Of a DNA stretch of 64,000 nucleotides, positions 1-64,000 are shown in pieces. The translations under genes and the position numbers were made by a program. A model generated the notes under the pieces. That model was not told the DNA's origin, made no database searches, and saw nothing but the letters and a program-made list of their open reading frames with translations. The number at the start of each line of letters is the position of its first letter. The stretch's first letter is position 1. The stretch is from Candidatus Omnitrophota bacterium (lineage in GTDB: Bacteria; Omnitrophota; Gorgyraeia; Zapsychrales; Fredricksoniimonadaceae): assembly GCA_903901225.1 (NCBI GenBank), contig CAIUQE010000003.1, positions 23,461-87,460 on the forward strand, written 5' to 3'.

Positions 1-1510
1 TGGTCGTCACTTTCAGGCTGTCCGGGATAAACTCTTCCACATTGATCTTCGCCTCACCGATCGCATTCTCACTGCCTGGGACCTTCAAAGTGATCTTGTA
101 TTCCCCGGTCAAAGAATAATCCGGGAACTCCACCTCGACATCCGCCGTACCAAACTTATTAAGGACAGCGTTGTAATCCTTGAACTTTTTTCCGTCAGGC
201 CGCTTGATCTCAAAAATGACCGGAAAACTCTCCGGGATCTTAACGCCGGATGCCCGGACGATAGTCCTGATATTTGCCTTCTCTCCTGGGCGGTAAACAC
301 CCCGGTCGCCATAAACAAACCCTTCATAGCCGGCGCTTAAATAAGGACGGCCCTGAACATCAAAGTCCGTCTCAGTAATTGCGTTGCTGCCAACCTCAAG
401 GAACGAAAGGTCACTATCCTTAACCACCGTCACAGCAAAAGGCTCACGGTCTTTCGTAAGATCCAGATCCTTAAAGTGCATAAGCCCGTTCTCGTCAGTC
501 CGGCCTTCCGCGATAAGCAGGTTCTTCTTGGAAAAGACTTTGACCACAGCATCAGCAACCGGCATAGCGTCCTTTAACGACGCGGCCCAAACGAGCATTT
601 CCCTAGGGGCCTTCTTAAAGAGAATGCCAATGTCTGTTACCAGCACGATCTTGTCATCCGAGACACCTTCGTCACCTGCATCTTTAGCACGCAACTGGAA
701 CAGCCCCTGCTGACCGTCGGGAAGCATGGACTTCAGATCCAACACTATGTCTTTAGGGGTATTGATGTCCACTTTGACGGGAACTTCACGAGTGATGGTC
801 TCCGTGCCGATATCATCAAGAAGGCTATCCCGGCGCCAATAACTATCCTCAGCATCCAGCTGCTTATTTAGGAAATACACCACATTCGTGTCATATAAAC
901 GCTGTAGGGTGACCTCAACCTTATTGCTGACATTCACGACCTCGAAGGGAACCAGGCGATTACCCTTCAGCCCTAAATACATACCTGGAACCTTAAACCG
1001 CACCGTCGGTTCGAAATCAGGCATTACCACATCCTCATTAACTGCCTCTTTAAGGACTGCCCCTTCTTCGGTCTTGAGCCCCGCCAAGACTTCGACATGA
1101 TATGACTGGCGCGGTTTGAAATCCCCTTTAATACGCAACTCATTCCACCCAGGTTCAACGAAGAACTTAACCTGCGGCGTAATATCAACGAATCCTTTGG
1201 TATTAAGATTGCCAGGCTCACTATTTAATTTAACGACGATCTCCAGGTCTGTGCCGGATACCGACGGTTCGATCTCCTTGACGATCAGGACATTCAAGGC
1301 AGCCTTGACTGCGGACCCGACCTCCAGACTTACTTTTTGAGCGCCATGCCCAACAAAGCTCATCCTGGCAGCGATGTTCTGGAAGAAAGACGAGAATCGG
1401 CTCAAACCTCGACCATCTAAAGCGTCAACGATACTGACAAGGCCGATGATGTTGATCGTCGCGAACAACACCGTGATCCAGAACCATTTCTGCTTGAACA
1501 TGTCTTTCAT
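1..1510 (-). CDS. alpha-2-macroglobulin family protein, N-terminal ~500 aa (gene continues beyond window start)
   Basis: Minus-strand ORF starts ATG at 1510 (MKDMFKQKWFWITVLFATINIIGLV = N-terminal TM anchor) and stays open to position 1. The segment ELRIKGDFKPRQSYHVEV...PTVRFKVPGMYLGLKGNRLVPFEVVNVSNKVEVTLQRL aligns by eye to the MG-domain region of bacterial A2M (E. coli YfhM ELRLRHLEPKRDLIVTI...PSVGFASRGSLLPGKVVEGLPVMALNVNNVDVNFFRV). Not in the ORF track because it is truncated. Confidence 0.5.
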   Translation of the reverse strand, partial: MKDMFKQKWFWITVLFATINIIGLVSIVDALDGRGLSRFSSFFQNIAARMSFVGHGAQKVSLEVGSAVKAALNVLIVKEIEPSVSGTDLEIVVKLNSEPGNLNTKGFVDITPQVKFFVEPGWNELRIKGDFKPRQSYHVEVLAGLKTEEGAVLKEAVNEDVVMPDFEPTVRFKVPGMYLGLKGNRLVPFEVVNVSNKVEVTLQRLYDTNVVYFLNKQLDAEDSYWRRDSLLDDIGTETITREVPVKVDINTPKDIVLDLKSMLPDGQQGLFQLRAKDAGDEGVSDDKIVLVTDIGILFKKAPREMLVWAASLKDAMPVADAVVKVFSKKNLLIAEGRTDENGLMHFKDLDLTKDREPFAVTVVKDSDLSFLEVGSNAITETDFDVQGRPYLSAGYEGFVYGDRGVYRPGEKANIRTIVRASGVKIPESFPVIFEIKRPDGKKFKDYNAVLNKFGTADVEVEFPDYSLTGEYKITLKVPGSENAIGEAKINVEEFIPDSLKVTT

Positions 1511-1520
1511 GACATTCCCC

Positions 1521-2228
1521 TTAGATTTTAAGATCCGATATATTCGGCGCTTTACATTCCAACAAAGATTTGACCTTATCCTTTAACAAGGGATCCGATA
1601 GATTCGGAAACACAACAGAATGAAGATATTCATTAACATCTTCTTTCTCCCCAAGAAGAACAATGGAACAAAGACCATAATATGAAATAACTTCCGTCGC
1701 CCGTGATAAAACCTCAGGGAAACTGACCTTTCTAACAAGTTTAACGATTTCAGTTAAACAAGCATTCCTTTTCTCAAATGAAGAATGCGCCAATGCCAGT
1801 TCCCACAAATCCATTATTAAATCACTTTTTATCTTCGAGGACTCCGGAACAATATCCAATCCGCTCTCAAGAACAACCCGGCTGGGGGAACTCCCATTCG
1901 CTTCACGTATATTGCAAGCCACATTTAGAATCAGCTCTTCAAAATCTTTATGTCCATATCCCTTCCTCAATATCTCCAATAAATGCCCACCTACAGCTTT
2001 ATCTACATTATTCCCAAATAAGCCGTTATGTTTCCAGCCATAAAGAAGACCAAATAACAAATGTCGTTCTTCAAGCGGAACAGATTCTTTATTTTCCAAA
2101 TGATCAACTTCTTCTCCAGATAAAAAGAACGGAAGATATCCCGTAAAATCCGGCACATAAAATCGAGCGGCGAAGTTGCTTCCCTCACCACACTCCTGCC
2201 ATACAATGGTATATTTCTCTTTATCCAT
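1521..2228 (-). CDS. hypothetical protein (no recognisable domain)
   Basis: ORF 1521..2264. Likely start at internal M (MDKEKYTIVWQ...) to avoid overlap with the upstream gene. Low GC; same strand as neighbours. Confidence 0.35.
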   Translation of the reverse strand: MDKEKYTIVWQECGEGSNFAARFYVPDFTGYLPFFLSGEEVDHLENKESVPLEERHLLFGLLYGWKHNGLFGNNVDKAVGGHLLEILRKGYGHKDFEELILNVACNIREANGSSPSRVVLESGLDIVPESSKIKSDLIMDLWELALAHSSFEKRNACLTEIVKLVRKVSFPEVLSRATEVISYYGLCSIVLLGEKEDVNEYLHSVVFPNLSDPLLKDKVKSLLECKAPNISDLKI

Positions 2229-2235
2229 AGATCTT

Positions 2236-2973
2236 TTATGCTTCCTCTTCCGGGTTGTACTCATCCGTCTTTAATCCAAACGTCCACGCCACTGCCTCTT
2301 GAGCCGTCTTCATCGTCGGCGGCACACGAAGCGTGTAATAAGCTCCTGTTGATGGACACCGGACCTTGACCAAATACAGAGGTTCGTCATCCTGATGAAA
2401 AGAAATGCGCATGAGGTCGCGCTCCCCGTCTTTATCAATGATATCCGGGTTGAGCTGCTGAACAAATCGCTCGTAACCCATATCTTCGATCAGCAAGTGA
2501 CGAATTTCAGCATTACGAACCCGAACGATATTTTGGGCAGTAAGCCTTCCTTGAAGCAGCAACCCTTCTAAATACTCCAGCAGCTTGACGCCAACGAAAG
2601 TACGCCAGACCATCAATTTGACAGAAGTCACCCTCCCTTGATCATTCCACTGGCGGGCAATTCCGTAATACATTCCCATGCGATAAAAGCGCTGGCTTTC
2701 CAACATTCCATTCTTGTGCCAGGTGCTAACCGCGCCGTTTAACTTGCCATCGGTATACGGTTCCTCCATCATCTTGATACCATTTTCATGCCAAGACATA
2801 CAAATGCCATGATAACGGCCATTCTGAAGTAAACGACGCGAGCAAAGTTTGCCATCCGAATATAAAGTAACGACCTCACGCGTCTCATCGGAAGTCTCTC
2901 GATATTGCGTCCGGCCATCAAAACAGGAAAAGACTAGGTTAGTCTGCGACATTTCTCCATCCATCGGGCTCAT
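2236..2973 (-). CDS. MORN-repeat (YwqK-like) protein with C-terminal domain of unknown function
   Basis: Repeated Y/W-x-x-G-K/x motifs (YSDGKLCSRRLLQNGRYHGICMSWHENGIKMMEEPYTDGKLNGAVSTWHKNGMLES) typical of MORN/YwqK-type repeats. C-terminal part (CPSTGAYYTLRVPP...AWTFGL) unassigned. Confidence 0.4.
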   Translation of the reverse strand: MSPMDGEMSQTNLVFSCFDGRTQYRETSDETREVVTLYSDGKLCSRRLLQNGRYHGICMSWHENGIKMMEEPYTDGKLNGAVSTWHKNGMLESQRFYRMGMYYGIARQWNDQGRVTSVKLMVWRTFVGVKLLEYLEGLLLQGRLTAQNIVRVRNAEIRHLLIEDMGYERFVQQLNPDIIDKDGERDLMRISFHQDDEPLYLVKVRCPSTGAYYTLRVPPTMKTAQEAVAWTFGLKTDEYNPEEEA

Positions 2974-3238
2974 ACTCTCTCTGACGAATCACACGATAAA
3001 CCCCAGGCTTGAACGTGATCTGACCGTGCTCCTCGTGATTAAGATGGACGGTATCATCTGCCTTGAAATAAAGTATGCCGTCTTTCTCGTACACATCACC
3101 GGCATCTAATTTATGCGCATGTCCCGTAGCCTCACCTTCGGCCAAGACCCGGTCTTTCTTCCGGACGACCCCCTCTGGGATCCTATCAATCTTAATGATT
3201 AAGATGTCTCCCTGCCTTTTCATAGCCGTCTCCCACAT
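2939..3238 (-). CDS. small hypothetical protein (phage-like)
   Basis: 99-aa ORF, MKRQGDILIIKIDRIPEG...GEATGHAHKL. No assignable domain. Packed between two minus-strand genes. Confidence 0.3.
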   Translation of the reverse strand: MWETAMKRQGDILIIKIDRIPEGVVRKKDRVLAEGEATGHAHKLDAGDVYEKDGILYFKADDTVHLNHEEHGQITFKPGVYRVIRQREYEPDGWRNVAD

Positions 3239-4141
3239 TTATGTAAGATTATCGAAAAATACGCCTTCATCTCGATTAAAGCGAATGTGCGTTGATCCCG
3301 AGTAACCGTCAGGGCTCTTAATAATTCGTATTTCTGCGATTCCTAGGTTTTCAGGTTTAGGCTCATAATAGTCTTCCCGGTAAAGCTGCAAGACAACATC
3401 TGCATAGACGTCGAAACCACCTTCCTCGCGGGCGATCTGGGATAAGAGATGTAACGGCCGTGTTTTTTCGTGCTCTTCTGTACGACGGGATAGCCAACTC
3501 GTCACAAAAACTGTTACTTCATTGCGAACAGCCATTGCTTTTAACCTTCTGGTGACCATCTCGCACGCCTTATAGCGCGCTGCTCCATCCAATAAAGCGA
3601 CATCTTCAATACACTGCAATGGATCGATCACAATGAGTTTTACCTTATGTTCAGCGACATGTTTCTTTACTATGCGCTCAACATCCTGGACAGTACGCGT
3701 CATGGAATCAATGTAAATTGGCAACTCCGCGACTATCCCCACACCCGCAACAAACTTTGATCGCTCTGTTCCATCCATCATCCCACAACGCGCTTTAGAC
3801 CTATCCACTTTGCCTTGTGCGCAAATAAGCCCAAAAACAATGTTCCGCTGTGTTAATTGGCCCAACGAGAAATACAATACAGGCACCTTTTGCTTAGCCA
3901 CATGCGCTGTGATAGAAGCCGCAAAGGCAGTCTTCCCCATTGCCGGCCGAGATAAACAGGCGAGCAGTTCACCAGGATGAAGTCCAGACAACATACGGTC
4001 AAGATCATTAAATCCAGTTGTAATCCCAGTGAGGCCAGGCCCCTGCCGTTCCATCCGTTCAATCTTATGAAGGACATCGCCAACGACATCTTTTACCAGC
4101 ACTGGGCCGGGCTTCTTCTTTAGGAAATTTGTTAGTAACAT
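3239..4141 (-). CDS. DnaB-family replicative helicase, RecA-fold C-terminal domain only (phage/plasmid type)
   Basis: DnaB motifs H1/Walker A (GFNDLDRMLSGLHPGELLACLSRPAMGKTAFAASI), Walker B (KLIVIDPLQ), and C-terminal block (RRLKAMAVRNEVTVFVTSWLSRRTEEHEKTRPLHLLSQIAREEGGFDVYADVVLQLYREDYY). Lacks the N-terminal primase-binding domain. Confidence 0.6.
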   Translation of the reverse strand: MLLTNFLKKKPGPVLVKDVVGDVLHKIERMERQGPGLTGITTGFNDLDRMLSGLHPGELLACLSRPAMGKTAFAASITAHVAKQKVPVLYFSLGQLTQRNIVFGLICAQGKVDRSKARCGMMDGTERSKFVAGVGIVAELPIYIDSMTRTVQDVERIVKKHVAEHKVKLIVIDPLQCIEDVALLDGAARYKACEMVTRRLKAMAVRNEVTVFVTSWLSRRTEEHEKTRPLHLLSQIAREEGGFDVYADVVLQLYREDYYEPKPENLGIAEIRIIKSPDGYSGSTHIRFNRDEGVFFDNLT

Positions 4142-4212
4142 GACTCACCTTTCATTATTGGGGGCATGTGCTTAATATAAATCAGGCAGGCGACAGCATC
4201 ATGTCGCGCCAA

Positions 4213-4240
4213 TAAAAAAAGCGCCCTATAAAAGGCGCCC
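4213..4240 (-). terminator. rho-independent terminator closing the nine-gene ssp-like operon
   Basis: Plus strand reads aaaaaaaGCGCCctataaaaGGCGCcc. On the minus strand this is a GC hairpin followed by TTTTTTT, about 150 nt downstream of the protease gene stop (4389). Confidence 0.4.
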
Positions 4241-4388
4241 TGCTATCTTCCATTACCCCGTAATAAAAGGTAAGGTCATTCTGAAAACAGCTTATCTTCT
4301 CTGCGCAAATAATCCTCCCCTGTAAAATACGCCATTTCCACACTGCAATTTCTATAGGTAAAAAAACGGTCGATTATTTGCTCATACA

Positions 4389-5204
4389 TTAGATGATGCC
4401 ATTGTCTTTTGCGAGCTGCAGCACCCGTTCTGCTTTTGTTGCCTTAATAGGCTGTCCCTCTCTACCATTAGGATAGAAAGCTGACTGTACGCCAATGAAA
4501 TATAGATTGGGAGTCCAAAGGTTGTCCTTGCCCGATGGTAACCGAGCCCATACCCCGCAACCGCTCAGTCCATTGGGGCGAGCCGCCTCTTCATCCAACG
4601 TAAAATCCACTAAAAAATGACGTTGAGGATCAAACTCTGCGTAATCAGCTTTTGGTTCAATAACGCCAGAACCTAGAAAGTAATGAAAAACGGCAACCCC
4701 TTGTTTGTCGACCATCCGTGCCAATTCAACGGAGAAGCCAAACATATAAGTCGGCGTATTAGGCTCGGCAGGCAGGATACTGCCTTTGTTTAGATTAAAG
4801 AAAATAAGGTCTTTAATTTCTTTTGCGGACGAATCAATTTCCAAAAGAGCCAGGTCGTCGTCAGAATCAGAATAGAATCTATTGATTAACGGAAGCGTCT
4901 GCGCGTAAGACTTGGTTGAAATCTTGGACAGTATTTGTATAGGCGTATGCTTTACTCTGTCCTTATGAGCATCTATAAGCGATCCTTCTGGTCTAAAGAG
5001 GAATCGGAGGTCGGCGTTCTGGTAGGAACTTTTAACAACGTGCTTGCAGGTAAGAACAAAGAAGCGCTTGTTGATTTCAATAAGTGAACCGGTCCCCCAA
5101 CCTGATTCGTTGGCCGCGAGTGACACATCCACCGCAACCGTGAGAGAACAAACCGATTCAGTAATGGCCAATCTTGCCTTTTCTTCGAGATTGAGGTCTC
5201 CCAT
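4389..5204 (-). CDS. trypsin-like (S1/chymotrypsin-fold) serine protease
   Basis: Catalytic triad motifs in order: His (FVLTCKHVV), Asp (DDDLALLEID), Ser (GLSGCGVW, GxSGxxV type). Last gene of the operon. Confidence 0.5.
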   Translation of the reverse strand: MGDLNLEEKARLAITESVCSLTVAVDVSLAANESGWGTGSLIEINKRFFVLTCKHVVKSSYQNADLRFLFRPEGSLIDAHKDRVKHTPIQILSKISTKSYAQTLPLINRFYSDSDDDLALLEIDSSAKEIKDLIFFNLNKGSILPAEPNTPTYMFGFSVELARMVDKQGVAVFHYFLGSGVIEPKADYAEFDPQRHFLVDFTLDEEAARPNGLSGCGVWARLPSGKDNLWTPNLYFIGVQSAFYPNGREGQPIKATKAERVLQLAKDNGII

Positions 5205-5208
5205 AAGA

Positions 5209-5484
5209 TTATCTACAACCCGACCTAATCACGGCCACTATTTGACGAAACTTATTCTCTGGACTTTGCTTATAATACGATCTCACGACATCTACCACGT
5301 TACCTCTATTAAGACCTGGATTATCCCGACAAAGAGGATCATCAAGGTTATGTCGCCTTGCATATAATCCGTCTGCAATGCCTAAAATATAGCTATTTGC
5401 AACAGCAATCGAATGTGTATCGCTGTTCTCATCAAGCCAGTGACCATTAGGAACTTCACCTGTGTGAGTGTCTTCTTTCATCAA
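5209..5484 (-). CDS. hypothetical small protein
   Basis: 91-aa ORF with 4-nt gap to the protease gene and 21-nt gap to the cysteine desulfurase gene. No domain recognised. Confidence 0.3.
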   Translation of the reverse strand: MMKEDTHTGEVPNGHWLDENSDTHSIAVANSYILGIADGLYARRHNLDDPLCRDNPGLNRGNVVDVVRSYYKQSPENKFRQIVAVIRSGCR

Positions 5485-5505
5485 AATTCTCCCGGAGAAA
5501 TATGG

Positions 5506-6657
5506 CTAAGCTCTCAACTTCGCTACAGCGGCCCGAAGAATCGGAATGGCTTTAGCAATTTCGTCATCTGTGGTCATTCGTCCAAGACCAAAACGAATAG
5601 CACTGTTAACTCGTTCCGATGTTGCCCCCATTGCTTTAAGGACATAACTTCCTTCCCAATTTATACTCGTACAGGCAGATCCGCTTGATACCGCAAGGTC
5701 ATTCCAAAGATTCATCATCAATGTATCTGACTTAACTCCGAGAAAACTGATATTCAAATTATTGTAAAGCCGCTGTTCCATGCTGCCATTGACAACTATG
5801 TCCTTTATCCCTCCCGACAATCCCTTCAATAATTCATCACGCATACGCCTAATTCGAACAGCTTCAGCACTCATTTCCAGATTCGCAACTTCAAAAGCCT
5901 TGGCTAAGCCCACAATAAGCGGCACTGGAAGCGTTCCGGGGCGAAGTCCACGCTCCTGCCCCCCTCCGTATATGATTGGCTCAAGCCGGCACGAATTTCG
6001 CACATAAAGTGCTCCAACACCTTTTGGGCCATAAATTTTATGTGCTGAAATGGATAAAAGATCGACACCTAAATCATCTACATTGATAGGCAACTTCCCG
6101 GCCGCCTGTGTTGCGTCACAATGAAAAACAAGCCCATGCTGCCTTGAAAGCTCACCTATATCTTTAATAGGGTTGATGATGCCTATTTCGTTGTTCACAA
6201 ACATAAAGGACAAAAGGCCGGTATCAGGACGCAGAGCATCTCTGATAGCGTTAATCTTGAAGCATCCATCCTTATCTGGAGACAGATACGAAACATCAAT
6301 TAACTTCTGATCTTCAAGGCAAGCAAGAACGTCTAGAACAGACTTATGTTCAATCGCAGAGGAGACAACATGTGACTTCCCCTGTTTAGAAAGGACTTTT
6401 AATACCCCCTGCAAAGCTATATTGTTTGATTCTGTAGCTCCACTGGTGAAAATCACATCTGACCGAGAACCGGCACCGATCATTTTTGCTACAATTTGAC
6501 GTGATTTATCAATAGCATGAGCAGCCTTCTCCCCAAAGCCATGAGAAAGACTCCCGGCATTTCCAAAATCATCCTGAAAGAACGGGAACATCTCCTGGGA
6601 AACCCGGGGATCTACTGGCGTGGTCGCATGATAATCTAGATATATAGCGCGTTCCAT
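5506..6657 (-). CDS. sspA: cysteine desulfurase (class V aminotransferase; SspA/DndA/IscS-like)
   Basis: MERAIYLDYHATTPVDPRV..., SAHKIYGPKGVGALYVR (PLP-lysine motif), and C-terminal GSAC region. Sits in the same operon as the PAPS-reductase/DUF499/DUF4007-like genes. The symbol is tentative. Confidence 0.7.
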   Translation of the reverse strand: MERAIYLDYHATTPVDPRVSQEMFPFFQDDFGNAGSLSHGFGEKAAHAIDKSRQIVAKMIGAGSRSDVIFTSGATESNNIALQGVLKVLSKQGKSHVVSSAIEHKSVLDVLACLEDQKLIDVSYLSPDKDGCFKINAIRDALRPDTGLLSFMFVNNEIGIINPIKDIGELSRQHGLVFHCDATQAAGKLPINVDDLGVDLLSISAHKIYGPKGVGALYVRNSCRLEPIIYGGGQERGLRPGTLPVPLIVGLAKAFEVANLEMSAEAVRIRRMRDELLKGLSGGIKDIVVNGSMEQRLYNNLNISFLGVKSDTLMMNLWNDLAVSSGSACTSINWEGSYVLKAMGATSERVNSAIRFGLGRMTTDDEIAKAIPILRAAVAKLRA

Positions 6658-6667
6658 CTTATAAGAC

Positions 6668-7600
6668 CTAATTAGTTAATAAACGCACTCTTTGAGAATA
6701 CGAAGGCGTATCAATAGAGATGTACTTTACCGAATGCTTTTGGCAATAAGAAAGAAGATTGACCACGAGCTGTTTAATATCTTTCCTATAAGGACGAGGA
6801 TCGTCCTTTAACTGATTGTGAAGATTCGCCGTGATTTCTCCAAAATACATCTCTTTACTTGGCTTCCCGTCCAACATCGTAATCAGCCAACGAAAAACCT
6901 TGGAATCATTAAAAGATTTTCCGCCATCATCCTCAACGGAAAACAGAAGCTGATCATGTAACATACCTTCAACCGAAACCTGCTCCTCACTCAAATTCAC
7001 CCAAGGTAGATCATGAACCCAAAGATCAGCACTTTTAGGCACCACATTGTCCGGCCACGAGGCAAGATTAGATAAACCCGGAGCATTCTTTTGCGTCGAT
7101 GCATCTTTCAGAAAGGCGGCCATTTTAAGCAATGTCGCAGAATCTATTGGCGCTGCACTCTTCAATATCTGATCTACAAATAATAAATTCTCTTTTGAAG
7201 CTTCCGCCTCAACAACAGCCTCCAGATTCCCTTCCCCAAACAATTTCAATCCGTTAGTTGTAAAATTGGCGCTACCAACAAAGATCTTTCTTTGATCGAT
7301 CGAATAAATCTTTGCGTGTAAATTGTCAATTATTCCGACACGGAAATTGGCTTCTAAAGCCGTTCGGACGGCATCGAGCGATGAGGCTCCTGATAGGAAA
7401 TCATGCGGGGAAAGACGTGCCACTAAACGAACTTCAACGGCAGGGGATATATTTCTGACAAGCCATTCAATGGCAGGGCTAGTCACATATGCACTAATAA
7501 CAGTGATAAGTTTACTGGTCCTAAACTCTTGTTCTAGAATCGACTTTACTTCATCAGACTTTAGTAAGCGTCCAACAGACTTATCTCCAGGCAATGACAT
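6668..7600 (-). CDS. phospholipase D (HKD) family nuclease
   Basis: HxK(x)4D(x)6GSxN motif: LHAKIYSIDQRKIFVGSANFTTNG. 310 aa. 10-nt gap to the downstream cysteine desulfurase gene; 25-nt gap to the upstream GHKL ATPase gene. Confidence 0.6.
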   Translation of the reverse strand: MSLPGDKSVGRLLKSDEVKSILEQEFRTSKLITVISAYVTSPAIEWLVRNISPAVEVRLVARLSPHDFLSGASSLDAVRTALEANFRVGIIDNLHAKIYSIDQRKIFVGSANFTTNGLKLFGEGNLEAVVEAEASKENLLFVDQILKSAAPIDSATLLKMAAFLKDASTQKNAPGLSNLASWPDNVVPKSADLWVHDLPWVNLSEEQVSVEGMLHDQLLFSVEDDGGKSFNDSKVFRWLITMLDGKPSKEMYFGEITANLHNQLKDDPRPYRKDIKQLVVNLLSYCQKHSVKYISIDTPSYSQRVRLLTN

Positions 7601-7625
7601 TACTGGACTCCGATCAACAATATAC

Positions 7626-9446
7626 TTAATGTTCAGACATTTTTATAAATTCCCTGGCAATTCGTCCCCAATCCTGTCGAATATCTCCATAACGCTCTCT
7701 TGCTTCAGCCGAAGCTTCGTCCTCAAGACGCGCCCATGCCATCAACATTAACTTCATCGCTGTGTAAATTTTCGACCCCTTATCTTCTTCCTTTGATTGC
7801 TCTAAAAGTTCAAACAAATGATCACTTGCTGGGTGCTTGGCATTTATAACAATAATAAGCACCCCAGCCTTAGAACGAATGTCAAAGATTGCACTTCCTG
7901 GAATAGCTTGTTTTTCAAAAATAAATTTAATATCTGGCTTGAGTTGTATAATTTTAGCCGCAGCCTCACGCGTTTCTTCAACAGGAACATTTCCAATGGT
8001 TGCTAATTCCTGAGAGAGCTCCTCTACTCTTTCCTTTTCCGGAGCCTCCTGCGCCTGATCACTTTCTGATGTTTTTCCTAATTCAGCCCTTCTCTTTCGC
8101 ACTGCCTCAGAAGCACGAGCTTCTGCAGAACTCGGTCCTAATGTATCGTCTTCCCCACGCGGCTTGCCCATCCGCTGGACTTGAATAAAGATATCCTCTT
8201 TGGCTTTTTCAATCCTTTGGGAAAGTGTATATATGACTGCCCGAGGATCGTTACTGTCCTTTAAATGCTCTTTGTATTCGTTCTCAGTCATATCTTCATT
8301 TTTAGCATCTTCAAGAACATCCATCATTTTAAAATTTCGCGCTGATTGTTTAGTGTTATCAACACCAAAAATCTCATCTAACTCCGCTCCAAAATGAACT
8401 TCACAACCCCACCAGCGTTCTCTGGTGTCTGATTTATCAGTAAATGACTTTTCCATCTCAAGTTCTCTGCCCTCACGCATAACAGAAATACCAACATTCT
8501 TGGCAGCGTCTTTTCCGAACGGAGAATTCCCCCCAGAATCACGGGCCTCCTGCCTACAAATTGAATATCGCAATTTGATTGGATACGATTCACCTTCCAT
8601 CTCTACGTTAATTGTCTCTTCATGCTTAAAAACAAATGCCGGCTTCTTATCGGGAAGTTCGGGAGCTGTCGTACCCTCCATTAAATATAACGGATCATTA
8701 GGACGAACAAACATCTCTGACCCCACCAAGTCCATCTTCTTCCCATTCTTAATATATGCAGCAAATTTTATAGAGACCCTTTCCTCAGCTATAAAATATC
8801 TGTACATCCTACCGATTATCAATTCCGAATTCTCAAAAAGAGCTCTCGGTGTACGCCATTTTAACTTGTCCAACTTTGACCACACCACTAACGTCCCATG
8901 ACTTTCTAGTTTCTCAGAAATCATTTTCGCCCACTTCTCCGGCAGCTCAACAGGCTGTGGATTAGGAACAAACCTTACTTTATTCCTTTTGATTTCATCT
9001 AAATCAAGATAAGTGTGAAAACACTTCGATTTCTGCCACGAATAAACATCTACACGGCGCCCTTGGGAAATTGATGAATTGGGCAACCCCATCCCAAACT
9101 TTCCCATACCTTTTGTCTTACCATCCAAATGAGTTCCATTGCCAAATGACAACGCAAGCCTCATTATGTTGGAAGTCATGCCTGAGCCATTATCGTAAAC
9201 ACCAATCTCTTTGATACGTTGGACAACGCGTTCTTTAACAGGGCCTTCTTCGACCTCACACAAAATATGAACATCTGTCTTCTTTCTAACTGCCAATCCA
9301 GCCTGAATGCTGTTATCAACTAATTCAGCAATCGCATGCGCGGCATCGCGATACCCAGAACTGCGCATCGCCTCAACCGACAAACTTGGAGGATAAATTT
9401 CGTATTCATCATCACTATTTTTTGTGTTATCCATCTTCGGTGACAT
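7626..9446 (-). CDS. GHKL-superfamily ATPase (MORC/HATPase_c_3-like), 606 aa
   Basis: N-box AIAELVDNSIQAG, G1 box VYDNGSGM, G2-like GKFGMGL. Long C-terminal extension with a charged coiled region. Confidence 0.6.
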   Translation of the reverse strand: MSPKMDNTKNSDDEYEIYPPSLSVEAMRSSGYRDAAHAIAELVDNSIQAGLAVRKKTDVHILCEVEEGPVKERVVQRIKEIGVYDNGSGMTSNIMRLALSFGNGTHLDGKTKGMGKFGMGLPNSSISQGRRVDVYSWQKSKCFHTYLDLDEIKRNKVRFVPNPQPVELPEKWAKMISEKLESHGTLVVWSKLDKLKWRTPRALFENSELIIGRMYRYFIAEERVSIKFAAYIKNGKKMDLVGSEMFVRPNDPLYLMEGTTAPELPDKKPAFVFKHEETINVEMEGESYPIKLRYSICRQEARDSGGNSPFGKDAAKNVGISVMREGRELEMEKSFTDKSDTRERWWGCEVHFGAELDEIFGVDNTKQSARNFKMMDVLEDAKNEDMTENEYKEHLKDSNDPRAVIYTLSQRIEKAKEDIFIQVQRMGKPRGEDDTLGPSSAEARASEAVRKRRAELGKTSESDQAQEAPEKERVEELSQELATIGNVPVEETREAAAKIIQLKPDIKFIFEKQAIPGSAIFDIRSKAGVLIIVINAKHPASDHLFELLEQSKEEDKGSKIYTAMKLMLMAWARLEDEASAEARERYGDIRQDWGRIAREFIKMSEH

Positions 9447-9461
9447 TGTTTTCTCCCTGTT

Positions 9462-11063
9462 TTACCAGACATCTTCCCAAAAATTGAAACCATCACTAAT
9501 GCTTTTAAAACCCATCAGCTGATCCGCTACTGTGATAACTTTACATGTTTTATTCCCGTGGACCTTAGGTCCACGTATAACCCTTCCAATCATTTGACTA
9601 AATAAAACAACGGACTTAGTGGGTCGCGCGATAAAAGCAACGCTAGTGCGTGGCGCGTCAAAACCTGTTGTTAAGACCCCATAATTAGTTAGGATGTTTA
9701 AATGATCAGAATCACGAAATTTCTTAATAAGTTGACTTCTATGTTCTGACGGGGTGTGTGATGTAACAGATGCGCACTCCAGTCCTTTCAAATTTAATAA
9801 ATTGGAAAGTAACTTTGCATGCGCCACTGAACAGGCAAACACTAAAATCTTTGCCCCAGACTTAGCCTCCTGAATAATCCTAGTCAACAAAAGCAAATTT
9901 CTACGCTCATCCTGCGCCAGTTTATTCAAGACTTCATCTGGAATGTCTAATTCCTCAGCGATCTTCTTCTTTTCAGCAATAGATAATACAAAGCCGGGGG
10001 TGTACGGCATCCTAATAAACTCAGGAACAGCCAAATACCCTTCTTTCTGAAGATACTCAACGGGCGTTTTATATCCCTTAACTTTTAAAGTTACTTTCTG
10101 ACGATGAAAATACTTTGCTAACTTAATATCCTCCCCTGGGTTCAAAAAGGATCGTCCAGGCGTGGCAGATAAGCCTAAAACAGCCGTCTTTTCAGTTGGG
10201 GCCAGCAAATTAAGTAAATGTTGATATGTGGAGGCCGTTGCTTGATGAGCCTCATCCATAATCACCATATTCACACGGCGTGACATCTCAAGAAAAGATG
10301 GCATTTGCGAAAGGCTTCGTTTATACAACTTGGACAGGCCTGCAACAATAAAACCGTTCTGCGCTTTTGATAAATCAAAATCATAACCAGCATAATAACG
10401 ATAAAGATTAAGTGATTTATTACCTAAGACACTCCATGACTTCTGAAATTCTTCAGCAGCCTGATCACATAACTCCTCTGAATGCGCCAACCATATAACA
10501 AGACAATCTTCAGATTTAGTTCGAAAACAATCTGCTATAACATTCATAGCTGTGCGGGTCTTCCCAGAACCGGTCGGCATATGTAAAAGAACACGCCTGG
10601 GAGAGCTTTCAACAAGCTCAGAGACCTCTCTTACGGCATTCCGTTGATGATCAAACAGAGGATACTGACAAACAGTGCTTGCAATGGGCGGGGTATCCTC
10701 TGAACTATCTTCCGTCGGCAATTCGCAAGCAAAGAAGTTAAAAAGAAGCCTTGTTTTCTTTTGTTTAATAGAAAAGGATTGCCTCTTTAGTGCAAACCAA
10801 GGGTCATCCCCTGCCTGAATACCAAGCGCCAGCGCAAGATGCTCAGCATCCTCCTTCTTTAAAGCCGAAAACAACAACGCCCTCCTTCCAGCATCCAACA
10901 AAATAAAACTGGGCGAGAATTCTTTAAGAATTAAGTTAGAAAGCCGCGGAGCAGAACAACTCCGAACATCTAACTTTTCAAGCAAAGAAATTGCCTGAGG
11001 ACCTAGCATCCCGGACAAATCACTAATTCCTATTCTAGATAAAGCCTCTTTTAGGTCAGGCAT
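9462..11063 (-). CDS. SF2 DEAH-box helicase (ResIII/DEAD-like)
   Basis: Motif I LHMPTGSGKT, motif II MDEAH, motif III LSATP, motif V TTGFDAP, motif VI QMIGRVIRG. Confidence 0.7.
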   Translation of the reverse strand: MPDLKEALSRIGISDLSGMLGPQAISLLEKLDVRSCSAPRLSNLILKEFSPSFILLDAGRRALLFSALKKEDAEHLALALGIQAGDDPWFALKRQSFSIKQKKTRLLFNFFACELPTEDSSEDTPPIASTVCQYPLFDHQRNAVREVSELVESSPRRVLLHMPTGSGKTRTAMNVIADCFRTKSEDCLVIWLAHSEELCDQAAEEFQKSWSVLGNKSLNLYRYYAGYDFDLSKAQNGFIVAGLSKLYKRSLSQMPSFLEMSRRVNMVIMDEAHQATASTYQHLLNLLAPTEKTAVLGLSATPGRSFLNPGEDIKLAKYFHRQKVTLKVKGYKTPVEYLQKEGYLAVPEFIRMPYTPGFVLSIAEKKKIAEELDIPDEVLNKLAQDERRNLLLLTRIIQEAKSGAKILVFACSVAHAKLLSNLLNLKGLECASVTSHTPSEHRSQLIKKFRDSDHLNILTNYGVLTTGFDAPRTSVAFIARPTKSVVLFSQMIGRVIRGPKVHGNKTCKVITVADQLMGFKSISDGFNFWEDVW

Positions 11064-11081
11064 AACAAAATATCCTAGTAA

Positions 11082-11891
11082 TCAAAGATTACAAATCTGA
11101 CACGGGAGCTGGTCATCCTCATGATCTAGCACACTACTTAAAACTTCAACAAGCGGCCTATTGCTTTTGCTCTTCAATTCACGCTCTAGCTCTGTCTCAT
11201 GCTTGCGCTTAATTTCAGCCATACGCTCTGGCTGGACAAGCTCCTCTAAACTTTCACCGGCAATCCATGTGAAACGCTTGCCAGTGACAGGATCTGACTT
11301 CTCATACGCCATTGCTCTCTTAAAAAGATCTGGATGCCTTTCATAAAGGCCTACCCATTCCATGCGCCGCTGGAAGAAACAAAAGAAACAACCGGAACGA
11401 GAGCGCCACTTGTAATACTCAGGCAACCCCAACCCAGCCTCCTCGAGAATTTTCATAACCCCCTGTTTATCAATCTTGTGATCAACAAAAGGGAAAACAC
11501 TTGTAATATCCGCCTTGGGATTCTGATATCCCTTACGACCTTGCTCATCGTATCTGATACCAACATAACTTATTGCCTTATCTTTACCCACAAACTTCTC
11601 TAAGGGCTCAAGTTTAAGATTAACAGTGCACCAACGCATCCTTTGCGACGGCAGAAAGTAATTATTCCTAACCAACCACCAATCAAAGTCCTTCTCGGCG
11701 CTCAATCGCACAATCGGCTTGCCAAGATATTTCTCAAGCTTATGCAAATAGTCATAAGTTTCTTCAAGCTCGACGCCAGTATCACAAAAGAAATACTCAA
11801 TATCCTGGACCTTGTCCCTCATAAAAATAGCAAGAGCACTGCTATCCTTACCGCCGGAGATGCCTAATATATGACGAACTTTCTCTGCCAT
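11082..11891 (-). CDS. sspD: PAPS-reductase/ATP-pyrophosphatase family protein (SspD-like; BREX type 4 BrxP-like)
   Basis: PP-loop ILGISGGKDSSALAIF at the N-terminus. 269 aa, too short for DndC. Sits immediately downstream of the giant ATPase gene. Confidence 0.65.
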   Translation of the reverse strand: MAEKVRHILGISGGKDSSALAIFMRDKVQDIEYFFCDTGVELEETYDYLHKLEKYLGKPIVRLSAEKDFDWWLVRNNYFLPSQRMRWCTVNLKLEPLEKFVGKDKAISYVGIRYDEQGRKGYQNPKADITSVFPFVDHKIDKQGVMKILEEAGLGLPEYYKWRSRSGCFFCFFQRRMEWVGLYERHPDLFKRAMAYEKSDPVTGKRFTWIAGESLEELVQPERMAEIKRKHETELERELKSKSNRPLVEVLSSVLDHEDDQLPCQICNL

Positions 11892-11899
11892 AAAATCCT

Positions 11900-14800
11900 C
11901 TATTTAGACTCTTTAACGAGCATTTTTCTCAAAACTTCGGAAAGTGCCGATAAGAAGATCTCGGGTTTATCAGACAAACCCCGTTCATCAATAAAATCAA
12001 CCAAGCTTTGCTCTAATTGCGAAATCCGCTCTTGGTATTCATCCTGAATGTGAAAAACCTTGGCCATTTCACCATGCTTAGACGAAGTAACCGATATCTG
12101 AGCAATCTCCCCTTTTATGTCGCCAGAAATCCTTCCCCGCTCTAAAGCTATCTGTTCATATTTCTTAATTTTGTGATGGAAAGCTGCCATCTCATGCTCA
12201 TACTTTAATAAATCAGCATCCGTCCATTCCAAAGGGGGGCGACCAGTGACAACTGTAGCAATCGATTCAAGCCAGGACTTATTAGGCAAATGATCCGCCA
12301 CCCGAACCAAAAACCCCTTAAATGAAGGATCCAGAGTTACATCAATGACCAATTTAGACCTTTCCGAGATATTCGACCGCGCGTCAGAAGCTCGAGGATC
12401 AACATTAAAGGCTCGATAAAGAATCTCTTGAATGTCGTTAAAGAGCTTATTCTCCTCTTTCTGTAACTCGGCAATGCTTTCTCTGAGCTTCTCAACAAAA
12501 GCCTTAACCTCAGATTCCTGTTCCCCATCGATATTCTGAAAAGGCTTAAACCCGCAAGCAATCGGTAAATCACGGTACAAAAGCCCCGCAGGTTCTTTGG
12601 CTTCTAAGAGACACGCCCTTACTAAGCGAGTTCTTTCAGAAACATTGCGAGTCTTTTTAACATAAGTAGGAAGCCTGTTTGCAAACTCACAAAAGATTTT
12701 AACAATCTGAAGGATCGAGCCTTTTTCCTTAAACTTCTTTTGCCCCGCTTGATCCAAGAATGTCGCTATTAAATTGTCAAAAACAACTGCGCGCACTCCT
12801 TCTATCAAACAAAGCTGAACTTCGTAGTTCTTAGGGACCCTCGCCATCAATTCAAAATCCAACGCCGTTGGTTTAGGCAAAAATGTTCCCTGGTCAAACA
12901 AGGCAAATTCATTCTCATAAGCCATATAAAACGCAAGCAATACGACCGGAATAACTCCTTCACGAACACCAAAAGGCGGTTGCATTAAAAACTGATACAA
13001 TTCTAAAAGGGGGATTTTCCTTTCTCCGTTTTCTTTCAAATAAGATAAAAGACCTTTCAAGACGCCGCGCCAATGTGGGGCAACCTTTTCAGGTTCGCGA
13101 ACAAACTCCCAATAGCCATCGCCTGACTTTTGGTGCAGCTGCCCTTCAAAACACACAGCCATATACATGCTATATTCGGCAGGATATCCCTCGATCCCTA
13201 GACGCTCCTTCATATGCGAACTCATCATCCCATCCATCAACAATCGCCGACCCTGCGTCGCTGAGGAAGATATTCTCCGACGATTCAAAATTTCGTTCTT
13301 AATAATCGGCGCTTTAGAATAAATCTTATCGCAGATGTCCGAAACCCACTTGCTCAGAAGCTTTTCAGAAACCCCCTTCCGAGCCCCTTCTAAATCAAGC
13401 CAAACGACTGATTCCCCCAGTTCCCGGTCAGGTGCAAAGAATGTTTCATACGCGAGAGAAAGGACTTGTTTCTCAACCTCCAATAAGCGCGAATCAAGCT
13501 CACGCCGGGCGATTGCGTCACCCTGTAAAGCTGGGGTTTCTTTTCTAATCAACTGAAGCGCTACTAATTCAACAAAAGCATCTAACAAACGAATCGCATC
13601 ATTCGGCCGACTTATAATTGTCGCTCTTTGTACTTGCTTAGACGCACCTTCCAATAACGATTGAAGCTCCTTTGATGATCGCCGAACCGAATCTGTTGAT
13701 AAACAAAACAAGATTTGTCCGTCTACTCCTTCGATTGGCTTCTTCAACTCTTCCATTAAATCTTTATCAAGAACATACTTCTTCTTAAAGAACCGCAGAG
13801 TGCCAGATGTGAATAAATGCCTTTTGGCAACCTGAGGTCGTAACGGGAACTGCTCATTAAGCCTAGCAACCAAATCTTTGTGTGAAAACCCAGCAGCTTT
13901 CTTCTCAGATAACAACTGCTCGATATCTATATCACTGCCCCCCCAAATTGCGTATGACCCAGAATAACGGCGAAAAACAACAACCGATCTTCTCATAAGA
14001 GCACTGACACCCTCTTTAAGCCTCTTACGTTCAGCCGGGCCTCTGAGATCCAGCGCACAAATCAGTGCTTCTTCATTGACGGATATTCCTAGCGTATCCG
14101 CCATAATGTTCAACATTCCTATCGTCTTGAGCAAAGACCTCTCAAACGCATCTGAAGTCCTCGCCAAGGCGTGCTCAATCTCAGCCCAACGCTTTCCATC
14201 ATGCTGCACGAAAAGCTTCCCACCAAAATTTACAACAAAATAATCGTAGAGATTCGCAAGGGTAAAAAACTGCACCTTCGCCATATCATGAGGCAATTCA
14301 TTCTGAGCAAGAAAGTCCAAGAAGCCTTTGCTTTCAGATGATGTAAGAAAAGCAAACAAGCTGCGCTCATTCTGCAAAAAGCGGCTTCTAAAGAGTGGCG
14401 CCAAAGAGATGGCCGTCAAGGGGTGCAAAGGAAGACACTTTTCGAGAATCTTTATGACTTTCTCAGAAGACAATGAGGAGGGACTTGAAAACACTTCACG
14501 GTAAGCTTTAAATAATGGCTCGACCGTTATATCAATAACCTTTTTCTCTGTTGATGACCCAATATAATCTATGGCAGATGAAATGAGCTTAACAGTCTGA
14601 TCACTGGGGTCGACAAAAGATATCTCTTCGAACCTCCCTTGGATTTTAGCCCACTCATTACGTTTGTTGGATTCAAGTTTGGAAGCATAGCGATCAAAAG
14701 ACTGATGCAGAACGGTAAAGAAAAGAATCGGAAAGTCGCTAGACCTAGACGAAAACTCGGCGAGTCTTTGAAGAATGAAAATATCATTCTCCGAATTAAG

Positions 14801-15424
14801 CGCAGCAGATTCCAACGACTTTCCTAACTCATCAATTACCAGCAATAGGCCAGGAACATGATCCTTTCTCAAATACTCGCAAACATCTCTAAAAACACTC
14901 AGAACATCATCACTCGTGACAACCTTCCCCTGCTCTCCACGCTTTAAAAGAAGCGCGATGTCAGCGAAGACCTGGGGTCTCCTTCCCCTCGCCCCTTCTA
15001 AATGTTCAACTAAGCCGCGCATCACACCCTTGAGAATGGCAAGTTCTAGAGGTTCACGACTAGCTGAAATAATCGATCGAAAGAACCCACTACCTTTCTT
15101 GCCGATCGTCAAACTGGAAAAAAGCTTCTCCGAAAGTTTACTGCTGGCGCTAGTTAACAAATCCCTACTTAAAGAAGCTGCCCTGCACCCCTTACCACCG
15201 AGCAGATTCTTTAAATAAACGATGAAAGCTGACTTCCCTGTCCCATAAGGACCAATGATAGACCACGCCCTTGTCGAAACCGGTGAAGACAAACTCTTCG
15301 TGATACTATCAAGAACCTTCAGCCCAGATTCAGTTAAGACATACCCGTCGACATGATCGTCCATCTCCACTTGAACGGAACGATGGAAACGCGCCCGGAC
15401 TGTAAATAATTCATTAAATTTCAT
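11900..15424 (-). CDS. sspC: large P-loop ATPase, 1174 aa (DUF499/BrxC-like; SspC-like)
   Basis: Walker A IIGPYGTGKSAFIVYL near the N-terminus. The size and position between a DUF4007-like gene and a PAPS-reductase gene match SspC/BrxC architecture. Start overlaps the upstream gene stop (15424). Confidence 0.5.
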   Translation of the reverse strand: MKFNELFTVRARFHRSVQVEMDDHVDGYVLTESGLKVLDSITKSLSSPVSTRAWSIIGPYGTGKSAFIVYLKNLLGGKGCRAASLSRDLLTSASSKLSEKLFSSLTIGKKGSGFFRSIISASREPLELAILKGVMRGLVEHLEGARGRRPQVFADIALLLKRGEQGKVVTSDDVLSVFRDVCEYLRKDHVPGLLLVIDELGKSLESAALNSENDIFILQRLAEFSSRSSDFPILFFTVLHQSFDRYASKLESNKRNEWAKIQGRFEEISFVDPSDQTVKLISSAIDYIGSSTEKKVIDITVEPLFKAYREVFSSPSSLSSEKVIKILEKCLPLHPLTAISLAPLFRSRFLQNERSLFAFLTSSESKGFLDFLAQNELPHDMAKVQFFTLANLYDYFVVNFGGKLFVQHDGKRWAEIEHALARTSDAFERSLLKTIGMLNIMADTLGISVNEEALICALDLRGPAERKRLKEGVSALMRRSVVVFRRYSGSYAIWGGSDIDIEQLLSEKKAAGFSHKDLVARLNEQFPLRPQVAKRHLFTSGTLRFFKKKYVLDKDLMEELKKPIEGVDGQILFCLSTDSVRRSSKELQSLLEGASKQVQRATIISRPNDAIRLLDAFVELVALQLIRKETPALQGDAIARRELDSRLLEVEKQVLSLAYETFFAPDRELGESVVWLDLEGARKGVSEKLLSKWVSDICDKIYSKAPIIKNEILNRRRISSSATQGRRLLMDGMMSSHMKERLGIEGYPAEYSMYMAVCFEGQLHQKSGDGYWEFVREPEKVAPHWRGVLKGLLSYLKENGERKIPLLELYQFLMQPPFGVREGVIPVVLLAFYMAYENEFALFDQGTFLPKPTALDFELMARVPKNYEVQLCLIEGVRAVVFDNLIATFLDQAGQKKFKEKGSILQIVKIFCEFANRLPTYVKKTRNVSERTRLVRACLLEAKEPAGLLYRDLPIACGFKPFQNIDGEQESEVKAFVEKLRESIAELQKEENKLFNDIQEILYRAFNVDPRASDARSNISERSKLVIDVTLDPSFKGFLVRVADHLPNKSWLESIATVVTGRPPLEWTDADLLKYEHEMAAFHHKIKKYEQIALERGRISGDIKGEIAQISVTSSKHGEMAKVFHIQDEYQERISQLEQSLVDFIDERGLSDKPEIFLSALSEVLRKMLVKESK

Positions 15425-16362
15425 TATGCCTTCCGCTCGAAATACTTCTTTAGGTATTCCATTGGCTCCGGTGTTGGCGACCTGCGATAAAGCTGCCTTA
15501 ACCCAGACGTCTCATCAAAAGTAATTTGCCCATTTGTTAAACGTTCAATCTTCTCAAACCTACGTATCAAAGAATCCTCGTCAATCTTAAAAATAAGCCC
15601 TGGCGACGCCTCACCATAAGCAAGCTCCTCCAAGGAAAGAACATCTCCTTGCCCCTTTACTTTATGCCAGTAATCAAGCACAGCAAAAACTAAAAGCTCA
15701 TCGGGAAGACCCTTCTTGTCCCCACGTGAAAAAACAAATAATCCCTTCTGGCCAGCTTCAAACACTAGCTCCAACTCCACCAAAGGGCAGTCTAATGAAT
15801 CCTCTAAAAGCGTCGCGACAGAAACATTCTTTGACGGAACATAAGACCTGACAAAACAATCAATATCACGGGTTAAAGTATTGGGCGTCAATCTCGAATT
15901 ATTCTGACGAGCAAACTCCATCAGCTCCGCGAACAGATGCTCCTTAGTAAACTCAACCGAAGAAAGCTTATTAAATGCATAAAACCACGTCGAAGCTCCG
16001 CTCTTTTCCGAGGCCAAGAACCAGTGAAGAAGCCATAAAGTTGCCCCGTCTTCTAAATATGGATCCCAGCCATTATCAAAAAACAATTTCTTACCTAATG
16101 AAGTGACCTGAACTCCAGAAGCCTCTCCATTCTCTGCAGGAAGATCCTCGATCACCTTTAGTATCGTGGCCCAGTACTTAATAGCATCCACCATATTCTT
16201 ACCGACACCTAGACACACTAATGCGTCATCCTTTCTAAACAAGAAAGAATCAGAAGAAACAGCATCGACCACCTTTTTTAACCAGGTATAGCGAAAAGGG
16301 AAAGTGCCATGACCGGAGAAATTAAGCTTAAAAGAAGATTTTTCCAATGTTGAAACGCTCAT
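15424..16362 (-). CDS. sspB: DUF4007-like protein (SspB-like), first gene of operon
   Basis: N-terminal FSGHGTFPFRYTWLKK motif, which I recall as typical of DUF4007. No DGQHR (DndB) motif. 312 aa. This call is from memory of the family, not a search. Confidence 0.4.
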   Translation of the reverse strand: MSVSTLEKSSFKLNFSGHGTFPFRYTWLKKVVDAVSSDSFLFRKDDALVCLGVGKNMVDAIKYWATILKVIEDLPAENGEASGVQVTSLGKKLFFDNGWDPYLEDGATLWLLHWFLASEKSGASTWFYAFNKLSSVEFTKEHLFAELMEFARQNNSRLTPNTLTRDIDCFVRSYVPSKNVSVATLLEDSLDCPLVELELVFEAGQKGLFVFSRGDKKGLPDELLVFAVLDYWHKVKGQGDVLSLEELAYGEASPGLIFKIDEDSLIRRFEKIERLTNGQITFDETSGLRQLYRRSPTPEPMEYLKKYFERKA

Positions 16363-16656
16363 TCGAACGACTTTCTATGTTCTTTTTCTTAGTTGTTAAT
16401 AAAAGATACTATTTAAAAAAACAAATAATCTGCACTTCTGTGCCAGCAACTAACGTAAAAGGCACCGATTCTCATCAAATCCTTGATTTTTTAACTTATA
16501 ACATATTAACATTATTCTTTTAACTTTCTACTGCTTAATAGGTCTTACACAATCCTAGTAAATCTTTTAAATTAAATCCTCTCTAATTTCGACCTATTTA
16601 TGCTTCTAGATAAGCCCAAAACTGATGCCCCCCATCACTGACCACCAATCACTTCA
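16363..16656 (-). promoter_or_regulatory. AT-rich intergenic region upstream of the ssp-like operon (presumed promoter/operator)
   Basis: About 290 bp AT-rich spacer between two minus-strand genes. The operon ATG lies at 16362. No confident -35/-10 assignment. Confidence 0.3.
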
Positions 16657-16989
16657 CTAAGCAATCTTAATTATGCGATCACCGTTAGGATTGCTCGGAT
16701 CTTCCATCGGCACATGATACTCAACTGAGAACTTATCGCCGACCTCTACCTTTAATTTCTTTGCTAAAACAATCCCAGAATCATTCCATTCTTGCCAATT
16801 AAATACCGGCTGGTCATAGTGCCGTTCAAAATCAATAACCCACTCTGCAAACAACTTTTCAAGCTCTTTGGAAATCCCATATTCTTCAGGAAAGCCACAA
16901 ACAGAATCAGCAATGTTCCCGCCACATTTATATGGAGGTTCATCAGGATACCGAAGCCAAGCGTACGGCCCCATCCCAAAATCGGCCAT
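16657..16989 (-). CDS. hypothetical protein
   Basis: ORF 16657..17019, likely starting at MADFGMGPYAWLRY. No domain recognised. Confidence 0.3.
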   Translation of the reverse strand: MADFGMGPYAWLRYPDEPPYKCGGNIADSVCGFPEEYGISKELEKLFAEWVIDFERHYDQPVFNWQEWNDSGIVLAKKLKVEVGDKFSVEYHVPMEDPSNPNGDRIIKIA

Positions 16990-17015
16990 AATAACAAGGG
17001 TTAACGTATGATCCC

Positions 17016-17165
17016 TCACTTAATCTTTTCCCCGCACCCAGGACAGTCAACTTCGTCGTCAAACAAAATACTTTTGTCAACTGAAGTGCCACATTTCGGA
17101 CACTTGATCGTGTCCGCACCGACAACAGCATCGTAAATAACAAATTCATCGAATAAGTCATCCAT
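17016..17165 (-). CDS. small zinc-ribbon protein (~49 aa)
   Basis: MDDLFDEFVIYDAVVGADTIKCPKCGTSVDKSILFDDEVDCPGCGEKIK carries two CxxC pairs. Confidence 0.35.
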   Translation of the reverse strand: MDDLFDEFVIYDAVVGADTIKCPKCGTSVDKSILFDDEVDCPGCGEKIK

Positions 17166-17285
17166 GTTATCTCCCTTACTGAATAGAACTATAAAACACA
17201 CCTGCGACAACGTTATGTCGCGTAGAATAAAAAAGCCTCGCCTTTAAGCGAAGCTCGCAAAATTACACCCTTATCGTAGGCCCAT

Positions 17286-18116
17286 CTAAATCTTTGAGGC
17301 ATCCATGACAGAATCTAGCTTTAACAATGTATGTTCGTTGTATTCCAAAACTCGCCACTCATGAATTTTATTCCAGAAAACAATTAAGCTTTTCAAACAA
17401 TAAGATTTATCGTCGAGAATGTTTTTAAGCACTGAATGCGTCTTCCGATCTTCTGGGGACGGCAAGGTCCAATTAGTACAAACAGGGTGATTGTGATACT
17501 GCCGCACTTCGTCACAGCTATTTGCTTTTATATATTCTCGCCAATTACGCGGATCGTCCGCAGGTTTACACCTACGGGCGCTGCCGATTCTAGCTGTAAC
17601 TTTTATAACAATCCCATTTCGGCAAAAGGCGGTTAACCAAACCTCTTTCTTTTCCTTTGACATGCCAACACATAAACTCTCTTCAAAGTCAGCAACTTTC
17701 TTCCCTACCCCACCAAAAGCGCTTTTGAAAGTTTGCCCTTTTTCTCGATCCTTGTACTTCGCGAAAACATCCAAAACTTTCTTTGAAAGAAATCTGATCC
17801 TTTCTTCCAGACCATGAATCTCCTGTGTGATTTTCTTAAAAGGAGAAATCAGTTTGTTCAGAAGCCAATAAAAGAAACCGACCGAAACTATACCTGCCAA
17901 CGGAACAAGGTACATCCAAGCCATCACCATGCCCGCGTCGGCCTTTACATGGCTTAAATATGAAACAAGACATACAACGACTAAGGTCACCGGTATACCG
18001 ACGATAAAGTTACGAATTCTCAACAATGATGTTAAACGAACGCTTAGATTGTCATACTCCGACTTGTTCGCTTGTACTAAAGCTATATGGTTAGGTTCGT
18101 ATGATTTCAAATACAT
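17286..18116 (-). CDS. membrane-anchored protein with possible JAB/RadC-like metalloprotease motif
   Basis: Two predicted TM helices (IVGIPVTLVVVCLVSYL, MAWMYLVPLAGIVSVGFFYWLL). C-terminal YHNHPVCTNWTLPSPEDR resembles the RadC/JAMM HNHPSG...PS..D motif, but the spacing is atypical. Confidence 0.3.
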   Translation of the reverse strand: MYLKSYEPNHIALVQANKSEYDNLSVRLTSLLRIRNFIVGIPVTLVVVCLVSYLSHVKADAGMVMAWMYLVPLAGIVSVGFFYWLLNKLISPFKKITQEIHGLEERIRFLSKKVLDVFAKYKDREKGQTFKSAFGGVGKKVADFEESLCVGMSKEKKEVWLTAFCRNGIVIKVTARIGSARRCKPADDPRNWREYIKANSCDEVRQYHNHPVCTNWTLPSPEDRKTHSVLKNILDDKSYCLKSLIVFWNKIHEWRVLEYNEHTLLKLDSVMDASKI

Positions 18117-18140
18117 ATAATTTCAATCAACAACGTATAA

Positions 18141-19127
18141 TCACTGAATGGATGCTAAGTAATCGGTCACTGTCTTCTTAATCTGCTGCCTAAAATTCTC
18201 GGGCTCAACAACACGAAGGCAGGGAATCCAATTCATAATTATATGAGAAACCTCCTCAGGATGCCCTGGGACGGTCTCTATAAGCATCGAGCCATCCGCT
18301 TCTTCTTTAACAATCTTCTGTAACGGAAAGTATTTACGTTCTTTGAAATACTGCACCGCTTCAGGCGCTACTTTAATCAACACTCGCTCTCCACGAACTT
18401 CATCAAACCAAACATTCACGCTGTCCTCAAGAATCTTGTCGATGTTAACTGACGGCGCAAACGACTCCTCCAAAATCTGCACATCCTGCACACGATCTAC
18501 CCGGTATTTCTGGATCTGCTTCTCACCTTTCTTAATCGCTATCAGATACCAAAACCCGTCAAAGAACGCGATCTTGAGCGGCTCAAGACAATACTCTTTC
18601 TCGATCTGGGCTGCGGAAACATATTTAATTGCGATGCGATTGCTTTCAAGAATGGCGGCTTCAAGATACTTGACCTGAGATGTTACAGGAAGAGGACTCC
18701 GCTTCGCTGGGACCTTAGCGTAATATGGCGTATAAAGATCTTTCGCCATTATCCGCTTAAATAAACTCCGGAAGGATTCCTCGAAAGTCCCTCCCAATCC
18801 ACAGGCTACTTCAAACATAAAAGACAGAAGCGAAGCCTGCTCTTCTGACAACGAGACCTTGCGTAATGAAAACCCTTCCATAAATTGATGGCGCCCGTTC
18901 TCCAAAGTCTCGATCGGATACCCGGCATCATGCAGGATCTTCAGATCTCTTTGAACAGTACGCTGGGTAACATCAAGAGTCTCAGCAACCTCCTTTGATG
19001 ATATGGACTTTCCTTTGTCCAAGATCGAAAGCATGGTAATCAGCCGTTCCACTGCCTTCTTATGCCCGTCGGCCTTCTTGCCTTTGCCTGTCCGTTTGAA
19101 TGTCACGATCTTCTTTTTCGCCGGCAT
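18141..19127 (-). CDS. WYL-domain transcriptional regulator (HTH-WYL-WCX; BrxR/CapW-like)
   Basis: HTH region ISSKEVAETLDVTQRTVQRDLKILHDAG, WYL motif FFDGFWYLIAI. Start ATG at 19127 with SD AAGGA. It overlaps the stop of the upstream nuclease gene by 4 nt. Confidence 0.6.
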   Translation of the reverse strand: MPAKKKIVTFKRTGKGKKADGHKKAVERLITMLSILDKGKSISSKEVAETLDVTQRTVQRDLKILHDAGYPIETLENGRHQFMEGFSLRKVSLSEEQASLLSFMFEVACGLGGTFEESFRSLFKRIMAKDLYTPYYAKVPAKRSPLPVTSQVKYLEAAILESNRIAIKYVSAAQIEKEYCLEPLKIAFFDGFWYLIAIKKGEKQIQKYRVDRVQDVQILEESFAPSVNIDKILEDSVNVWFDEVRGERVLIKVAPEAVQYFKERKYFPLQKIVKEEADGSMLIETVPGHPEEVSHIIMNWIPCLRVVEPENFRQQIKKTVTDYLASIQ

Positions 19128-19129
19128 AA

Positions 19130-20698
19130 TTATCCTTTCTGGAGTGCTTCTAAAGCCGCCAGTATGTCCACCATAGCTATGGTATCTAGCGCGCAATAAT
19201 CCTCAAGATCAGTGTACACTTTTTGTCTATCCGCAGGATCAACTTGATCTCCATAAGTCACGCGGGAATACTCCGTCGTAGCCTGTCCCCCGTCAGAGAT
19301 TGCCATGTCCTTGTAACTCTTTCCGCCTAAGACCGGTAGCACCTTCTTGATCGAGGCAGAACCACGCTGATCGGGATGATAATACAAGAAACTCCGAAAA
19401 ACATCTAAGAGGTCAGCCATTCTCGAACAAATATCAGCAATCCGAGACTCGTACTCCGGGAAAGAGTCCTTCATCTTATTAAGGACGTGCGATTCTTCAA
19501 ATGTGCGGTTGTAGACAACAACATTCCCCTGAATGCCAGTACACGCGCACAAGGAATCCAAGAAATCCTTCCTGGGATCGGCAGGGCTCTTTTGCAAGAA
19601 TGAATAGTGCTTCAATTCTCCACCGGGGATCTCTTGGACATGCACAGAGAACTGAATCGGGATTTGCTGGTATGGCGACGTTCCATTGAATCTTGGGATC
19701 GCCTCAAAGATCGTCTCAAAATCAATAAAATATAACGGGTACTTCATCCCCTTAACAAATGCCACGATGGCTGGCAAATCAACATGAGGTTTCCCCGCCA
19801 AGGCACACTGGTATTGAATGGCCCTAGTATCAGACAACTTGGCATTCTTAGGAATATCTTTCAAAAGCACTATCCCCTGATCCAGCATTTGAAAAGCCTT
19901 GTCCTTATTGCCCCTAAGCTCCAATACATTGCCCGGCGGAAGAAATGCCCAGCATGATAGCTTCATCTGGCACTCATAAGGTTTATTGCAATGCTTTCCT
20001 ATGGAAATCCCCGGACAGGTAGGCATATCAACGATTGCCAAAAAGCCATCAATCGTCTTTTTAATTTCGCCGGACAACAACGCAACCTTGTCGGTCACAT
20101 CAACCAATGCAAAGAACTCCTGCACATCAATATCGCCATCGCGAACATAATCACTATTGATGTGCATCAGAAAGCAGCGCCCAATCTTCAAGCCGGCCAG
20201 TTCGTAACAGTATCTTTGAAAAGCAATGTCCTGAAGGTATACATCTTTAAGATCGGTGCCGCACTTTACTTCGACAATATCCCAATACCCTATTCCTAAA
20301 CTTGATGGGACCAAGATATCGGCGCGTGAAAAGAGCCGCCCAGCCATCACCCCCGCCTCGTAGATCGGTTTCGGATTTGCCGCCGCCAACAAAGTCTTGG
20401 TTTCCTCTATATTCCGCAAGAAATCATCTTCCTGGATGCGAGCACCTCCGGGGAATCGAGTCATCGCGAGCTCGCCAACCTTATGACCGACATCAAATAC
20501 CTGCTGAAGCCTATCAGATGGTAGCGGGATCGCCTCAGGGGCATTGCATCGCATCCAAAGCAACTTTGGACACTGCAAACCATTCAAGAACTTCGACTTT
20601 GTGAGAACTTTCGGATCCTTGACTACTTTCCTGTCTCGGACAAAATCGTAAACAGCATCGTTCTTCAGCTTTTGTGACTCGAAATTTTCGTCATCCAT
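19130..20698 (-). CDS. PD-(D/E)xK (Cas4/RecB-like) nuclease fused to DEDD 3'-5' exonuclease (DUF2779-like)
   Basis: PD-(D/E)xK core GYWDIVEVKCGT in the N-terminal half. DnaQ-like Exo I motif YFIDFETI in the C-terminal half. ATG at 20698 preceded by SD AGGGG. Confidence 0.5.
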   Translation of the reverse strand: MDDENFESQKLKNDAVYDFVRDRKVVKDPKVLTKSKFLNGLQCPKLLWMRCNAPEAIPLPSDRLQQVFDVGHKVGELAMTRFPGGARIQEDDFLRNIEETKTLLAAANPKPIYEAGVMAGRLFSRADILVPSSLGIGYWDIVEVKCGTDLKDVYLQDIAFQRYCYELAGLKIGRCFLMHINSDYVRDGDIDVQEFFALVDVTDKVALLSGEIKKTIDGFLAIVDMPTCPGISIGKHCNKPYECQMKLSCWAFLPPGNVLELRGNKDKAFQMLDQGIVLLKDIPKNAKLSDTRAIQYQCALAGKPHVDLPAIVAFVKGMKYPLYFIDFETIFEAIPRFNGTSPYQQIPIQFSVHVQEIPGGELKHYSFLQKSPADPRKDFLDSLCACTGIQGNVVVYNRTFEESHVLNKMKDSFPEYESRIADICSRMADLLDVFRSFLYYHPDQRGSASIKKVLPVLGGKSYKDMAISDGGQATTEYSRVTYGDQVDPADRQKVYTDLEDYCALDTIAMVDILAALEALQKG

Positions 20699-20815
20699 AA
20701 TTTCACCCCTAACCCCACAATAGCTCCTAGCAAGACTTCTAATGATACCATGCGACAAGAATATGTCGCTGACAATTTGGTGGGCGTATCGAGTTAGAAC
20801 AGCTCTTCCGCTATA

Positions 20816-21196
20816 TTATTGATTGCAGTCAGAAATTCTCTTGAGCACCACAACGCTTGACGACGGGCGCATTGGCGTCCTGTCCTTGTCACAATATAGA
20901 GATGCTTTTATTGCCTCGATCAGATCAATATCTACATAAGGGAAACAAACCTCAACCTGCCAAGTATCACTCACCCTCACATCACCCTTTTCAAACACCG
21001 GATCATCAATAAAGAATGCCGGGCACTTGAATGCCACGGCAGGCATCGAATCATCCACTTCAAACTGGCGACCGCAGGTAACCACAATGGCAGACTGCTC
21101 AAGATATGCCCGTAAAGCGCCATTAGATGCCCCTTTTAAGGCTTCCCATGAACGCCGGCACTCATCCAACTCCATTCTAAAGTTATCCCAAGTCAT
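20816..21196 (-). CDS. hypothetical protein
   Basis: ORF with internal ATG at 21196 preceded by SD AAGAGGG. No domain recognised. Confidence 0.3.
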   Translation of the reverse strand: MTWDNFRMELDECRRSWEALKGASNGALRAYLEQSAIVVTCGRQFEVDDSMPAVAFKCPAFFIDDPVFEKGDVRVSDTWQVEVCFPYVDIDLIEAIKASLYCDKDRTPMRPSSSVVVLKRISDCNQ

Positions 21197-21297
21197 AATC
21201 ACACCCTCTTGGGACAAGAATAAAGCACCCTTACGACAACGTGAGGTCGTTCCATAAATCAAATCCTATAAAAGCCTAACGAATAGACGCGACAGCG

Positions 21298-21834
21298 TCA
21301 TGTCGCAACTTGGTCATAAGACCCACTCTTTTCTGTATATCTCAAGAAATAACCAGATTTCCTTCGCGCCTTCGTATCCTTGCTACCAGGCGGACGACCA
21401 AGCACCTTGCCTTCCTTCTTAGCACGCTCAAGTCCCAAAAATGTTCTCTCCTGTATGATGGATCTTTCAAATTCCGCCAGAGCCGAGAAAACGTGAAACA
21501 TTAACACTCCCGACGGTGTAGCCAAGTCTATGTTGTCTCGAAGCGATACGAACACAATCCCCTTGTCCGTCAACTCTTTGACCGAAAGAATCATCTCGCT
21601 TAAACTCCTGCCCCACCTGTCAAGCCGCCAAACCAAAACACCTGCAAACTCCTTTCTCCTAAGGCGATTCATCAATCCGGCCTGTATCGGTCGCGAGTTT
21701 CTTGTCGATTCGACCTCCTCAAATACTTCATAGGAATAGCCCATCCTTTCGGCAAAAGCAACAAGCTCAAGACGCTGGTTCTCCGGGCGCTGATCTCGTG
21801 TTGACACTCTGCAATAAATAGCTCGATCCTTCAT
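21298..21834 (-). CDS. serine recombinase (resolvase/invertase family, small)
   Basis: N-terminal catalytic motif AIYCRVSTRDQ (Ser nucleophile) followed by the resolvase core (GVLVWRLDRWGRS). 178 aa with a basic C-terminal tail. Confidence 0.7.
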   Translation of the reverse strand: MKDRAIYCRVSTRDQRPENQRLELVAFAERMGYSYEVFEEVESTRNSRPIQAGLMNRLRRKEFAGVLVWRLDRWGRSLSEMILSVKELTDKGIVFVSLRDNIDLATPSGVLMFHVFSALAEFERSIIQERTFLGLERAKKEGKVLGRPPGSKDTKARRKSGYFLRYTEKSGSYDQVAT

Positions 21835-21836
21835 TG

Positions 21837-22448
21837 TTATTCTCCTATCGCTTGCTTTGCTTGAGTCTCACCTTTTAACAACGAACTGATCTGCTGCATT
21901 ATTTTAGGGCTTATTTGATATGCCTTTTCCGGACAAATTTCGGAAACCGTAAGAACTTCCTTAATTAACGCTGGGGAGGAACCTGAAAAATACAACAGGT
22001 TCTTGAACCTTTCAGCAACCGAATTGTTTATATCGAGAATCCGAATTATCTGTTCTGCACAGTACCCATATGGGCGCGGCTGATTAAGCCTGGAGAAAAT
22101 CAGAAAGAGCATGACCCGTTTCTCAAAGAAATCCAACCTATGCAGCGTAGCAATCTTTTCAACAAAGAACTCCTTGCCGTTCTGTTTACACCGTTCGATC
22201 GACAACCAAAAGTCTCCCTCGAATCGGCAAATCTCACGATCAATCTGATCTAATTCAATGCTCAATTCCTGGGTAAAGACTTTGGGATTCTCCAGCGCAT
22301 GCGGGACACCATACAAAACTTGCGCCCGCAAACAGAAGAGCTGATAAACCTGCTGGTAAGTCTGCAAATAAATTTCATCATCTGTCATGGATTGTGCGTC
22401 TGGCAATTTGAACATAGCGATATCACCTTTTGAGATATCAATCTTCAC
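21837..22448 (-). CDS. hypothetical protein
   Basis: 203-aa ORF immediately upstream of the recombinase gene. No domain recognised. Confidence 0.3.
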   Translation of the reverse strand: MKIDISKGDIAMFKLPDAQSMTDDEIYLQTYQQVYQLFCLRAQVLYGVPHALENPKVFTQELSIELDQIDREICRFEGDFWLSIERCKQNGKEFFVEKIATLHRLDFFEKRVMLFLIFSRLNQPRPYGYCAEQIIRILDINNSVAERFKNLLYFSGSSPALIKEVLTVSEICPEKAYQISPKIMQQISSLLKGETQAKQAIGE

Positions 22449-22785
22449 TTGGCAAGAATAAAACAGCGTCCTGAAGATAACAAGTGAACGGAAGAAGGTG
22501 TTCCGGAAAATCTGAAAATCCGATCACCTGCCGGACCAGAACCTTGTCATCCCGATCCCGGCATTCGGCGCAGTATTTCCCATCCTCGATCTTCAAGGTC
22601 CAGTACTGCCGCTCGTCGCACAAAAGCTGATAGGAAGCAATCAAATCAACCAGCCAATACGCCCCCGCTTGCTCCGCCAAGTACTGTACGCCGTCGGTGT
22701 ACACGATCTTTCTAGTCCAGTGTTTGAAATATGTACTGGTCCCGGTGAACTGCGCCAAATCCGTTGCTGTGATCTGCCTTTCCAT
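22438..22785 (-). CDS. hypothetical protein (plasmid/phage-like)
   Basis: 115-aa ORF overlapping the next gene by 11 nt. No domain recognised. Confidence 0.3.
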   Translation of the reverse strand: MERQITATDLAQFTGTSTYFKHWTRKIVYTDGVQYLAEQAGAYWLVDLIASYQLLCDERQYWTLKIEDGKYCAECRDRDDKVLVRQVIGFSDFPEHLLPFTCYLQDAVLFLPSED

Positions 22786-22803
22786 TCCTAACCGCTTTCC
22801 TTT

Positions 22804-23187
22804 TCACCAGTCAATTAAAGTAACCATAATTCGCCCAGCATAGTCGCAGCCCGCCGTCAGAACACACCGGCCCATATTGCCAACCATGATCACATCGCCC
22901 CGGACCTTCCTGGGCAGCAGGGCAAAAAACACGCTGGGGCACGCGGAGAAGTTCCCGCCAACCTTCCGGAACCGCACATATTTGCGAAGCAGGACAAGAT
23001 CCAGATCACCGGCCCTGAACAACTCATCCTGGGACAGTTCCAGGTCGCCGAAAACGTCAAAGCTTCCGTCGCTGTTCCGGCGAACATCCGGCCGGGACTC
23101 AAAAGCAAGAACCCACTGCTTCAGGATATCCTCATCCCGAAGCTTTAGACTCGCCGCTGATGCTGGCTTAAACGCGGTCTTAGGCAC
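22804..23187 (-). CDS. hypothetical protein
   Basis: 127-aa ORF. The overlapping plus-strand ORF 22877..23515 is judged spurious. Confidence 0.3.
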   Translation of the reverse strand: MPKTAFKPASAASLKLRDEDILKQWVLAFESRPDVRRNSDGSFDVFGDLELSQDELFRAGDLDLVLLRKYVRFRKVGGNFSACPSVFFALLPRKVRGDVIMVGNMGRCVLTAGCDYAGRIMVTLIDW

Positions 23188-23190
23188 AAC

Positions 23191-23516
23191 TCACCCCCTG
23201 GTCTCGATTTCCCTGACGGGACACCCCAACGCCTGCCCCCGCCCCTCTGTCCTCGCTGGAGCCGGCTTTTTGTCAAAAAGAGGGGCATCTATGCCTGCTC
23301 TAGTGGCTGACCCGCCCTCTCCAGCGACGGGACAGGCCATTTTAGTTACCACTACGGCAAGTTTAACGCGCACACGCCTGACTTGCCAGCGACGGGGCAA
23401 CTCTAGTTGGCACTCCGCACCGCACTTCCTTGCAAAGACATGGATGACTTTAGACAGGCCAAATCCATACATATGCATGGAACCATTGGATTTAGAAATC
23501 ATAAATTTGCCTTAAT
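23191..23516. repeat. GC-rich non-coding block with direct repeats and a palindrome (iteron/oriT/ncRNA candidate)
   Basis: CCAGCGACGGGRCA occurs twice (23321 and 23386, 65-bp period), each followed by a TAGTTRSCACT-like box. CTCTAGTKG is repeated. Palindrome CTTTTTGtCAAAAAG at 23266-23280. GC content is clearly above the island average. Confidence 0.4.
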
Positions 23517-24266
23517 TCATAACCTTTCGTACATCGATTGAATACTCTTGAAGTCAAGCGGCGGGATCAGGTAAGCATCAATGTCTGCCATTCCATTGCC
23601 GAACTTTCGGATGATCCTATTGTGAGCATCAATAGCGAGCTTTATTTCATCAACATAAACACGGCATCTTTCAGGGTACTTTTCGTACATAAAAATGTTA
23701 AATCCCATCATCTTGTTCACAACTTTTACCGTGTTAACCTCCTCGATAAAATTCCGAGCATCCTCCGCCACAACAGGAACGATCCGTCGTATAAACTCAA
23801 ATGTGTCTTTTAAGACTGGATGGCCCGTTAGATCTGTCCCCACTGCTTGCATGAATCCAACGAGCTTCAATGCTTCTGCCCGCGGTCCCGCATCAATAAA
23901 GTTGTCTTTGATCAAAACTTCTAAACGGCTAACAACCGGCGATAAATTCAACAGCACATGAGCTTTCTTTAACACCTCCAACGAGTATTTGAGGCTGTAA
24001 TACGACTCGGCAATCCCAGAAACAAGTCCCGGCGCAAGTCTGTAAAACTGCCAGATCTCCTCAAAGGCTTTCTTCGTTTTAGGATCAGGAATATCTCTGA
24101 GCGCTTGCTTCTCTTCAGCATTCAGAAATCCTTCCTTATTCCCAAATTCCTTTTCGTAAATATCCTTAATGATCAACCTCGCCCGGTCTTCTCCGCTCAA
24201 CCGACGGGCATCCTTTGTTAGGTTCCAATATCCACGCGCCATTTTGTCATTCCTCCACATTCCCAC
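23517..24266 (-). CDS. hypothetical protein
   Basis: 249-aa ORF. No domain recognised. Confidence 0.3.
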   Translation of the reverse strand: MGMWRNDKMARGYWNLTKDARRLSGEDRARLIIKDIYEKEFGNKEGFLNAEEKQALRDIPDPKTKKAFEEIWQFYRLAPGLVSGIAESYYSLKYSLEVLKKAHVLLNLSPVVSRLEVLIKDNFIDAGPRAEALKLVGFMQAVGTDLTGHPVLKDTFEFIRRIVPVVAEDARNFIEEVNTVKVVNKMMGFNIFMYEKYPERCRVYVDEIKLAIDAHNRIIRKFGNGMADIDAYLIPPLDFKSIQSMYERL

Positions 24267-24654
24267 GATTCGACAGAACCGTGTGTACTTCTGAAAGTTT
24301 CTTGTGAATTTCGCCCACTTCCATAGCCCTTAAAAGCTGGTTTGTCAAAAACCCGACAGTATAAGCAACACGCTGATCCATTTTGCCAGCCCTGACCTCC
24401 GCTATCGTGGAACTCAAAAGACTCGCCACATCCTGCGGCGTTTTGGTGGGCATCACTTCCAACGGGGCGGACACCTTCTTTTGTCTCCCCCGACCACCCT
24501 TACTCCCGGCAGTACGCCTTTCCTGACTGCTGCTCGGATCGTGGCCAAAACAGAAGGTCTTACCCGTTCTGGCCCACCCCCGGCATCTACTTCCGTCAGT
24601 TGAAACATATCCACACCGTCTATCATCTGACATAGGTAAGCTATGGGGGTGCAC
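24247..24654 (-). CDS. hypothetical protein with N-terminal Cys/His cluster
   Basis: CGYVSTDGSRCRGWARTGKTFCFGHDP is a possible zinc-binding motif. 135 aa. Confidence 0.3.
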   Translation of the reverse strand: MHPHSLPMSDDRRCGYVSTDGSRCRGWARTGKTFCFGHDPSSSQERRTAGSKGGRGRQKKVSAPLEVMPTKTPQDVASLLSSTIAEVRAGKMDQRVAYTVGFLTNQLLRAMEVGEIHKKLSEVHTVLSNRGNVEE

Positions 24655-24673
24655 CCCCCATCCTCCAAAAGTT

Positions 24674-25858
24674 TTATGATTTGTGCGTCTTTCTCAAGAT
24701 CCCCAGCTCTTCCGGGGACAACGATGCAATAATTTCCACGCTTGAAGCCCCTTTTGATTCAAATTCTGCGACTTTACCAAATACAGCGGATACCTTACGG
24801 TATCTTTCCGAGGATGCTTCATCATAGGTTTGTATTTGCTCCCGCATCCCTTGAGGAAACAGTTCACGGTAGCTTTTCCTCATCTCCGCATCATCCCAAT
24901 CGAGAAGATGCGTCTCACCATACTTCTCAAAAAGTCCAGCCCTTACGGTTTCATAATCTCTTGGACCGTCTTCTTCCCCGGCCGGATTCTCACAAACATC
25001 CTCAGCCAGCCTGCACAGGTAATACTGCACAAAATGACTCCTGAAGACATTTCCCTTATCAATACTATTGCGACGGTCGAACAGCTCCTGTGCCACCGTA
25101 GACTCCCGTTCGTGCGCGACATCCGCAACGATCTCGCGCGTAACCCACAATAAGGCGCCCTTTACTTCAAACGGGATATCTTTATCCATCACCGCCGTGT
25201 AATTATGATTGAGAAGTTCGATCAATTCGTTCAGCCTTTCTGACCGGGGAATCACCTTCTCTTTATCTATCCACTCCCAGACATACAACTTGCTGCTGGC
25301 GATCTCCCAAGACTTTTGCGGCGTTTTCATTTCATCCCGAAACCTTTCCTCAATGAATAAATCGCCCAGCTTGCGAGCATCGTCATACTTACGCTCACTC
25401 CACAGCATAAACGCCTGACGGAATACATTCCCTTCAGGAACGCGCTTGTGCATCATTTCCGAATACTCTGCCCAAAAACGCTTTTGTTGATCAGAGCCAT
25501 TCTCATCAAGATCAAAATACAAAAACATTACCTTCATAAGCCATGCCATTTCCAGGCTGAAGCTTTTAACCACAGCTGGTGGAAGTTTTTTCGCCATATC
25601 CCATGCCCGCTGGGCTGAAAGCAGCGTTTCGCGAAGGATACCTAGCGGAAAATCCTCTTTGGAATACATATTAAAATAATTTCTATACAAGGATATTCTG
25701 ATCTCGCCGATCAGGCATATTTCACGCCAGGACTGATAAGGCGTCTCCGGGAATCTGCGCCTGCTACTCATAAAGAGGGCGTTCCCCCACCCGTCGCTGC
25801 AAAGTAGTAAATCCTGCTCTTTCTTCGTTCTTTTAAGAAAGTCGTCTATATTTTCCAT
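24674..25858 (-). CDS. hypothetical protein, 394 aa
   Basis: Long ORF with consistent codon usage. No domain recognised. Confidence 0.35.
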   Translation of the reverse strand: MENIDDFLKRTKKEQDLLLCSDGWGNALFMSSRRRFPETPYQSWREICLIGEIRISLYRNYFNMYSKEDFPLGILRETLLSAQRAWDMAKKLPPAVVKSFSLEMAWLMKVMFLYFDLDENGSDQQKRFWAEYSEMMHKRVPEGNVFRQAFMLWSERKYDDARKLGDLFIEERFRDEMKTPQKSWEIASSKLYVWEWIDKEKVIPRSERLNELIELLNHNYTAVMDKDIPFEVKGALLWVTREIVADVAHERESTVAQELFDRRNSIDKGNVFRSHFVQYYLCRLAEDVCENPAGEEDGPRDYETVRAGLFEKYGETHLLDWDDAEMRKSYRELFPQGMREQIQTYDEASSERYRKVSAVFGKVAEFESKGASSVEIIASLSPEELGILRKTHKS

Positions 25859-25866
25859 CTCTCACC

Positions 25867-26268
25867 TCAATCCTGGGTTAACTCGATAATGATCCTGCGA
25901 CCGACCATCTTGACCTTTCCCGCTGATTCCATCTGAACCAGCTGCAGTTCTCTTCTAACAGGCCCGCTATCGAACGATTGACCTTCAGCCATATCCAACC
26001 CTTCCCGAGTGCCAATCCCCCGGGAAATGCCTGTTAAGTCGTTCTTTTTAACACCAGGATCGGCCTTTATGATGCGTCCTGGTCCAATCTTTGCCCTTGC
26101 CGGATTGTGACCCATTCTATAACGGTGCAACTTGCAATCTATAGACCGGCACTCACGCACCTCGCTCGGCCGACCAGCACACGCAAGGCAGTGGCGGCGG
26201 ATGGCTCGCAAAGGCGACAGCGGCTTCTCTTCTGTTTCATTCTGATCGGAAACACCAGCTTCCTTCAC
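25867..26268 (-). CDS. small zinc-finger protein common in phages/plasmids
   Basis: LRAIRRHCLACAGRPSEVRECRSIDCKLHRYRMGHNP matches the widespread mobile-element motif (IRxKCLDC...EVRxC....CPLWPYRMG). Confidence 0.4.
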   Translation of the reverse strand: MKEAGVSDQNETEEKPLSPLRAIRRHCLACAGRPSEVRECRSIDCKLHRYRMGHNPARAKIGPGRIIKADPGVKKNDLTGISRGIGTREGLDMAEGQSFDSGPVRRELQLVQMESAGKVKMVGRRIIIELTQD

Positions 26269-26582
26269 AATACGATCCTCCTAAAATCGGTTTAATCCGC
26301 GCTCAAAGATTTAGTCTGCGTAATTCCATGTGAACAAAAGAGATACTGTCGTTAATCTAGAAATCTAAAAATCTATCCCAGTAGCAGGGATTACTTATTG
26401 TGAATGAATCCTCTTCTTTCCGAATGCAATCACATGCCGCAAATGCTTCCTCTTACTCTCTCTCAATTATTTTCTAACTTTAATCCAAATTCACATAAGA
26501 TATTCAATTCCAACACATTCCGATGGCTATAATTCGGCTAGAATCATGCTGAAAGCTAAAATCACCATCCAATAGCACCGGC

Positions 26583-29300
26583 CTATTGACCTCCCGGCCG
26601 GACATACCTTTCCCAGAGATCCTGAAATTTGGCCAAGTCAATTTGGTAAGTCGGCTGCTTTCTGCCGCCAACCGTCCCCTGCTTTGAAACAACACCAACT
26701 TTCTTTAACTTCTTCGTAAGCGCATTGGACGTCTCCAGCGATTCAAAAGATTCCTGCTTCTGAAAATAACTCAGCACCTCAGGAACCATAAATATCTGAA
26801 CGGCGCCTTTGACATCGCTAGGGCGAATATCTTCATCATCAAACATCGCCTTCAAAACGGTCAGAACCTTGTAGGTTTCATTCTCCGTGACGCTATCTGC
26901 GTGCTTTTCCTCAAACGCCATCTCACTCCAAGCAGACATGGTAGCAGTCACCTTTAAGGTCGGATCTTCATCGTCTACCTGGTTGGCTATCAATAAAATC
27001 GGCCTCCATATGTCAAGTTCCCGGTTATTAAGATGCGCCATCCCTTGAATGCCATCAGCCCCGCTCTTCTGATAACGGTCTGACAATGCCTTGGCGTAGG
27101 TCAGGGCAAAGACATATAGATCATCCCTAATGCTCTGCTGATACTTGCCGTTCTCCTCTGTATCCATATATGTATCGACATCTTCATCCTCTTTCTTACG
27201 CAATAAATTGATCCGAACGGTGCGATCCTGAAGGACATTATCAATATCACTAATCCCCGCGAACATCTTCGGAGAGTATGCGCTATATGATTTGACAACA
27301 AATTTACCATCACCGGTTGACTCACACCGCTTCACGACGCCGCTCTTACAGAACCCGGCTTTCAGAATGCTTCCAAGAGCCGCCTGGACGCTCTTATCTT
27401 TCTCTGTAACCTTCTCAAATTCATCGATGAACATCGATGTCAGATTGTTTTCTATGTCCCTGTAAAGCACCGCCTCTGTCGGGCTGGTAATAACATCACC
27501 ATTAAAAGCCAGGCCCGCGATTATTTCCATCGTCAGTGACTTGCCGGATCCTTTTTCAGCGTTGATCCACACATATGGAAAATAGCGAAACAGCATAAAG
27601 ACATAAGTCCCCATGACCCACAAGACGATATATTGCAAGTGCGCGCCTGCCGGGAACTTGATAAACCGTTTAACATAATTGTAAATCTTCTTATAAATGT
27701 CCGCCGCCTTAACCTGATACCGACCGCTCACAAAATCATCGATACCTTTTCCAGAGAACCGAACCGTGTCGACAGTGTCGTGCTTAAGAATAAGCCCTTG
27801 GCTCTTGGCATCATCAAATGTAAATATATCTCGGTCGGACGTAATAAGGCACAAAGTACCCTGCGCCTTTACGGTAAAAACCATCCTGCCATCAGCGTAG
27901 TCCTGCGCCGGATGAACCATAGCATGGTCCTGTTCTTCCCGCACTCTCTCGAGTAGCTCTTCCTTACTGATGGATTTCGGCGCATCGGACTGCTTGTCCT
28001 GCTTATCCTCTTTGCGATAACCGTTCAAAACTTTCTCGTAGCTCTTCAACTCGTTTTCTTTAAGCCCAAAATGATCTTTAATAACATGCCGCAAGATTGC
28101 ATCGCCCTGTGCGATATTGTGACCAGCGATCGCTTGGAGTATTGGGTCAAGTACTCCCGGAAGCAGAATTTTGTCTGTATCAGCCGCTATCGTCTGAATT
28201 AGCGCTTTGAGTTCGTTTAATTCATTATCAGAAAGGGCCTCGCCTACCTGGCCTGAAGCCCTCATCGTTACCTTTGACCTGGCCTTCTTAATAGAATAAT
28301 CCAAGTACGCATCACCCTGCTCGCGGTACTTAGCTCCGATTGCGTATTCCTTGAAGATCTTCCTGATGTCTTCATCCATCAAGCCAACTTTTACAAGCTC
28401 ACGCAGGACATAGAAGTCTGCTTCGCTCCTTGAGTCAAAATGATCTTCAGCTGTCTTGCCTACCCTGATCAAGTGTTTAGCGCTTTCGGGTATCTTCAAG
28501 TCCTCTATCTTGAACGCGCGGGAACCCTTTTCATCGGAATCGTCCTTTGTTTTTTGCGCACCTTCTTGCCCGTTTTGGGAAGATGTCCCCGACGTAAACT
28601 GTGTGTTCTGTCCTGCTTGAAGTAGTTGTATATTCCTGCTAACCTCTTCAGGAAGAATCAGCTCAAAATCATCCAGGCAGTATCGTCTATTAGGCTCAAA
28701 CCTCAGCATCACAACATCTTTCACCGCATCCTTAATTTTATAGTTCTTTGTTCCAGGCGGCCGAAGGATTCTGGGCAAATCAGAAACCGTATCTCCTCCG
28801 ATATGAACTTCGATAGCCTTCAGAATCTTCTTCACGTAAGCCGGATCTTTTATCTCAAGCGGCTCCTTTAACAGCCAAATCGGGTACACTCCATGTCCTG
28901 ATGAAACAATAATCGACGGCTTTAACGGGAACGCCTCTATTGCTGCGAGGGCCTCTTCCAGAGTCTTATGTTTCGGTTTCTTCTTGTGGCCAACCTCTCC
29001 ATAATCAACGTCGCTCCATAAGCACACCAGATATTTGATGCTTTCTACGGTTCCGACTCCGTGTATCTCCCGTGGACACATACCAACATAAAAGTTACTT
29101 GCTGACCTGTAATTGATAACACTGTCGATATCTTTGTGAAACTTTGGCTTTACGCTCCCGCCGCTAAAGATCTCCCGCGTCTCAATATATCCACCATGAA
29201 CATCAAGATAATCGGCAAACATTGCGTGCAGAAAATCTTTCCTTATTGACTTTGCTTCTTCAGAATTATCATCCATTCGTACTCCCACGCTTTTACGCAT
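26583..29300 (-). CDS. replication primase-helicase (Prim-Pol-like N-terminal domain plus D5/P4-type SF3 helicase)
   Basis: N-terminal DxD (LVCLWSDVDYGE) and SSGHGVYPIWLL, which is primase-polymerase-like. Central Walker A NAEKGSGKSLT and Walker B TSMFIDEFEKV, which are P4/D5 helicase-like. The start could be the ATG at 29300 or at 29276 (SD GGGAG). Confidence 0.5.
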   Translation of the reverse strand: MRKSVGVRMDDNSEEAKSIRKDFLHAMFADYLDVHGGYIETREIFSGGSVKPKFHKDIDSVINYRSASNFYVGMCPREIHGVGTVESIKYLVCLWSDVDYGEVGHKKKPKHKTLEEALAAIEAFPLKPSIIVSSGHGVYPIWLLKEPLEIKDPAYVKKILKAIEVHIGGDTVSDLPRILRPPGTKNYKIKDAVKDVVMLRFEPNRRYCLDDFELILPEEVSRNIQLLQAGQNTQFTSGTSSQNGQEGAQKTKDDSDEKGSRAFKIEDLKIPESAKHLIRVGKTAEDHFDSRSEADFYVLRELVKVGLMDEDIRKIFKEYAIGAKYREQGDAYLDYSIKKARSKVTMRASGQVGEALSDNELNELKALIQTIAADTDKILLPGVLDPILQAIAGHNIAQGDAILRHVIKDHFGLKENELKSYEKVLNGYRKEDKQDKQSDAPKSISKEELLERVREEQDHAMVHPAQDYADGRMVFTVKAQGTLCLITSDRDIFTFDDAKSQGLILKHDTVDTVRFSGKGIDDFVSGRYQVKAADIYKKIYNYVKRFIKFPAGAHLQYIVLWVMGTYVFMLFRYFPYVWINAEKGSGKSLTMEIIAGLAFNGDVITSPTEAVLYRDIENNLTSMFIDEFEKVTEKDKSVQAALGSILKAGFCKSGVVKRCESTGDGKFVVKSYSAYSPKMFAGISDIDNVLQDRTVRINLLRKKEDEDVDTYMDTEENGKYQQSIRDDLYVFALTYAKALSDRYQKSGADGIQGMAHLNNRELDIWRPILLIANQVDDEDPTLKVTATMSAWSEMAFEEKHADSVTENETYKVLTVLKAMFDDEDIRPSDVKGAVQIFMVPEVLSYFQKQESFESLETSNALTKKLKKVGVVSKQGTVGGRKQPTYQIDLAKFQDLWERYVRPGGQ

Positions 29301-29388
29301 ACGTTTTTGCGATTCCGACCCCGCCTAGAAGGAAGAAATGAATCCTGTTTCCATTCCAATGCCTAGCTGATACAACTCGCCCTCATAG

Positions 29389-29619
29389 CTACGCACCCGC
29401 GGCTCTTTCACACACCACCCGTTTGATTCTGATTGCTTTGGGTCGCCCCATCCGGTCCAGACCAAGCTCAAACTCAACTATCATCCCGGTCTCCGGTGTG
29501 AATCCCTCGCAATCATTGATGTGAATGAAAATCTCGCGATTGTCTTGGTCTAAAACCAGAAACCCGAGATGTTTACCCGCGTGATACCATTTGATCGTCC
29601 CACGCATATTTTTGGTCAT
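29389..29619 (-). CDS. cold-shock domain protein (CspA family)
   Basis: RNP1-like GTIKWYHAGKHLGFLV and RNP2-like EIFIHI. About 70 aa. Confidence 0.6.
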   Translation of the reverse strand: MTKNMRGTIKWYHAGKHLGFLVLDQDNREIFIHINDCEGFTPETGMIVEFELGLDRMGRPKAIRIKRVVCERAAGA

Positions 29620-29908
29620 ACTTTCACTTCTCCTTCAACCTGGATCGCGGTCACCAAAAAGCCTTGCGATATGTCGATAAAACCCGGCATCAAAAGGACC
29701 AACCTCTTGTTTCAAGTACTTTAAAATTTTCCACTATGATTCCACTTGAGTTGTATTACGGCGGGTAAGTCGTGGGAAAGTAAGGTAAGATCAAATAAAT
29801 CCGTAAATCCTTAAAAAATATGGAGTTTACGCGTAACTTGAAGTACTATAATTCGTTGCGGGAAAAGGGTTCAAAGGAATCCCTCCTTCCGCACCATTGC
29901 CTTACCTC

Positions 29909-29958
29909 AAAAGAGCCAAGAACCTTCTACCCGTATGGGAGAAGGTTCTTGGCTTTTT
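29909..29958. terminator. strong bidirectional hairpin (terminator-like) at the island edge
   Basis: AAAAGAGCCAAGAACCTTCT - acccgtatggg - AGAAGGTTCTTGGCTTTTT: perfect ~17-bp stem flanked by A4 and T5. Confidence 0.45.
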
Positions 29959-29990
29959 ATCTGAGAAAGGCAATGGTGCCCTAACGAGGC
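29928..29990. repeat. 63-bp perfect direct repeat, copy 1 (att-like)
   Basis: TACCCGTATGGGAGAAGGTTCTTGGCTTTTTATCTGAGAAAGGCAATGGTGCCCTAACGAGGC is identical to 30079..30141. Confidence 0.6.
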
Positions 29991-30078
29991 TCCGTCCGAG
30001 TTAGGGCCAAAATAATAAAAAAACGCCCTGAGGCTCCGCCCGAACCAGAGCCAAAAAATATTTATACCTGGGATACCT

Positions 30079-30141
30079 TACCCGTATGGGAGAAGGTTCT
30101 TGGCTTTTTATCTGAGAAAGGCAATGGTGCCCTAACGAGGC
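30079..30141. repeat. 63-bp perfect direct repeat, copy 2 (att-like), coincident with the GC-content transition
   Basis: Identical to 29928..29990. Flanks diverge immediately on both sides. Confidence 0.6.
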
Positions 30142-30274
30142 ACCGCCCGCGCAAGCGCGCCAGTTAATTCGGGCCACTTCAATCCAACAAAAACCCAACA
30201 CTTTCTATCGATATTCCCGCTTCAGATGATAATATTACTGAAGCCCTAGGACGCCCGGCAACCCGAGGAACATC

Positions 30275-31771
30275 ATGCGAACCGATGAAGAATTGAATTT
30301 ATTGATCAGATCCAAATATCCGGTCATTTTCTTCGAATCAGTCGATGAAAGTTATTCTCTTGAACAATTAAAAGAGATAGCGTCAGCTCTTGGCCTCGAC
30401 TACTTCCAATGGTCCCTGACGGAAGGCCTTATAAGGATCCCCGGTGCCGGTGCGTATTATCAAACAAAAGAACCCCCCAAAATGCTGGGAACGGTCTTGG
30501 AACTCATCAAAGCCCAGGCAACAGGCGACATCAAACCCGCCTTGCTCGTGTTAAAAGATTTCCACAAATACCTCGACGACGCCCTCACGCTGCGCTTGTT
30601 CAAGGATACGATCAACACGGCAAGGAATACAAGGACCACCCTGATCATCCTCTCCGCCGAATGCAAGATCCCCAAAGACATCGAGCAGGACTGCGCTCAT
30701 TTGCTCGGCGGATACCCCGGGGACAATGAGATCGAGAAATTAATACGGGCGACCATCGCGGACAGCTGGCAAACCAGATCAGAGATCGCGTTCAACCTCG
30801 ACCGCGATGACATGAAGAAAGTCGTGGCGGCATTGCGGGGATTAACGGCCCAGCAAATACGCAACGTCATCAACCAGTGCGTGATCAATGACAATATCCT
30901 GAGCATCCAGGACCTTGAGATCATCGAAGCCTTCAAGAAAAAGGTTTTTGACCAGGACGGGCTGCTTGAATTCTATATCACGGAAGACAAGAACAATATC
31001 GCCGGCTTTGAGAACCTGAAACTCTGGCTCTCCGAAAGAAAAACCTGCTTCAACCGGGCGGCTACGCCTTCTCTGCCCGCGCCCAAAGGTGTCCTGCTCA
31101 TGGGCATCCAGGGATGCGGCAAAAGCCTGGCTGTCAAAGCCATCGCCCGGGAACTTGGCCTCCCCTTATACCGGCTGGACCTGTCCAAACTTTACAGTAA
31201 ATATATCGGAGAATCTGAAGAGAACCTGCGGAAAGCACTCCTGACCGTTGAGAAACTGAGTCCTGCCTGTTTATGGATCGATGAGATCGAGAAAGGCTTT
31301 GCTTCTTCGGGCGGCGATATCGATGGCGGCGTCTCCCAAAGGATCCTCGGCACGTTCCTCACCTGGATGCAGGAGCATAACACGAGCAGCTTCCTTGCTG
31401 CGACGGCCAACAATGTGTACCAGCTGCCGCCTGAACTGCTGCGCAAAGGGCGATTCGATGAAGTCTTCTTTGTGGACCTCCCGGACAACCGGTCAAGAGA
31501 ACAACTGTTCAAGATCCATCTTCAAAAACGCAACCTTGATCCGGCGCATTTCGATATCAACCTGCTCGCGGGATCGACCCATGATTTTAGCGGCGCGGAA
31601 ATTGAACAGGCGGTCATATCCGCCCTTTACAGAGCTTCAAGCCATAACGAACCCCTTAACACGGATCATATCCTGGAACAGATCCGGACCACAAAACCAC
31701 TTGCAGTATTGAAATCAGAGGAAATAAACGGATTGCGGGCCTGGGCCAAAGACCGCACAAGGCGCGCCTGA
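30275..31771 (+). CDS. AAA-family ATPase with ~270-aa N-terminal domain of unknown function
   Basis: Classic AAA module: Walker A GVLLMGIQGCGKS, Walker B CLWIDEIEK, second region of homology (ATANNVYQLPPELLRKGRFD). SD GAGGAA 5 nt upstream of the ATG. Confidence 0.6.
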   Translation: MRTDEELNLLIRSKYPVIFFESVDESYSLEQLKEIASALGLDYFQWSLTEGLIRIPGAGAYYQTKEPPKMLGTVLELIKAQATGDIKPALLVLKDFHKYLDDALTLRLFKDTINTARNTRTTLIILSAECKIPKDIEQDCAHLLGGYPGDNEIEKLIRATIADSWQTRSEIAFNLDRDDMKKVVAALRGLTAQQIRNVINQCVINDNILSIQDLEIIEAFKKKVFDQDGLLEFYITEDKNNIAGFENLKLWLSERKTCFNRAATPSLPAPKGVLLMGIQGCGKSLAVKAIARELGLPLYRLDLSKLYSKYIGESEENLRKALLTVEKLSPACLWIDEIEKGFASSGGDIDGGVSQRILGTFLTWMQEHNTSSFLAATANNVYQLPPELLRKGRFDEVFFVDLPDNRSREQLFKIHLQKRNLDPAHFDINLLAGSTHDFSGAEIEQAVISALYRASSHNEPLNTDHILEQIRTTKPLAVLKSEEINGLRAWAKDRTRRA

Positions 31772-31804
31772 GATCCATTGACCCGCCGTTGAATGCCCGC
31801 GTCG

Positions 31805-33145
31805 CTACCCGATAACGATCTGATCTTTTCCCATGGCTTTGGCGCGGTAAAGCGCTTTATCAGCGGCCTCCATGAAGCGCGCCTGGTCCATTCCGTCTGT
31901 CCAATTGATTGCGCCACCTGACAGGGTTACCTTTTTCTTGAATTCTCCCCCGGCAATGATGGCTTTTAAACGATGCGCGACGATCTGAAGGCCGTCAGGT
32001 CCGGTTTCCGGCAGGAGGATAATGAATTCATCGCCGCCGAAACGGCACACGACATCTGATACGCGCACGGAACTCTTGAGGAGAATGGCCAGTTGTTGCA
32101 GCAAAATGTTGCCTGCAATATGGCCAAAAGTATCATTAAAAGATTTATAATCATCCACATCAAGGACCAGCAGCGCCAATTGCCTGCCATACCGTTTTAA
32201 GAGGTGGACCTCATAATCCAGGATCGTCATAAAATGACGGTAGTTGAACAAGCCGGTCAACGGATCAATATTGGCCTTGAATTTAAGGTCCTCTCTCTCA
32301 ATGACGCCAGCTATTTGGATAGCGATATTATTCACCAGGGTAACGTCGTCATCCTGGAGAGGCTCATCAATTATCCTGGAGCAGATGATGATACCGCCAA
32401 GGACATTCTCGTTGATAACAAGAGGGGCAAAGACCGCCGGCGATTGAAGGAACCGGAAGGCTTGTGTTATCTCGGGTGAAAAAGAGGTCAGCAATACCGC
32501 TTTCTTTACCCCCGGCAAAACACCAAGGGCTTCAAGGTTAACAGGGTAGCTTTTGTCCACATACAATGCCGGGTCGATCCCGCTCACGGCTTTAACGCTG
32601 ATCTGCCCCGAAACCTTATCAACCAGAACGATCACGCCGACCCGGGAAAATAAAGCGTCAGTCAACGTTTCCAGAATGTGCTGCAGAAGGCTGTCCAGCG
32701 AACGGTTCGCGGTAACTTCCTGGCTCACCTTATTCAGCACGGAGTGCAGGGTCCGCTTGGTCAACGCCAGACGTTCGACATCATTTTCGAGCTTCAACTT
32801 GATATTAGCGAATGTCTTTTTTAGGAGAAGGACCTCGTTATCTTCCAATAAATCTTTTTTATCCGGATCAGTGCGTATCAACGCCCCGATGTCTTCACGG
32901 CTCCTCATGATCGTGTTAATGAAAGAACTGAAAATGCCGCGAATAGACAAATAACCGGCACCAACACCGATGACAATAAGCGCTATGGCCGTTTGCAGAT
33001 TGTTGATACTGATCTCAACGTTCCCGATATCCGATATTTGGGCATACAGGAAGAACAGCAAAAGGAGGGGCGCAATGGAGACGATCAGGAAAATAATCGA
33101 GAATTTACGGATGACCGAGGAGCCTTCTAACGATTGATATTTCAT
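31805..33145 (-). CDS. membrane-anchored GAF-GGDEF diguanylate cyclase
   Basis: N-terminal TM helices. GGDEF active site RFGGDEFIILL and I-site-like region. C-terminal YRAKAMGKDQIV. Confidence 0.7.
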   Translation of the reverse strand: MKYQSLEGSSVIRKFSIIFLIVSIAPLLLLFFLYAQISDIGNVEISINNLQTAIALIVIGVGAGYLSIRGIFSSFINTIMRSREDIGALIRTDPDKKDLLEDNEVLLLKKTFANIKLKLENDVERLALTKRTLHSVLNKVSQEVTANRSLDSLLQHILETLTDALFSRVGVIVLVDKVSGQISVKAVSGIDPALYVDKSYPVNLEALGVLPGVKKAVLLTSFSPEITQAFRFLQSPAVFAPLVINENVLGGIIICSRIIDEPLQDDDVTLVNNIAIQIAGVIEREDLKFKANIDPLTGLFNYRHFMTILDYEVHLLKRYGRQLALLVLDVDDYKSFNDTFGHIAGNILLQQLAILLKSSVRVSDVVCRFGGDEFIILLPETGPDGLQIVAHRLKAIIAGGEFKKKVTLSGGAINWTDGMDQARFMEAADKALYRAKAMGKDQIVIG

Positions 33146-33177
33146 TCGGACCCTATCAAATAGAAGTTAGTGTTTTT

Positions 33178-33588
33178 TTATTTTCGGGACTGATCCCATG
33201 AGCAGGCCCGTTCCCTGAACACGATGAACTTGTACGCCAGGAACCTTAACGGGAATAAAGCCATGGCCGTCAACACGACGGCGAACAAATAATGCACACC
33301 CCAGCCAACGATCCCCCTGAAAACCAGGCTGCCGAGGCTGATAAAACAGCCGATATGGCATCCGAATTTCAGCACCGTCATCCAGGAATGATCGACCTTG
33401 AACAGATACTTCAAATTAAGGCAATATTCCGCCACATACGCCAGCGCGTAAACGATCACGAACGCGACCGTTTTGGGGATCCTCAGGAGATCCACGCCGA
33501 CATACATCAGTGCCAGGATAGATAAATATCCGCCGGCACTTATCAAACCATACTTGAACAACTGGATCACGCCCGTGCCTGATATCAT
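33178..33588 (-). CDS. GtrA-family membrane protein
   Basis: About 135 aa with 4 TM helices; MISGTGVIQLFKYGLISAGGYLSILAL is typical of the GtrA N-terminus. ORF trimmed to an internal ATG that abuts the upstream gene stop. Confidence 0.5.
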   Translation of the reverse strand: MISGTGVIQLFKYGLISAGGYLSILALMYVGVDLLRIPKTVAFVIVYALAYVAEYCLNLKYLFKVDHSWMTVLKFGCHIGCFISLGSLVFRGIVGWGVHYLFAVVLTAMALFPLRFLAYKFIVFRERACSWDQSRK

Positions 33589-33589
33589 G

Positions 33590-34105
33590 CTATTTCTCTT
33601 CAGCTCCGGACGGGCCCTGCGTTCCAGGCGATGCGATACGCCCGATGACCCGGGCAGGGACGCCGCCCGCGATGACGCCTTGCGGGATATCATGCACGAC
33701 CACGGATCCCGCCGCTATGACGGCGCCAGCGCCGATCCGGACAGGCTTGACGATCAACACGTTCATGCCGATAAAAACACCATCCTCGATATGCACATCA
33801 CCTTTTACATAATCCTGGTTCCCGTTCCCGGGGACAATAAAATGGTTCATGATCTTGGCGCCACTCGTTATCGTGACCCGCGCGCCGACATATGTCCTGG
33901 CGTGACGGATATTGTCAAAAAGAACATCGGCGCCTATAAAAACGGTCCCGGGGTCTTTGAACCTGTGCCCGCACCAGCCGAGCAGGACCGGCCTGGCCTG
34001 TGGCAGGACGAACCACATCCTGGTCATATGCACCAGGATGTATTTGAACCCGATAATGAAAAAATCAAATGAAAACCTGTTCCAGCTGGAATATGGTTTC
34101 GTCAA
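33590..34105 (-). CDS. hexapeptide-repeat (LbH) sugar O-acyltransferase
   Basis: Left-handed beta-helix repeats: VFIGMNVLIVKPVRIGAGAVIAAGSVVVHDIPQGVIAGGVPARVIG. Confidence 0.55.
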   Translation of the reverse strand: MTKPYSSWNRFSFDFFIIGFKYILVHMTRMWFVLPQARPVLLGWCGHRFKDPGTVFIGADVLFDNIRHARTYVGARVTITSGAKIMNHFIVPGNGNQDYVKGDVHIEDGVFIGMNVLIVKPVRIGAGAVIAAGSVVVHDIPQGVIAGGVPARVIGRIASPGTQGPSGAEEK

Positions 34106-34145
34106 TGTTCCATCCTTTCATCGGGCACGCAAATGATCGCGGCCA

Positions 34146-36068
34146 TCAAGCAAGTTTAGGGATATGTTCTATGGCCACCAGGGCTTCATCAAGGCTGAAT
34201 CCGACCAGATTGGCGTATTCCTGCATCGCGGCATAACGCGGCCTGTTCTCCTGCGCCACTAACGCCAGCGCGGCCTCCCGGGTGATCAAACCGGCCCGGA
34301 CCTGATTGCTGCGGAAGGTGTCGTGCTCCGAGAACCCGGCGACCGTATGGTAAATATAATTATAAAATGCCGCCGTGCCGTCGCCGATCCGCCATGTGCT
34401 GGCCGCGCCCGCGGAGCTTTCCCACCCGTAAAAGCCGGCCAGGGTCTTGTGAATGACCTCCTCATTCCAGTCGATATAACGGTACAGGTAAACAAAATCC
34501 TGCCTGTTAACATAAGTCGCGTAATAGGCGAACAACGTATCGAGCACGGAACGGTTCAAATAACGCGGATTAAGGATAAAATTCCTGGCGTAATAAGCCA
34601 AAAGCTGCAACTTGCCTTTCAGGTCAAGCCCCACCATGGTGTTATGGCTGCGGTCCTGGATACCGCAAAATCCTGTCTTGAACCGCGTGGTCTCCAGATT
34701 GTTGCCGCCGCAAAAGATCACAAGGGGCACGTTCGTCTGGCGGCTGACCTGGGATGCGTAATAAAAGAACTGCTTGTCCCCGGCCATGAACAAAGGGATC
34801 ATCCCCAGGTCGGGGCGATGAAGCCAGGCATCGATGTTCGCGCGGATATTGCGCCGCTTGGAAAGGATATCCGCCGAGCGGACAATATGCTCAACACCCA
34901 GTTCGGCGCAAACGCGGGAACAATTACGCCGGGCCTCGTCAGTGACCATGGCCCAGTCGTAGGTATAGGCGATGGGATTAAGCCCGAGTTCGCGCTTGAC
35001 CACGTGCAACCCGTAACAGCTGTCGCGCCCGCCGCTAAGAGCGACAATGCAATCAGGGCTGCCGTCCCGGCTGCGATATTGCCCGATCCGTTCTTCCAGC
35101 GACGCCTTATTATCCGTTTTCGCGGGGGCCGCCTCACGGCAGAAATTACAAACACCCTGTTCATCAAAACTGATGAACGGGAAAGTGTGCGGCAGGATAC
35201 AGCGCGCGCAACGGCGAAGTTCACCCTGCTTTGCCGAAACGTCGCATATGCCGCGGGCTCTGGAAAGCCTTGTTTCCGGCGCCCGATGGCCAGGGCCGTC
35301 TTTAAGGTTATAACGGTCCAGCGCGAGCGTTCCCGCGGCCACAACAAGCCCCTCCCCCGCCTTCAGCTGTTCGATCCTCTCCGGCGCGACACCGTCAAAG
35401 ACGCGGCTCTTTAAAACAAGCTCCAAAAGAAAATGTTTTTCAGAAGCGAACACGAATATTCCCGGCTTTTCGGCAAGGATGAAATACAGGGAACCGACAT
35501 TCGTCGCGAGGCCCAGCGCGGGCAGATCATCGCGCACGAACGCGATGTTCGCCTCTCCCAGCAACTGGCCATAGGTGCGCCGGACCGCAGCCTGGATGCC
35601 GGCGCCATCCGCATAGAATTTGTCGATCAGCCGGCAGATCACTTCAGAATCAACATGCGTCCTGCGTTCGATATCCGTGTGGGCCCGCCACAACTCCTGG
35701 TCATTGACAATGATCCCGTTATGCACCCCGACGACATGCCCGCCCTGCACCGGCTGGTTATTCTCCTGCATGCCCTGGATGCCGTTGGTAACCAGGCGGG
35801 AATGCCCGATCAGCGTGACCCCCGCGGCAACTGTTTTGGCCGTCAGTGTCCGGCTGATATAGTCCCTGAAGGAGGGATGGGCGGTCATTTTTGATGCGGA
35901 TTCGGCGCGCTTGTAAATTTCAATGGCATTATCGCCCGCGATCGCCAGGCCCGCGGCTTCGCTACCCCGGCTTTCCGAGAGGCGGAACAGCATGCTCATC
36001 ACAGACTTAACATGCTCTTCGCCCAAAGCCGTGCCGGGCTTTACCACAAATCCGAAGATCCCGCACAT
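34146..36068 (-). CDS. asparagine synthase (glutamine-hydrolysing) family amidotransferase
   Basis: N-terminal MCGIFGF (Ntn class II GATase) and PP-loop ALSGGRDSCYGL. 640 aa. Confidence 0.7.
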   Translation of the reverse strand: MCGIFGFVVKPGTALGEEHVKSVMSMLFRLSESRGSEAAGLAIAGDNAIEIYKRAESASKMTAHPSFRDYISRTLTAKTVAAGVTLIGHSRLVTNGIQGMQENNQPVQGGHVVGVHNGIIVNDQELWRAHTDIERRTHVDSEVICRLIDKFYADGAGIQAAVRRTYGQLLGEANIAFVRDDLPALGLATNVGSLYFILAEKPGIFVFASEKHFLLELVLKSRVFDGVAPERIEQLKAGEGLVVAAGTLALDRYNLKDGPGHRAPETRLSRARGICDVSAKQGELRRCARCILPHTFPFISFDEQGVCNFCREAAPAKTDNKASLEERIGQYRSRDGSPDCIVALSGGRDSCYGLHVVKRELGLNPIAYTYDWAMVTDEARRNCSRVCAELGVEHIVRSADILSKRRNIRANIDAWLHRPDLGMIPLFMAGDKQFFYYASQVSRQTNVPLVIFCGGNNLETTRFKTGFCGIQDRSHNTMVGLDLKGKLQLLAYYARNFILNPRYLNRSVLDTLFAYYATYVNRQDFVYLYRYIDWNEEVIHKTLAGFYGWESSAGAASTWRIGDGTAAFYNYIYHTVAGFSEHDTFRSNQVRAGLITREAALALVAQENRPRYAAMQEYANLVGFSLDEALVAIEHIPKLA

Positions 36069-36086
36069 ACGGACACCCTTGAAAGT

Positions 36087-37055
36087 TCAATTGCCTTTTT
36101 TTAACAAATACAGGATGCGCTCCTGATTCGAACGGATGCGGTCCAGCATATCAGCCACGATGCCGATCACCAGAAAGACCGTCGCCATGCCCAGCAGGAA
36201 CGCGGCGCCGAACCCCGCGAACAAATACCCCGAAAAGGCCCCCGTCATGATGAAATGCGCCAGGAACAAACCCGCCAGCAAAAGACCCGGGAACGCGAAT
36301 ACCCCGGCGATACCCCAGAAAAACCGCAGGGGGAAATAATCCCGATAGCCGCGCAGGATGATCTTGGAAGCGTTGACCGCGTAATTAAAAATACTGCCGG
36401 CTACGCGCGACTTGCGGTCTTTGAAATATTCAACCCTGACGGACACCTCCATGATCGAAAGGCGCTTGACGGCGAAATCAAGGAAAGTTTCCTGGGTGTA
36501 CGTGAAGGCGCCATGAAGGTTCAGGCGCAACAACGCCTCCCGGCTGTAGCAGCGGAACCCGCACGAAACATCGGAATACCTCCTGCGGACCATGCGGCTG
36601 ATCAGCGCTGACATCATATGGTTGCCCACAAGTTTGACGCGTGGTATGCCCACGGTGGTGGCAGGGTCCAGGAACCTTGACGCTGTTGCCATGGCCGCCT
36701 GGCCGCTGACGACGGGCATGACCAGTTTGGGGATATCCCGCGGATCGAACTGGCGGTCACCGTCGATATTTACCATCAGGTCGTATTTATGTTCGACGGC
36801 ATAATTCACCGCCGACTGGAACGCCGCACCGACGCCGCAATTCACGGGATGCCGCAGGACCGTGGCGCCCGCTTTGGCCGCCTCGACTGATGTCGCGTCA
36901 CCGGAACCGTCATCAACGACCAGGATATCCACGCAACTCACGTCAGCGATCGCGCGCGGCACGCCGCGGATCACGGCAGCAATGGTCGGCGCCTCGTTTA
37001 GGCATGGTATGGCCACCAAAAGCCGGCCCTTATTCACGGGAAGATTTTGCGTCAT
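36087..37055 (-). CDS. family 2 glycosyltransferase (polyprenyl-phosphate sugar synthase, GtrB-like) with C-terminal TM
   Basis: VAIPCLNEAPTI, VVDDGSGDATS, IDGDRQFDP (DxD). C-terminal hydrophobic helices. Confidence 0.65.
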   Translation of the reverse strand: MTQNLPVNKGRLLVAIPCLNEAPTIAAVIRGVPRAIADVSCVDILVVDDGSGDATSVEAAKAGATVLRHPVNCGVGAAFQSAVNYAVEHKYDLMVNIDGDRQFDPRDIPKLVMPVVSGQAAMATASRFLDPATTVGIPRVKLVGNHMMSALISRMVRRRYSDVSCGFRCYSREALLRLNLHGAFTYTQETFLDFAVKRLSIMEVSVRVEYFKDRKSRVAGSIFNYAVNASKIILRGYRDYFPLRFFWGIAGVFAFPGLLLAGLFLAHFIMTGAFSGYLFAGFGAAFLLGMATVFLVIGIVADMLDRIRSNQERILYLLKKGN

Positions 37056-37070
37056 AAGCGGGATCCATTA

Positions 37071-37712
37071 TCATTTTTGTTTGGGCCGGCAATGCACCAC
37101 GATCCAGGGCAACGGCAATTTCACGGAAACGATCTCGGCATGCTCTGACAGGAACGCCACAAACTGCCTTGGCGACCAATGCTGAAGATGGCCCGGTGTA
37201 TTGCCCCATGCCGTCAGGTATTTGCCACGCATCATATTCAGGATCCGCCAGACCGGCTCCCGGGGAACGCTGACGATCAGGTCCTTTTTCGCCACCTCGA
37301 CCAGCTTCCTGAGGCCCGCGGCAGGGTCGGTCAGATGTTCCAGGACCTCACAACAGATCACGGTATCACTGGCATCTTCCGCGTTCAGCTCATAAATGTT
37401 CTTTTCAGCCAGCTGAAGGTCAAGCCCTCTTTTTTTCGACTCGACCCGCGCAGTGTCCAGCGATGCTGTTGATATATCACCCCCGCGCACCTTAAACCCG
37501 CGGGCCGCCAAAAGGCCAAGGATATGGCCCTCGCCGCAGCCGATCTCATGGACATCACGCGATCCGGCTTCCGTAACAGCCAGAACAACGGCGGTCATAA
37601 AACCATTGACGAGCTTTCTGGCGATCCAGTTGCCGGAATGGTACTTTTCGGCATGCGCCACTCCCGTGAAAAGTTCATCTGTTCTCACACATGCGCCTGA
37701 ATTTTTACCCAT
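37071..37712 (-). CDS. class I SAM-dependent methyltransferase
   Basis: Motif I VHEIGCGEGHIL, post-I GGDIS, and VLEHL region. Confidence 0.6.
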   Translation of the reverse strand: MGKNSGACVRTDELFTGVAHAEKYHSGNWIARKLVNGFMTAVVLAVTEAGSRDVHEIGCGEGHILGLLAARGFKVRGGDISTASLDTARVESKKRGLDLQLAEKNIYELNAEDASDTVICCEVLEHLTDPAAGLRKLVEVAKKDLIVSVPREPVWRILNMMRGKYLTAWGNTPGHLQHWSPRQFVAFLSEHAEIVSVKLPLPWIVVHCRPKQK

Positions 37713-37922
37713 GATCTTTGCGTATTAATATGTTTTATGAGAACAAGGCCTGTAACAGCATTTGCCAGACACGGGAATGCCGTATAATTTTTATAATATA
37801 GCAAACAATATCGCCGATAGGGAGCAAAACTTCTCTATTGCAGAACATTCCTGATTTATATACACTGACTGCGTTCCGTGATCCCGGATTTTGAACGCTT
37901 CTCAAAATAATATCGAGACCCT

Positions 37923-39458
37923 TTGATGAGAACCCTCACGGCCATTTTCTTCCTCGCGCTGTTCCTGCTCCTTCGGCCGTCGGCGCTGGGTTCAGGGGGG
38001 TTCTGGTATTCGGATGACGACCAGGACTATTTCGCGCACGCGTCGTCCATCGCCTACGGCCAATTCCCTCATTATGAAAAAGAATTCTTCAATAACAAAG
38101 GGCTTCCCCTGGCCGCGGTTGGCCCGGGGATACTCGCGGCCCCTTTCGTTTTTGTGTTTTCCCTGATCGACCGGATCACCCAGGCCCCTGTCATTCAAGC
38201 ACGCACGCGTGAAACCATCCTCCACAGCTGGTCGCTCTACGGCTTTATGGTCGCGACGATCTTTTATTTCTGGCTGGGTTGCGCCTTGCTTCACCAAGGG
38301 CTGCGCCGCCACTTTTCTTCAGCCGCCGCCACCTGGGCTGTCATTTTAATGATCTTATGCCAGGGACTTCCTCTTTTCGCTTTCCGAAGGCCTGTTTTTT
38401 CGCACATCTTTGAATTCTTCCTCCAAAGCAGCATGGTTTGTTTGTTCCTGATGTCAACCAGGAAAAATTGGACCTGGAAAAACTTCTCCCTCTCCAACAA
38501 CATGGCCATTGGCCTGCTGTGCGGATTGATCGTCCTTGTCCGGTATAACAATCTGCTGATAGCCCTGGCCTGGCCGATCATCCTCGCCCGGGCCAGTTGG
38601 CCTGACCTGAGAAACCACAAATTCTGGATCTGCGCGGGGACCATGTTCACAACAGCCGCCGCCATGATCCTGTTCTTCAAAATATGGCCGGGAACGCTTG
38701 TCCCGGAGGTCCCTTCTTACCTGACCAACAGCATCGTCATCCAGAAACTGGGGCATATCCAGTCGCCCCTGTTTTATACCCAAAGAACTATTACCATCCT
38801 TATTGGCCTGGATTGGGGACTGATATTTTCAGCGCCTTTCGCCTGCATCGCTCTTGTTACCATGATCAAACCCAGATCTTCGATCGACAAAAGTTTCCTT
38901 TGGTTGCTGGCTCCTTTAATTGTCAATGTGTACTGCGTCCTTAATTGGGGAACCCAGGGCGGCTGGTACGGCTACCGCTATCTCATTGCCTCCCTTTTTC
39001 CCTTGCTGGTCTACCCCTTCGCCAGGCAACTTGAGAATATGAAGAAACTTTCACAACGATCATGGGCCCATGGCATCATCCCGGCCATCGCGAGCCTTCC
39101 CTTGTTGTCCATGATCTGCTTTGAAGCCAGCGGCGGCCATTTCAATTTGTCGGTCCAGGGCGACCTCGGGTGGAGCAACGTTTCTTTCCAGCATCAGGTC
39201 TGGAAGACCTTCCTTTTTAAACCGGGCACGATGCTCGAGATTATCCTGGCCGCCGGGCCCACATATATCGCTTACCTGGCCCAGCACATCCTCTTCTGGC
39301 TTCATCTTTCCGTAAAACCATACTTTGACAAATATCCCGACCTTGAACCTGTGACCTTGATCAAAACAATTTTCCTGTACGCCCTGCCCTTCCTGCTGCA
39401 TTTTATCTGGCGGCGAGTCCAACAGCCAGGAGCCAAGGAGCTTCAGTCCAATGGTTGA
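37923..39458 (+). CDS. GT-C fold membrane glycosyltransferase (ArnT/PMT-like), ~13 TM
   Basis: Polytopic membrane protein. An acidic DD-QDY motif (YSDDDQDYFAHAS) in the first loop resembles the DExxY catalytic motif of GT-C enzymes. Confidence 0.45.
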   Translation: MMRTLTAIFFLALFLLLRPSALGSGGFWYSDDDQDYFAHASSIAYGQFPHYEKEFFNNKGLPLAAVGPGILAAPFVFVFSLIDRITQAPVIQARTRETILHSWSLYGFMVATIFYFWLGCALLHQGLRRHFSSAAATWAVILMILCQGLPLFAFRRPVFSHIFEFFLQSSMVCLFLMSTRKNWTWKNFSLSNNMAIGLLCGLIVLVRYNNLLIALAWPIILARASWPDLRNHKFWICAGTMFTTAAAMILFFKIWPGTLVPEVPSYLTNSIVIQKLGHIQSPLFYTQRTITILIGLDWGLIFSAPFACIALVTMIKPRSSIDKSFLWLLAPLIVNVYCVLNWGTQGGWYGYRYLIASLFPLLVYPFARQLENMKKLSQRSWAHGIIPAIASLPLLSMICFEASGGHFNLSVQGDLGWSNVSFQHQVWKTFLFKPGTMLEIILAAGPTYIAYLAQHILFWLHLSVKPYFDKYPDLEPVTLIKTIFLYALPFLLHFIWRRVQQPGAKELQSNG

Positions 39459-40167
39459 TCCCACCAGCAGAGCACCCCTTCATTTCTTGATACGCGCGGG
39501 AACATTCTGCCTGCTGACCTACATTCTCATCCTGGGCCTGTTCCTGGCCAGCCAGCCTTTTGTCCCCGCAACAGACATCTCAAAAGCCAGATTCAGCACA
39601 CTCGACAGCCTCCGCCCGGAAAACTGGACTTACCTGTTGTCCGTGGTCAATGAAAAAAAACCTTATGACCAAAGGTTATTAAAAGATTTCCTGCGGTATT
39701 TCAACGCCGTCGACCAGGAGATCCCCGACCAGCCCGAGATCCTCGGCCTTCTGGGGTTCATTCATTTTCATTTGCACAAGGACGACCAGGCGATCGCTTT
39801 CTATAAAAAAGCGATCGAAAAAGAGCCGGATTGCTTCTGGTTCTATCACAATCTGGCTCTGATCTACTTCAAGAACGGGCGAAAGAACGAAGCCCTCACG
39901 GTCGGTATCCAGGCCATAAAACTGGACCCCAAAGCAACATTCCAATATATGCAAAGGCCTTCGGCCATCCACCCGCCGCTGCAAACTTATGCCATGCCTT
40001 CGTCTTACAATAATAATACCGCCGCTTTCGTCAGGGGCGGTTACGCGGATATGCTTTTTTTGATCAGGTCGATCCTTGACGATCAGGGCAAAGAATCCAA
40101 CTTTGAATCGGCAGGTTTTAAAGATAACGAGCTCCCGCGGGCTGAACCTTCTCTGGCCGTTTATTAA
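39451..40167 (+). CDS. TPR-repeat protein with N-terminal TM helix
   Basis: TPR-like AIAFYKKAIEKEPDCFWFYHNLALIYFKNGRKNEAL. Start overlaps the upstream stop (ATGGTTGA). Confidence 0.45.
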   Translation: MVDPTSRAPLHFLIRAGTFCLLTYILILGLFLASQPFVPATDISKARFSTLDSLRPENWTYLLSVVNEKKPYDQRLLKDFLRYFNAVDQEIPDQPEILGLLGFIHFHLHKDDQAIAFYKKAIEKEPDCFWFYHNLALIYFKNGRKNEALTVGIQAIKLDPKATFQYMQRPSAIHPPLQTYAMPSSYNNNTAAFVRGGYADMLFLIRSILDDQGKESNFESAGFKDNELPRAEPSLAVY

Positions 40168-40246
40168 CGCGGGCGCCCCTCCTTGACCGTCCGCATAATT
40201 CTGCTATAGTTTCCCTTACTCAATAAATTTCTACGAAGGACGTATT

Positions 40247-41656
40247 ATGCCATCCACACAACTTGCCATCATCGGCGCCGGCCCCGGCGGTTACACGGCG
40301 GCATTCCGCGCCGCGGACCTGGGCCTCACGGTCACGCTCATTGACGAAAACCCGTCGCTGGGGGGCACTTGCCTCAACCGCGGCTGCATCCCGTCCAAAG
40401 CCCTCCTGCATGCCGCGATGGTCATCCGCGAAGCTGCCGACGCGAAAGCCATGGGCCTTGAATTCGCCGCGCCGTCCCTTGACGTCGACAAACTCCGCGC
40501 GTGGAAAGACGGCATCGTGACGCGCCTTACCACGGGGCTTGCCCAGCTGGCCAAAGCGCGCAATGTCACGCTCATCCGGGGCCGGGCAAAGTTCCTGAAT
40601 CCGAAACAGCTGGAGATCAGAAATCCCGACGGTACCATGCAGCTTCTGGCAACGGACAAAGTGATCATCGCCACCGGCGCGCGCCCCGCGGCACTCCCTT
40701 TCCTGCCGCCATCACCCCTTGTCTGGGATTCGACCACGGCCCTTTCCCTGCCCTGTGTCCCCGCGTCCCTGCTGATCATCGGCGGCGGTTACATCGGGCT
40801 GGAACTCGGAACGGTTTACGCCGCGCTGGGCAGCAAGGTGACAGTCGTCGAAGCCCTTCCCTCGCTCTTGTCTTCCGCGGACAAAGACCTCGCAGATATC
40901 GTGACGCGGCGGCTGCGAAGAACTTTTTCCAAGATCCTGTGCGGGACACGCGTGAATGCCGCCGAAGAATGCGCAGAAGGCATCCGGGTCACCTTCCAGG
41001 ACGACAAGGGCCAGACATCGCAGGAAACCTTCGCCAACATCCTTTCATGCGTCGGGCGCGTTCCCGACACCACCGGCCTGGGGCTTGAAACAACCTCGAT
41101 CGTCGTGACGGATAAAGGGACCATCGACGTGGACGCCCAACGCCGCACGCGAGAACATGATATTTTCGCCATCGGCGACATCACCGCGGGCCCCATGCTG
41201 GCGCATAAAGCTTCTTCCGAGGCCAAGGTCGCGGCGGACGCGGCGGCCGACTACGGCACCAGCTTTGAACCAAAGGCCATTCCCTGTGTCGTGTTCACGG
41301 ACCCGGAGCTGGCGTGGTGCGGTGTAACCGAGCAGGAAGCCCGCGCGAAAGGCCTCGACATCACGGTATCAAAATTCCCATGGGGAGCCTCAGGCCGCGC
41401 CATGACACTGGGACGTGCGGACGGAATGACCAAGGTTATCGCGGATACGCGCACGGGGCGCATCCTGGGGGTTGGCATTGCGGGGATCCACGCGGGAGAG
41501 CTGATCGCGCAGGGCGCTCTCGCGATCGAGACGGGCATGAAAGCACAGGACCTGGAGCTGACCATCCAGCCCCATCCCACGCTTTCCGAAACATTGATGG
41601 AAACAGCCGAAGGTTTGTTCAGCCACCCCATCCATATCATCAAAGAAAAAAGCTAA
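40247..41656 (+). CDS. lpdA: dihydrolipoyl dehydrogenase
   Basis: FAD motif AIIGAGPGGY, redox-active disulfide GGTCLNRGCIPSK, NAD motif IIGGGYIGLE, and C-terminal HPT interface motif. Confidence 0.85.
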   Translation: MPSTQLAIIGAGPGGYTAAFRAADLGLTVTLIDENPSLGGTCLNRGCIPSKALLHAAMVIREAADAKAMGLEFAAPSLDVDKLRAWKDGIVTRLTTGLAQLAKARNVTLIRGRAKFLNPKQLEIRNPDGTMQLLATDKVIIATGARPAALPFLPPSPLVWDSTTALSLPCVPASLLIIGGGYIGLELGTVYAALGSKVTVVEALPSLLSSADKDLADIVTRRLRRTFSKILCGTRVNAAEECAEGIRVTFQDDKGQTSQETFANILSCVGRVPDTTGLGLETTSIVVTDKGTIDVDAQRRTREHDIFAIGDITAGPMLAHKASSEAKVAADAAADYGTSFEPKAIPCVVFTDPELAWCGVTEQEARAKGLDITVSKFPWGASGRAMTLGRADGMTKVIADTRTGRILGVGIAGIHAGELIAQGALAIETGMKAQDLELTIQPHPTLSETLMETAEGLFSHPIHIIKEKS

Positions 41657-42087
41657 CGCCGCGCGCTATCGCCGACACGGATGCCGCTCCTTGCCGCGGC
41701 GCCCGCCGGGATCTCGAGGACACAGAGGGCTTTGACCGCGGGTGTGTAAACGGGGCATTCTTCCGCGCGGCACGGGGGGACATTGGGCCGGATAAAAACG
41801 ACCCGTTGCTCTTTGTCCAGCCAGAGCATGTCGATGGCAAATGACATGTTCTTCATCCAGAAAGGATAAATGTCCTCCTGGTCAAAAACAAAGAACATCC
41901 CCCGCCCTTCGGCCAGCTCCGGGCGGAACATCAGCCCCCGGGCGCGCTCTTCATCCGTACGCATAGTCTCGACGGAAAAACATGTTCTTCCAAAACAAAT
42001 ATTATCCTGCGCGTGAGAACACCCGCAGGCCGCGAACACCCACGCGGCCAGCATCAGAACGAAACGCTCACGGCGCATGGTCTTCAC
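41653..42087 (-). CDS. DUF192 (COG1430) secreted protein
   Basis: Signal peptide/lipobox AACGCS, and MFFVF...PFWMKNM...IDMLWLD, typical of DUF192. Confidence 0.5.
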   Translation of the reverse strand: MKTMRRERFVLMLAAWVFAACGCSHAQDNICFGRTCFSVETMRTDEERARGLMFRPELAEGRGMFFVFDQEDIYPFWMKNMSFAIDMLWLDKEQRVVFIRPNVPPCRAEECPVYTPAVKALCVLEIPAGAAARSGIRVGDSARR

Positions 42088-43444
42088 CCGTCATGCGGAC
42101 ATAATCGCGGAAACTCAATTCTCCCTTGATGATCCTGTCGGCCGCGGCGATGCGCTGGTAGGTATAAGGATGCGTGCGGCCGTACATTTTCGGGCGGATC
42201 GGCTGCTTGCGGTCATACGCCTGGAGGTTCTCAAGCATGGCCACCATGCCCGTGGGAACGAACCCGGCGGCTTTCATGTATTTGACGCCGAGCGCGTCGG
42301 CCTGCAGTTCGTCATCCTGAGAATACGCCACGAACATCGCGTCCATCACCGCGGCAAGCCCGCCCGCCGCCATGCTGCGCGTGGTGACCGCCGCGAGGAC
42401 GAGCGCCAGATTTCCGTAAGACGCCTCGAGGCGCTTGATGCTGTGGCGCGCGGCGATATGGGCCATCTCATGGGCCATCACCGCCGCCAGCTGGTCGTCA
42501 TCCTTGATATAGTCCATCAGCCCTTTAAAAACGTAAATATAACCGCCCGGCAGGGAGACCGCGTTCACCATGGGCTCCTCGCCTTTCAGCTTCTTTTCCT
42601 CCACGACTTTCGCGACATAGACCAGTTCCTTGCGGTCCGATACCTTCGCCAGCCGCGCCATGATATTGTCGACGCGCGCGTTGAGCCCCGCGTCCTCGAC
42701 CACCTTGAATTCCTTTTCCAGTTCCTGGGAGACCGCCGCGCCGATCTGCTGTTCACGGTCGGTCGAATACGCCGTCATCTCCTGCGCCCCCGTGGCGGTA
42801 TTGAAGCTTGTGCTCAGGCCCCCGCACCCCGAAAGGCCGGCCGCGGCCGTGGCCATCACAAGGAGCATCAAGGCGCGCACGCCGAATTTCTTCAGCATCG
42901 CCGCCAGCTTCGCCAGCGGAAGGCCGACAACATTGAAATAACAACCTTCAATGCGCGGGATAAAAAGCCCGCCGCGGCCTTCGATGTCAAAACCGCCGGC
43001 CTTGTCCATGGGCGGGACTTCCCGGTGATAGCGGTCGATCTCGGCGTCATCCAGGGGGTTCATGAAAACCCGGGTCCGCTCATACTCCACCAGGCTTTTC
43101 CCCGTCGAGGTGTCGATGAGCGCCAGGCCCGTATAGACCCAGTGCGGTTCTTCCATCAACAACTTCAGGTGCTTTTTCGCGTCCGGCAGGTCTTTGGGTT
43201 TAAGGACAAGCTTGCCGCGGGCGTAAACGACCGTGTCGGCCCCGATCACGATGGCCGGCCCCCGGGTCTCCTCGGCAACATCCAGGGCCTTGATGAACGC
43301 GTTCTCTTTCACAAGATCAGCGACATTGGTCCGGATCGTGTCGATCTCAACGGCCTTTGAGCGGCGCACGACGAAAGGGATCTTCAGGAGCTTCATGAGG
43401 TTCTTGCGCTGCGCGGAAGCGGAGGCGAGGATCAGTTTTTTCAT
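42068..43444 (-). CDS. in-frame fusion of Maf nucleotide pyrophosphatase and M48 (BepA/YcaL-like) lipoprotein metalloprotease
   Basis: Maf: ILASASAQRKNLM, GADTVV, NVVGLPL. Then a lipoprotein signal with lipobox (MLKKFGVRALMLLVMATAAAGLSGC). Then M48: HEMAHIAARH, DELQADALG. No stop codon between the two halves. Confidence 0.55.
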   Translation of the reverse strand: MKKLILASASAQRKNLMKLLKIPFVVRRSKAVEIDTIRTNVADLVKENAFIKALDVAEETRGPAIVIGADTVVYARGKLVLKPKDLPDAKKHLKLLMEEPHWVYTGLALIDTSTGKSLVEYERTRVFMNPLDDAEIDRYHREVPPMDKAGGFDIEGRGGLFIPRIEGCYFNVVGLPLAKLAAMLKKFGVRALMLLVMATAAAGLSGCGGLSTSFNTATGAQEMTAYSTDREQQIGAAVSQELEKEFKVVEDAGLNARVDNIMARLAKVSDRKELVYVAKVVEEKKLKGEEPMVNAVSLPGGYIYVFKGLMDYIKDDDQLAAVMAHEMAHIAARHSIKRLEASYGNLALVLAAVTTRSMAAGGLAAVMDAMFVAYSQDDELQADALGVKYMKAAGFVPTGMVAMLENLQAYDRKQPIRPKMYGRTHPYTYQRIAAADRIIKGELSFRDYVRMTGEDHAP

Positions 43445-43461
43445 GGCCGGGATCTTTCGTG

Positions 43462-44043
43462 TCAGTCCTTGAGGAATTCCTGGGCAGTAAAGAGAGACAA
43501 AAGTTCCACCCCGCGGGCCGCCAGTATTTCTTTGGCCCCGTCCTGGCGGTCGATGATGCAGGCGCAGGCCGCGGGCTTGAGCCCGTCGGCGGCAAGCGCG
43601 TCAATGGAATGGATGAACGCTTTGCCGGTCGTGGCCACGTCATCAATGAGGACAATGCGGTCCGCCTCGGAAAGCGCGGGCCCCTCGACCATGCGGCCCT
43701 TGCCATGGCCCTTGGGTTCCTTGCGGATGATGAACGTCTTCACCGGCCGCCCTTCAAGAAAGCTCACCGCGCCCACCGCGCCCACCATGGGATCAGCACC
43801 CAATGTCGGCCCGCCGATCGCGGTCGGCGATTTGTCCTTGACGAGGTCGCGGATCAGTTTGCCGCAAAGGAACGCCCCCTCGGCGGATAATGTGACCAGG
43901 CGCGCGTCAAGGTAGTAATTGCTGGTCTTGCCTGAAGAAAGGGTGAATTCCCCCCGGAAAAAAGCCTGGTTCTTGAGGATCACGAACAGTCGTTTTTTGC
44001 AATCGGCGATCGATGTGTTCAGCATGGAAATGACCTTTCTCAA
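43462..44043 (-). CDS. pyrE: orotate phosphoribosyltransferase
   Basis: PRPP-binding VLIDDVATTGKA and N-terminal SSGKTSNYYLD. Confidence 0.8.
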   Translation of the reverse strand: MRKVISMLNTSIADCKKRLFVILKNQAFFRGEFTLSSGKTSNYYLDARLVTLSAEGAFLCGKLIRDLVKDKSPTAIGGPTLGADPMVGAVGAVSFLEGRPVKTFIIRKEPKGHGKGRMVEGPALSEADRIVLIDDVATTGKAFIHSIDALAADGLKPAACACIIDRQDGAKEILAARGVELLSLFTAQEFLKD

Positions 44044-44411
44044 TTGGATGACGTTGGAACGTCAAGCTTCCGGCGGCGCGCCTCGAAAAGGAGCTGGACC
44101 CGGTATTTCAACAGCGCCTTGTACCTTTTGTATTCTTTCGGCGTGAACCCGCTGGTCACGTGGAACGTCTTGGTGGCTTCGATCTCGACGGCCGTGTCAA
44201 TATAAGCATCCACCAGCTTGTCATCGCTGGCCAGTGAAATATCCCGGGAACCCAGGATCTTGACCTCATCCGCCGGAGCTTCTTTCTCGATGGTATAACT
44301 CCCGTCCCCGGCATCGCTCAACGTCCGTTGCGGAGCCGTCAATGGTTCGGCGAAAGCCTGCGCCCCGCCCCAACACACGACCACCACAATGACCATCCAT
44401 GTACGCTTCAT
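44040..44411 (-). CDS. secreted hypothetical protein
   Basis: Signal peptide MKRTWMVIVVVVCWGGAQAFA. 123 aa. Confidence 0.35.
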   Translation of the reverse strand: MKRTWMVIVVVVCWGGAQAFAEPLTAPQRTLSDAGDGSYTIEKEAPADEVKILGSRDISLASDDKLVDAYIDTAVEIEATKTFHVTSGFTPKEYKRYKALLKYRVQLLFEARRRKLDVPTSSN

Positions 44412-44562
44412 GATCTGCCTCCTTGCGTGTGGCCTCTATTGACCGATACCGTCGACCCCGCGGCCTTGTCCATCGATAAAAATATTGTAGATTATTCAAA
44501 ATCATGCACAAGAAGAATGTGAATTTTTTGACACCTCCGGAAGCGTCCTATATAATGCGGCC

Positions 44563-45312
44563 GTGATCAACAGCATCTGGACAGGCCTGGTCGATATTGT
44601 TTTCCCGCGCAACTGCGTGCTGTGCCGGGCCTGGCATCCTGCCACCGCCCGTGACCCGCTCTGTCCCGCCTGCCGCGCGAGCCTCGCCTGGAACACGCCG
44701 CCCTTTTGTGTCCGCTGCTCGCGGCATCTCGATACGGTGAGCGAAGAAAGCCTGTGCCCGTCGTGCCGGGCCCACCCGCCGCATTTTGACGAAGGCTGGG
44801 CCATCACGCGTTACGAAGGGCCGGCGCGGGAGATCCTGCACAAGTTCAAATTCCAGGACAAGACTTCGCTGCGGCGCACGTTCACGACCCTTCTGAACCA
44901 GTTCATCACCCGTTACGACCTTCGTTTCCCGGGAGATCCCTGGGTCATCCCGGTCCCGCTGCACGGGACGCGGCTGAGGGAGCGCGGTTACAACCAGGCC
45001 GCGCTGCTCGCCGCCGGCGTGGCTGAGGAACTTTCCTTAACGTTAAGGGAGGACATCCTGGAACGCGCCCGTTCCACCCCGCGCCAGAGCGAACTTGGCG
45101 CAAAAGAGCGCTGGACAAACGTCAAGGGCGCTTTTAGAATAAAAAACCCCGCGGCCATCGCCGGGCGCGCGGTCATCCTCGTGGATGATGTCCTGACAAC
45201 AGCAGCGACGGCCTCCGAAGCCGCGAAAACCCTCAAAGACGCGGGAGCGTCGAGGGTCACCCTTATCACATTGGCCATAGCCCCATGCGGATCCTGCGCA
45301 ATTACATCCTGA
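44563..45312 (+). CDS. comF: ComF family protein (double zinc ribbon plus phosphoribosyltransferase)
   Basis: Cys pairs CVLCRA...CPACRA...CVRCSR...CPSCRA, and PRTase motif ILVDDVLTTAATA. Confidence 0.65.
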   Translation: MINSIWTGLVDIVFPRNCVLCRAWHPATARDPLCPACRASLAWNTPPFCVRCSRHLDTVSEESLCPSCRAHPPHFDEGWAITRYEGPAREILHKFKFQDKTSLRRTFTTLLNQFITRYDLRFPGDPWVIPVPLHGTRLRERGYNQAALLAAGVAEELSLTLREDILERARSTPRQSELGAKERWTNVKGAFRIKNPAAIAGRAVILVDDVLTTAATASEAAKTLKDAGASRVTLITLAIAPCGSCAITS

Positions 45313-46385
45313 AAGAATGCGTCACCCCCTTCGCCATCTGCCTGGGAGTGCTGACGTTCGTTTTCCTCCTGGGCTATCTGCCGCAACTGGCCAACAAGGT
45401 CATCAACCAGGGCGTCGGCATGGGGCCGGTCACAATGGCGTTCCTTTACAACATTCCCGTGCTGCTCGGCTATACGTTGCCCATTGCCGCGCTGGCCACG
45501 GTCATCCTGACCTTCGGGCGCTTTTCCTCCGACAACGAGATCATCGCCATCCGCGCGAGCGGGATATCCCTCGGCAGCCTGCTGGCCCCTTTGATCGCGA
45601 CGGGGATCGTCCTGTCGCTGATACTCCTTATTCTCAACGACCGCGTCATCCCGCGCGCCTACGATGCCCAGCGACGCATCCTGCAGGAAACAGGGGCCAA
45701 GAACCCCGCCGCCCTGCTGGAACCGGGGACTTTCGTGGACGCGTTCGACGGCAACATCATCTTCATTTACAGGATCGACCGCAACCGGATGTACAATGTC
45801 CGCATCTGGCAACCCCAGCCCGACGGGCATCCGACCCGCACGATCTCGGCGCAGGAAGGGGAATTCACGCCCGTGCCCGGCGAACAGCAGGTCCTGCTCA
45901 AGCTCATGAACGGCACCTCGGACGAGCCTGATTTCAACAATCCCGACAATTTTTACAAGCTTAACTTCAAAACTTCGTTCATGAAGCTCGACATGGCCCG
46001 CAAAAATACCAAGGTCGAAAAAAAACCCAAAGGCATGACGCTCAATGAGCTCCAGGAGGAAATGCGCAAATTCGGGAAGCTGGGCATTGACACACGGCCT
46101 CTCACGGCGGAATACCAGCGCAAGGTCTCCTGGGCCCTGTCGCCGCTCATCTTCATCCTTCTCGGATTTCCGGTCGCGGTCATCACGCACCGCCGGCAAA
46201 AGACCGCCAACCTTCTGCTTGCCGTCGTCTTTGCCGCGCCCTACTATCTGATATCCATCGGCTGCCAGGCCCTGGCCACGCAAGGCGCGCAGAACATCGC
46301 GCGGCCCGACCTGCTCATGTGGGTCCCCAACATCATCGGCGGCATCATTGTCGTCATACTCAATTACAAACTATGCGCATCATAG
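45285..46385 (+). CDS. LptF/LptG-family LPS export permease (first paralogue)
   Basis: N-terminal MRILRNYILKECVTPF and six TM helices (YjgP/YjgQ family). Confidence 0.6.
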   Translation: MRILRNYILKECVTPFAICLGVLTFVFLLGYLPQLANKVINQGVGMGPVTMAFLYNIPVLLGYTLPIAALATVILTFGRFSSDNEIIAIRASGISLGSLLAPLIATGIVLSLILLILNDRVIPRAYDAQRRILQETGAKNPAALLEPGTFVDAFDGNIIFIYRIDRNRMYNVRIWQPQPDGHPTRTISAQEGEFTPVPGEQQVLLKLMNGTSDEPDFNNPDNFYKLNFKTSFMKLDMARKNTKVEKKPKGMTLNELQEEMRKFGKLGIDTRPLTAEYQRKVSWALSPLIFILLGFPVAVITHRRQKTANLLLAVVFAAPYYLISIGCQALATQGAQNIARPDLLMWVPNIIGGIIVVILNYKLCAS

Positions 46386-47479
46386 ACCGTTACATCCTGT
46401 TATCGATCATCAGGATCTTCATCTCCGCGATCCTGGTCTTCACGTTCCTCTACATCCTCATCGATGTGGCGACCCACCTTGATGACTTCATGGCCAACAA
46501 GGTCCCCACGGCCACGATCATCAACTATTACCTTTCCTTCTTTCCCGTCATGTTCGTCCAGACCTCTCCCATCGCCTGTCTCCTGTCAGTGCTCTTCACT
46601 TACAGCGGCCTGAACAACAACAACGAGATCATCGCCCTGCGCGCGAGCGGTTTCAACTTCATCAAGATCACCCGGCCCGCGATCTTTTTCGGCCTCATGG
46701 CCACGGCCCTTGTGTTCCTGGTGAATGAACGCTTCGCCCCGCAGGCGGCCATGCTCGCCCAGGAGATCAAGAAAACCAAGATCGAGGTCAATGTGAAAGA
46801 ACGCGGCAATAAACCGCCGCCCATCAAATACCTCTTTTTCTACGGGGTTGACAACAAGCTTTTCTTCATCGACGAGTTCGATCCCGCGGACAAGACGCTC
46901 TCGGGTCTCACGGTCATCGGGCAGGACGAAAAACAACGCATGACCGAGAAGATCACGGCGTTCAAGGGGGTATGGACGGGGCACAACTGGAAACTCTCGA
47001 ACTGCCAGCTCGCGCGCTACAACCCGCTCGATCCGACCTTGACCAGCGACGTCCAATTCTTCAAGGAAAAAACATTCGAGCTCAACGAATCACCGGATGA
47101 CCTGCTCAAGCAGCGCATGAGCGTGTCTTCCATGAACATCCGCCAGCTCAAGGAATACATCCACCGGTTCAAGGCGAGCGGCGCCATCGCGGCGATCAAC
47201 AGCCTGCGGGTGGACCTGCACCAGAAGATCGCCTATCCTTTTGCCTGCATCGTCATCATCTTCGTGGGGCTCCCCTTCGCGCTCATCACCGGGCGGCGCA
47301 AGGGGCTGACCTTCGCTTCCGTCGGCATCGCGCTGGCGATCGGCTTCCTGTTCTACGTGGTCAATGCCGTGGGGCTCGCGCTGGGGAAAGGGAATGTCCT
47401 GCCGCCCGCTGTCGCGGCGTGGTTCGCGCCCGTGCTTTTTGTCGCCGCGGGTTTCTACCTCGTCCGGAAATTATTTTAA
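46373..47479 (+). CDS. LptF/LptG-family LPS export permease (second paralogue)
   Basis: MRIIDRYILLSIIRIF... starts at an internal ATG of ORF 46319..47479 and overlaps the upstream gene by 13 nt. Confidence 0.6.
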   Translation: MRIIDRYILLSIIRIFISAILVFTFLYILIDVATHLDDFMANKVPTATIINYYLSFFPVMFVQTSPIACLLSVLFTYSGLNNNNEIIALRASGFNFIKITRPAIFFGLMATALVFLVNERFAPQAAMLAQEIKKTKIEVNVKERGNKPPPIKYLFFYGVDNKLFFIDEFDPADKTLSGLTVIGQDEKQRMTEKITAFKGVWTGHNWKLSNCQLARYNPLDPTLTSDVQFFKEKTFELNESPDDLLKQRMSVSSMNIRQLKEYIHRFKASGAIAAINSLRVDLHQKIAYPFACIVIIFVGLPFALITGRRKGLTFASVGIALAIGFLFYVVNAVGLALGKGNVLPPAVAAWFAPVLFVAAGFYLVRKLF

Positions 47480-47483
47480 ACCC

Positions 47484-48164
47484 CTAACGGGCCCGCTTGC
47501 GCAGGAGAGACCCGAGGATACCTTCGATCCCCGCCGGAGCGACTGTCTGGACCAGGAACGCGGAACCAAATTGGGAGAAGGAGGTGACATCGCGTATCTC
47601 CATGTCCTTCTGGTGCAGCTCAACGACCATGGTACGGGGCTTGTCCCTGCCTGAAGAATAATCTTCCATGGTGACCTTGCCGATATTCAGTGAAACAAGG
47701 TCAAATCTTATCTGCCACGCCTTGCCGCCGGACGTCACTGCCGGATGCTCCTGACGCGGTTGTGCTCCGGCCCCCGCTGCGGCTGCCGGCACAAGTTTGG
47801 TCATATTAACATTATACTGTTTGTCCCGTCCTCTGATGACCCGGGCTTCCCTGACCACCAGGCGCATGTAGGGAACATGCAGGGTGTTGCTGAATAAGGC
47901 GGGAACATCGACCTTGAATTCCGCCAGCGGGATATCAGCCATGACCTCGCCCGCGGCGAGTCCCGGCGGATTCAGAAGTTTCATGTTCCTGACCGTAAGC
48001 GACTGGTTGAAAATGTTCGTGGAGAGATACCCTATCTTCGCGTCCACCCCGGTGTTCGACCGGATCGCGCTGACGAGCGCGGACTGAATGAGCAGGTCCT
48101 TGATCGGGCCAAAAACCAGAAGGACCGCGAGAACGGCCGCGGCGATGCTGTAAAATCTGTTCAT
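47484..48164 (-). CDS. membrane-anchored hypothetical protein
   Basis: Start at MNRFYSIAAAVLAVLLVF (single N-terminal TM). No domain recognised. Confidence 0.35.
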   Translation of the reverse strand: MNRFYSIAAAVLAVLLVFGPIKDLLIQSALVSAIRSNTGVDAKIGYLSTNIFNQSLTVRNMKLLNPPGLAAGEVMADIPLAEFKVDVPALFSNTLHVPYMRLVVREARVIRGRDKQYNVNMTKLVPAAAAGAGAQPRQEHPAVTSGGKAWQIRFDLVSLNIGKVTMEDYSSGRDKPRTMVVELHQKDMEIRDVTSFSQFGSAFLVQTVAPAGIEGILGSLLRKRAR

Positions 48165-49330
48165 CGATATCTCCTCGGCAAACGGTTGCCCAGATTGCAA
48201 ACGATCTCATAATTGATAGTGTCCGCCCACAAGGCCAGTTCATCCGCCGAAATGACGGACTTGCCCTGGCGCCCCAGGACGACCGCCTCATCCCCCACCG
48301 CCACATCCCCCGCGCACAAGGCCAGCGATATGTCAACGATGACCTGGTCCATGGTCACCCGCCCCAGCACGGGGCAGGGCACGCCGTTGATCAGCACGTG
48401 CGCCTTGTTCGAGAACGCCCGCAGGTAACCGTCGCTGTAACCGATGGCGATAACAGCCGCCGGGATATCCTTCAACGCCTTGAACGTATGGCCGTAACTC
48501 ACGCCCGCGCCCCGATGGATCGTCTTTACAAAAAGGACCCTGGCCTTGACCGACATGGCGGGCTTGAGGGCGACCACGGATCGCATGCTCTGGGCCGGAT
48601 AAAGCCCGTAGAGGGAAACACCGGGCCGCGCGATGTTGAATATCCTGTTCTTGTACCCCAACCCCATGCTGTTGGCCGCGTGCAGGTACGTGAAGGATAT
48701 CCCCTCACGGATAAGGTCGGCCACCACGTTGGAAAAATCATCGATCTGACGGCAGGTGAACGTGTCATCCGTATCCGCGACGGGAAAATGCGTGAACAAC
48801 CCTTCAACTTTGAGGTTCTTCATGCGGGCGACGCTGCGGATGAACCCTACGGCCGCTTTATGCCAAACCCCCAGGCGCCCCATGCCCGTATCAACCTTGA
48901 TATGCACCGCGACGCGTTTACCTGCCCGGCGGGCCGCGGCATCAAGGCGGCGCGCGAAAGCCAGCGTGCACACCGCGGGGGTAAGGTCATGCGCGACAAG
49001 GAACGGCACGATCTCGGGCAGGGTCGTCTCAAACAGCACGATCCGGTCATCGGGACGCAGATGCCCGCTGCGGCGCAGCGCGATGGCCTCACCCACATTG
49101 GAAACGGCAAAGAAATGACCCCCTTCGCCGGCAATGGCCCGCGCGGCCTCAAGCATGCCGTGGCCATAAGCATCGGCTTTCACGACGGAAAGGATATCAA
49201 CGGCCCGGCCCTTGCGGGGATCCAGCTGAAGCCTGGCCAGCTTCCTGAGCGCGCGGAAATTATGGCGAATGGCGCCAAGGTCGATCTCGGCCCATGCCGC
49301 CAAAGGTATCCCGGCGGGAACGCGAGACAT
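48161..49330 (-). CDS. alr: alanine racemase
   Basis: PLP-lysine motif SVVKADAYGHG. N-terminal AEIDLGAIRHN. ATG at 49330 overlaps the tsaB stop (TGATG). Confidence 0.75.
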   Translation of the reverse strand: MSRVPAGIPLAAWAEIDLGAIRHNFRALRKLARLQLDPRKGRAVDILSVVKADAYGHGMLEAARAIAGEGGHFFAVSNVGEAIALRRSGHLRPDDRIVLFETTLPEIVPFLVAHDLTPAVCTLAFARRLDAAARRAGKRVAVHIKVDTGMGRLGVWHKAAVGFIRSVARMKNLKVEGLFTHFPVADTDDTFTCRQIDDFSNVVADLIREGISFTYLHAANSMGLGYKNRIFNIARPGVSLYGLYPAQSMRSVVALKPAMSVKARVLFVKTIHRGAGVSYGHTFKALKDIPAAVIAIGYSDGYLRAFSNKAHVLINGVPCPVLGRVTMDQVIVDISLALCAGDVAVGDEAVVLGRQGKSVISADELALWADTINYEIVCNLGNRLPRRYR

Positions 49331-50058
49331 CAGGCGTGGCCCCGTTTCGGCGCGTCCTGGGCCGTCCCGACCTGGCAATCTTCGGGGTAAAGGTACAGCG
49401 GCGCGAGGGCATCGACCTTGTCCACCTCGCCCTTGAGCAGGCGCTGATACCCGATGCGGGCCAGTTCCTGCGCCTTGGGAAGCCAGCGCTTCTCCACCTC
49501 GAAGACCGGCTTGAAATCTTTGGCAAGGAGCATGATCTTCTCGCGGTACAACGGGATAGCGTCGCCGATGAAAATAACCTCGCCCGCCAGGCCGTCGAGC
49601 ACTTTCTCAAGCGGCTCAAGCTGGTATTCCCGGTGGCGCACCAGCGCGTCGCCTTTCTTGTCATACAGCGAACTGTAGACCATGCCGCGGCGCGCGTCAT
49701 TGATCACGCACACCTGCGCCCCTGCCCCGTGGCGAACCCGCGAAACCCTGACATTCATGGCCACGGCGTCGAGACTTGAAACGCCCACGACCGGCCTTCC
49801 GGTCACAAGCACAAAAGCCTTGAGCATCGACAGCCCCACGCGCAGGCTCGTGAAGGAGCCCGGCCCCAACCCGACGACAAACCCGTCAAGGTCGGACAGG
49901 CGCGTGTTCGCTTTCGTGAGGACCCTTTCAATATCAAAGGTGATGGTCATGGAAAGGTCCTTGCGGGGACGGGTATTGCGGGAAGCAAGGGTCTTGTCGC
50001 CGTCGCTGACGGCAAGGCTCAGGTGCCTGGTGGATGTGTCAATGGCGAGGATCTTCAT
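49330..50058 (-). CDS. tsaB: tRNA t6A biosynthesis protein TsaB
   Basis: MKILAIDTSTRHLSLAV (inactive Kae1/YeaZ-like fold). 242 aa. Confidence 0.65.
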   Translation of the reverse strand: MKILAIDTSTRHLSLAVSDGDKTLASRNTRPRKDLSMTITFDIERVLTKANTRLSDLDGFVVGLGPGSFTSLRVGLSMLKAFVLVTGRPVVGVSSLDAVAMNVRVSRVRHGAGAQVCVINDARRGMVYSSLYDKKGDALVRHREYQLEPLEKVLDGLAGEVIFIGDAIPLYREKIMLLAKDFKPVFEVEKRWLPKAQELARIGYQRLLKGEVDKVDALAPLYLYPEDCQVGTAQDAPKRGHA

Positions 50059-50516
50059 AATTTGATCTTGGCCAGCCTTTCCTTTAAATTTTTCCCACGG
50101 GCGGTAATGGTGATCGCGCGGCGGTCGGCGCCCGCGTGCCGCAGCGTCACATGCCAGTGCTCAGGCGGCAAAAAACCTTCCAGCCGCTCTGACCATTCTA
50201 CCGCGCAGATGCCGTTACCGTAAAAAAACTCTTCATACCCCATTCCCGGCAGGTCGCCGGCCGTGATGCGATAAAGGTCGAAGTGATACAAAGGGACCTT
50301 GCCTTCGTAAATGTTCATCAGCGTGAACGTCGGGCTGTGCACGCCTAGCGGGGGTATCTTCAACCCTTTGGCCAGGCCCTTGACGAACGCCGTCTTCCCG
50401 CTGCCCAGTTCGCCGAAAAGGCATACCATGTCCCCCCGCCGCAGGGCCAGCGCGAACGCGGCGCCCAGCGCGAGTGTTGCCTCATAGGCCTGTGTGACAC
50501 GACGGATCGCTGGCAT
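50055..50516 (-). CDS. tsaE: tRNA t6A biosynthesis ATPase TsaE
   Basis: Walker A LFGELGSGKTAFVKG. 153 aa. Overlaps tsaB by 4 nt. Confidence 0.65.
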   Translation of the reverse strand: MPAIRRVTQAYEATLALGAAFALALRRGDMVCLFGELGSGKTAFVKGLAKGLKIPPLGVHSPTFTLMNIYEGKVPLYHFDLYRITAGDLPGMGYEEFFYGNGICAVEWSERLEGFLPPEHWHVTLRHAGADRRAITITARGKNLKERLAKIKL

Positions 50517-51424
50517 CAGAAATGCCGGAACCCTTTGGCCGTTACCGGTTCGATCCCGCCTTTGGCCCTGACGATACGGAACCCCTCACGCCGGGGCCTG
50601 ATCACGCCCACGGGATAAAAACGATACCCTTCGGACCCCTGGTACTCCAGCAATTTCCTGGCCCGGCCAGAAGGCATGGTCAGCAACAATTCAAAATCCT
50701 CACCGTCGGTCAGCGCCCGCATGGGGCTGACGCCCCGGTGACAGGGGATCAGCTTCTCCTCGATCAAAGCCCCCACGCAACTGGCCTTGAGGATATGTCC
50801 CAGGTCGCCGGCCAGGCCGTCGGAAAGGTCCATCATGGCCGAAGGCTTGAACTTCTTGACCAGGAACCTGGCTTCCCGGACGCGGGGCGTAAAACTCAAA
50901 TGGCGGCCCGAACGCAGCGACCCGCCCAGGGGGCCCGACACAAAGATCCAGTCGCCGGTACGGGCGCCCTGCCGGCGGACAAGCTTCGTCTTTTCCACTT
51001 CGCCGAGAAGGGCGACATTGACAATGATCTTGTCACAGCGGACGGTATCACCCCCGACAATGCTCACGCCGAAATCACGCGCGACGGCCCACATCCCGGC
51101 ATAAAGGTCCTTGACGTAACGGGCCCGGATATTGCCGGGAACGCCGAGCGACACGACCGCGAAAACAGGTTCACCGCCCATGGCCGCGATATCGCTCACA
51201 TTGCACGCGAGGGCCTTGTGCCCCACGGCCCTGGCATTCATCCGCCGCAGGAAATGAACTCCCTCGACCATCATATCCGTCGTAAAAAGCAGCTGCCGCC
51301 CCCCCTTGACCTTGAGGACCGCCGCGTCATCGCCGATCCCTTTCACCACCCGCGGCAAAAGGTTCTGGAACTTCTTGAGCGACTCGATGAGCCCGAACTC
51401 GCCGAGATGCGACAATTTTGTCAC
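50516..51424 (-). CDS. thiL: thiamine-monophosphate kinase
   Basis: LSHLGEFGLIESL...GIGDDAAVL...TTDMMVEGVHF. Start is a GTG at 51424 overlapping the mtnA stop (GTGA). The Arg-rich 133-aa N-terminal extension of ORF 50516..51823 is discarded. Confidence 0.65.
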   Translation of the reverse strand: MTKLSHLGEFGLIESLKKFQNLLPRVVKGIGDDAAVLKVKGGRQLLFTTDMMVEGVHFLRRMNARAVGHKALACNVSDIAAMGGEPVFAVVSLGVPGNIRARYVKDLYAGMWAVARDFGVSIVGGDTVRCDKIIVNVALLGEVEKTKLVRRQGARTGDWIFVSGPLGGSLRSGRHLSFTPRVREARFLVKKFKPSAMMDLSDGLAGDLGHILKASCVGALIEEKLIPCHRGVSPMRALTDGEDFELLLTMPSGRARKLLEYQGSEGYRFYPVGVIRPRREGFRIVRAKGGIEPVTAKGFRHF

Positions 51425-52467
51425 GCGCGGCCTCCCAGCACCCTGGCAATATTGCGCCCGAAAGGTTTGCGGATCACGCCATACTCGGTCACGATGCCGC
51501 TGATCAGCGCGTTGTCCGCCACGTCGAACGCGGGGTTGAACACGGCAACGCCTCGGGGAGCCGTGAGGCGCCCTCCGAAATTCCTGACCTCGTCCGCGGA
51601 ACGCTCCTCGATGGGGATGCCCCGGCCCGTCGGGGTCTTCAGGTCGAACGTCGTCTTCGGCGCGACAACATAGAACGGCACGCCATGATGCTTCGCGAGG
51701 ACGGCAAGCATGTACGTCCCGATCTTGTTCGCCGAGTCCCCGTTGGCCGCGATGCGGTCGGCGCCCGTAAAAATAATATCCACGCCCTTGTTCTTCATGA
51801 CGGTCGCGGCCATATTGTCGCAAATGAGCGTCACGGGGATCTTGTTCTTCATCAGTTCCCAGGCGGTAAGCCGCGCGCCCTGCAAGAGCGGGCGCGTTTC
51901 AAGGGCATAGACCTTGAACTCTTTCCCAGCCGCCTTCGCCGCGTACATCACGCCCAGCGCCGTGCCGTAATCCGCGGTCGCCAGCCCTCCGGCATTGCAC
52001 ACGGTCATAACCGTGTCACCATTACGGATGAGCCCGGCCCCGTGAGCGCCCATGGCGCGGCAGACAGCGCGGTCCTCCTCATAAATGGCCAGGGCTTCCG
52101 AGGTGAGCACGGCTTTCAGGGCCGCCACGGATAATTGAGGATTGTTGCGCGCGAGGGCACGCATCTGGTTGAGCGCGTGGAAAAGATTGACCGCTGTCGG
52201 ACGGGACGTGCCGATATGGTCACAAAGTTTTTCAACGAAACGGATGAATGAACGCGTGTCGGCGCCCTTGAATGTCCGGATCCCCAGAAGGACGCCGAAC
52301 GCGGCGGCAATGCCCAGGGCCGGCGCGCCGCGGACCTTCAGCTGTTTGATGGCGTCCCACAACGCAGCCACATCGCGGCAATCAAGATAAACAAGCTTTC
52401 CGGGAAGCAACGTCTGATCGATGATGCGGACCGAATTCCCCTTCCAGACGATCGTATTCACGGGCAT
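51421..52467 (-). CDS. mtnA: S-methyl-5-thioribose-1-phosphate isomerase (eIF-2B alpha/beta/delta family)
   Basis: MPVNTIVWKGNSVRIIDQTLLP...VRGAPALGIAAAFG. Start at an internal ATG (52467). Confidence 0.6.
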   Translation of the reverse strand: MPVNTIVWKGNSVRIIDQTLLPGKLVYLDCRDVAALWDAIKQLKVRGAPALGIAAAFGVLLGIRTFKGADTRSFIRFVEKLCDHIGTSRPTAVNLFHALNQMRALARNNPQLSVAALKAVLTSEALAIYEEDRAVCRAMGAHGAGLIRNGDTVMTVCNAGGLATADYGTALGVMYAAKAAGKEFKVYALETRPLLQGARLTAWELMKNKIPVTLICDNMAATVMKNKGVDIIFTGADRIAANGDSANKIGTYMLAVLAKHHGVPFYVVAPKTTFDLKTPTGRGIPIEERSADEVRNFGGRLTAPRGVAVFNPAFDVADNALISGIVTEYGVIRKPFGRNIARVLGGRA

Positions 52468-52474
52468 GGCAACC

Positions 52475-53995
52475 TCACTGTTTTTTTTCAGTTTCGATCC
52501 TTGGAAAAAGAGGCGGATGGGCCTGGAGTTTTGTCCCTGCCGCAAGCCCGCCCCACGCCAGGCCTGTCCCCGCGGCCCCCAGGATCTCCAGCAATTGCTG
52601 TGCCTTCCCGGGCATGACCGCCCGCAACAGGACCGCGGCCAGGCGCAACGCTTCCGTCGCCACATAAAGGACGCGCCCCGCCGCCGCAAGATCGGTCTTC
52701 GCGAGCTTCCACGGCGCCTGGACTTCCATGTATTTGTTGACGGCGCGGATAAGGTTCATGATCTCGTTAATGGCCGCGTCCACCTTGTATTGCAACAGCA
52801 GCGCTTCCACCTTTTCTCCCAAAGCGGCCCCCTGCGACGATATCTCCAGGTCCGGGGGCGTCAACGTTCCCGGGGCAGGCACATTCCCTTCAAAATACCG
52901 GCCGATCAGGCCCGACACGCGGTTAAGGAGGTTGCCGAAATCATTCGCCAGGTCACTGTTGTAACGCTTGATGAAATTCTCCGGCGTAAAGTTGCTGTCG
53001 GCGCCCAGGGTCATTTCAGCCATGAGGTAATACCGCAGCGCGTCCACGCCGTAAAGTTCAATAAGGTCCAGCGGGTTCACGACATTGCCCAGCGACTTCG
53101 ACATCTTGTGGCCTTCGCCATCACCCACCAGCCACCAGCCGTGGGCAAAGATCGTCCGCGGCAGATCGAGCCCGAGCGAAAAAAGCATCGTCGTCCAGTA
53201 TACGCAATGCGTGGTCAGGATATCCTTGCCGATGAGCTGCACTGAGGCCGGCCACCAGCGGGCAAACTTCTCTCCGTCGGAAAGGTACCCCGGCGCGGTG
53301 ATATAGTTGATGAGAGCGTCGAACCAGACATACGTCACGTAATCCCGGTCGAAGGGGATCTCGATCCCCCATGCCAGGCGGGATTTGGGGCGTGAAATGC
53401 AAAGGTCACCCAGAGGCTGGCGCAGGAATCCCAGCATTTCATTGCGGCGGTGTTCGGGGCGGATAAGGTCGGGGTTCGCCTCGATGTAGCTGACCAGCTG
53501 CTCCTGGTAACGGCTCATCTTGAAGAACCAGTTCTTTTCCTTGAGAGGCTTGACCTCACGGAACTGGCCTGACGCCGCCTCTTTCTCCGTGATGAACCTT
53601 TCCTCCGCGACGGAATAAAGCCCTTCGTATTCCTTCTGGTAAATGTCACCCTTGTCGTAGACCGCCTGCAGGACGCCCTGCACCACCTTCACATGGCGAG
53701 GTTCGGTCGTGCGGATGAAATCATCGTGGCTGATCTCAAGTTTGGCCCAAAGGTCCTGGAAACGGGGCGCCAGATCGTCGCAATGCGCTTTGGGCGCCAG
53801 GCCGCGTTTCTCCGCCGCCTGCTGGACCTTCTGCCCGTGCTCGTCCAGGCCGGTCAGGAAAAAAACATCATCCCCGAGGGCGCGGTGGAACCGTGCCAGC
53901 ACGTCGGCGAGTATCGTTGTGTACGCGTGGCCGATATGCGGCGCGTCATTCACGTAATAGATCGGCGTTGTTACGAAGAATTTACGCTTTGTCAT
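52475..53995 (-). CDS. metG: methionyl-tRNA synthetase (short form)
   Basis: HIGH motif PIYYVNDAPHIGHAYT and KMSKS motif KMSKSLGNVV. Confidence 0.85.
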   Translation of the reverse strand: MTKRKFFVTTPIYYVNDAPHIGHAYTTILADVLARFHRALGDDVFFLTGLDEHGQKVQQAAEKRGLAPKAHCDDLAPRFQDLWAKLEISHDDFIRTTEPRHVKVVQGVLQAVYDKGDIYQKEYEGLYSVAEERFITEKEAASGQFREVKPLKEKNWFFKMSRYQEQLVSYIEANPDLIRPEHRRNEMLGFLRQPLGDLCISRPKSRLAWGIEIPFDRDYVTYVWFDALINYITAPGYLSDGEKFARWWPASVQLIGKDILTTHCVYWTTMLFSLGLDLPRTIFAHGWWLVGDGEGHKMSKSLGNVVNPLDLIELYGVDALRYYLMAEMTLGADSNFTPENFIKRYNSDLANDFGNLLNRVSGLIGRYFEGNVPAPGTLTPPDLEISSQGAALGEKVEALLLQYKVDAAINEIMNLIRAVNKYMEVQAPWKLAKTDLAAAGRVLYVATEALRLAAVLLRAVMPGKAQQLLEILGAAGTGLAWGGLAAGTKLQAHPPLFPRIETEKKQ

Positions 53996-54797
53996 CCGCG
54001 GCGCCTTCAGGTTTTGGGATCGTCATTTTAATGATCTTGCCGTCACCCATGTCCACGTGGACCAGGCGTTTGAGGATATCAAGGTTGATGACCTTGCCCT
54101 TGCCGTCGGCCGTCTGGATCTTGCCGCCCATCTTGGGAAGGCCCTTGTTAAGTTCCTTGTAAACGTTGAACTCGTAGGCCATGCAGCACTTGATGCGCCC
54201 GCAAACGCCCGAGATCTTCGAGGGGTTGAGCGGCAGGGCCTGCTCTTTGGCCATCTTGATCGACAGCTGGCTGAAATCCTTGATAAAAGAAGCGCAGCAC
54301 AAACGCTGGCCGCACACGCCATAGCCGTCGATCATCTTGGCGCGGTCGCGGACGCCGATCTGCTTGAGCTCGATGCGCACGCGGAACTGCCGCGCCATAT
54401 CCTTCACGAGGTCGCGAAAATCGACCCGGCCTTCCGCCGTGAAATAAAAAACGATCTTGGACCCGTCAAAGGCGTACTCACAGGTGAGCAGGTTCATGTC
54501 AAGCTTCAGCTCGGTGATCTTGCCGATGCACACATGCAAGGCGTCCTTGGCCTTGGTGCGGTTGTTCTCGATCTGGCGCATATCCCCGTCGGTCGCCTTG
54601 CGCAGGATCTTGCCGGACGAAAAAAATTTCTTCTCCGACTCGTTCTTGGGGACGCAACAGGAGGACACCCGCGCGAAATCCGTGCTCCGGTCCACTTCCA
54701 CGATAATATGATCGCCGCGGCGGCACTCGATATCGCGGTTATCCACATAGATGACCGGACGGTGCTCGCCCAGGCGCACCTGGATGATCTTTCCCAT
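53982..54797 (-). CDS. PSP1 C-terminal domain protein (RicT/YaaT-like)
   Basis: Cys-rich PSP1 core (VCGQRLCCASFI, GVCGRIKCCMAYE). Conserved position upstream of holB/tmk. Confidence 0.55.
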   Translation of the reverse strand: MGKIIQVRLGEHRPVIYVDNRDIECRRGDHIIVEVDRSTDFARVSSCCVPKNESEKKFFSSGKILRKATDGDMRQIENNRTKAKDALHVCIGKITELKLDMNLLTCEYAFDGSKIVFYFTAEGRVDFRDLVKDMARQFRVRIELKQIGVRDRAKMIDGYGVCGQRLCCASFIKDFSQLSIKMAKEQALPLNPSKISGVCGRIKCCMAYEFNVYKELNKGLPKMGGKIQTADGKGKVINLDILKRLVHVDMGDGKIIKMTIPKPEGAADDKA

Positions 54798-54855
54798 GCT
54801 TGGCTCCTTCATTTGATCAAATGGATAATACCAGACCCTTGCGCCCCAACGGGAC

Positions 54856-55797
54856 TCAGGATAAGGTCATTTCTCTCACAACGGTCAATACGACTTTCAC
54901 GTTCTGGTTGCCGTCCAGGCGCCGCATCGCGTCGACCACGCGGTCGGCATGCGCGCCCAGCTCCTGCGGCGTGTACCGCTGGGCAAACCGCCGCAATTCC
55001 ACCAGCCGGTCACGGTTGACCGGCGCGCGCGCCGGTTCCGTCCTGATCCACAAAGCATCGCGCAATGCCATCAGGATAACGCCGAGTGCTTCACGCGCCG
55101 CAACACGGTCAGCGCCCGCGACCTTGAGGAATGCTTCCGTGTCGCCCAACCCGAAGAAAGCGTCAAGCACGATCCTGCGACGCTCTAAAAAATCCTGCCC
55201 CAGCTCCATGGCGCGGCCCGGGCTTCCCTGGCCGAACGCCGCCAAAATGGCGGCATCATCGGCAGGCACATCATAACCGGCTTTCAAGGCCCGCGCAAGC
55301 GCCGCCGGCGGCAGGGCCGGAAAACGCACCATCTGGCAGCGCGAACGGATCGTGCCCAGCAAAGAATCCGGCGCCGACGTCGCCAGGATCAGGACCGTCC
55401 CGGGCCGGGGTTCCTCAAGTGTTTTCAGGAACGCGTTAGCCCCTTCCGCGCTGATGCATTCCGCGTCCTTGATCAGCGCAAACTTGACCCTGGCCTCCAG
55501 CGAGCGATACTCGAAACGCTCGATCATCCCCCTGATCTGGTCGATGCTGATGACCGTCTTGTCCTCAAGCCTCGCCACCACCAGGACATCGGGGTGGTTT
55601 CCCGCCGCGATCTTGCGGCAGGAAGGACAATCGCACGCCAGCGGGTCCGGGTTGTTCTTCAGGCAATTGACCGCCTGCGCCAGGGCCAGCGCGGTCGCCG
55701 CTTTACCGATACCTTTCGGGCCGGCGAACACATACGCGTGCGCCAGGCGGCCCGCCGCGTTCAGCCCAAGGAGCCGCGCGAGGATATCCTTGTTCAC
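54856..55797 (-). CDS. holB: DNA polymerase III delta-prime subunit
   Basis: AYVFAGPKGIGKAATA (degenerate P-loop) and zinc module CLKNNPDPLACDCPSCRK. Confidence 0.7.
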   Translation of the reverse strand: MNKDILARLLGLNAAGRLAHAYVFAGPKGIGKAATALALAQAVNCLKNNPDPLACDCPSCRKIAAGNHPDVLVVARLEDKTVISIDQIRGMIERFEYRSLEARVKFALIKDAECISAEGANAFLKTLEEPRPGTVLILATSAPDSLLGTIRSRCQMVRFPALPPAALARALKAGYDVPADDAAILAAFGQGSPGRAMELGQDFLERRRIVLDAFFGLGDTEAFLKVAGADRVAAREALGVILMALRDALWIRTEPARAPVNRDRLVELRRFAQRYTPQELGAHADRVVDAMRRLDGNQNVKVVLTVVREMTLS

Positions 55798-56411
55798 AAT
55801 ATTTTCTCCACCGCCCCGCGGATAGCCTCGAAATTCTCCGCGATGCTGCGCCTGGCATCAATGACCACGACACGCCCGGGTTCGCTCCTGGCGATGGCGT
55901 GATACCCCTCACGCACGCGCGCGTGATATTCCAGTGAACGCAACTCGATGCGGTCGCGCTCGGTCCCGCGGCGAGCCAACCCCTCTTCAGCGGAGAGGTC
56001 CAGAAAGAATGTCAGGTCCGGCCCCAGGCCCTTCGTCGCAAAAAGCCCAATGCCTTTGATCGCGTCCACCGGGACCCCGCAACCGTATCCCTGGTACGCC
56101 ACCGTCGAGTCCAGGAAACGGTCGCAGACGAGGATCGTCCCCGCGGCCAGTTCCGGTCTGATCACTTCCTCAACAAGCTGAGCGCGCGCGGCCATGTAAA
56201 GCAAGGTCTCGCATTCCTTGTTCATCGCCGTATTTTTACGGTCGAGCAGGATCGCGCGGACTTTCTCGCTGATCGCCACGCCGCCCGGCTCCCGGATAAG
56301 TTTGGCCGCGACACCTTTCGCCGTCAAATGGTCCAGTAAAAGCTTGGACTGTGTGCTCTTGCCGCACCCCTCGGATCCCTCAAATGTGATGAACTTACCC
56401 TTGTAGGCCAT
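55794..56411 (-). CDS. tmk: thymidylate kinase
   Basis: GKFITFEGSEGCGKSTQ P-loop and DRF motif (LVCDRFLDS). Confidence 0.85.
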   Translation of the reverse strand: MAYKGKFITFEGSEGCGKSTQSKLLLDHLTAKGVAAKLIREPGGVAISEKVRAILLDRKNTAMNKECETLLYMAARAQLVEEVIRPELAAGTILVCDRFLDSTVAYQGYGCGVPVDAIKGIGLFATKGLGPDLTFFLDLSAEEGLARRGTERDRIELRSLEYHARVREGYHAIARSEPGRVVVIDARRSIAENFEAIRGAVEKIL

Positions 56412-56417
56412 TGTTTT

Positions 56418-57815
<1,398 letters not shown>

Positions 57816-57866
57816 AAGCCTCAAATTGTGTGGTTATTCAGTGAAAAAATGATCTCATCGAGCGTA

Positions 57867-57936
57867 GGGGCGGGTCTGTGACCCGCCCACTTGACCCGGT
57901 TCACGCACTCACGTGGGCGGGTCACAGACCCGCCCC
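57867..57936. repeat. pair of inverted GC-rich palindromic elements between cysE and cysS
   Basis: GGGGCGGGTCTGTGACCCGCCCAC (57867-57890) and its exact reverse complement (57913-57936), 22 nt apart. Each arm is itself a 9-bp/3-nt hairpin. An A6 run (T6 on the minus strand) lies about 17 nt away. Confidence 0.5.
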
Positions 57937-57995
57937 TGCGTCAAACTCAAGTCTTCTCGCAGCTACAATGTGCCGCAGGCCGATAGCACGGCAAG

Positions 57996-58661
<666 letters not shown>

Positions 58662-58669
58662 AAGAACTC

Positions 58670-59176
58670 CTATGCTTTTCTCAGCGACGCGGTCGCGTAC
58701 GCGGCCATGCCCTGTCCGGCCCCGACAAAGCCCAACCCCTCGTTGGTCGTGGCCTTAACGTTAACGCGCGCGCCGTCGATCCCCAAAGCGCCCGCGATAT
58801 TAACCACCATCTGTTTCTTGTAAGGCGTGATCTTCGGCGCCTCCGCCAGGAGCGTAACGTCCACATTGACCACCGTGAACCCCGCTTTGGCGGCCATTCC
58901 GGTGACATGCTTGAGCAGGAGGATACTGGAAGCCCCCTTGTACTTGCGGCTCTTGTCCGGAAAATGCTCACCGATATCGCCAAGGCCCGCCGCACCAAGG
59001 ATCGCGTCCATGATCGCGTGGACCAGCACATCCGCGTCGGAATGGCCCTTGAGCCCCTTGTCATAAGGGACCGTAACGCCCCCCAGGACCAGTTTGCGCT
59101 CCGCCGTCAGAACATGCACGTCATAACCGATGCCGGCATGGCATTCCGGCGCGTGATACCATGTTGGTAAAGACAT
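58670..59176 (-). CDS. ispF: 2-C-methyl-D-erythritol 2,4-cyclodiphosphate synthase
   Basis: IGYDVHVL...[19 protein letters not shown]. The true start may be a few codons downstream of 59176. Confidence 0.75.
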
Positions 59177-59215
59177 TCACATCTCCTCTCCCTCCCCTGC
59201 CGGGAGGACGATTTC

Positions 59216-59896
59216 CTATTTTAACAATGCCCCGGCCACGACCATGTCATCCGGTGTCGTGACCTTGATATTCGTATACGCCCCCTCGAACATCTGCACG
59301 CGCACACCGAGGCGCTCCACAAGCGCGGCATCATCGGTCGCCACAGCGCCATCCGCGCCCTGCGCGGCGTAAGCCTTCTCCAAAAGTTCGCGATCAAAGA
59401 CCTGCGGCGTCTGCGCTTCCCATAAAAGCTCACGGTCCAGCGTGGCAATGGCCATGCGCGTGCGCGGGTCAACAGACTTGATCGTCGGCTTCACGGGGAC
59501 CCCCGCGACAGCCGCTCCCGTGGCCTGGACCGCCCGCAACCCCTCGGCGATCATCGCGTGCGTCACGAATGGCCTCACCCCGTCATGGACCATGACCACG
59601 CTCACGCCTTTGTCAAGGGCCGCAAGGCCGGCGCGCACCGACGCTGTGCGCGTGGCGCCACCCGCGACAACCGCCCTGACCTTGCCGAATGATCCGTCGG
59701 CAACGACCTTTTCATAATCACCGCGCCAGTCGCGGTGCACGAGCAGGACAATCCCATCGACCAGCGGGCATTGCTCGAAAACAGCCAGCGTGCGCGCGAT
59801 CAACGGCCGCCCCGCGAGATCTGCCAGGGGTTTGGGCCGGTCGCCGCCAAACCTTGCGCCGGTGCCGGCCGCAGGGATGATCACCCAAACTCTCAA
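59216..59896 (-). CDS. ispD: 2-C-methyl-D-erythritol 4-phosphate cytidylyltransferase
   Basis: N-terminal VIIPAAGTGARFG, GT-A nucleotidyltransferase fold. Confidence 0.75.
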   Translation of the reverse strand: MRVWVIIPAAGTGARFGGDRPKPLADLAGRPLIARTLAVFEQCPLVDGIVLLVHRDWRGDYEKVVADGSFGKVRAVVAGGATRTASVRAGLAALDKGVSVVMVHDGVRPFVTHAMIAEGLRAVQATGAAVAGVPVKPTIKSVDPRTRMAIATLDRELLWEAQTPQVFDRELLEKAYAAQGADGAVATDDAALVERLGVRVQMFEGAYTNIKVTTPDDMVVAGALLK

Positions 59897-60879
59897 TGGG
59901 CCACCATTCTCGCGAAGATCATGCGCCCCGCCTGCGTCTGCAGGACGGATGTGACCGCGATCTTCACCTTCTGCCCGATATGGCGGCGGCCTTCAGTAAC
60001 AACGACCATGGTACCGTCATCAAGGTACCCGATCCCCTGAGTCTCTTCCTTGCCTTCCTTGACGATCTGGATGTCGAGCTCTTCGCCCGCGAAGACAACA
60101 GGCTTGACCGCGGTGACCAGGTCATTGACATTGACGACATCGACCCCCTGCAGGGCCGCCATGCGGCTGAGGTTAAAATCCGTTGTGCACAAGCGGGCGT
60201 CGAGGATCTTCGCGAGCTTGACCAGTTTCAGGTCGACACCACCGGGTTCTCCCTGAAGGTCATCCTCATGGATGTGCAGCTCCATATCCGGGTTCTTCTG
60301 CATGACCCGGAGGATCTCCATCCCCCGGCGTCCACGCTGGCGCTTGAGATCATCCGCGGAATCCGCCAGGCGCTGGAGCTCATGCAGGACGAACCTCGGG
60401 ACAATAAGCCTGCCGGCAAGAAAATGCGCCTTGTGCACATCGAACGCGCGGCCGTCAATGATGGCGCTCGTGTCGAGCACGACAACACCGTCCTTCAGGT
60501 CCGTGCGGCGGAACCTCACGTAAGGGATCACCAGATTGAATTCATCCTTGCCGCGCAGGGCGATCACCGCGCCAAGATAGGCAAAGATCAGCGTCAGGAC
60601 CACACGGGTGCTGGCCAGGATGCTGACGTTCAACGGCACCAGCGCGATCGTGTCCGCGACAAGCTTGGCCATGATGACGCCGAACAACAGGCCGAAAACG
60701 ATGGATGAAAGCCCCCGCACGGACACGCGCTTCATGCTGACCTCAAGAAGGATCAGCAAAGCGCCTCCGGCGACGGCGATCAGTATCCCCGGCAGTTCGC
60801 GGTCATAAATATTGCCGACCAGAAAGCCCACCGCCCCGCTGAGGACCAGGAAAAAAATACGGATGAACAATAACGACAT
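59893..60879 (-). CDS. PIN and TRAM domain membrane protein (YacL-like)
   Basis: N-terminal TM helices. PIN VVLDTSAIIDGR...HELQRLAD. C-terminal TRAM (KIAVTSVLQTQAGRMIFARM). Overlaps ispD by 4 nt. Confidence 0.6.
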   Translation of the reverse strand: MSLLFIRIFFLVLSGAVGFLVGNIYDRELPGILIAVAGGALLILLEVSMKRVSVRGLSSIVFGLLFGVIMAKLVADTIALVPLNVSILASTRVVLTLIFAYLGAVIALRGKDEFNLVIPYVRFRRTDLKDGVVVLDTSAIIDGRAFDVHKAHFLAGRLIVPRFVLHELQRLADSADDLKRQRGRRGMEILRVMQKNPDMELHIHEDDLQGEPGGVDLKLVKLAKILDARLCTTDFNLSRMAALQGVDVVNVNDLVTAVKPVVFAGEELDIQIVKEGKEETQGIGYLDDGTMVVVTEGRRHIGQKVKIAVTSVLQTQAGRMIFARMVAH

Positions 60880-60900
60880 GAACCCTCCTTGATTTAGCCC

Positions 60901-62295
60901 TCAAAAAGCATCGAGCGCTTCGCGCACATGGGACACGGGAACAAGTTGCAATGTCTTGAGGCGGATATCGCTCCTGGGCTTTAAATTGTTCTTCGGCACG
61001 ATGCAGCGCTTGAACCCGAGTTTTTCGGCCTCATTAAGGCGCGTGACAATATGCGACACGCTCCTCACCTCCGCCGAAAGGCCCACTTCCCCGAGCACCG
61101 CGACATCGGAAGGCACAGGCTTGTCACGGAACGACGACGCGACAGCCAGCGCGACAGCCAGGTCCGCCGCGGGGTCCTCGACGCGCACCCCCCCGACGAT
61201 ATTCAAAAAAATGTCCTGGTCCTCCAGGCGCAGCCCCACGCGCTTTTCGAGGACGGCCACCAACAGCGACAACCGGTTGGCGTCAAAGCCCTGTGCCTTG
61301 TGCCGCACCATGCCAAAGGCGCTGCGCGCCACCAGCCCCTGCACCTCGACCAGGAAAGGCCGGGTCCCTTCAAGAATAGGGACGATGACCGAGCCTGAAA
61401 CTTCTTTCGAGCGCTCCTGCAGGAATATCTCCGACGGGTTCGTGACCTCGGCCAGCCCCCCGGAGGTCATTTCAAAGACCCCCAGCTCATTGGTCGACCC
61501 GAACCGGTTCTTCACCGCGCGCAGGACGCGGTACGCCGAATAACGCTCCCCTTCAAAATAAAGCACCGTGTCAACGATATGCTCCAGCACCCGCGGCCCC
61601 GCGATGGCCCCGTCCTTGGTCACGTGCCCGATCAGGAACATCGCCATGCCGCGCGCCTTGGCCAGTTGGGTCAGGACCGAGGCGCTTTCCCGCACCTGCG
61701 TCACGCTGCCGGGCGATGAGCCCAATCCCGACTGGTACACCACCTGGATGGAATCAACGACCACGACATCGGGTTCAAGTTTGTTGATGAACTCGATGAT
61801 CACGTTGACATCGATCTGGTTGACCAGGAACAGCGATGGCGACGGTTTTTTCAATATCCGGTCCGCGCGCATTTTGGTCTGGGCCGTGGATTCTTCGCCC
61901 GACACATAAAGGACCTTCAGCCCGGCGGCGCTCAAAAGGCAGGCCGCCTGCAGCGCGAGCGTGGATTTGCCGATCCCCGGATCACCGGCGATCAGCGACA
62001 CCGATCCCGCGACAAGGCCTCCGCCCAGGACACGGTCAAGCTCCGGCATGCCCGTCAAATGACGCTGCTCCCGGCCCGCGGCGATATCATCCAGGAGGAC
62101 CGGCGCCTGAGTATTGGCCACGAGCCCCCGCAGCGAACCATCCGCGGGACGAACGGCGATGGCCTCCTCGACCAGCGTGTTCCAGCCCTGGCATCCGGGG
62201 CATTTCCCGATCCAGCGGGGCGATTCCTGCCCGCATGACTGGCAGACAAAAACTGTTTTTGCCTTCATTTTTTGGGCCTGTAAAAAAGTTTCCAC
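60901..62295 (-). CDS. radA: DNA repair protein RadA (Sms)
   Basis: Zinc finger CQSCGQESPRWIGKCPGCQGWNT, Walker A GDPGIGKSTL, KNRFG motif, C-terminal Lon-like domain. Confidence 0.85.
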   Translation of the reverse strand: METFLQAQKMKAKTVFVCQSCGQESPRWIGKCPGCQGWNTLVEEAIAVRPADGSLRGLVANTQAPVLLDDIAAGREQRHLTGMPELDRVLGGGLVAGSVSLIAGDPGIGKSTLALQAACLLSAAGLKVLYVSGEESTAQTKMRADRILKKPSPSLFLVNQIDVNVIIEFINKLEPDVVVVDSIQVVYQSGLGSSPGSVTQVRESASVLTQLAKARGMAMFLIGHVTKDGAIAGPRVLEHIVDTVLYFEGERYSAYRVLRAVKNRFGSTNELGVFEMTSGGLAEVTNPSEIFLQERSKEVSGSVIVPILEGTRPFLVEVQGLVARSAFGMVRHKAQGFDANRLSLLVAVLEKRVGLRLEDQDIFLNIVGGVRVEDPAADLAVALAVASSFRDKPVPSDVAVLGEVGLSAEVRSVSHIVTRLNEAEKLGFKRCIVPKNNLKPRSDIRLKTLQLVPVSHVREALDAF

Positions 62296-62966
62296 GGGTT
62301 CGACTTCAGGTCCGCCGAAAGCTCATCAAGGTTCGCGCTCACCGCGGCCATATTGGCCATCGTCGCCGACAAGGCGCCTTTGTTCGCTTCGGAAAGAACG
62401 CCTTTATTAAGGCTCTCGCTGACCGCGGCCACGCTCACCAGGATCGCGGCCAGGGATCGCCTGTTCGCCTCGGAAAGAATGCCGTTGTTCACGCCGTCCA
62501 GCACCAGCTCAACCTTCTTCCCCAGGACCCCGAAGGACTGCGTGATCGCCTCCATGGAAACAGGGTCTTCTCCGGTAACACGGGCGCCGGCCACCAGGCT
62601 ATCCGCTCTTTTCCCGGGAAGCACCTCAAGATATTTCTCGCCGAGGATCCCCAGCTGGTTGATCAGGAACCTCGAATCCACCGGAATGCGGGAGTCTCCC
62701 TCCATCCAGATGTCAACGACAACATCCGCGGGCCTTTCGGCCGCCGGAACAACCTTGATCCGCTTGACATGCCCCGCGTCCACGCCGGCCAGTCGCACAG
62801 GCGCGCCTTTCTTCAGGCCATTGGCATACTGAAAAGTCACCTGGTAAATTACGCCTTGCCTGAACACCGAAAAGTCGCTGATCGAAAATATGAACACCAC
62901 CAGGCAGACAATGGCCGCGACCACGAAGGCGCCGACCTTGACCTCGAGATTCGTTTCTTTAGGCAT
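62265..62966 (-). CDS. mlaD: MCE-domain protein (MlaD-like)
   Basis: N-terminal TM (VGAFVVAAIVCLVVFI) then MCE core (VTFQYANGLKKGAPVRLAGVDAGHV). Confidence 0.55.
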   Translation of the reverse strand: MPKETNLEVKVGAFVVAAIVCLVVFIFSISDFSVFRQGVIYQVTFQYANGLKKGAPVRLAGVDAGHVKRIKVVPAAERPADVVVDIWMEGDSRIPVDSRFLINQLGILGEKYLEVLPGKRADSLVAGARVTGEDPVSMEAITQSFGVLGKKVELVLDGVNNGILSEANRRSLAAILVSVAAVSESLNKGVLSEANKGALSATMANMAAVSANLDELSADLKSNPWKLFYRPKK

Positions 62967-62984
62967 AACCCTCTCCTGTGAACC

Positions 62985-63758
62985 TTATTTAACGTGCCCG
63001 AAGCGCATGCTCTCATCATCCGTGACAGGGCCCAGCGCGTCACCGTTGATGAACTGCCGCACGACCGGATGCGTCGAGCGGCGGATCTCATCGGGCGTTC
63101 CGTCGGCAATGACCTGGCCGAGGTAGATCATGGCGATCGAATCCGCGATCTTGTACGCCGCGTTCATGTCGTGCATGACAACAATGGACGTCACCTTGAG
63201 CCGGTCACGCATGGCCACGATAAGCCGCTGGATCGCGTCCGAGGTAATGGGATCCACCTCGCTCGTCGGCTCATCGTAAAGGATGATCCGGGGCCCCATG
63301 CACAACACCCGCGCGAGGCTGACGCGCTTGCGCATCCCGCCGGAAAGTTCCGAGGGCAGCATCTCCTCGATGCCGCCCAGTCCGACCAGCGACAGCGCGT
63401 GCGCCACGCGCTGGCGTTTCTCGTCGGCCGGAAGCTTCGTGAACTCGTCGAGCACAAAGCCGACATTCTCGCCGACGTTCAAAGAATCGAACAAAGCGCC
63501 TCCCTGGAAGACCAGCCCCATGTCCCGGCGCACGGCATCGTAGGCGCGCTCCGGCAGCGTCGTCACTTCCGTGCCGCCGATCCGGATCGACCCGCCGTCG
63601 GGCCTGACGATCCCCATGATATTCTTCAAAAGCACGCTTTTACCCGCGCCCGAACGCCCAATGACGACCTTGGTCTCACCGGCGCGCACGCGCAGGGTCA
63701 GCCCGTTGAGGACCCGCGCTCTGTTGAATGTCTTGTGAAGATTCTCAATTTCTATCAT
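62985..63758 (-). CDS. mlaF: ABC transporter ATP-binding protein (MlaF-like)
   Basis: Walker A GRSGAGKS, signature LSGGMRKRVSLAR, Walker B ILYDEPTS. Confidence 0.7.
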   Translation of the reverse strand: MIEIENLHKTFNRARVLNGLTLRVRAGETKVVIGRSGAGKSVLLKNIMGIVRPDGGSIRIGGTEVTTLPERAYDAVRRDMGLVFQGGALFDSLNVGENVGFVLDEFTKLPADEKRQRVAHALSLVGLGGIEEMLPSELSGGMRKRVSLARVLCMGPRIILYDEPTSEVDPITSDAIQRLIVAMRDRLKVTSIVVMHDMNAAYKIADSIAMIYLGQVIADGTPDEIRRSTHPVVRQFINGDALGPVTDDESMRFGHVK

Positions 63759-64000
63759 CAGGCATTGAACAAAAAGTAAAAGATGAACGTGAACAGGCAG
63801 TCAAACGCGATGATCAGGATGAACGAACGCACGACCGACAATGTCGTGGCCCGGCCCACGCCATCCGCCCCGCCCTTGACATTCAACCCTTCATAACAAC
63901 CGACCGTCGCGATGATCATGCCAAAGAACGCCGTCTTGACGAGGCCGGTGACAATGTCTTTCATGACCAGCGCCTCCGACACCATGCTCCAGTACATATG
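63758..64000 (-). CDS. mlaE: ABC permease MlaE-like, C-terminal fragment (gene starts beyond window end)
   Basis: C-terminal TM segment GLVKTAFFGMIIATVGCYEGLNVKGGADGVGRATTLSVVRSFILII. Confidence 0.5.
   Translation of the reverse strand, partial: HMYWSMVSEALVMKDIVTGLVKTAFFGMIIATVGCYEGLNVKGGADGVGRATTLSVVRSFILIIAFDCLFTFIFYFLFNA

Follow-up and report, generated by a model that had tools for sequence, protein, structure and literature searches.

The RepB' primase of the IncQ plasmid RSF1010 initiates on two 40-nt inverted repeats, ssiA and ssiB, one per strand (PMC8567376). Each ssi site folds by itself into a stable hairpin (nt 7-27) and has a recognition hexamer, which is single-stranded, on its 5' side and a start site on its 3' side. 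We verified the layout in an IncQ1 plasmid: the 5' ends of ssiB and ssiA face each other and the two sites differ from one another mainly inside the hairpin. In pRN1, the origin is a 100-bp stem-loop that has been shown experimentally to be required, and one has been proposed for the Bordetella phage BIP-1 (PMC4234260). The survey of related replicases presented below extends this older suggestion on pRN1 and BIP-1. Satellite phage P4 carries at crr two long direct repeats near the gene of its alpha primase-helicase, and the alpha protein binds repeats at the origin.

Our study concerns a pair of perfect 63-bp direct repeats in a 64,000-nt stretch of DNA (the window) from a Candidatus Omnitrophota bacterium. 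[quoted passage not shown]

The repeats lie at the edge of an integrated replicon

The sequence-only reading had taken the repeats to mark the point where a horizontally acquired block meets chromosomal genes, and this boundary is supported. The block on their left has a GC content of 42-47% and all of its genes on the minus strand, among them genes for replication, recombination and Ssp defence, the last being an SspABCD (Ssp phosphorothioate) system. This block (~1.5-30.2 kb) is a plasmid-like replicon that has become integrated and is probably now decaying. Its candidate limits, two of its genes and its right-hand neighbour are as follows.

1542..1566, plus strand: ATTCGGCGCTTTACATTCCAACAAA, candidate junction repeat on the left, with the start codon of the alpha-2-macroglobulin gene ~30 nt away
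3239..4141, minus strand: helicase of 300 aa at the island's far end, in which the C-terminal domain of DnaB is the only domain
21298..21834, minus strand: small serine recombinase of 178 aa, resolvase/invertase type, the island's only recombinase
30167..30191, plus strand: ATTCGGGCCACTTCAATCCAACAAA, candidate junction repeat on the right, a direct match to 1542-1566 at 19/25 positions
30275..31771, plus strand: Ycf46/SpoVK-type AAA ATPase, a widely conserved chromosomal flank

A jump in GC from 47% to 60% within ~100 bp of the second repeat copy, which had been described along with the boundary, turned out to be wrong. Measured in 200-nt windows, GC ranges over 41-50% for 29600-30500 and over 47.5-58.5% for the gene to the right of the repeats, where most windows are at 51-54%; a plateau of 60% begins only at ~40.2 kb. 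The DNA left of the island has ~50-53% GC, and both island flanks are at ~50%.

The sole similarity between the two island junctions is the weak, imperfect 25-bp repeat, a match that was noticed post hoc and whose empirical p is 0.03 when the entire intergenic region is the reference and 0.007 when only the last 150 nt of it are. This is tentatively the best candidate for a junction repeat; it is distal to the second copy, and both 63-mers would fall inside the island. The island is present in every public contig of this organism, and a search for an island-free counterpart by way of the AAA ATPase gene led to nearest homologues that were 72% and 68% identical, with synteny absent. Islands that are related through the replicase share only its C-terminal half (52-56% identity), and no DNA similarity to them was found.

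A RepB'-type replicase operon adjoins the repeats

The island's inner right end is occupied by a two-gene operon and the intergenic region upstream of it.

26269..26582, no strand: AT-rich gap 3' of the replicase gene, 33-40% GC, with the tandem 8-mer TAGATTTN three times at 26354-26375
26583..29300, minus strand: replicase of 905 aa, with an N-terminal RepB'-type AEP primase and helix bundle and a C-terminal DUF3631 domain
29389..29619, minus strand: cold-shock-domain (CSD) protein of 76 aa (PF00313, 5e-7), the operon's first gene
29845..29874, minus strand: promoter-like TTGAAC-18-TATAGT facing the CSD/replicase operon, a consensus match only

The structure model of the replicase (pLDDT 88.9) finds its best PDB match in RepB' of RSF1010 (3H20; E 7.5e-9, probability 1.00), and the match spans both the catalytic and the helix-bundle domains. 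The AEP motifs are conserved over 42 replicase homologues, 7 of which match PF16793 (RepB_primase), and tblastn with the replicase retrieves plasmid RepB-domain, P4-family and phage primases. By modelled fold and sequence, the N-terminus is a RepB'-type primase. The DUF3631 half resembles replication proteins of small plasmids, including one from a Sulfolobus plasmid (3e-16). The region 3' of the replicase is unstructured (z +1.0), and its 8-mers, 3.5 kb from the palindrome described below, are the only iteron-like repeats; its sequence makes this gap another origin candidate, in place of the palindrome or alongside it. An iteron-binding initiator was not found.

One repeat is half of a nested palindrome

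The exact pair of 63-mers (TACCCG...CGAGGC), 151 bp apart, was confirmed, with a spacer of 88 bp between the two and a similarity that runs on, in degenerate form, to ~80 nt. A match of this kind is not expected by chance in the window, even with 3 mismatches, and no further copies occur in its 64 kb, either exact or with up to 3 mismatches. The near-perfect hairpin that had been noticed at the first copy also proved to be real, and larger than described, since copy 1 makes up the 3' half of a nested palindrome.

29891..29979, no strand: 89-bp nested palindrome, with stems, energies and z-scores given below
29891..29931: 5' arm of the palindrome (X)
29932..29936: loop
29937..29979: 3' arm (Y1)
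29928..29990, plus strand: direct repeat copy 1, covering the loop, the whole Y arm and 11 nt further
29978..30024, plus strand: tail of unit 1 (-16.4 kcal/mol), in which an A-rich stretch comes after the small hairpin GCCCTAAC...GTTAGGGC
30026..30062, plus strand: truncated middle unit, repeating the unit 1 tail only (0/1000 shuffles reach its score)
30079..30141, plus strand: direct repeat copy 2, holding a complete arm (Y2, 30088-30130) without the partner arm
30129..30200, plus strand: tail of unit 3, a hairpin GCCCTAAC...GTTA..GGGCCA followed by an A-rich stretch (11/1000 shuffles)

The palindrome lies 270 bp upstream of the CSD/replicase operon. Its arms X and Y1, 41 and 43 nt long, are on opposite strands with their 5' ends facing and are ~88% identical; they comprise inner arms of 22 nt (91% complementary, 5 nt apart) and outer arms of 13 nt (100% complementary). 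The reverse complement of X differs from Y1 only in mid-arm, by 2 mismatches, a 3-nt indel and 2 more mismatches, and there each arm keeps a small hairpin via different sequence. The whole forms a hairpin with a 35-bp stem and a 5-nt loop (-63.4 kcal/mol and z -10.9 as RNA, -38.6 kcal/mol and z -12.4 as single-stranded DNA), which is the most extreme local structure of the island and the sole inverted repeat detected in 25.5-30.4 kb. Next to it, the intergenic region reaches its highest AT content (38.5-41% GC), and the base of the palindrome is 17 nt from the minus-strand promoter-like site. Folded singly, the lone arms are weak (-4.6 and -5.6 kcal/mol, z -2.0 and -3.4); copy 2 is missing the 5' arm and the region around it is not unusually structured (z -1.2).

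The identity between the 63-mers has its left limit (29928) 6 nt from the dyad centre. To the right, their flanks are homologous with indels (11/1000 shuffles reach the score), the tail hairpin of unit 3 having insertions of 12 nt and 4 nt relative to unit 1, while the left flanks are unrelated (424/500 shuffles score equally well). An old tandem duplication of 151 bp was rejected, because TRF finds none and the left flanks are unrelated. The likeness of GCCCTAAC...GTTAGGGC to the R''/R' boxes of an integron attC site was dropped, the unit being only ~30 nt and an integron integrase absent. An RNA switch in which X pairs with either Y1 or Y2 was rejected by reasoning, as the local hairpin forms first and both partners are identical.

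X and Y2 could also be taken as the ends of an invertible switch, in which 156 bp would be flipped between divergent units by the island's small serine invertase. The two form inverted repeats of 22 nt (91% complementary) and 13 nt (100%), 156 and 214 nt apart, the segment fits the size of known invertible promoters, whose range includes ~156 bp, and the island's only recombinase is of the resolvase/invertase type with a weak match to the Mpi-family master invertases. We nevertheless consider this extremely improbable: the recombinase gene is 8 kb from the repeats, the segment contains no promoter-like site, the abutting Y1 copy would have no role, and four sequences (the window and three public assemblies, from different samples) are identical and in the same orientation.

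A transcriptional element is another explanation for so stable a hairpin, and a structured ncRNA or a terminator duplicated during insertion had been put forward earlier as possible alternatives. The palindrome may be a strong bidirectional intrinsic terminator that insulates an island promoter or halts transcription round the circle, or it may end an sRNA of ~100 nt starting near 29860; copy 2 would be a by-product. An A-tract and a T-tract flank the stem (CTCAAAAGAGCC...GGCTTTTTATCT), but the T5 run after the inner stem pairs with the A-tract, so that the T-tract is paired within the full hairpin. In the reconstructed circle, whose genes form an array of one direction, the hairpin follows the last gene and precedes the promoter of the first. 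Neither strand has a gene end at the palindrome. A promoter-like site (TTTACG-15-TATAAT, 29826-29852) is present on the plus strand, though its 15-nt spacer is poor. The first gene of the operon encodes a CspE/CspA-like protein (below curated cut-offs), a class that melts terminator hairpins. Against this, the 35-bp stem far exceeds that of ordinary terminators, a terminator scan made no call, and no Rfam 15 family matched at its gathering score, the generic hairpin matches having 14-28 bits where the thresholds are 70-99. This reading would also fail to account for a half-copy that is perfect yet unable to fold, and we regard the terminator and sRNA versions, taken jointly, as fairly improbable.

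No homologue of the repeat DNA was found in wider searches

No third copy of the repeat was found by exact, 3-mismatch or word-7 BLAST searches of the window and its left extension. The 19-mer of the inner stem had 20 matches in 185,579 species genomes, all of them chance matches of 19-21 nt, and none in IMG/VR; the 21-mer of the outer stem had one chance match in JGI metagenomes, and blastn of the whole intergenic region against PLSDB and INPHARED returned nothing. Over the repeats, the locus has an identical sequence in three other assemblies, one of which has 3 differing sites in 12.5 kb, all outside the repeat region. The palindrome and repeat DNA showed no variation and had no homologue in any of these collections.

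The same results bear on whether the palindrome might be a foldback (MITE-like) insertion or a chance duplication without function, later partly duplicated by slippage or centre-break repair. Breakage and template switching are common at the centre of long palindromes, and the duplication does start near this breakage-prone point; a decaying island, the lack of an Rfam family and the lack of a strong promoter in the spacer as function-linked signals would fit as well. Either version is, however, rather unlikely given that there is no other copy in ~71 kb of this genome, nor any in the 185,579 species genomes, IMG/VR, JGI metagenomes, PLSDB or INPHARED, and that no target-site duplication was found around the palindrome. 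Its place beside the kind of primase that uses inverted repeats would have to be a coincidence.

The repeats have no partner at the opposite island edge

The 63-mers had been interpreted as att repeats of the island, which is not supported: there is no partner at the opposite edge, and an integrase or target is absent. A further copy is found neither at the left edge (~1510-1570) nor in the 7 kb beyond it, and the absence of a copy at the opposite end is among what the sequence-only reading itself had named as speaking against an att function. The absence of a tRNA gene from the window was confirmed, no tmRNA was found in it, and the locus holds no tRNA, tmRNA or Rfam integration target. Scans of the island ORFs with Pfam, PHROGs and NCBIfam revealed no tyrosine or large serine integrase. 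Distant relatives have a large serine recombinase and an HTH regulator at the position equivalent to the repeats, a module that appears from these comparisons to have been lost in this island. With the integrase absent and a frameshift in the replicase of one strain, the element may be dead.

The loss of this module is one argument for viewing the three nested units as leftovers, either of serial site-specific integrations (the attR plus remnant att of the sequence-only reading) or of a second element that has been almost wholly deleted, with the 63-mer as a terminal or att-proximal sequence. The units keep their 3' tail and are truncated on the 5' side, like displaced target fragments, the left limit of identity, 6 nt from the dyad centre, is at the place expected for a crossover or break within a palindromic site, and all tails resemble the candidate junction core GGGCCA...A-rich...AAC. 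In a distantly related element (L030), an intact tRNA-Glu gene is followed 17 nt downstream by a partial copy, beside the element's recombinase, forming perfect repeats of 40 nt that are 134 bp apart. The locus thus shares with tandem arrays of att sites or target fragments (e.g. tRNA 3' fragments) the nested direct repeats that keep one end and the position at an island edge, and L030 shows that close spacing is possible. It differs from such arrays in that the target gene, the integrase and the partner at the other end are absent and that the repeats flank 88 bp. This spacer is unlike the island's left end, and a tandem sister-element model, which predicts similarity between the two, was not supported. 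In addition, no target gene is recognisable, the 63-mer is absent at the other island end and beyond, an internal deletion sparing both sites exactly is contrived, and 63 perfect base pairs beside indel-rich flanks are not expected from simple decay. Such a scar is therefore an unlikely source of the repeats. More generally, perfect repeats at the edge of an island are not necessarily att sites, and the other edge must be checked for a partner.

Inverted repeats accompany related replicases

We surveyed relatives of this replicase that are complete, in 32 non-redundant viral loci. Beside the end of the replicase gene, inverted repeats have a density of 2.97 per kb, compared to 0.13 per kb elsewhere in these loci, and a large inverted repeat lies beside 11/32 of the replicases and 0/202 of the control ORFs (p 6e-11). 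The relatives' inverted repeats lie less than 200 nt 3' of the replicase stop codon and form stem-loops with stems of 12-21 bp and loops of 40-80 nt. These data show a family-wide association of such replicases with large inverted repeats.

Discussion

Taken together, the locus is tentatively best explained as a palindrome that acts as an origin or priming signal and has one of its arms in an additional copy, although we put this at somewhat less than an even chance. The gene of a RepB'-type primase adjoins the palindrome; RepB' uses two 40-nt inverted repeats, and the arms here are 41 and 43 nt long with facing 5' ends; inverted repeats lie beside related replicases family-wide; and the palindrome is the strongest local structure of the island, the only inverted repeat around the operon and next to an AT-rich stretch. 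If the 25-bp junction repeat is real, the palindrome is inside the element, as an origin must be. The perfect 63 bp of copy 2 also span a whole arm, with both flanks diverged, which further points to an origin. Our data show the anatomy of the locus, the identity of the replicase and the family-wide association with large inverted repeats; that the palindrome is used by the adjoining replicase, and what the extra copy does, we infer.

The closest parallel in enzyme class is with ssiA/ssiB of RSF1010, since RepB', their cognate enzyme, is the best structural match of the replicase. Both systems have two ~40-nt copies, one per strand, that face each other with their 5' ends and differ mainly within an internal hairpin, and both have GTG in the 3' tail, though a 3-mer carries no weight. 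On the other hand, ssiA and ssiB have no sequence similarity to the arms, nor was any found between the palindrome or its arms and any known ssi site or origin. The IncQ sites are 71 bp apart, whereas the arms here abut (5 bp) and so form one long hairpin; the arm hairpins are weaker (-4.6/-5.6 compared to -8.7/-8.4 kcal/mol for ssiA/ssiB); and ssiA and ssiB occur once each, whereas here one arm has a third, direct copy. The 22-bp iterons and RepC-type initiator that accompany the IncQ sites were not found here, and the primase is fused to a DUF3631 domain.

In its gene order, the locus resembles the orf56/orf904 operon of pRN1, which likewise consists of two genes, for a small nucleic-acid-binding protein and an AEP-primase replicase of ~900 aa. 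In both cases a single stem-loop of ~90-100 bp is the only strong structure nearby and its sequence is not conserved, and elements of both families are also found integrated. However, the stem-loop of pRN1 and BIP-1 is 3' of the replicase, whereas here it precedes the operon on the 5' side and the gap 3' of the replicase has no structure; stems of 12-21 bp with loops of 40-80 nt contrast with a 35-bp stem and a 5-nt loop; and the C-terminal half of the replicase here is recognisable as DUF3631, not as the D5/SF3 helicase and winged helix of the pRN1 type. With P4 crr, the locus has in common the long direct repeats, tens of bp apart, near a gene that encodes a multifunctional primase replicase and is carried by an integrative element, and their separation from a second origin-like region across the gene. 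The P4 repeats contain short iterons bound by a winged helix, of which none are evident here, and the P4 primase is of the Toprim type while this replicase is an AEP.

Several observations run against the palindrome as origin. It is 5' of the operon, whereas the relatives' inverted repeats sit 3' of the replicase; its stem and loop are unlike in shape to those of the relatives, pRN1 and the IncQ ssi sites; the single arms fold weakly; the element is possibly dead; and the AT-rich 3' gap with its three 8-mers is a more conventional origin candidate.

If the palindrome is nonetheless a cis-acting replication element of the integrated replicon, its 41- and 43-nt arms would give both strands the same sequence, read outward in each case from the common centre. 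Once the duplex is open, the primase domain would find one single-strand initiation signal on each strand, comparable to ssiA and ssiB for RepB'; alternatively, the entire stem-loop may be an assembly site, as in pRN1. The second 63-mer would then be an extra complete plus-strand arm, arising from a recent partial duplication that began at the palindrome centre or serving as a redundant priming or binding site.

It is conceivable, but as a whole quite improbable, that the locus represents an undescribed origin architecture for replicases in which a RepB'-type primase is fused to DUF3631. This architecture would consist of abutting, cruciform-capable priming signals and a third, perfectly maintained arm copy 151 bp away, which might be a second plus-strand start or a copy-control or termination site, all within an integrated element that mobilises an Ssp defence system.

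The presence of an inverted repeat beside the replicase gene provides a simple rule to locate the origins of such replicons. If the palindrome is indeed an origin, this locus would mark where and how an integrated, defence-carrying replicon starts its replication, which would bear on the amplification or movement of Ssp-type defence islands.

Results

Gene content and base composition around the repeats

The repeats sit inside a 655-bp gap separating divergent genes. To its left, from 29619 down to 1521, all genes are on the minus strand and make up the acquired block (the island), which includes the following.

Genes of the island
minus strand, cold-shock-domain protein, 76 aa
minus strand, primase-like/DUF3631 protein (the replicase), 905 aa
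minus strand, small unknown ORFs and DUF6876
minus strand, resolvase/invertase-type serine recombinase, 178 aa
19130-20758, minus strand, DUF2779
18141-19196, minus strand, BrxR-like HTH-WYL-WCX regulator
15424-16362, minus strand, SspB (DUF4007)
11900-15424, minus strand, SspC (PADLOC 1e-280)
11082-11891, minus strand, SspD (3e-113)
9462-11063, minus strand, PbeA-like helicase
7626-9446, minus strand, GHKL ATPase
6668-7600, minus strand, PLD nuclease
5506-6657, minus strand, SspA (3e-148)
4389-5204, minus strand, LmuA-like protein
minus strand, helicase, 300 aa, DnaB C-terminal domain only

The SspABCD phosphorothioate system is complete and with its accompanying genes spans 4389-20758; the trio of helicase, GHKL ATPase and PLD nuclease may be a PT-sensing effector module. 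No tyrosine or large serine integrase occurs among the island genes. An alpha-2-macroglobulin gene, with PBP1C after it, starts 10 bp from the stop codon of the terminal island ORF. The right flank begins with a Ycf46/SpoVK-type AAA ATPase, whose homologues number in the thousands (the best only 72%) and show no conserved synteny; GGDEF and cell-envelope modification genes come next. The difference in gene content between the two sides therefore marks a true boundary between acquired and chromosomal DNA, as the sequence-only reading had proposed.

The jump in GC content from ~47% to ~60% which that reading placed near the second repeat copy is an error. Windows of 200 nt have 41-50% GC over 29600-30500 and 47.5-58.5% (mostly 51-54%) in the next gene to the right, and the sequence falls into three tiers: 42-47% at 1.5-29.6 kb, 48-59% (mostly 52-54%) at 30.3-40.2 kb and ~60% only past 40.2 kb. 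DNA to the left of the island has ~50-53% GC. A ~50% block occurs on both island sides, with ~60% beyond (window 1-64000 and L002); the left block carries alpha-2-macroglobulin and PBP1C, and the right one, which reaches 40.2 kb, carries the AAA, GGDEF and envelope-modification genes. A larger variable region may enclose the island as a nested insert.

Anatomy of the repeats

The 63-mer has two exact matches, at 29928-29990 (copy 1) and 30079-30141 (copy 2), 151 bp apart, where chance predicts none; these sequence features, including the hairpin, are real and non-random. The inner arms of the palindrome whose 3' half is copy 1 are 22 nt long, 91% complementary and spaced by 5 nt, and the outer arms are 13 nt long and 100% complementary. 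Folded as RNA it reaches -63.4 kcal/mol (z -10.9), and folded as ssDNA -38.6 kcal/mol (z -12.4). Among the local hairpins of the island it is the most extreme. Copy 2 lacks the 5' arm and its predicted structure is not unusual. A terminator or sRNA would be one reading of such a fold, but an improbable one. No tRNA, tmRNA or Rfam family is present in the window. The high-GC (60%) part of the window has one other long palindrome, at 57863-57940 (32-nt arms, 94% complementary, 14-nt spacing), which is GC-rich, looks REP/BIME-like and has a hairpin in each arm (GGGCGGGTC...GACCCGCCC).

As an inverted copy of the 3' arm, the 5' arm has diverged: it carries 2 mismatches, a 3-nt indel and 2 further mismatches, all mid-arm, whereas the direct copies are identical at 63/63 positions. 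An invertible switch is a highly improbable reading of the region. Identity between the direct copies begins on the left at 29928, which is 6 nt from the dyad centre at 29934, and the flanks further left show no relationship; by eye, 5 more bases (ACCTT) are shared across a 2-nt indel. On the right the flanks are homologous but differ by indels (a score that 11/1000 shuffles attain), both having a GCCCTAAC...GTTA..GGGCCA hairpin and then an A-rich tail, and a third unit at 30026-30062 repeats the right-flank tail only (0/1000 shuffles). Altogether, the region consists of three nested units, each retaining its 3' end. TRF did not detect a 151-bp tandem array.

Units of the repeat region
29891-29979, nested palindrome, copy 1 forming its 3' half
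29891-30024, unit 1, complete
30026-30062, unit 2, tail only
unit 3, one arm and tail

The repeat sequences are unique in all collections searched (species genomes, IMG/VR, JGI metagenomes, PLSDB and INPHARED) and identical in three other assemblies of the locus. One of these, L033, has 3 differences in 12.5 kb: a +1 C insertion at 27608, which breaks the replicase into two pieces of 573 and 337 aa, and only two others, 24320 T>A and 30773 A>T. This organism has a near-clonal population, and decay of the replicon is possible. It is quite unlikely that the repeats are a functionless foldback or duplication.

Island junctions

The sequence-only reading took the 63-mers for att-like repeats. It located them correctly at the island edge and was right that the window has no tRNA; its att interpretation fails the copy search it had proposed, with no copy at the opposite island edge or within 7 kb beyond. 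Nor does any part of the repeat recur elsewhere in the window or in the 7 kb past its left end. Between the two junctions, no exact identity exceeds 12 nt. With gaps allowed, the best match pairs ATTCGGCGCTTTACATTCCAACAAA (1542-1566) with ATTCGGGCCACTTCAATCCAACAAA (30167-30191), with 19/25 identical in direct orientation; tested against random window segments, this match, noticed post hoc, gives p 0.03 when the whole gap is considered and p 0.007 when only the last 150 nt of the gap are. If this junction repeat is real, the island would be ~28.6 kb long, the empty site would be a divergent intergenic region of 139 bp, the stop of the terminal ORF would fall within the core in the circular form, and both 63-mers would lie inside the element. 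At the left junction (1530-1601), GATCCGATA[T/G]ATTCGG occurs twice, 55 bp apart. Both copies, which are possible protein-binding sites, are palindromic in part (CCGA..TCGG), and one of the two overlaps with the candidate junction repeat.

It is rather unlikely that the repeats are a recombination scar or remnant att. A deleted tandem sister element is disfavoured because the spacer separating the two 63-mers bears no resemblance to the left end of the island. The distant relative L030 has closely spaced duplicate tRNA-Glu fragments beside its large serine recombinase, so one-edge clusters of target fragments do occur in such elements; the island here, however, has neither a target gene nor an integrase. 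The L030 region from gyrA to the recombinase (2608-3168) looks like a complex integration hot spot: two partial copies, whose anticodon loops each contain an insertion of 30-50 nt, and a small GIY-YIG-like ORF flank the intact tRNA-Glu (2957-3034).

Discussion

The best-supported mechanism, which we put forward tentatively, is that an integrated RepB'-type replicon uses the palindrome as a cis-acting origin or priming signal, one arm being present in an additional copy. Homologues of the first 345 residues of the replicase number >6,500, and AEP primase motifs (DxD, SGxG, RLPGTxNxK) are visible in the alignment. PF16793 (RepB_primase) is matched by 7/42 homologues, whose C-termini are D5/SF3-type helicase domains. 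The best PDB match of an AlphaFold model (pLDDT 88.9) is the RSF1010 primase RepB' (3H20, E 7.5e-9), spanning the catalytic and helix-bundle domains. The DUF3631 half resembles replication proteins of small plasmids from Sulfolobus, Streptomyces, Thermus and Acinetobacter.

RepB' initiates replication on ssiA and ssiB, 40-nt inverted repeats, one per strand, each with a hairpin (PMC8567376). We verified this arrangement in an IncQ1 plasmid, where 22-bp iterons and an AT-rich segment precede ssiB and ssiA, which have facing 5' ends 71 bp apart and differ mainly within the hairpin. The palindrome arms here (41 and 43 nt) likewise have facing 5' ends and conserved outer segments; their differences are all mid-arm, where each arm still forms a small hairpin. 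No other inverted repeat occurs around the replicase operon, and the palindrome borders the most AT-rich part of the gap. On the other hand, it does not resemble known ssi sites in sequence, a single arm gives only a weak hairpin, and the arms abut where related systems enclose 40-80 nt. It also lies 5' of the operon, while in related replicases the inverted repeat is 3' of the gene. The gap 3' of the replicase gene is AT-rich (33-40% GC) with three tandem TAGATTTN units, and is a candidate alternative or additional origin.

Tandem units 3' of the replicase
26354-26375, minus strand, three tandem 8-mers (TAGATTTT TAGATTTC TAGATTAA), iteron-like in appearance

In pRN1, a 100-bp stem-loop adjoining the orf56/orf904 operon is necessary and relocatable, and the authors suggested the same role for a stem-loop in phage BIP-1 (PMC4234260). 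Upstream of a related primase operon (locus L031, 3792-3857), a divergent regulatory region has a palindrome with 27-nt arms, 96% complementary, each containing a TTACCAATAATTGGTAA palindrome, so that these are probably paired operator sites. To test whether the pRN1/BIP-1 pattern holds more widely, our survey covered 80 viral loci from IMG/VR (L035-L114) encoding relatives of the primase domain, with 32 non-redundant complete replicases. Across these 32, inverted repeats reach 2.97 per kb in the 200 nt past the stop codon versus 0.13 per kb elsewhere, and a large-spacer inverted repeat follows the stop codon in 11/32 replicases versus 0/202 other ORFs (Fisher p 6e-11). An inverted repeat beside the replicase could provide a general rule for finding the origins of these phage and plasmid replicases.
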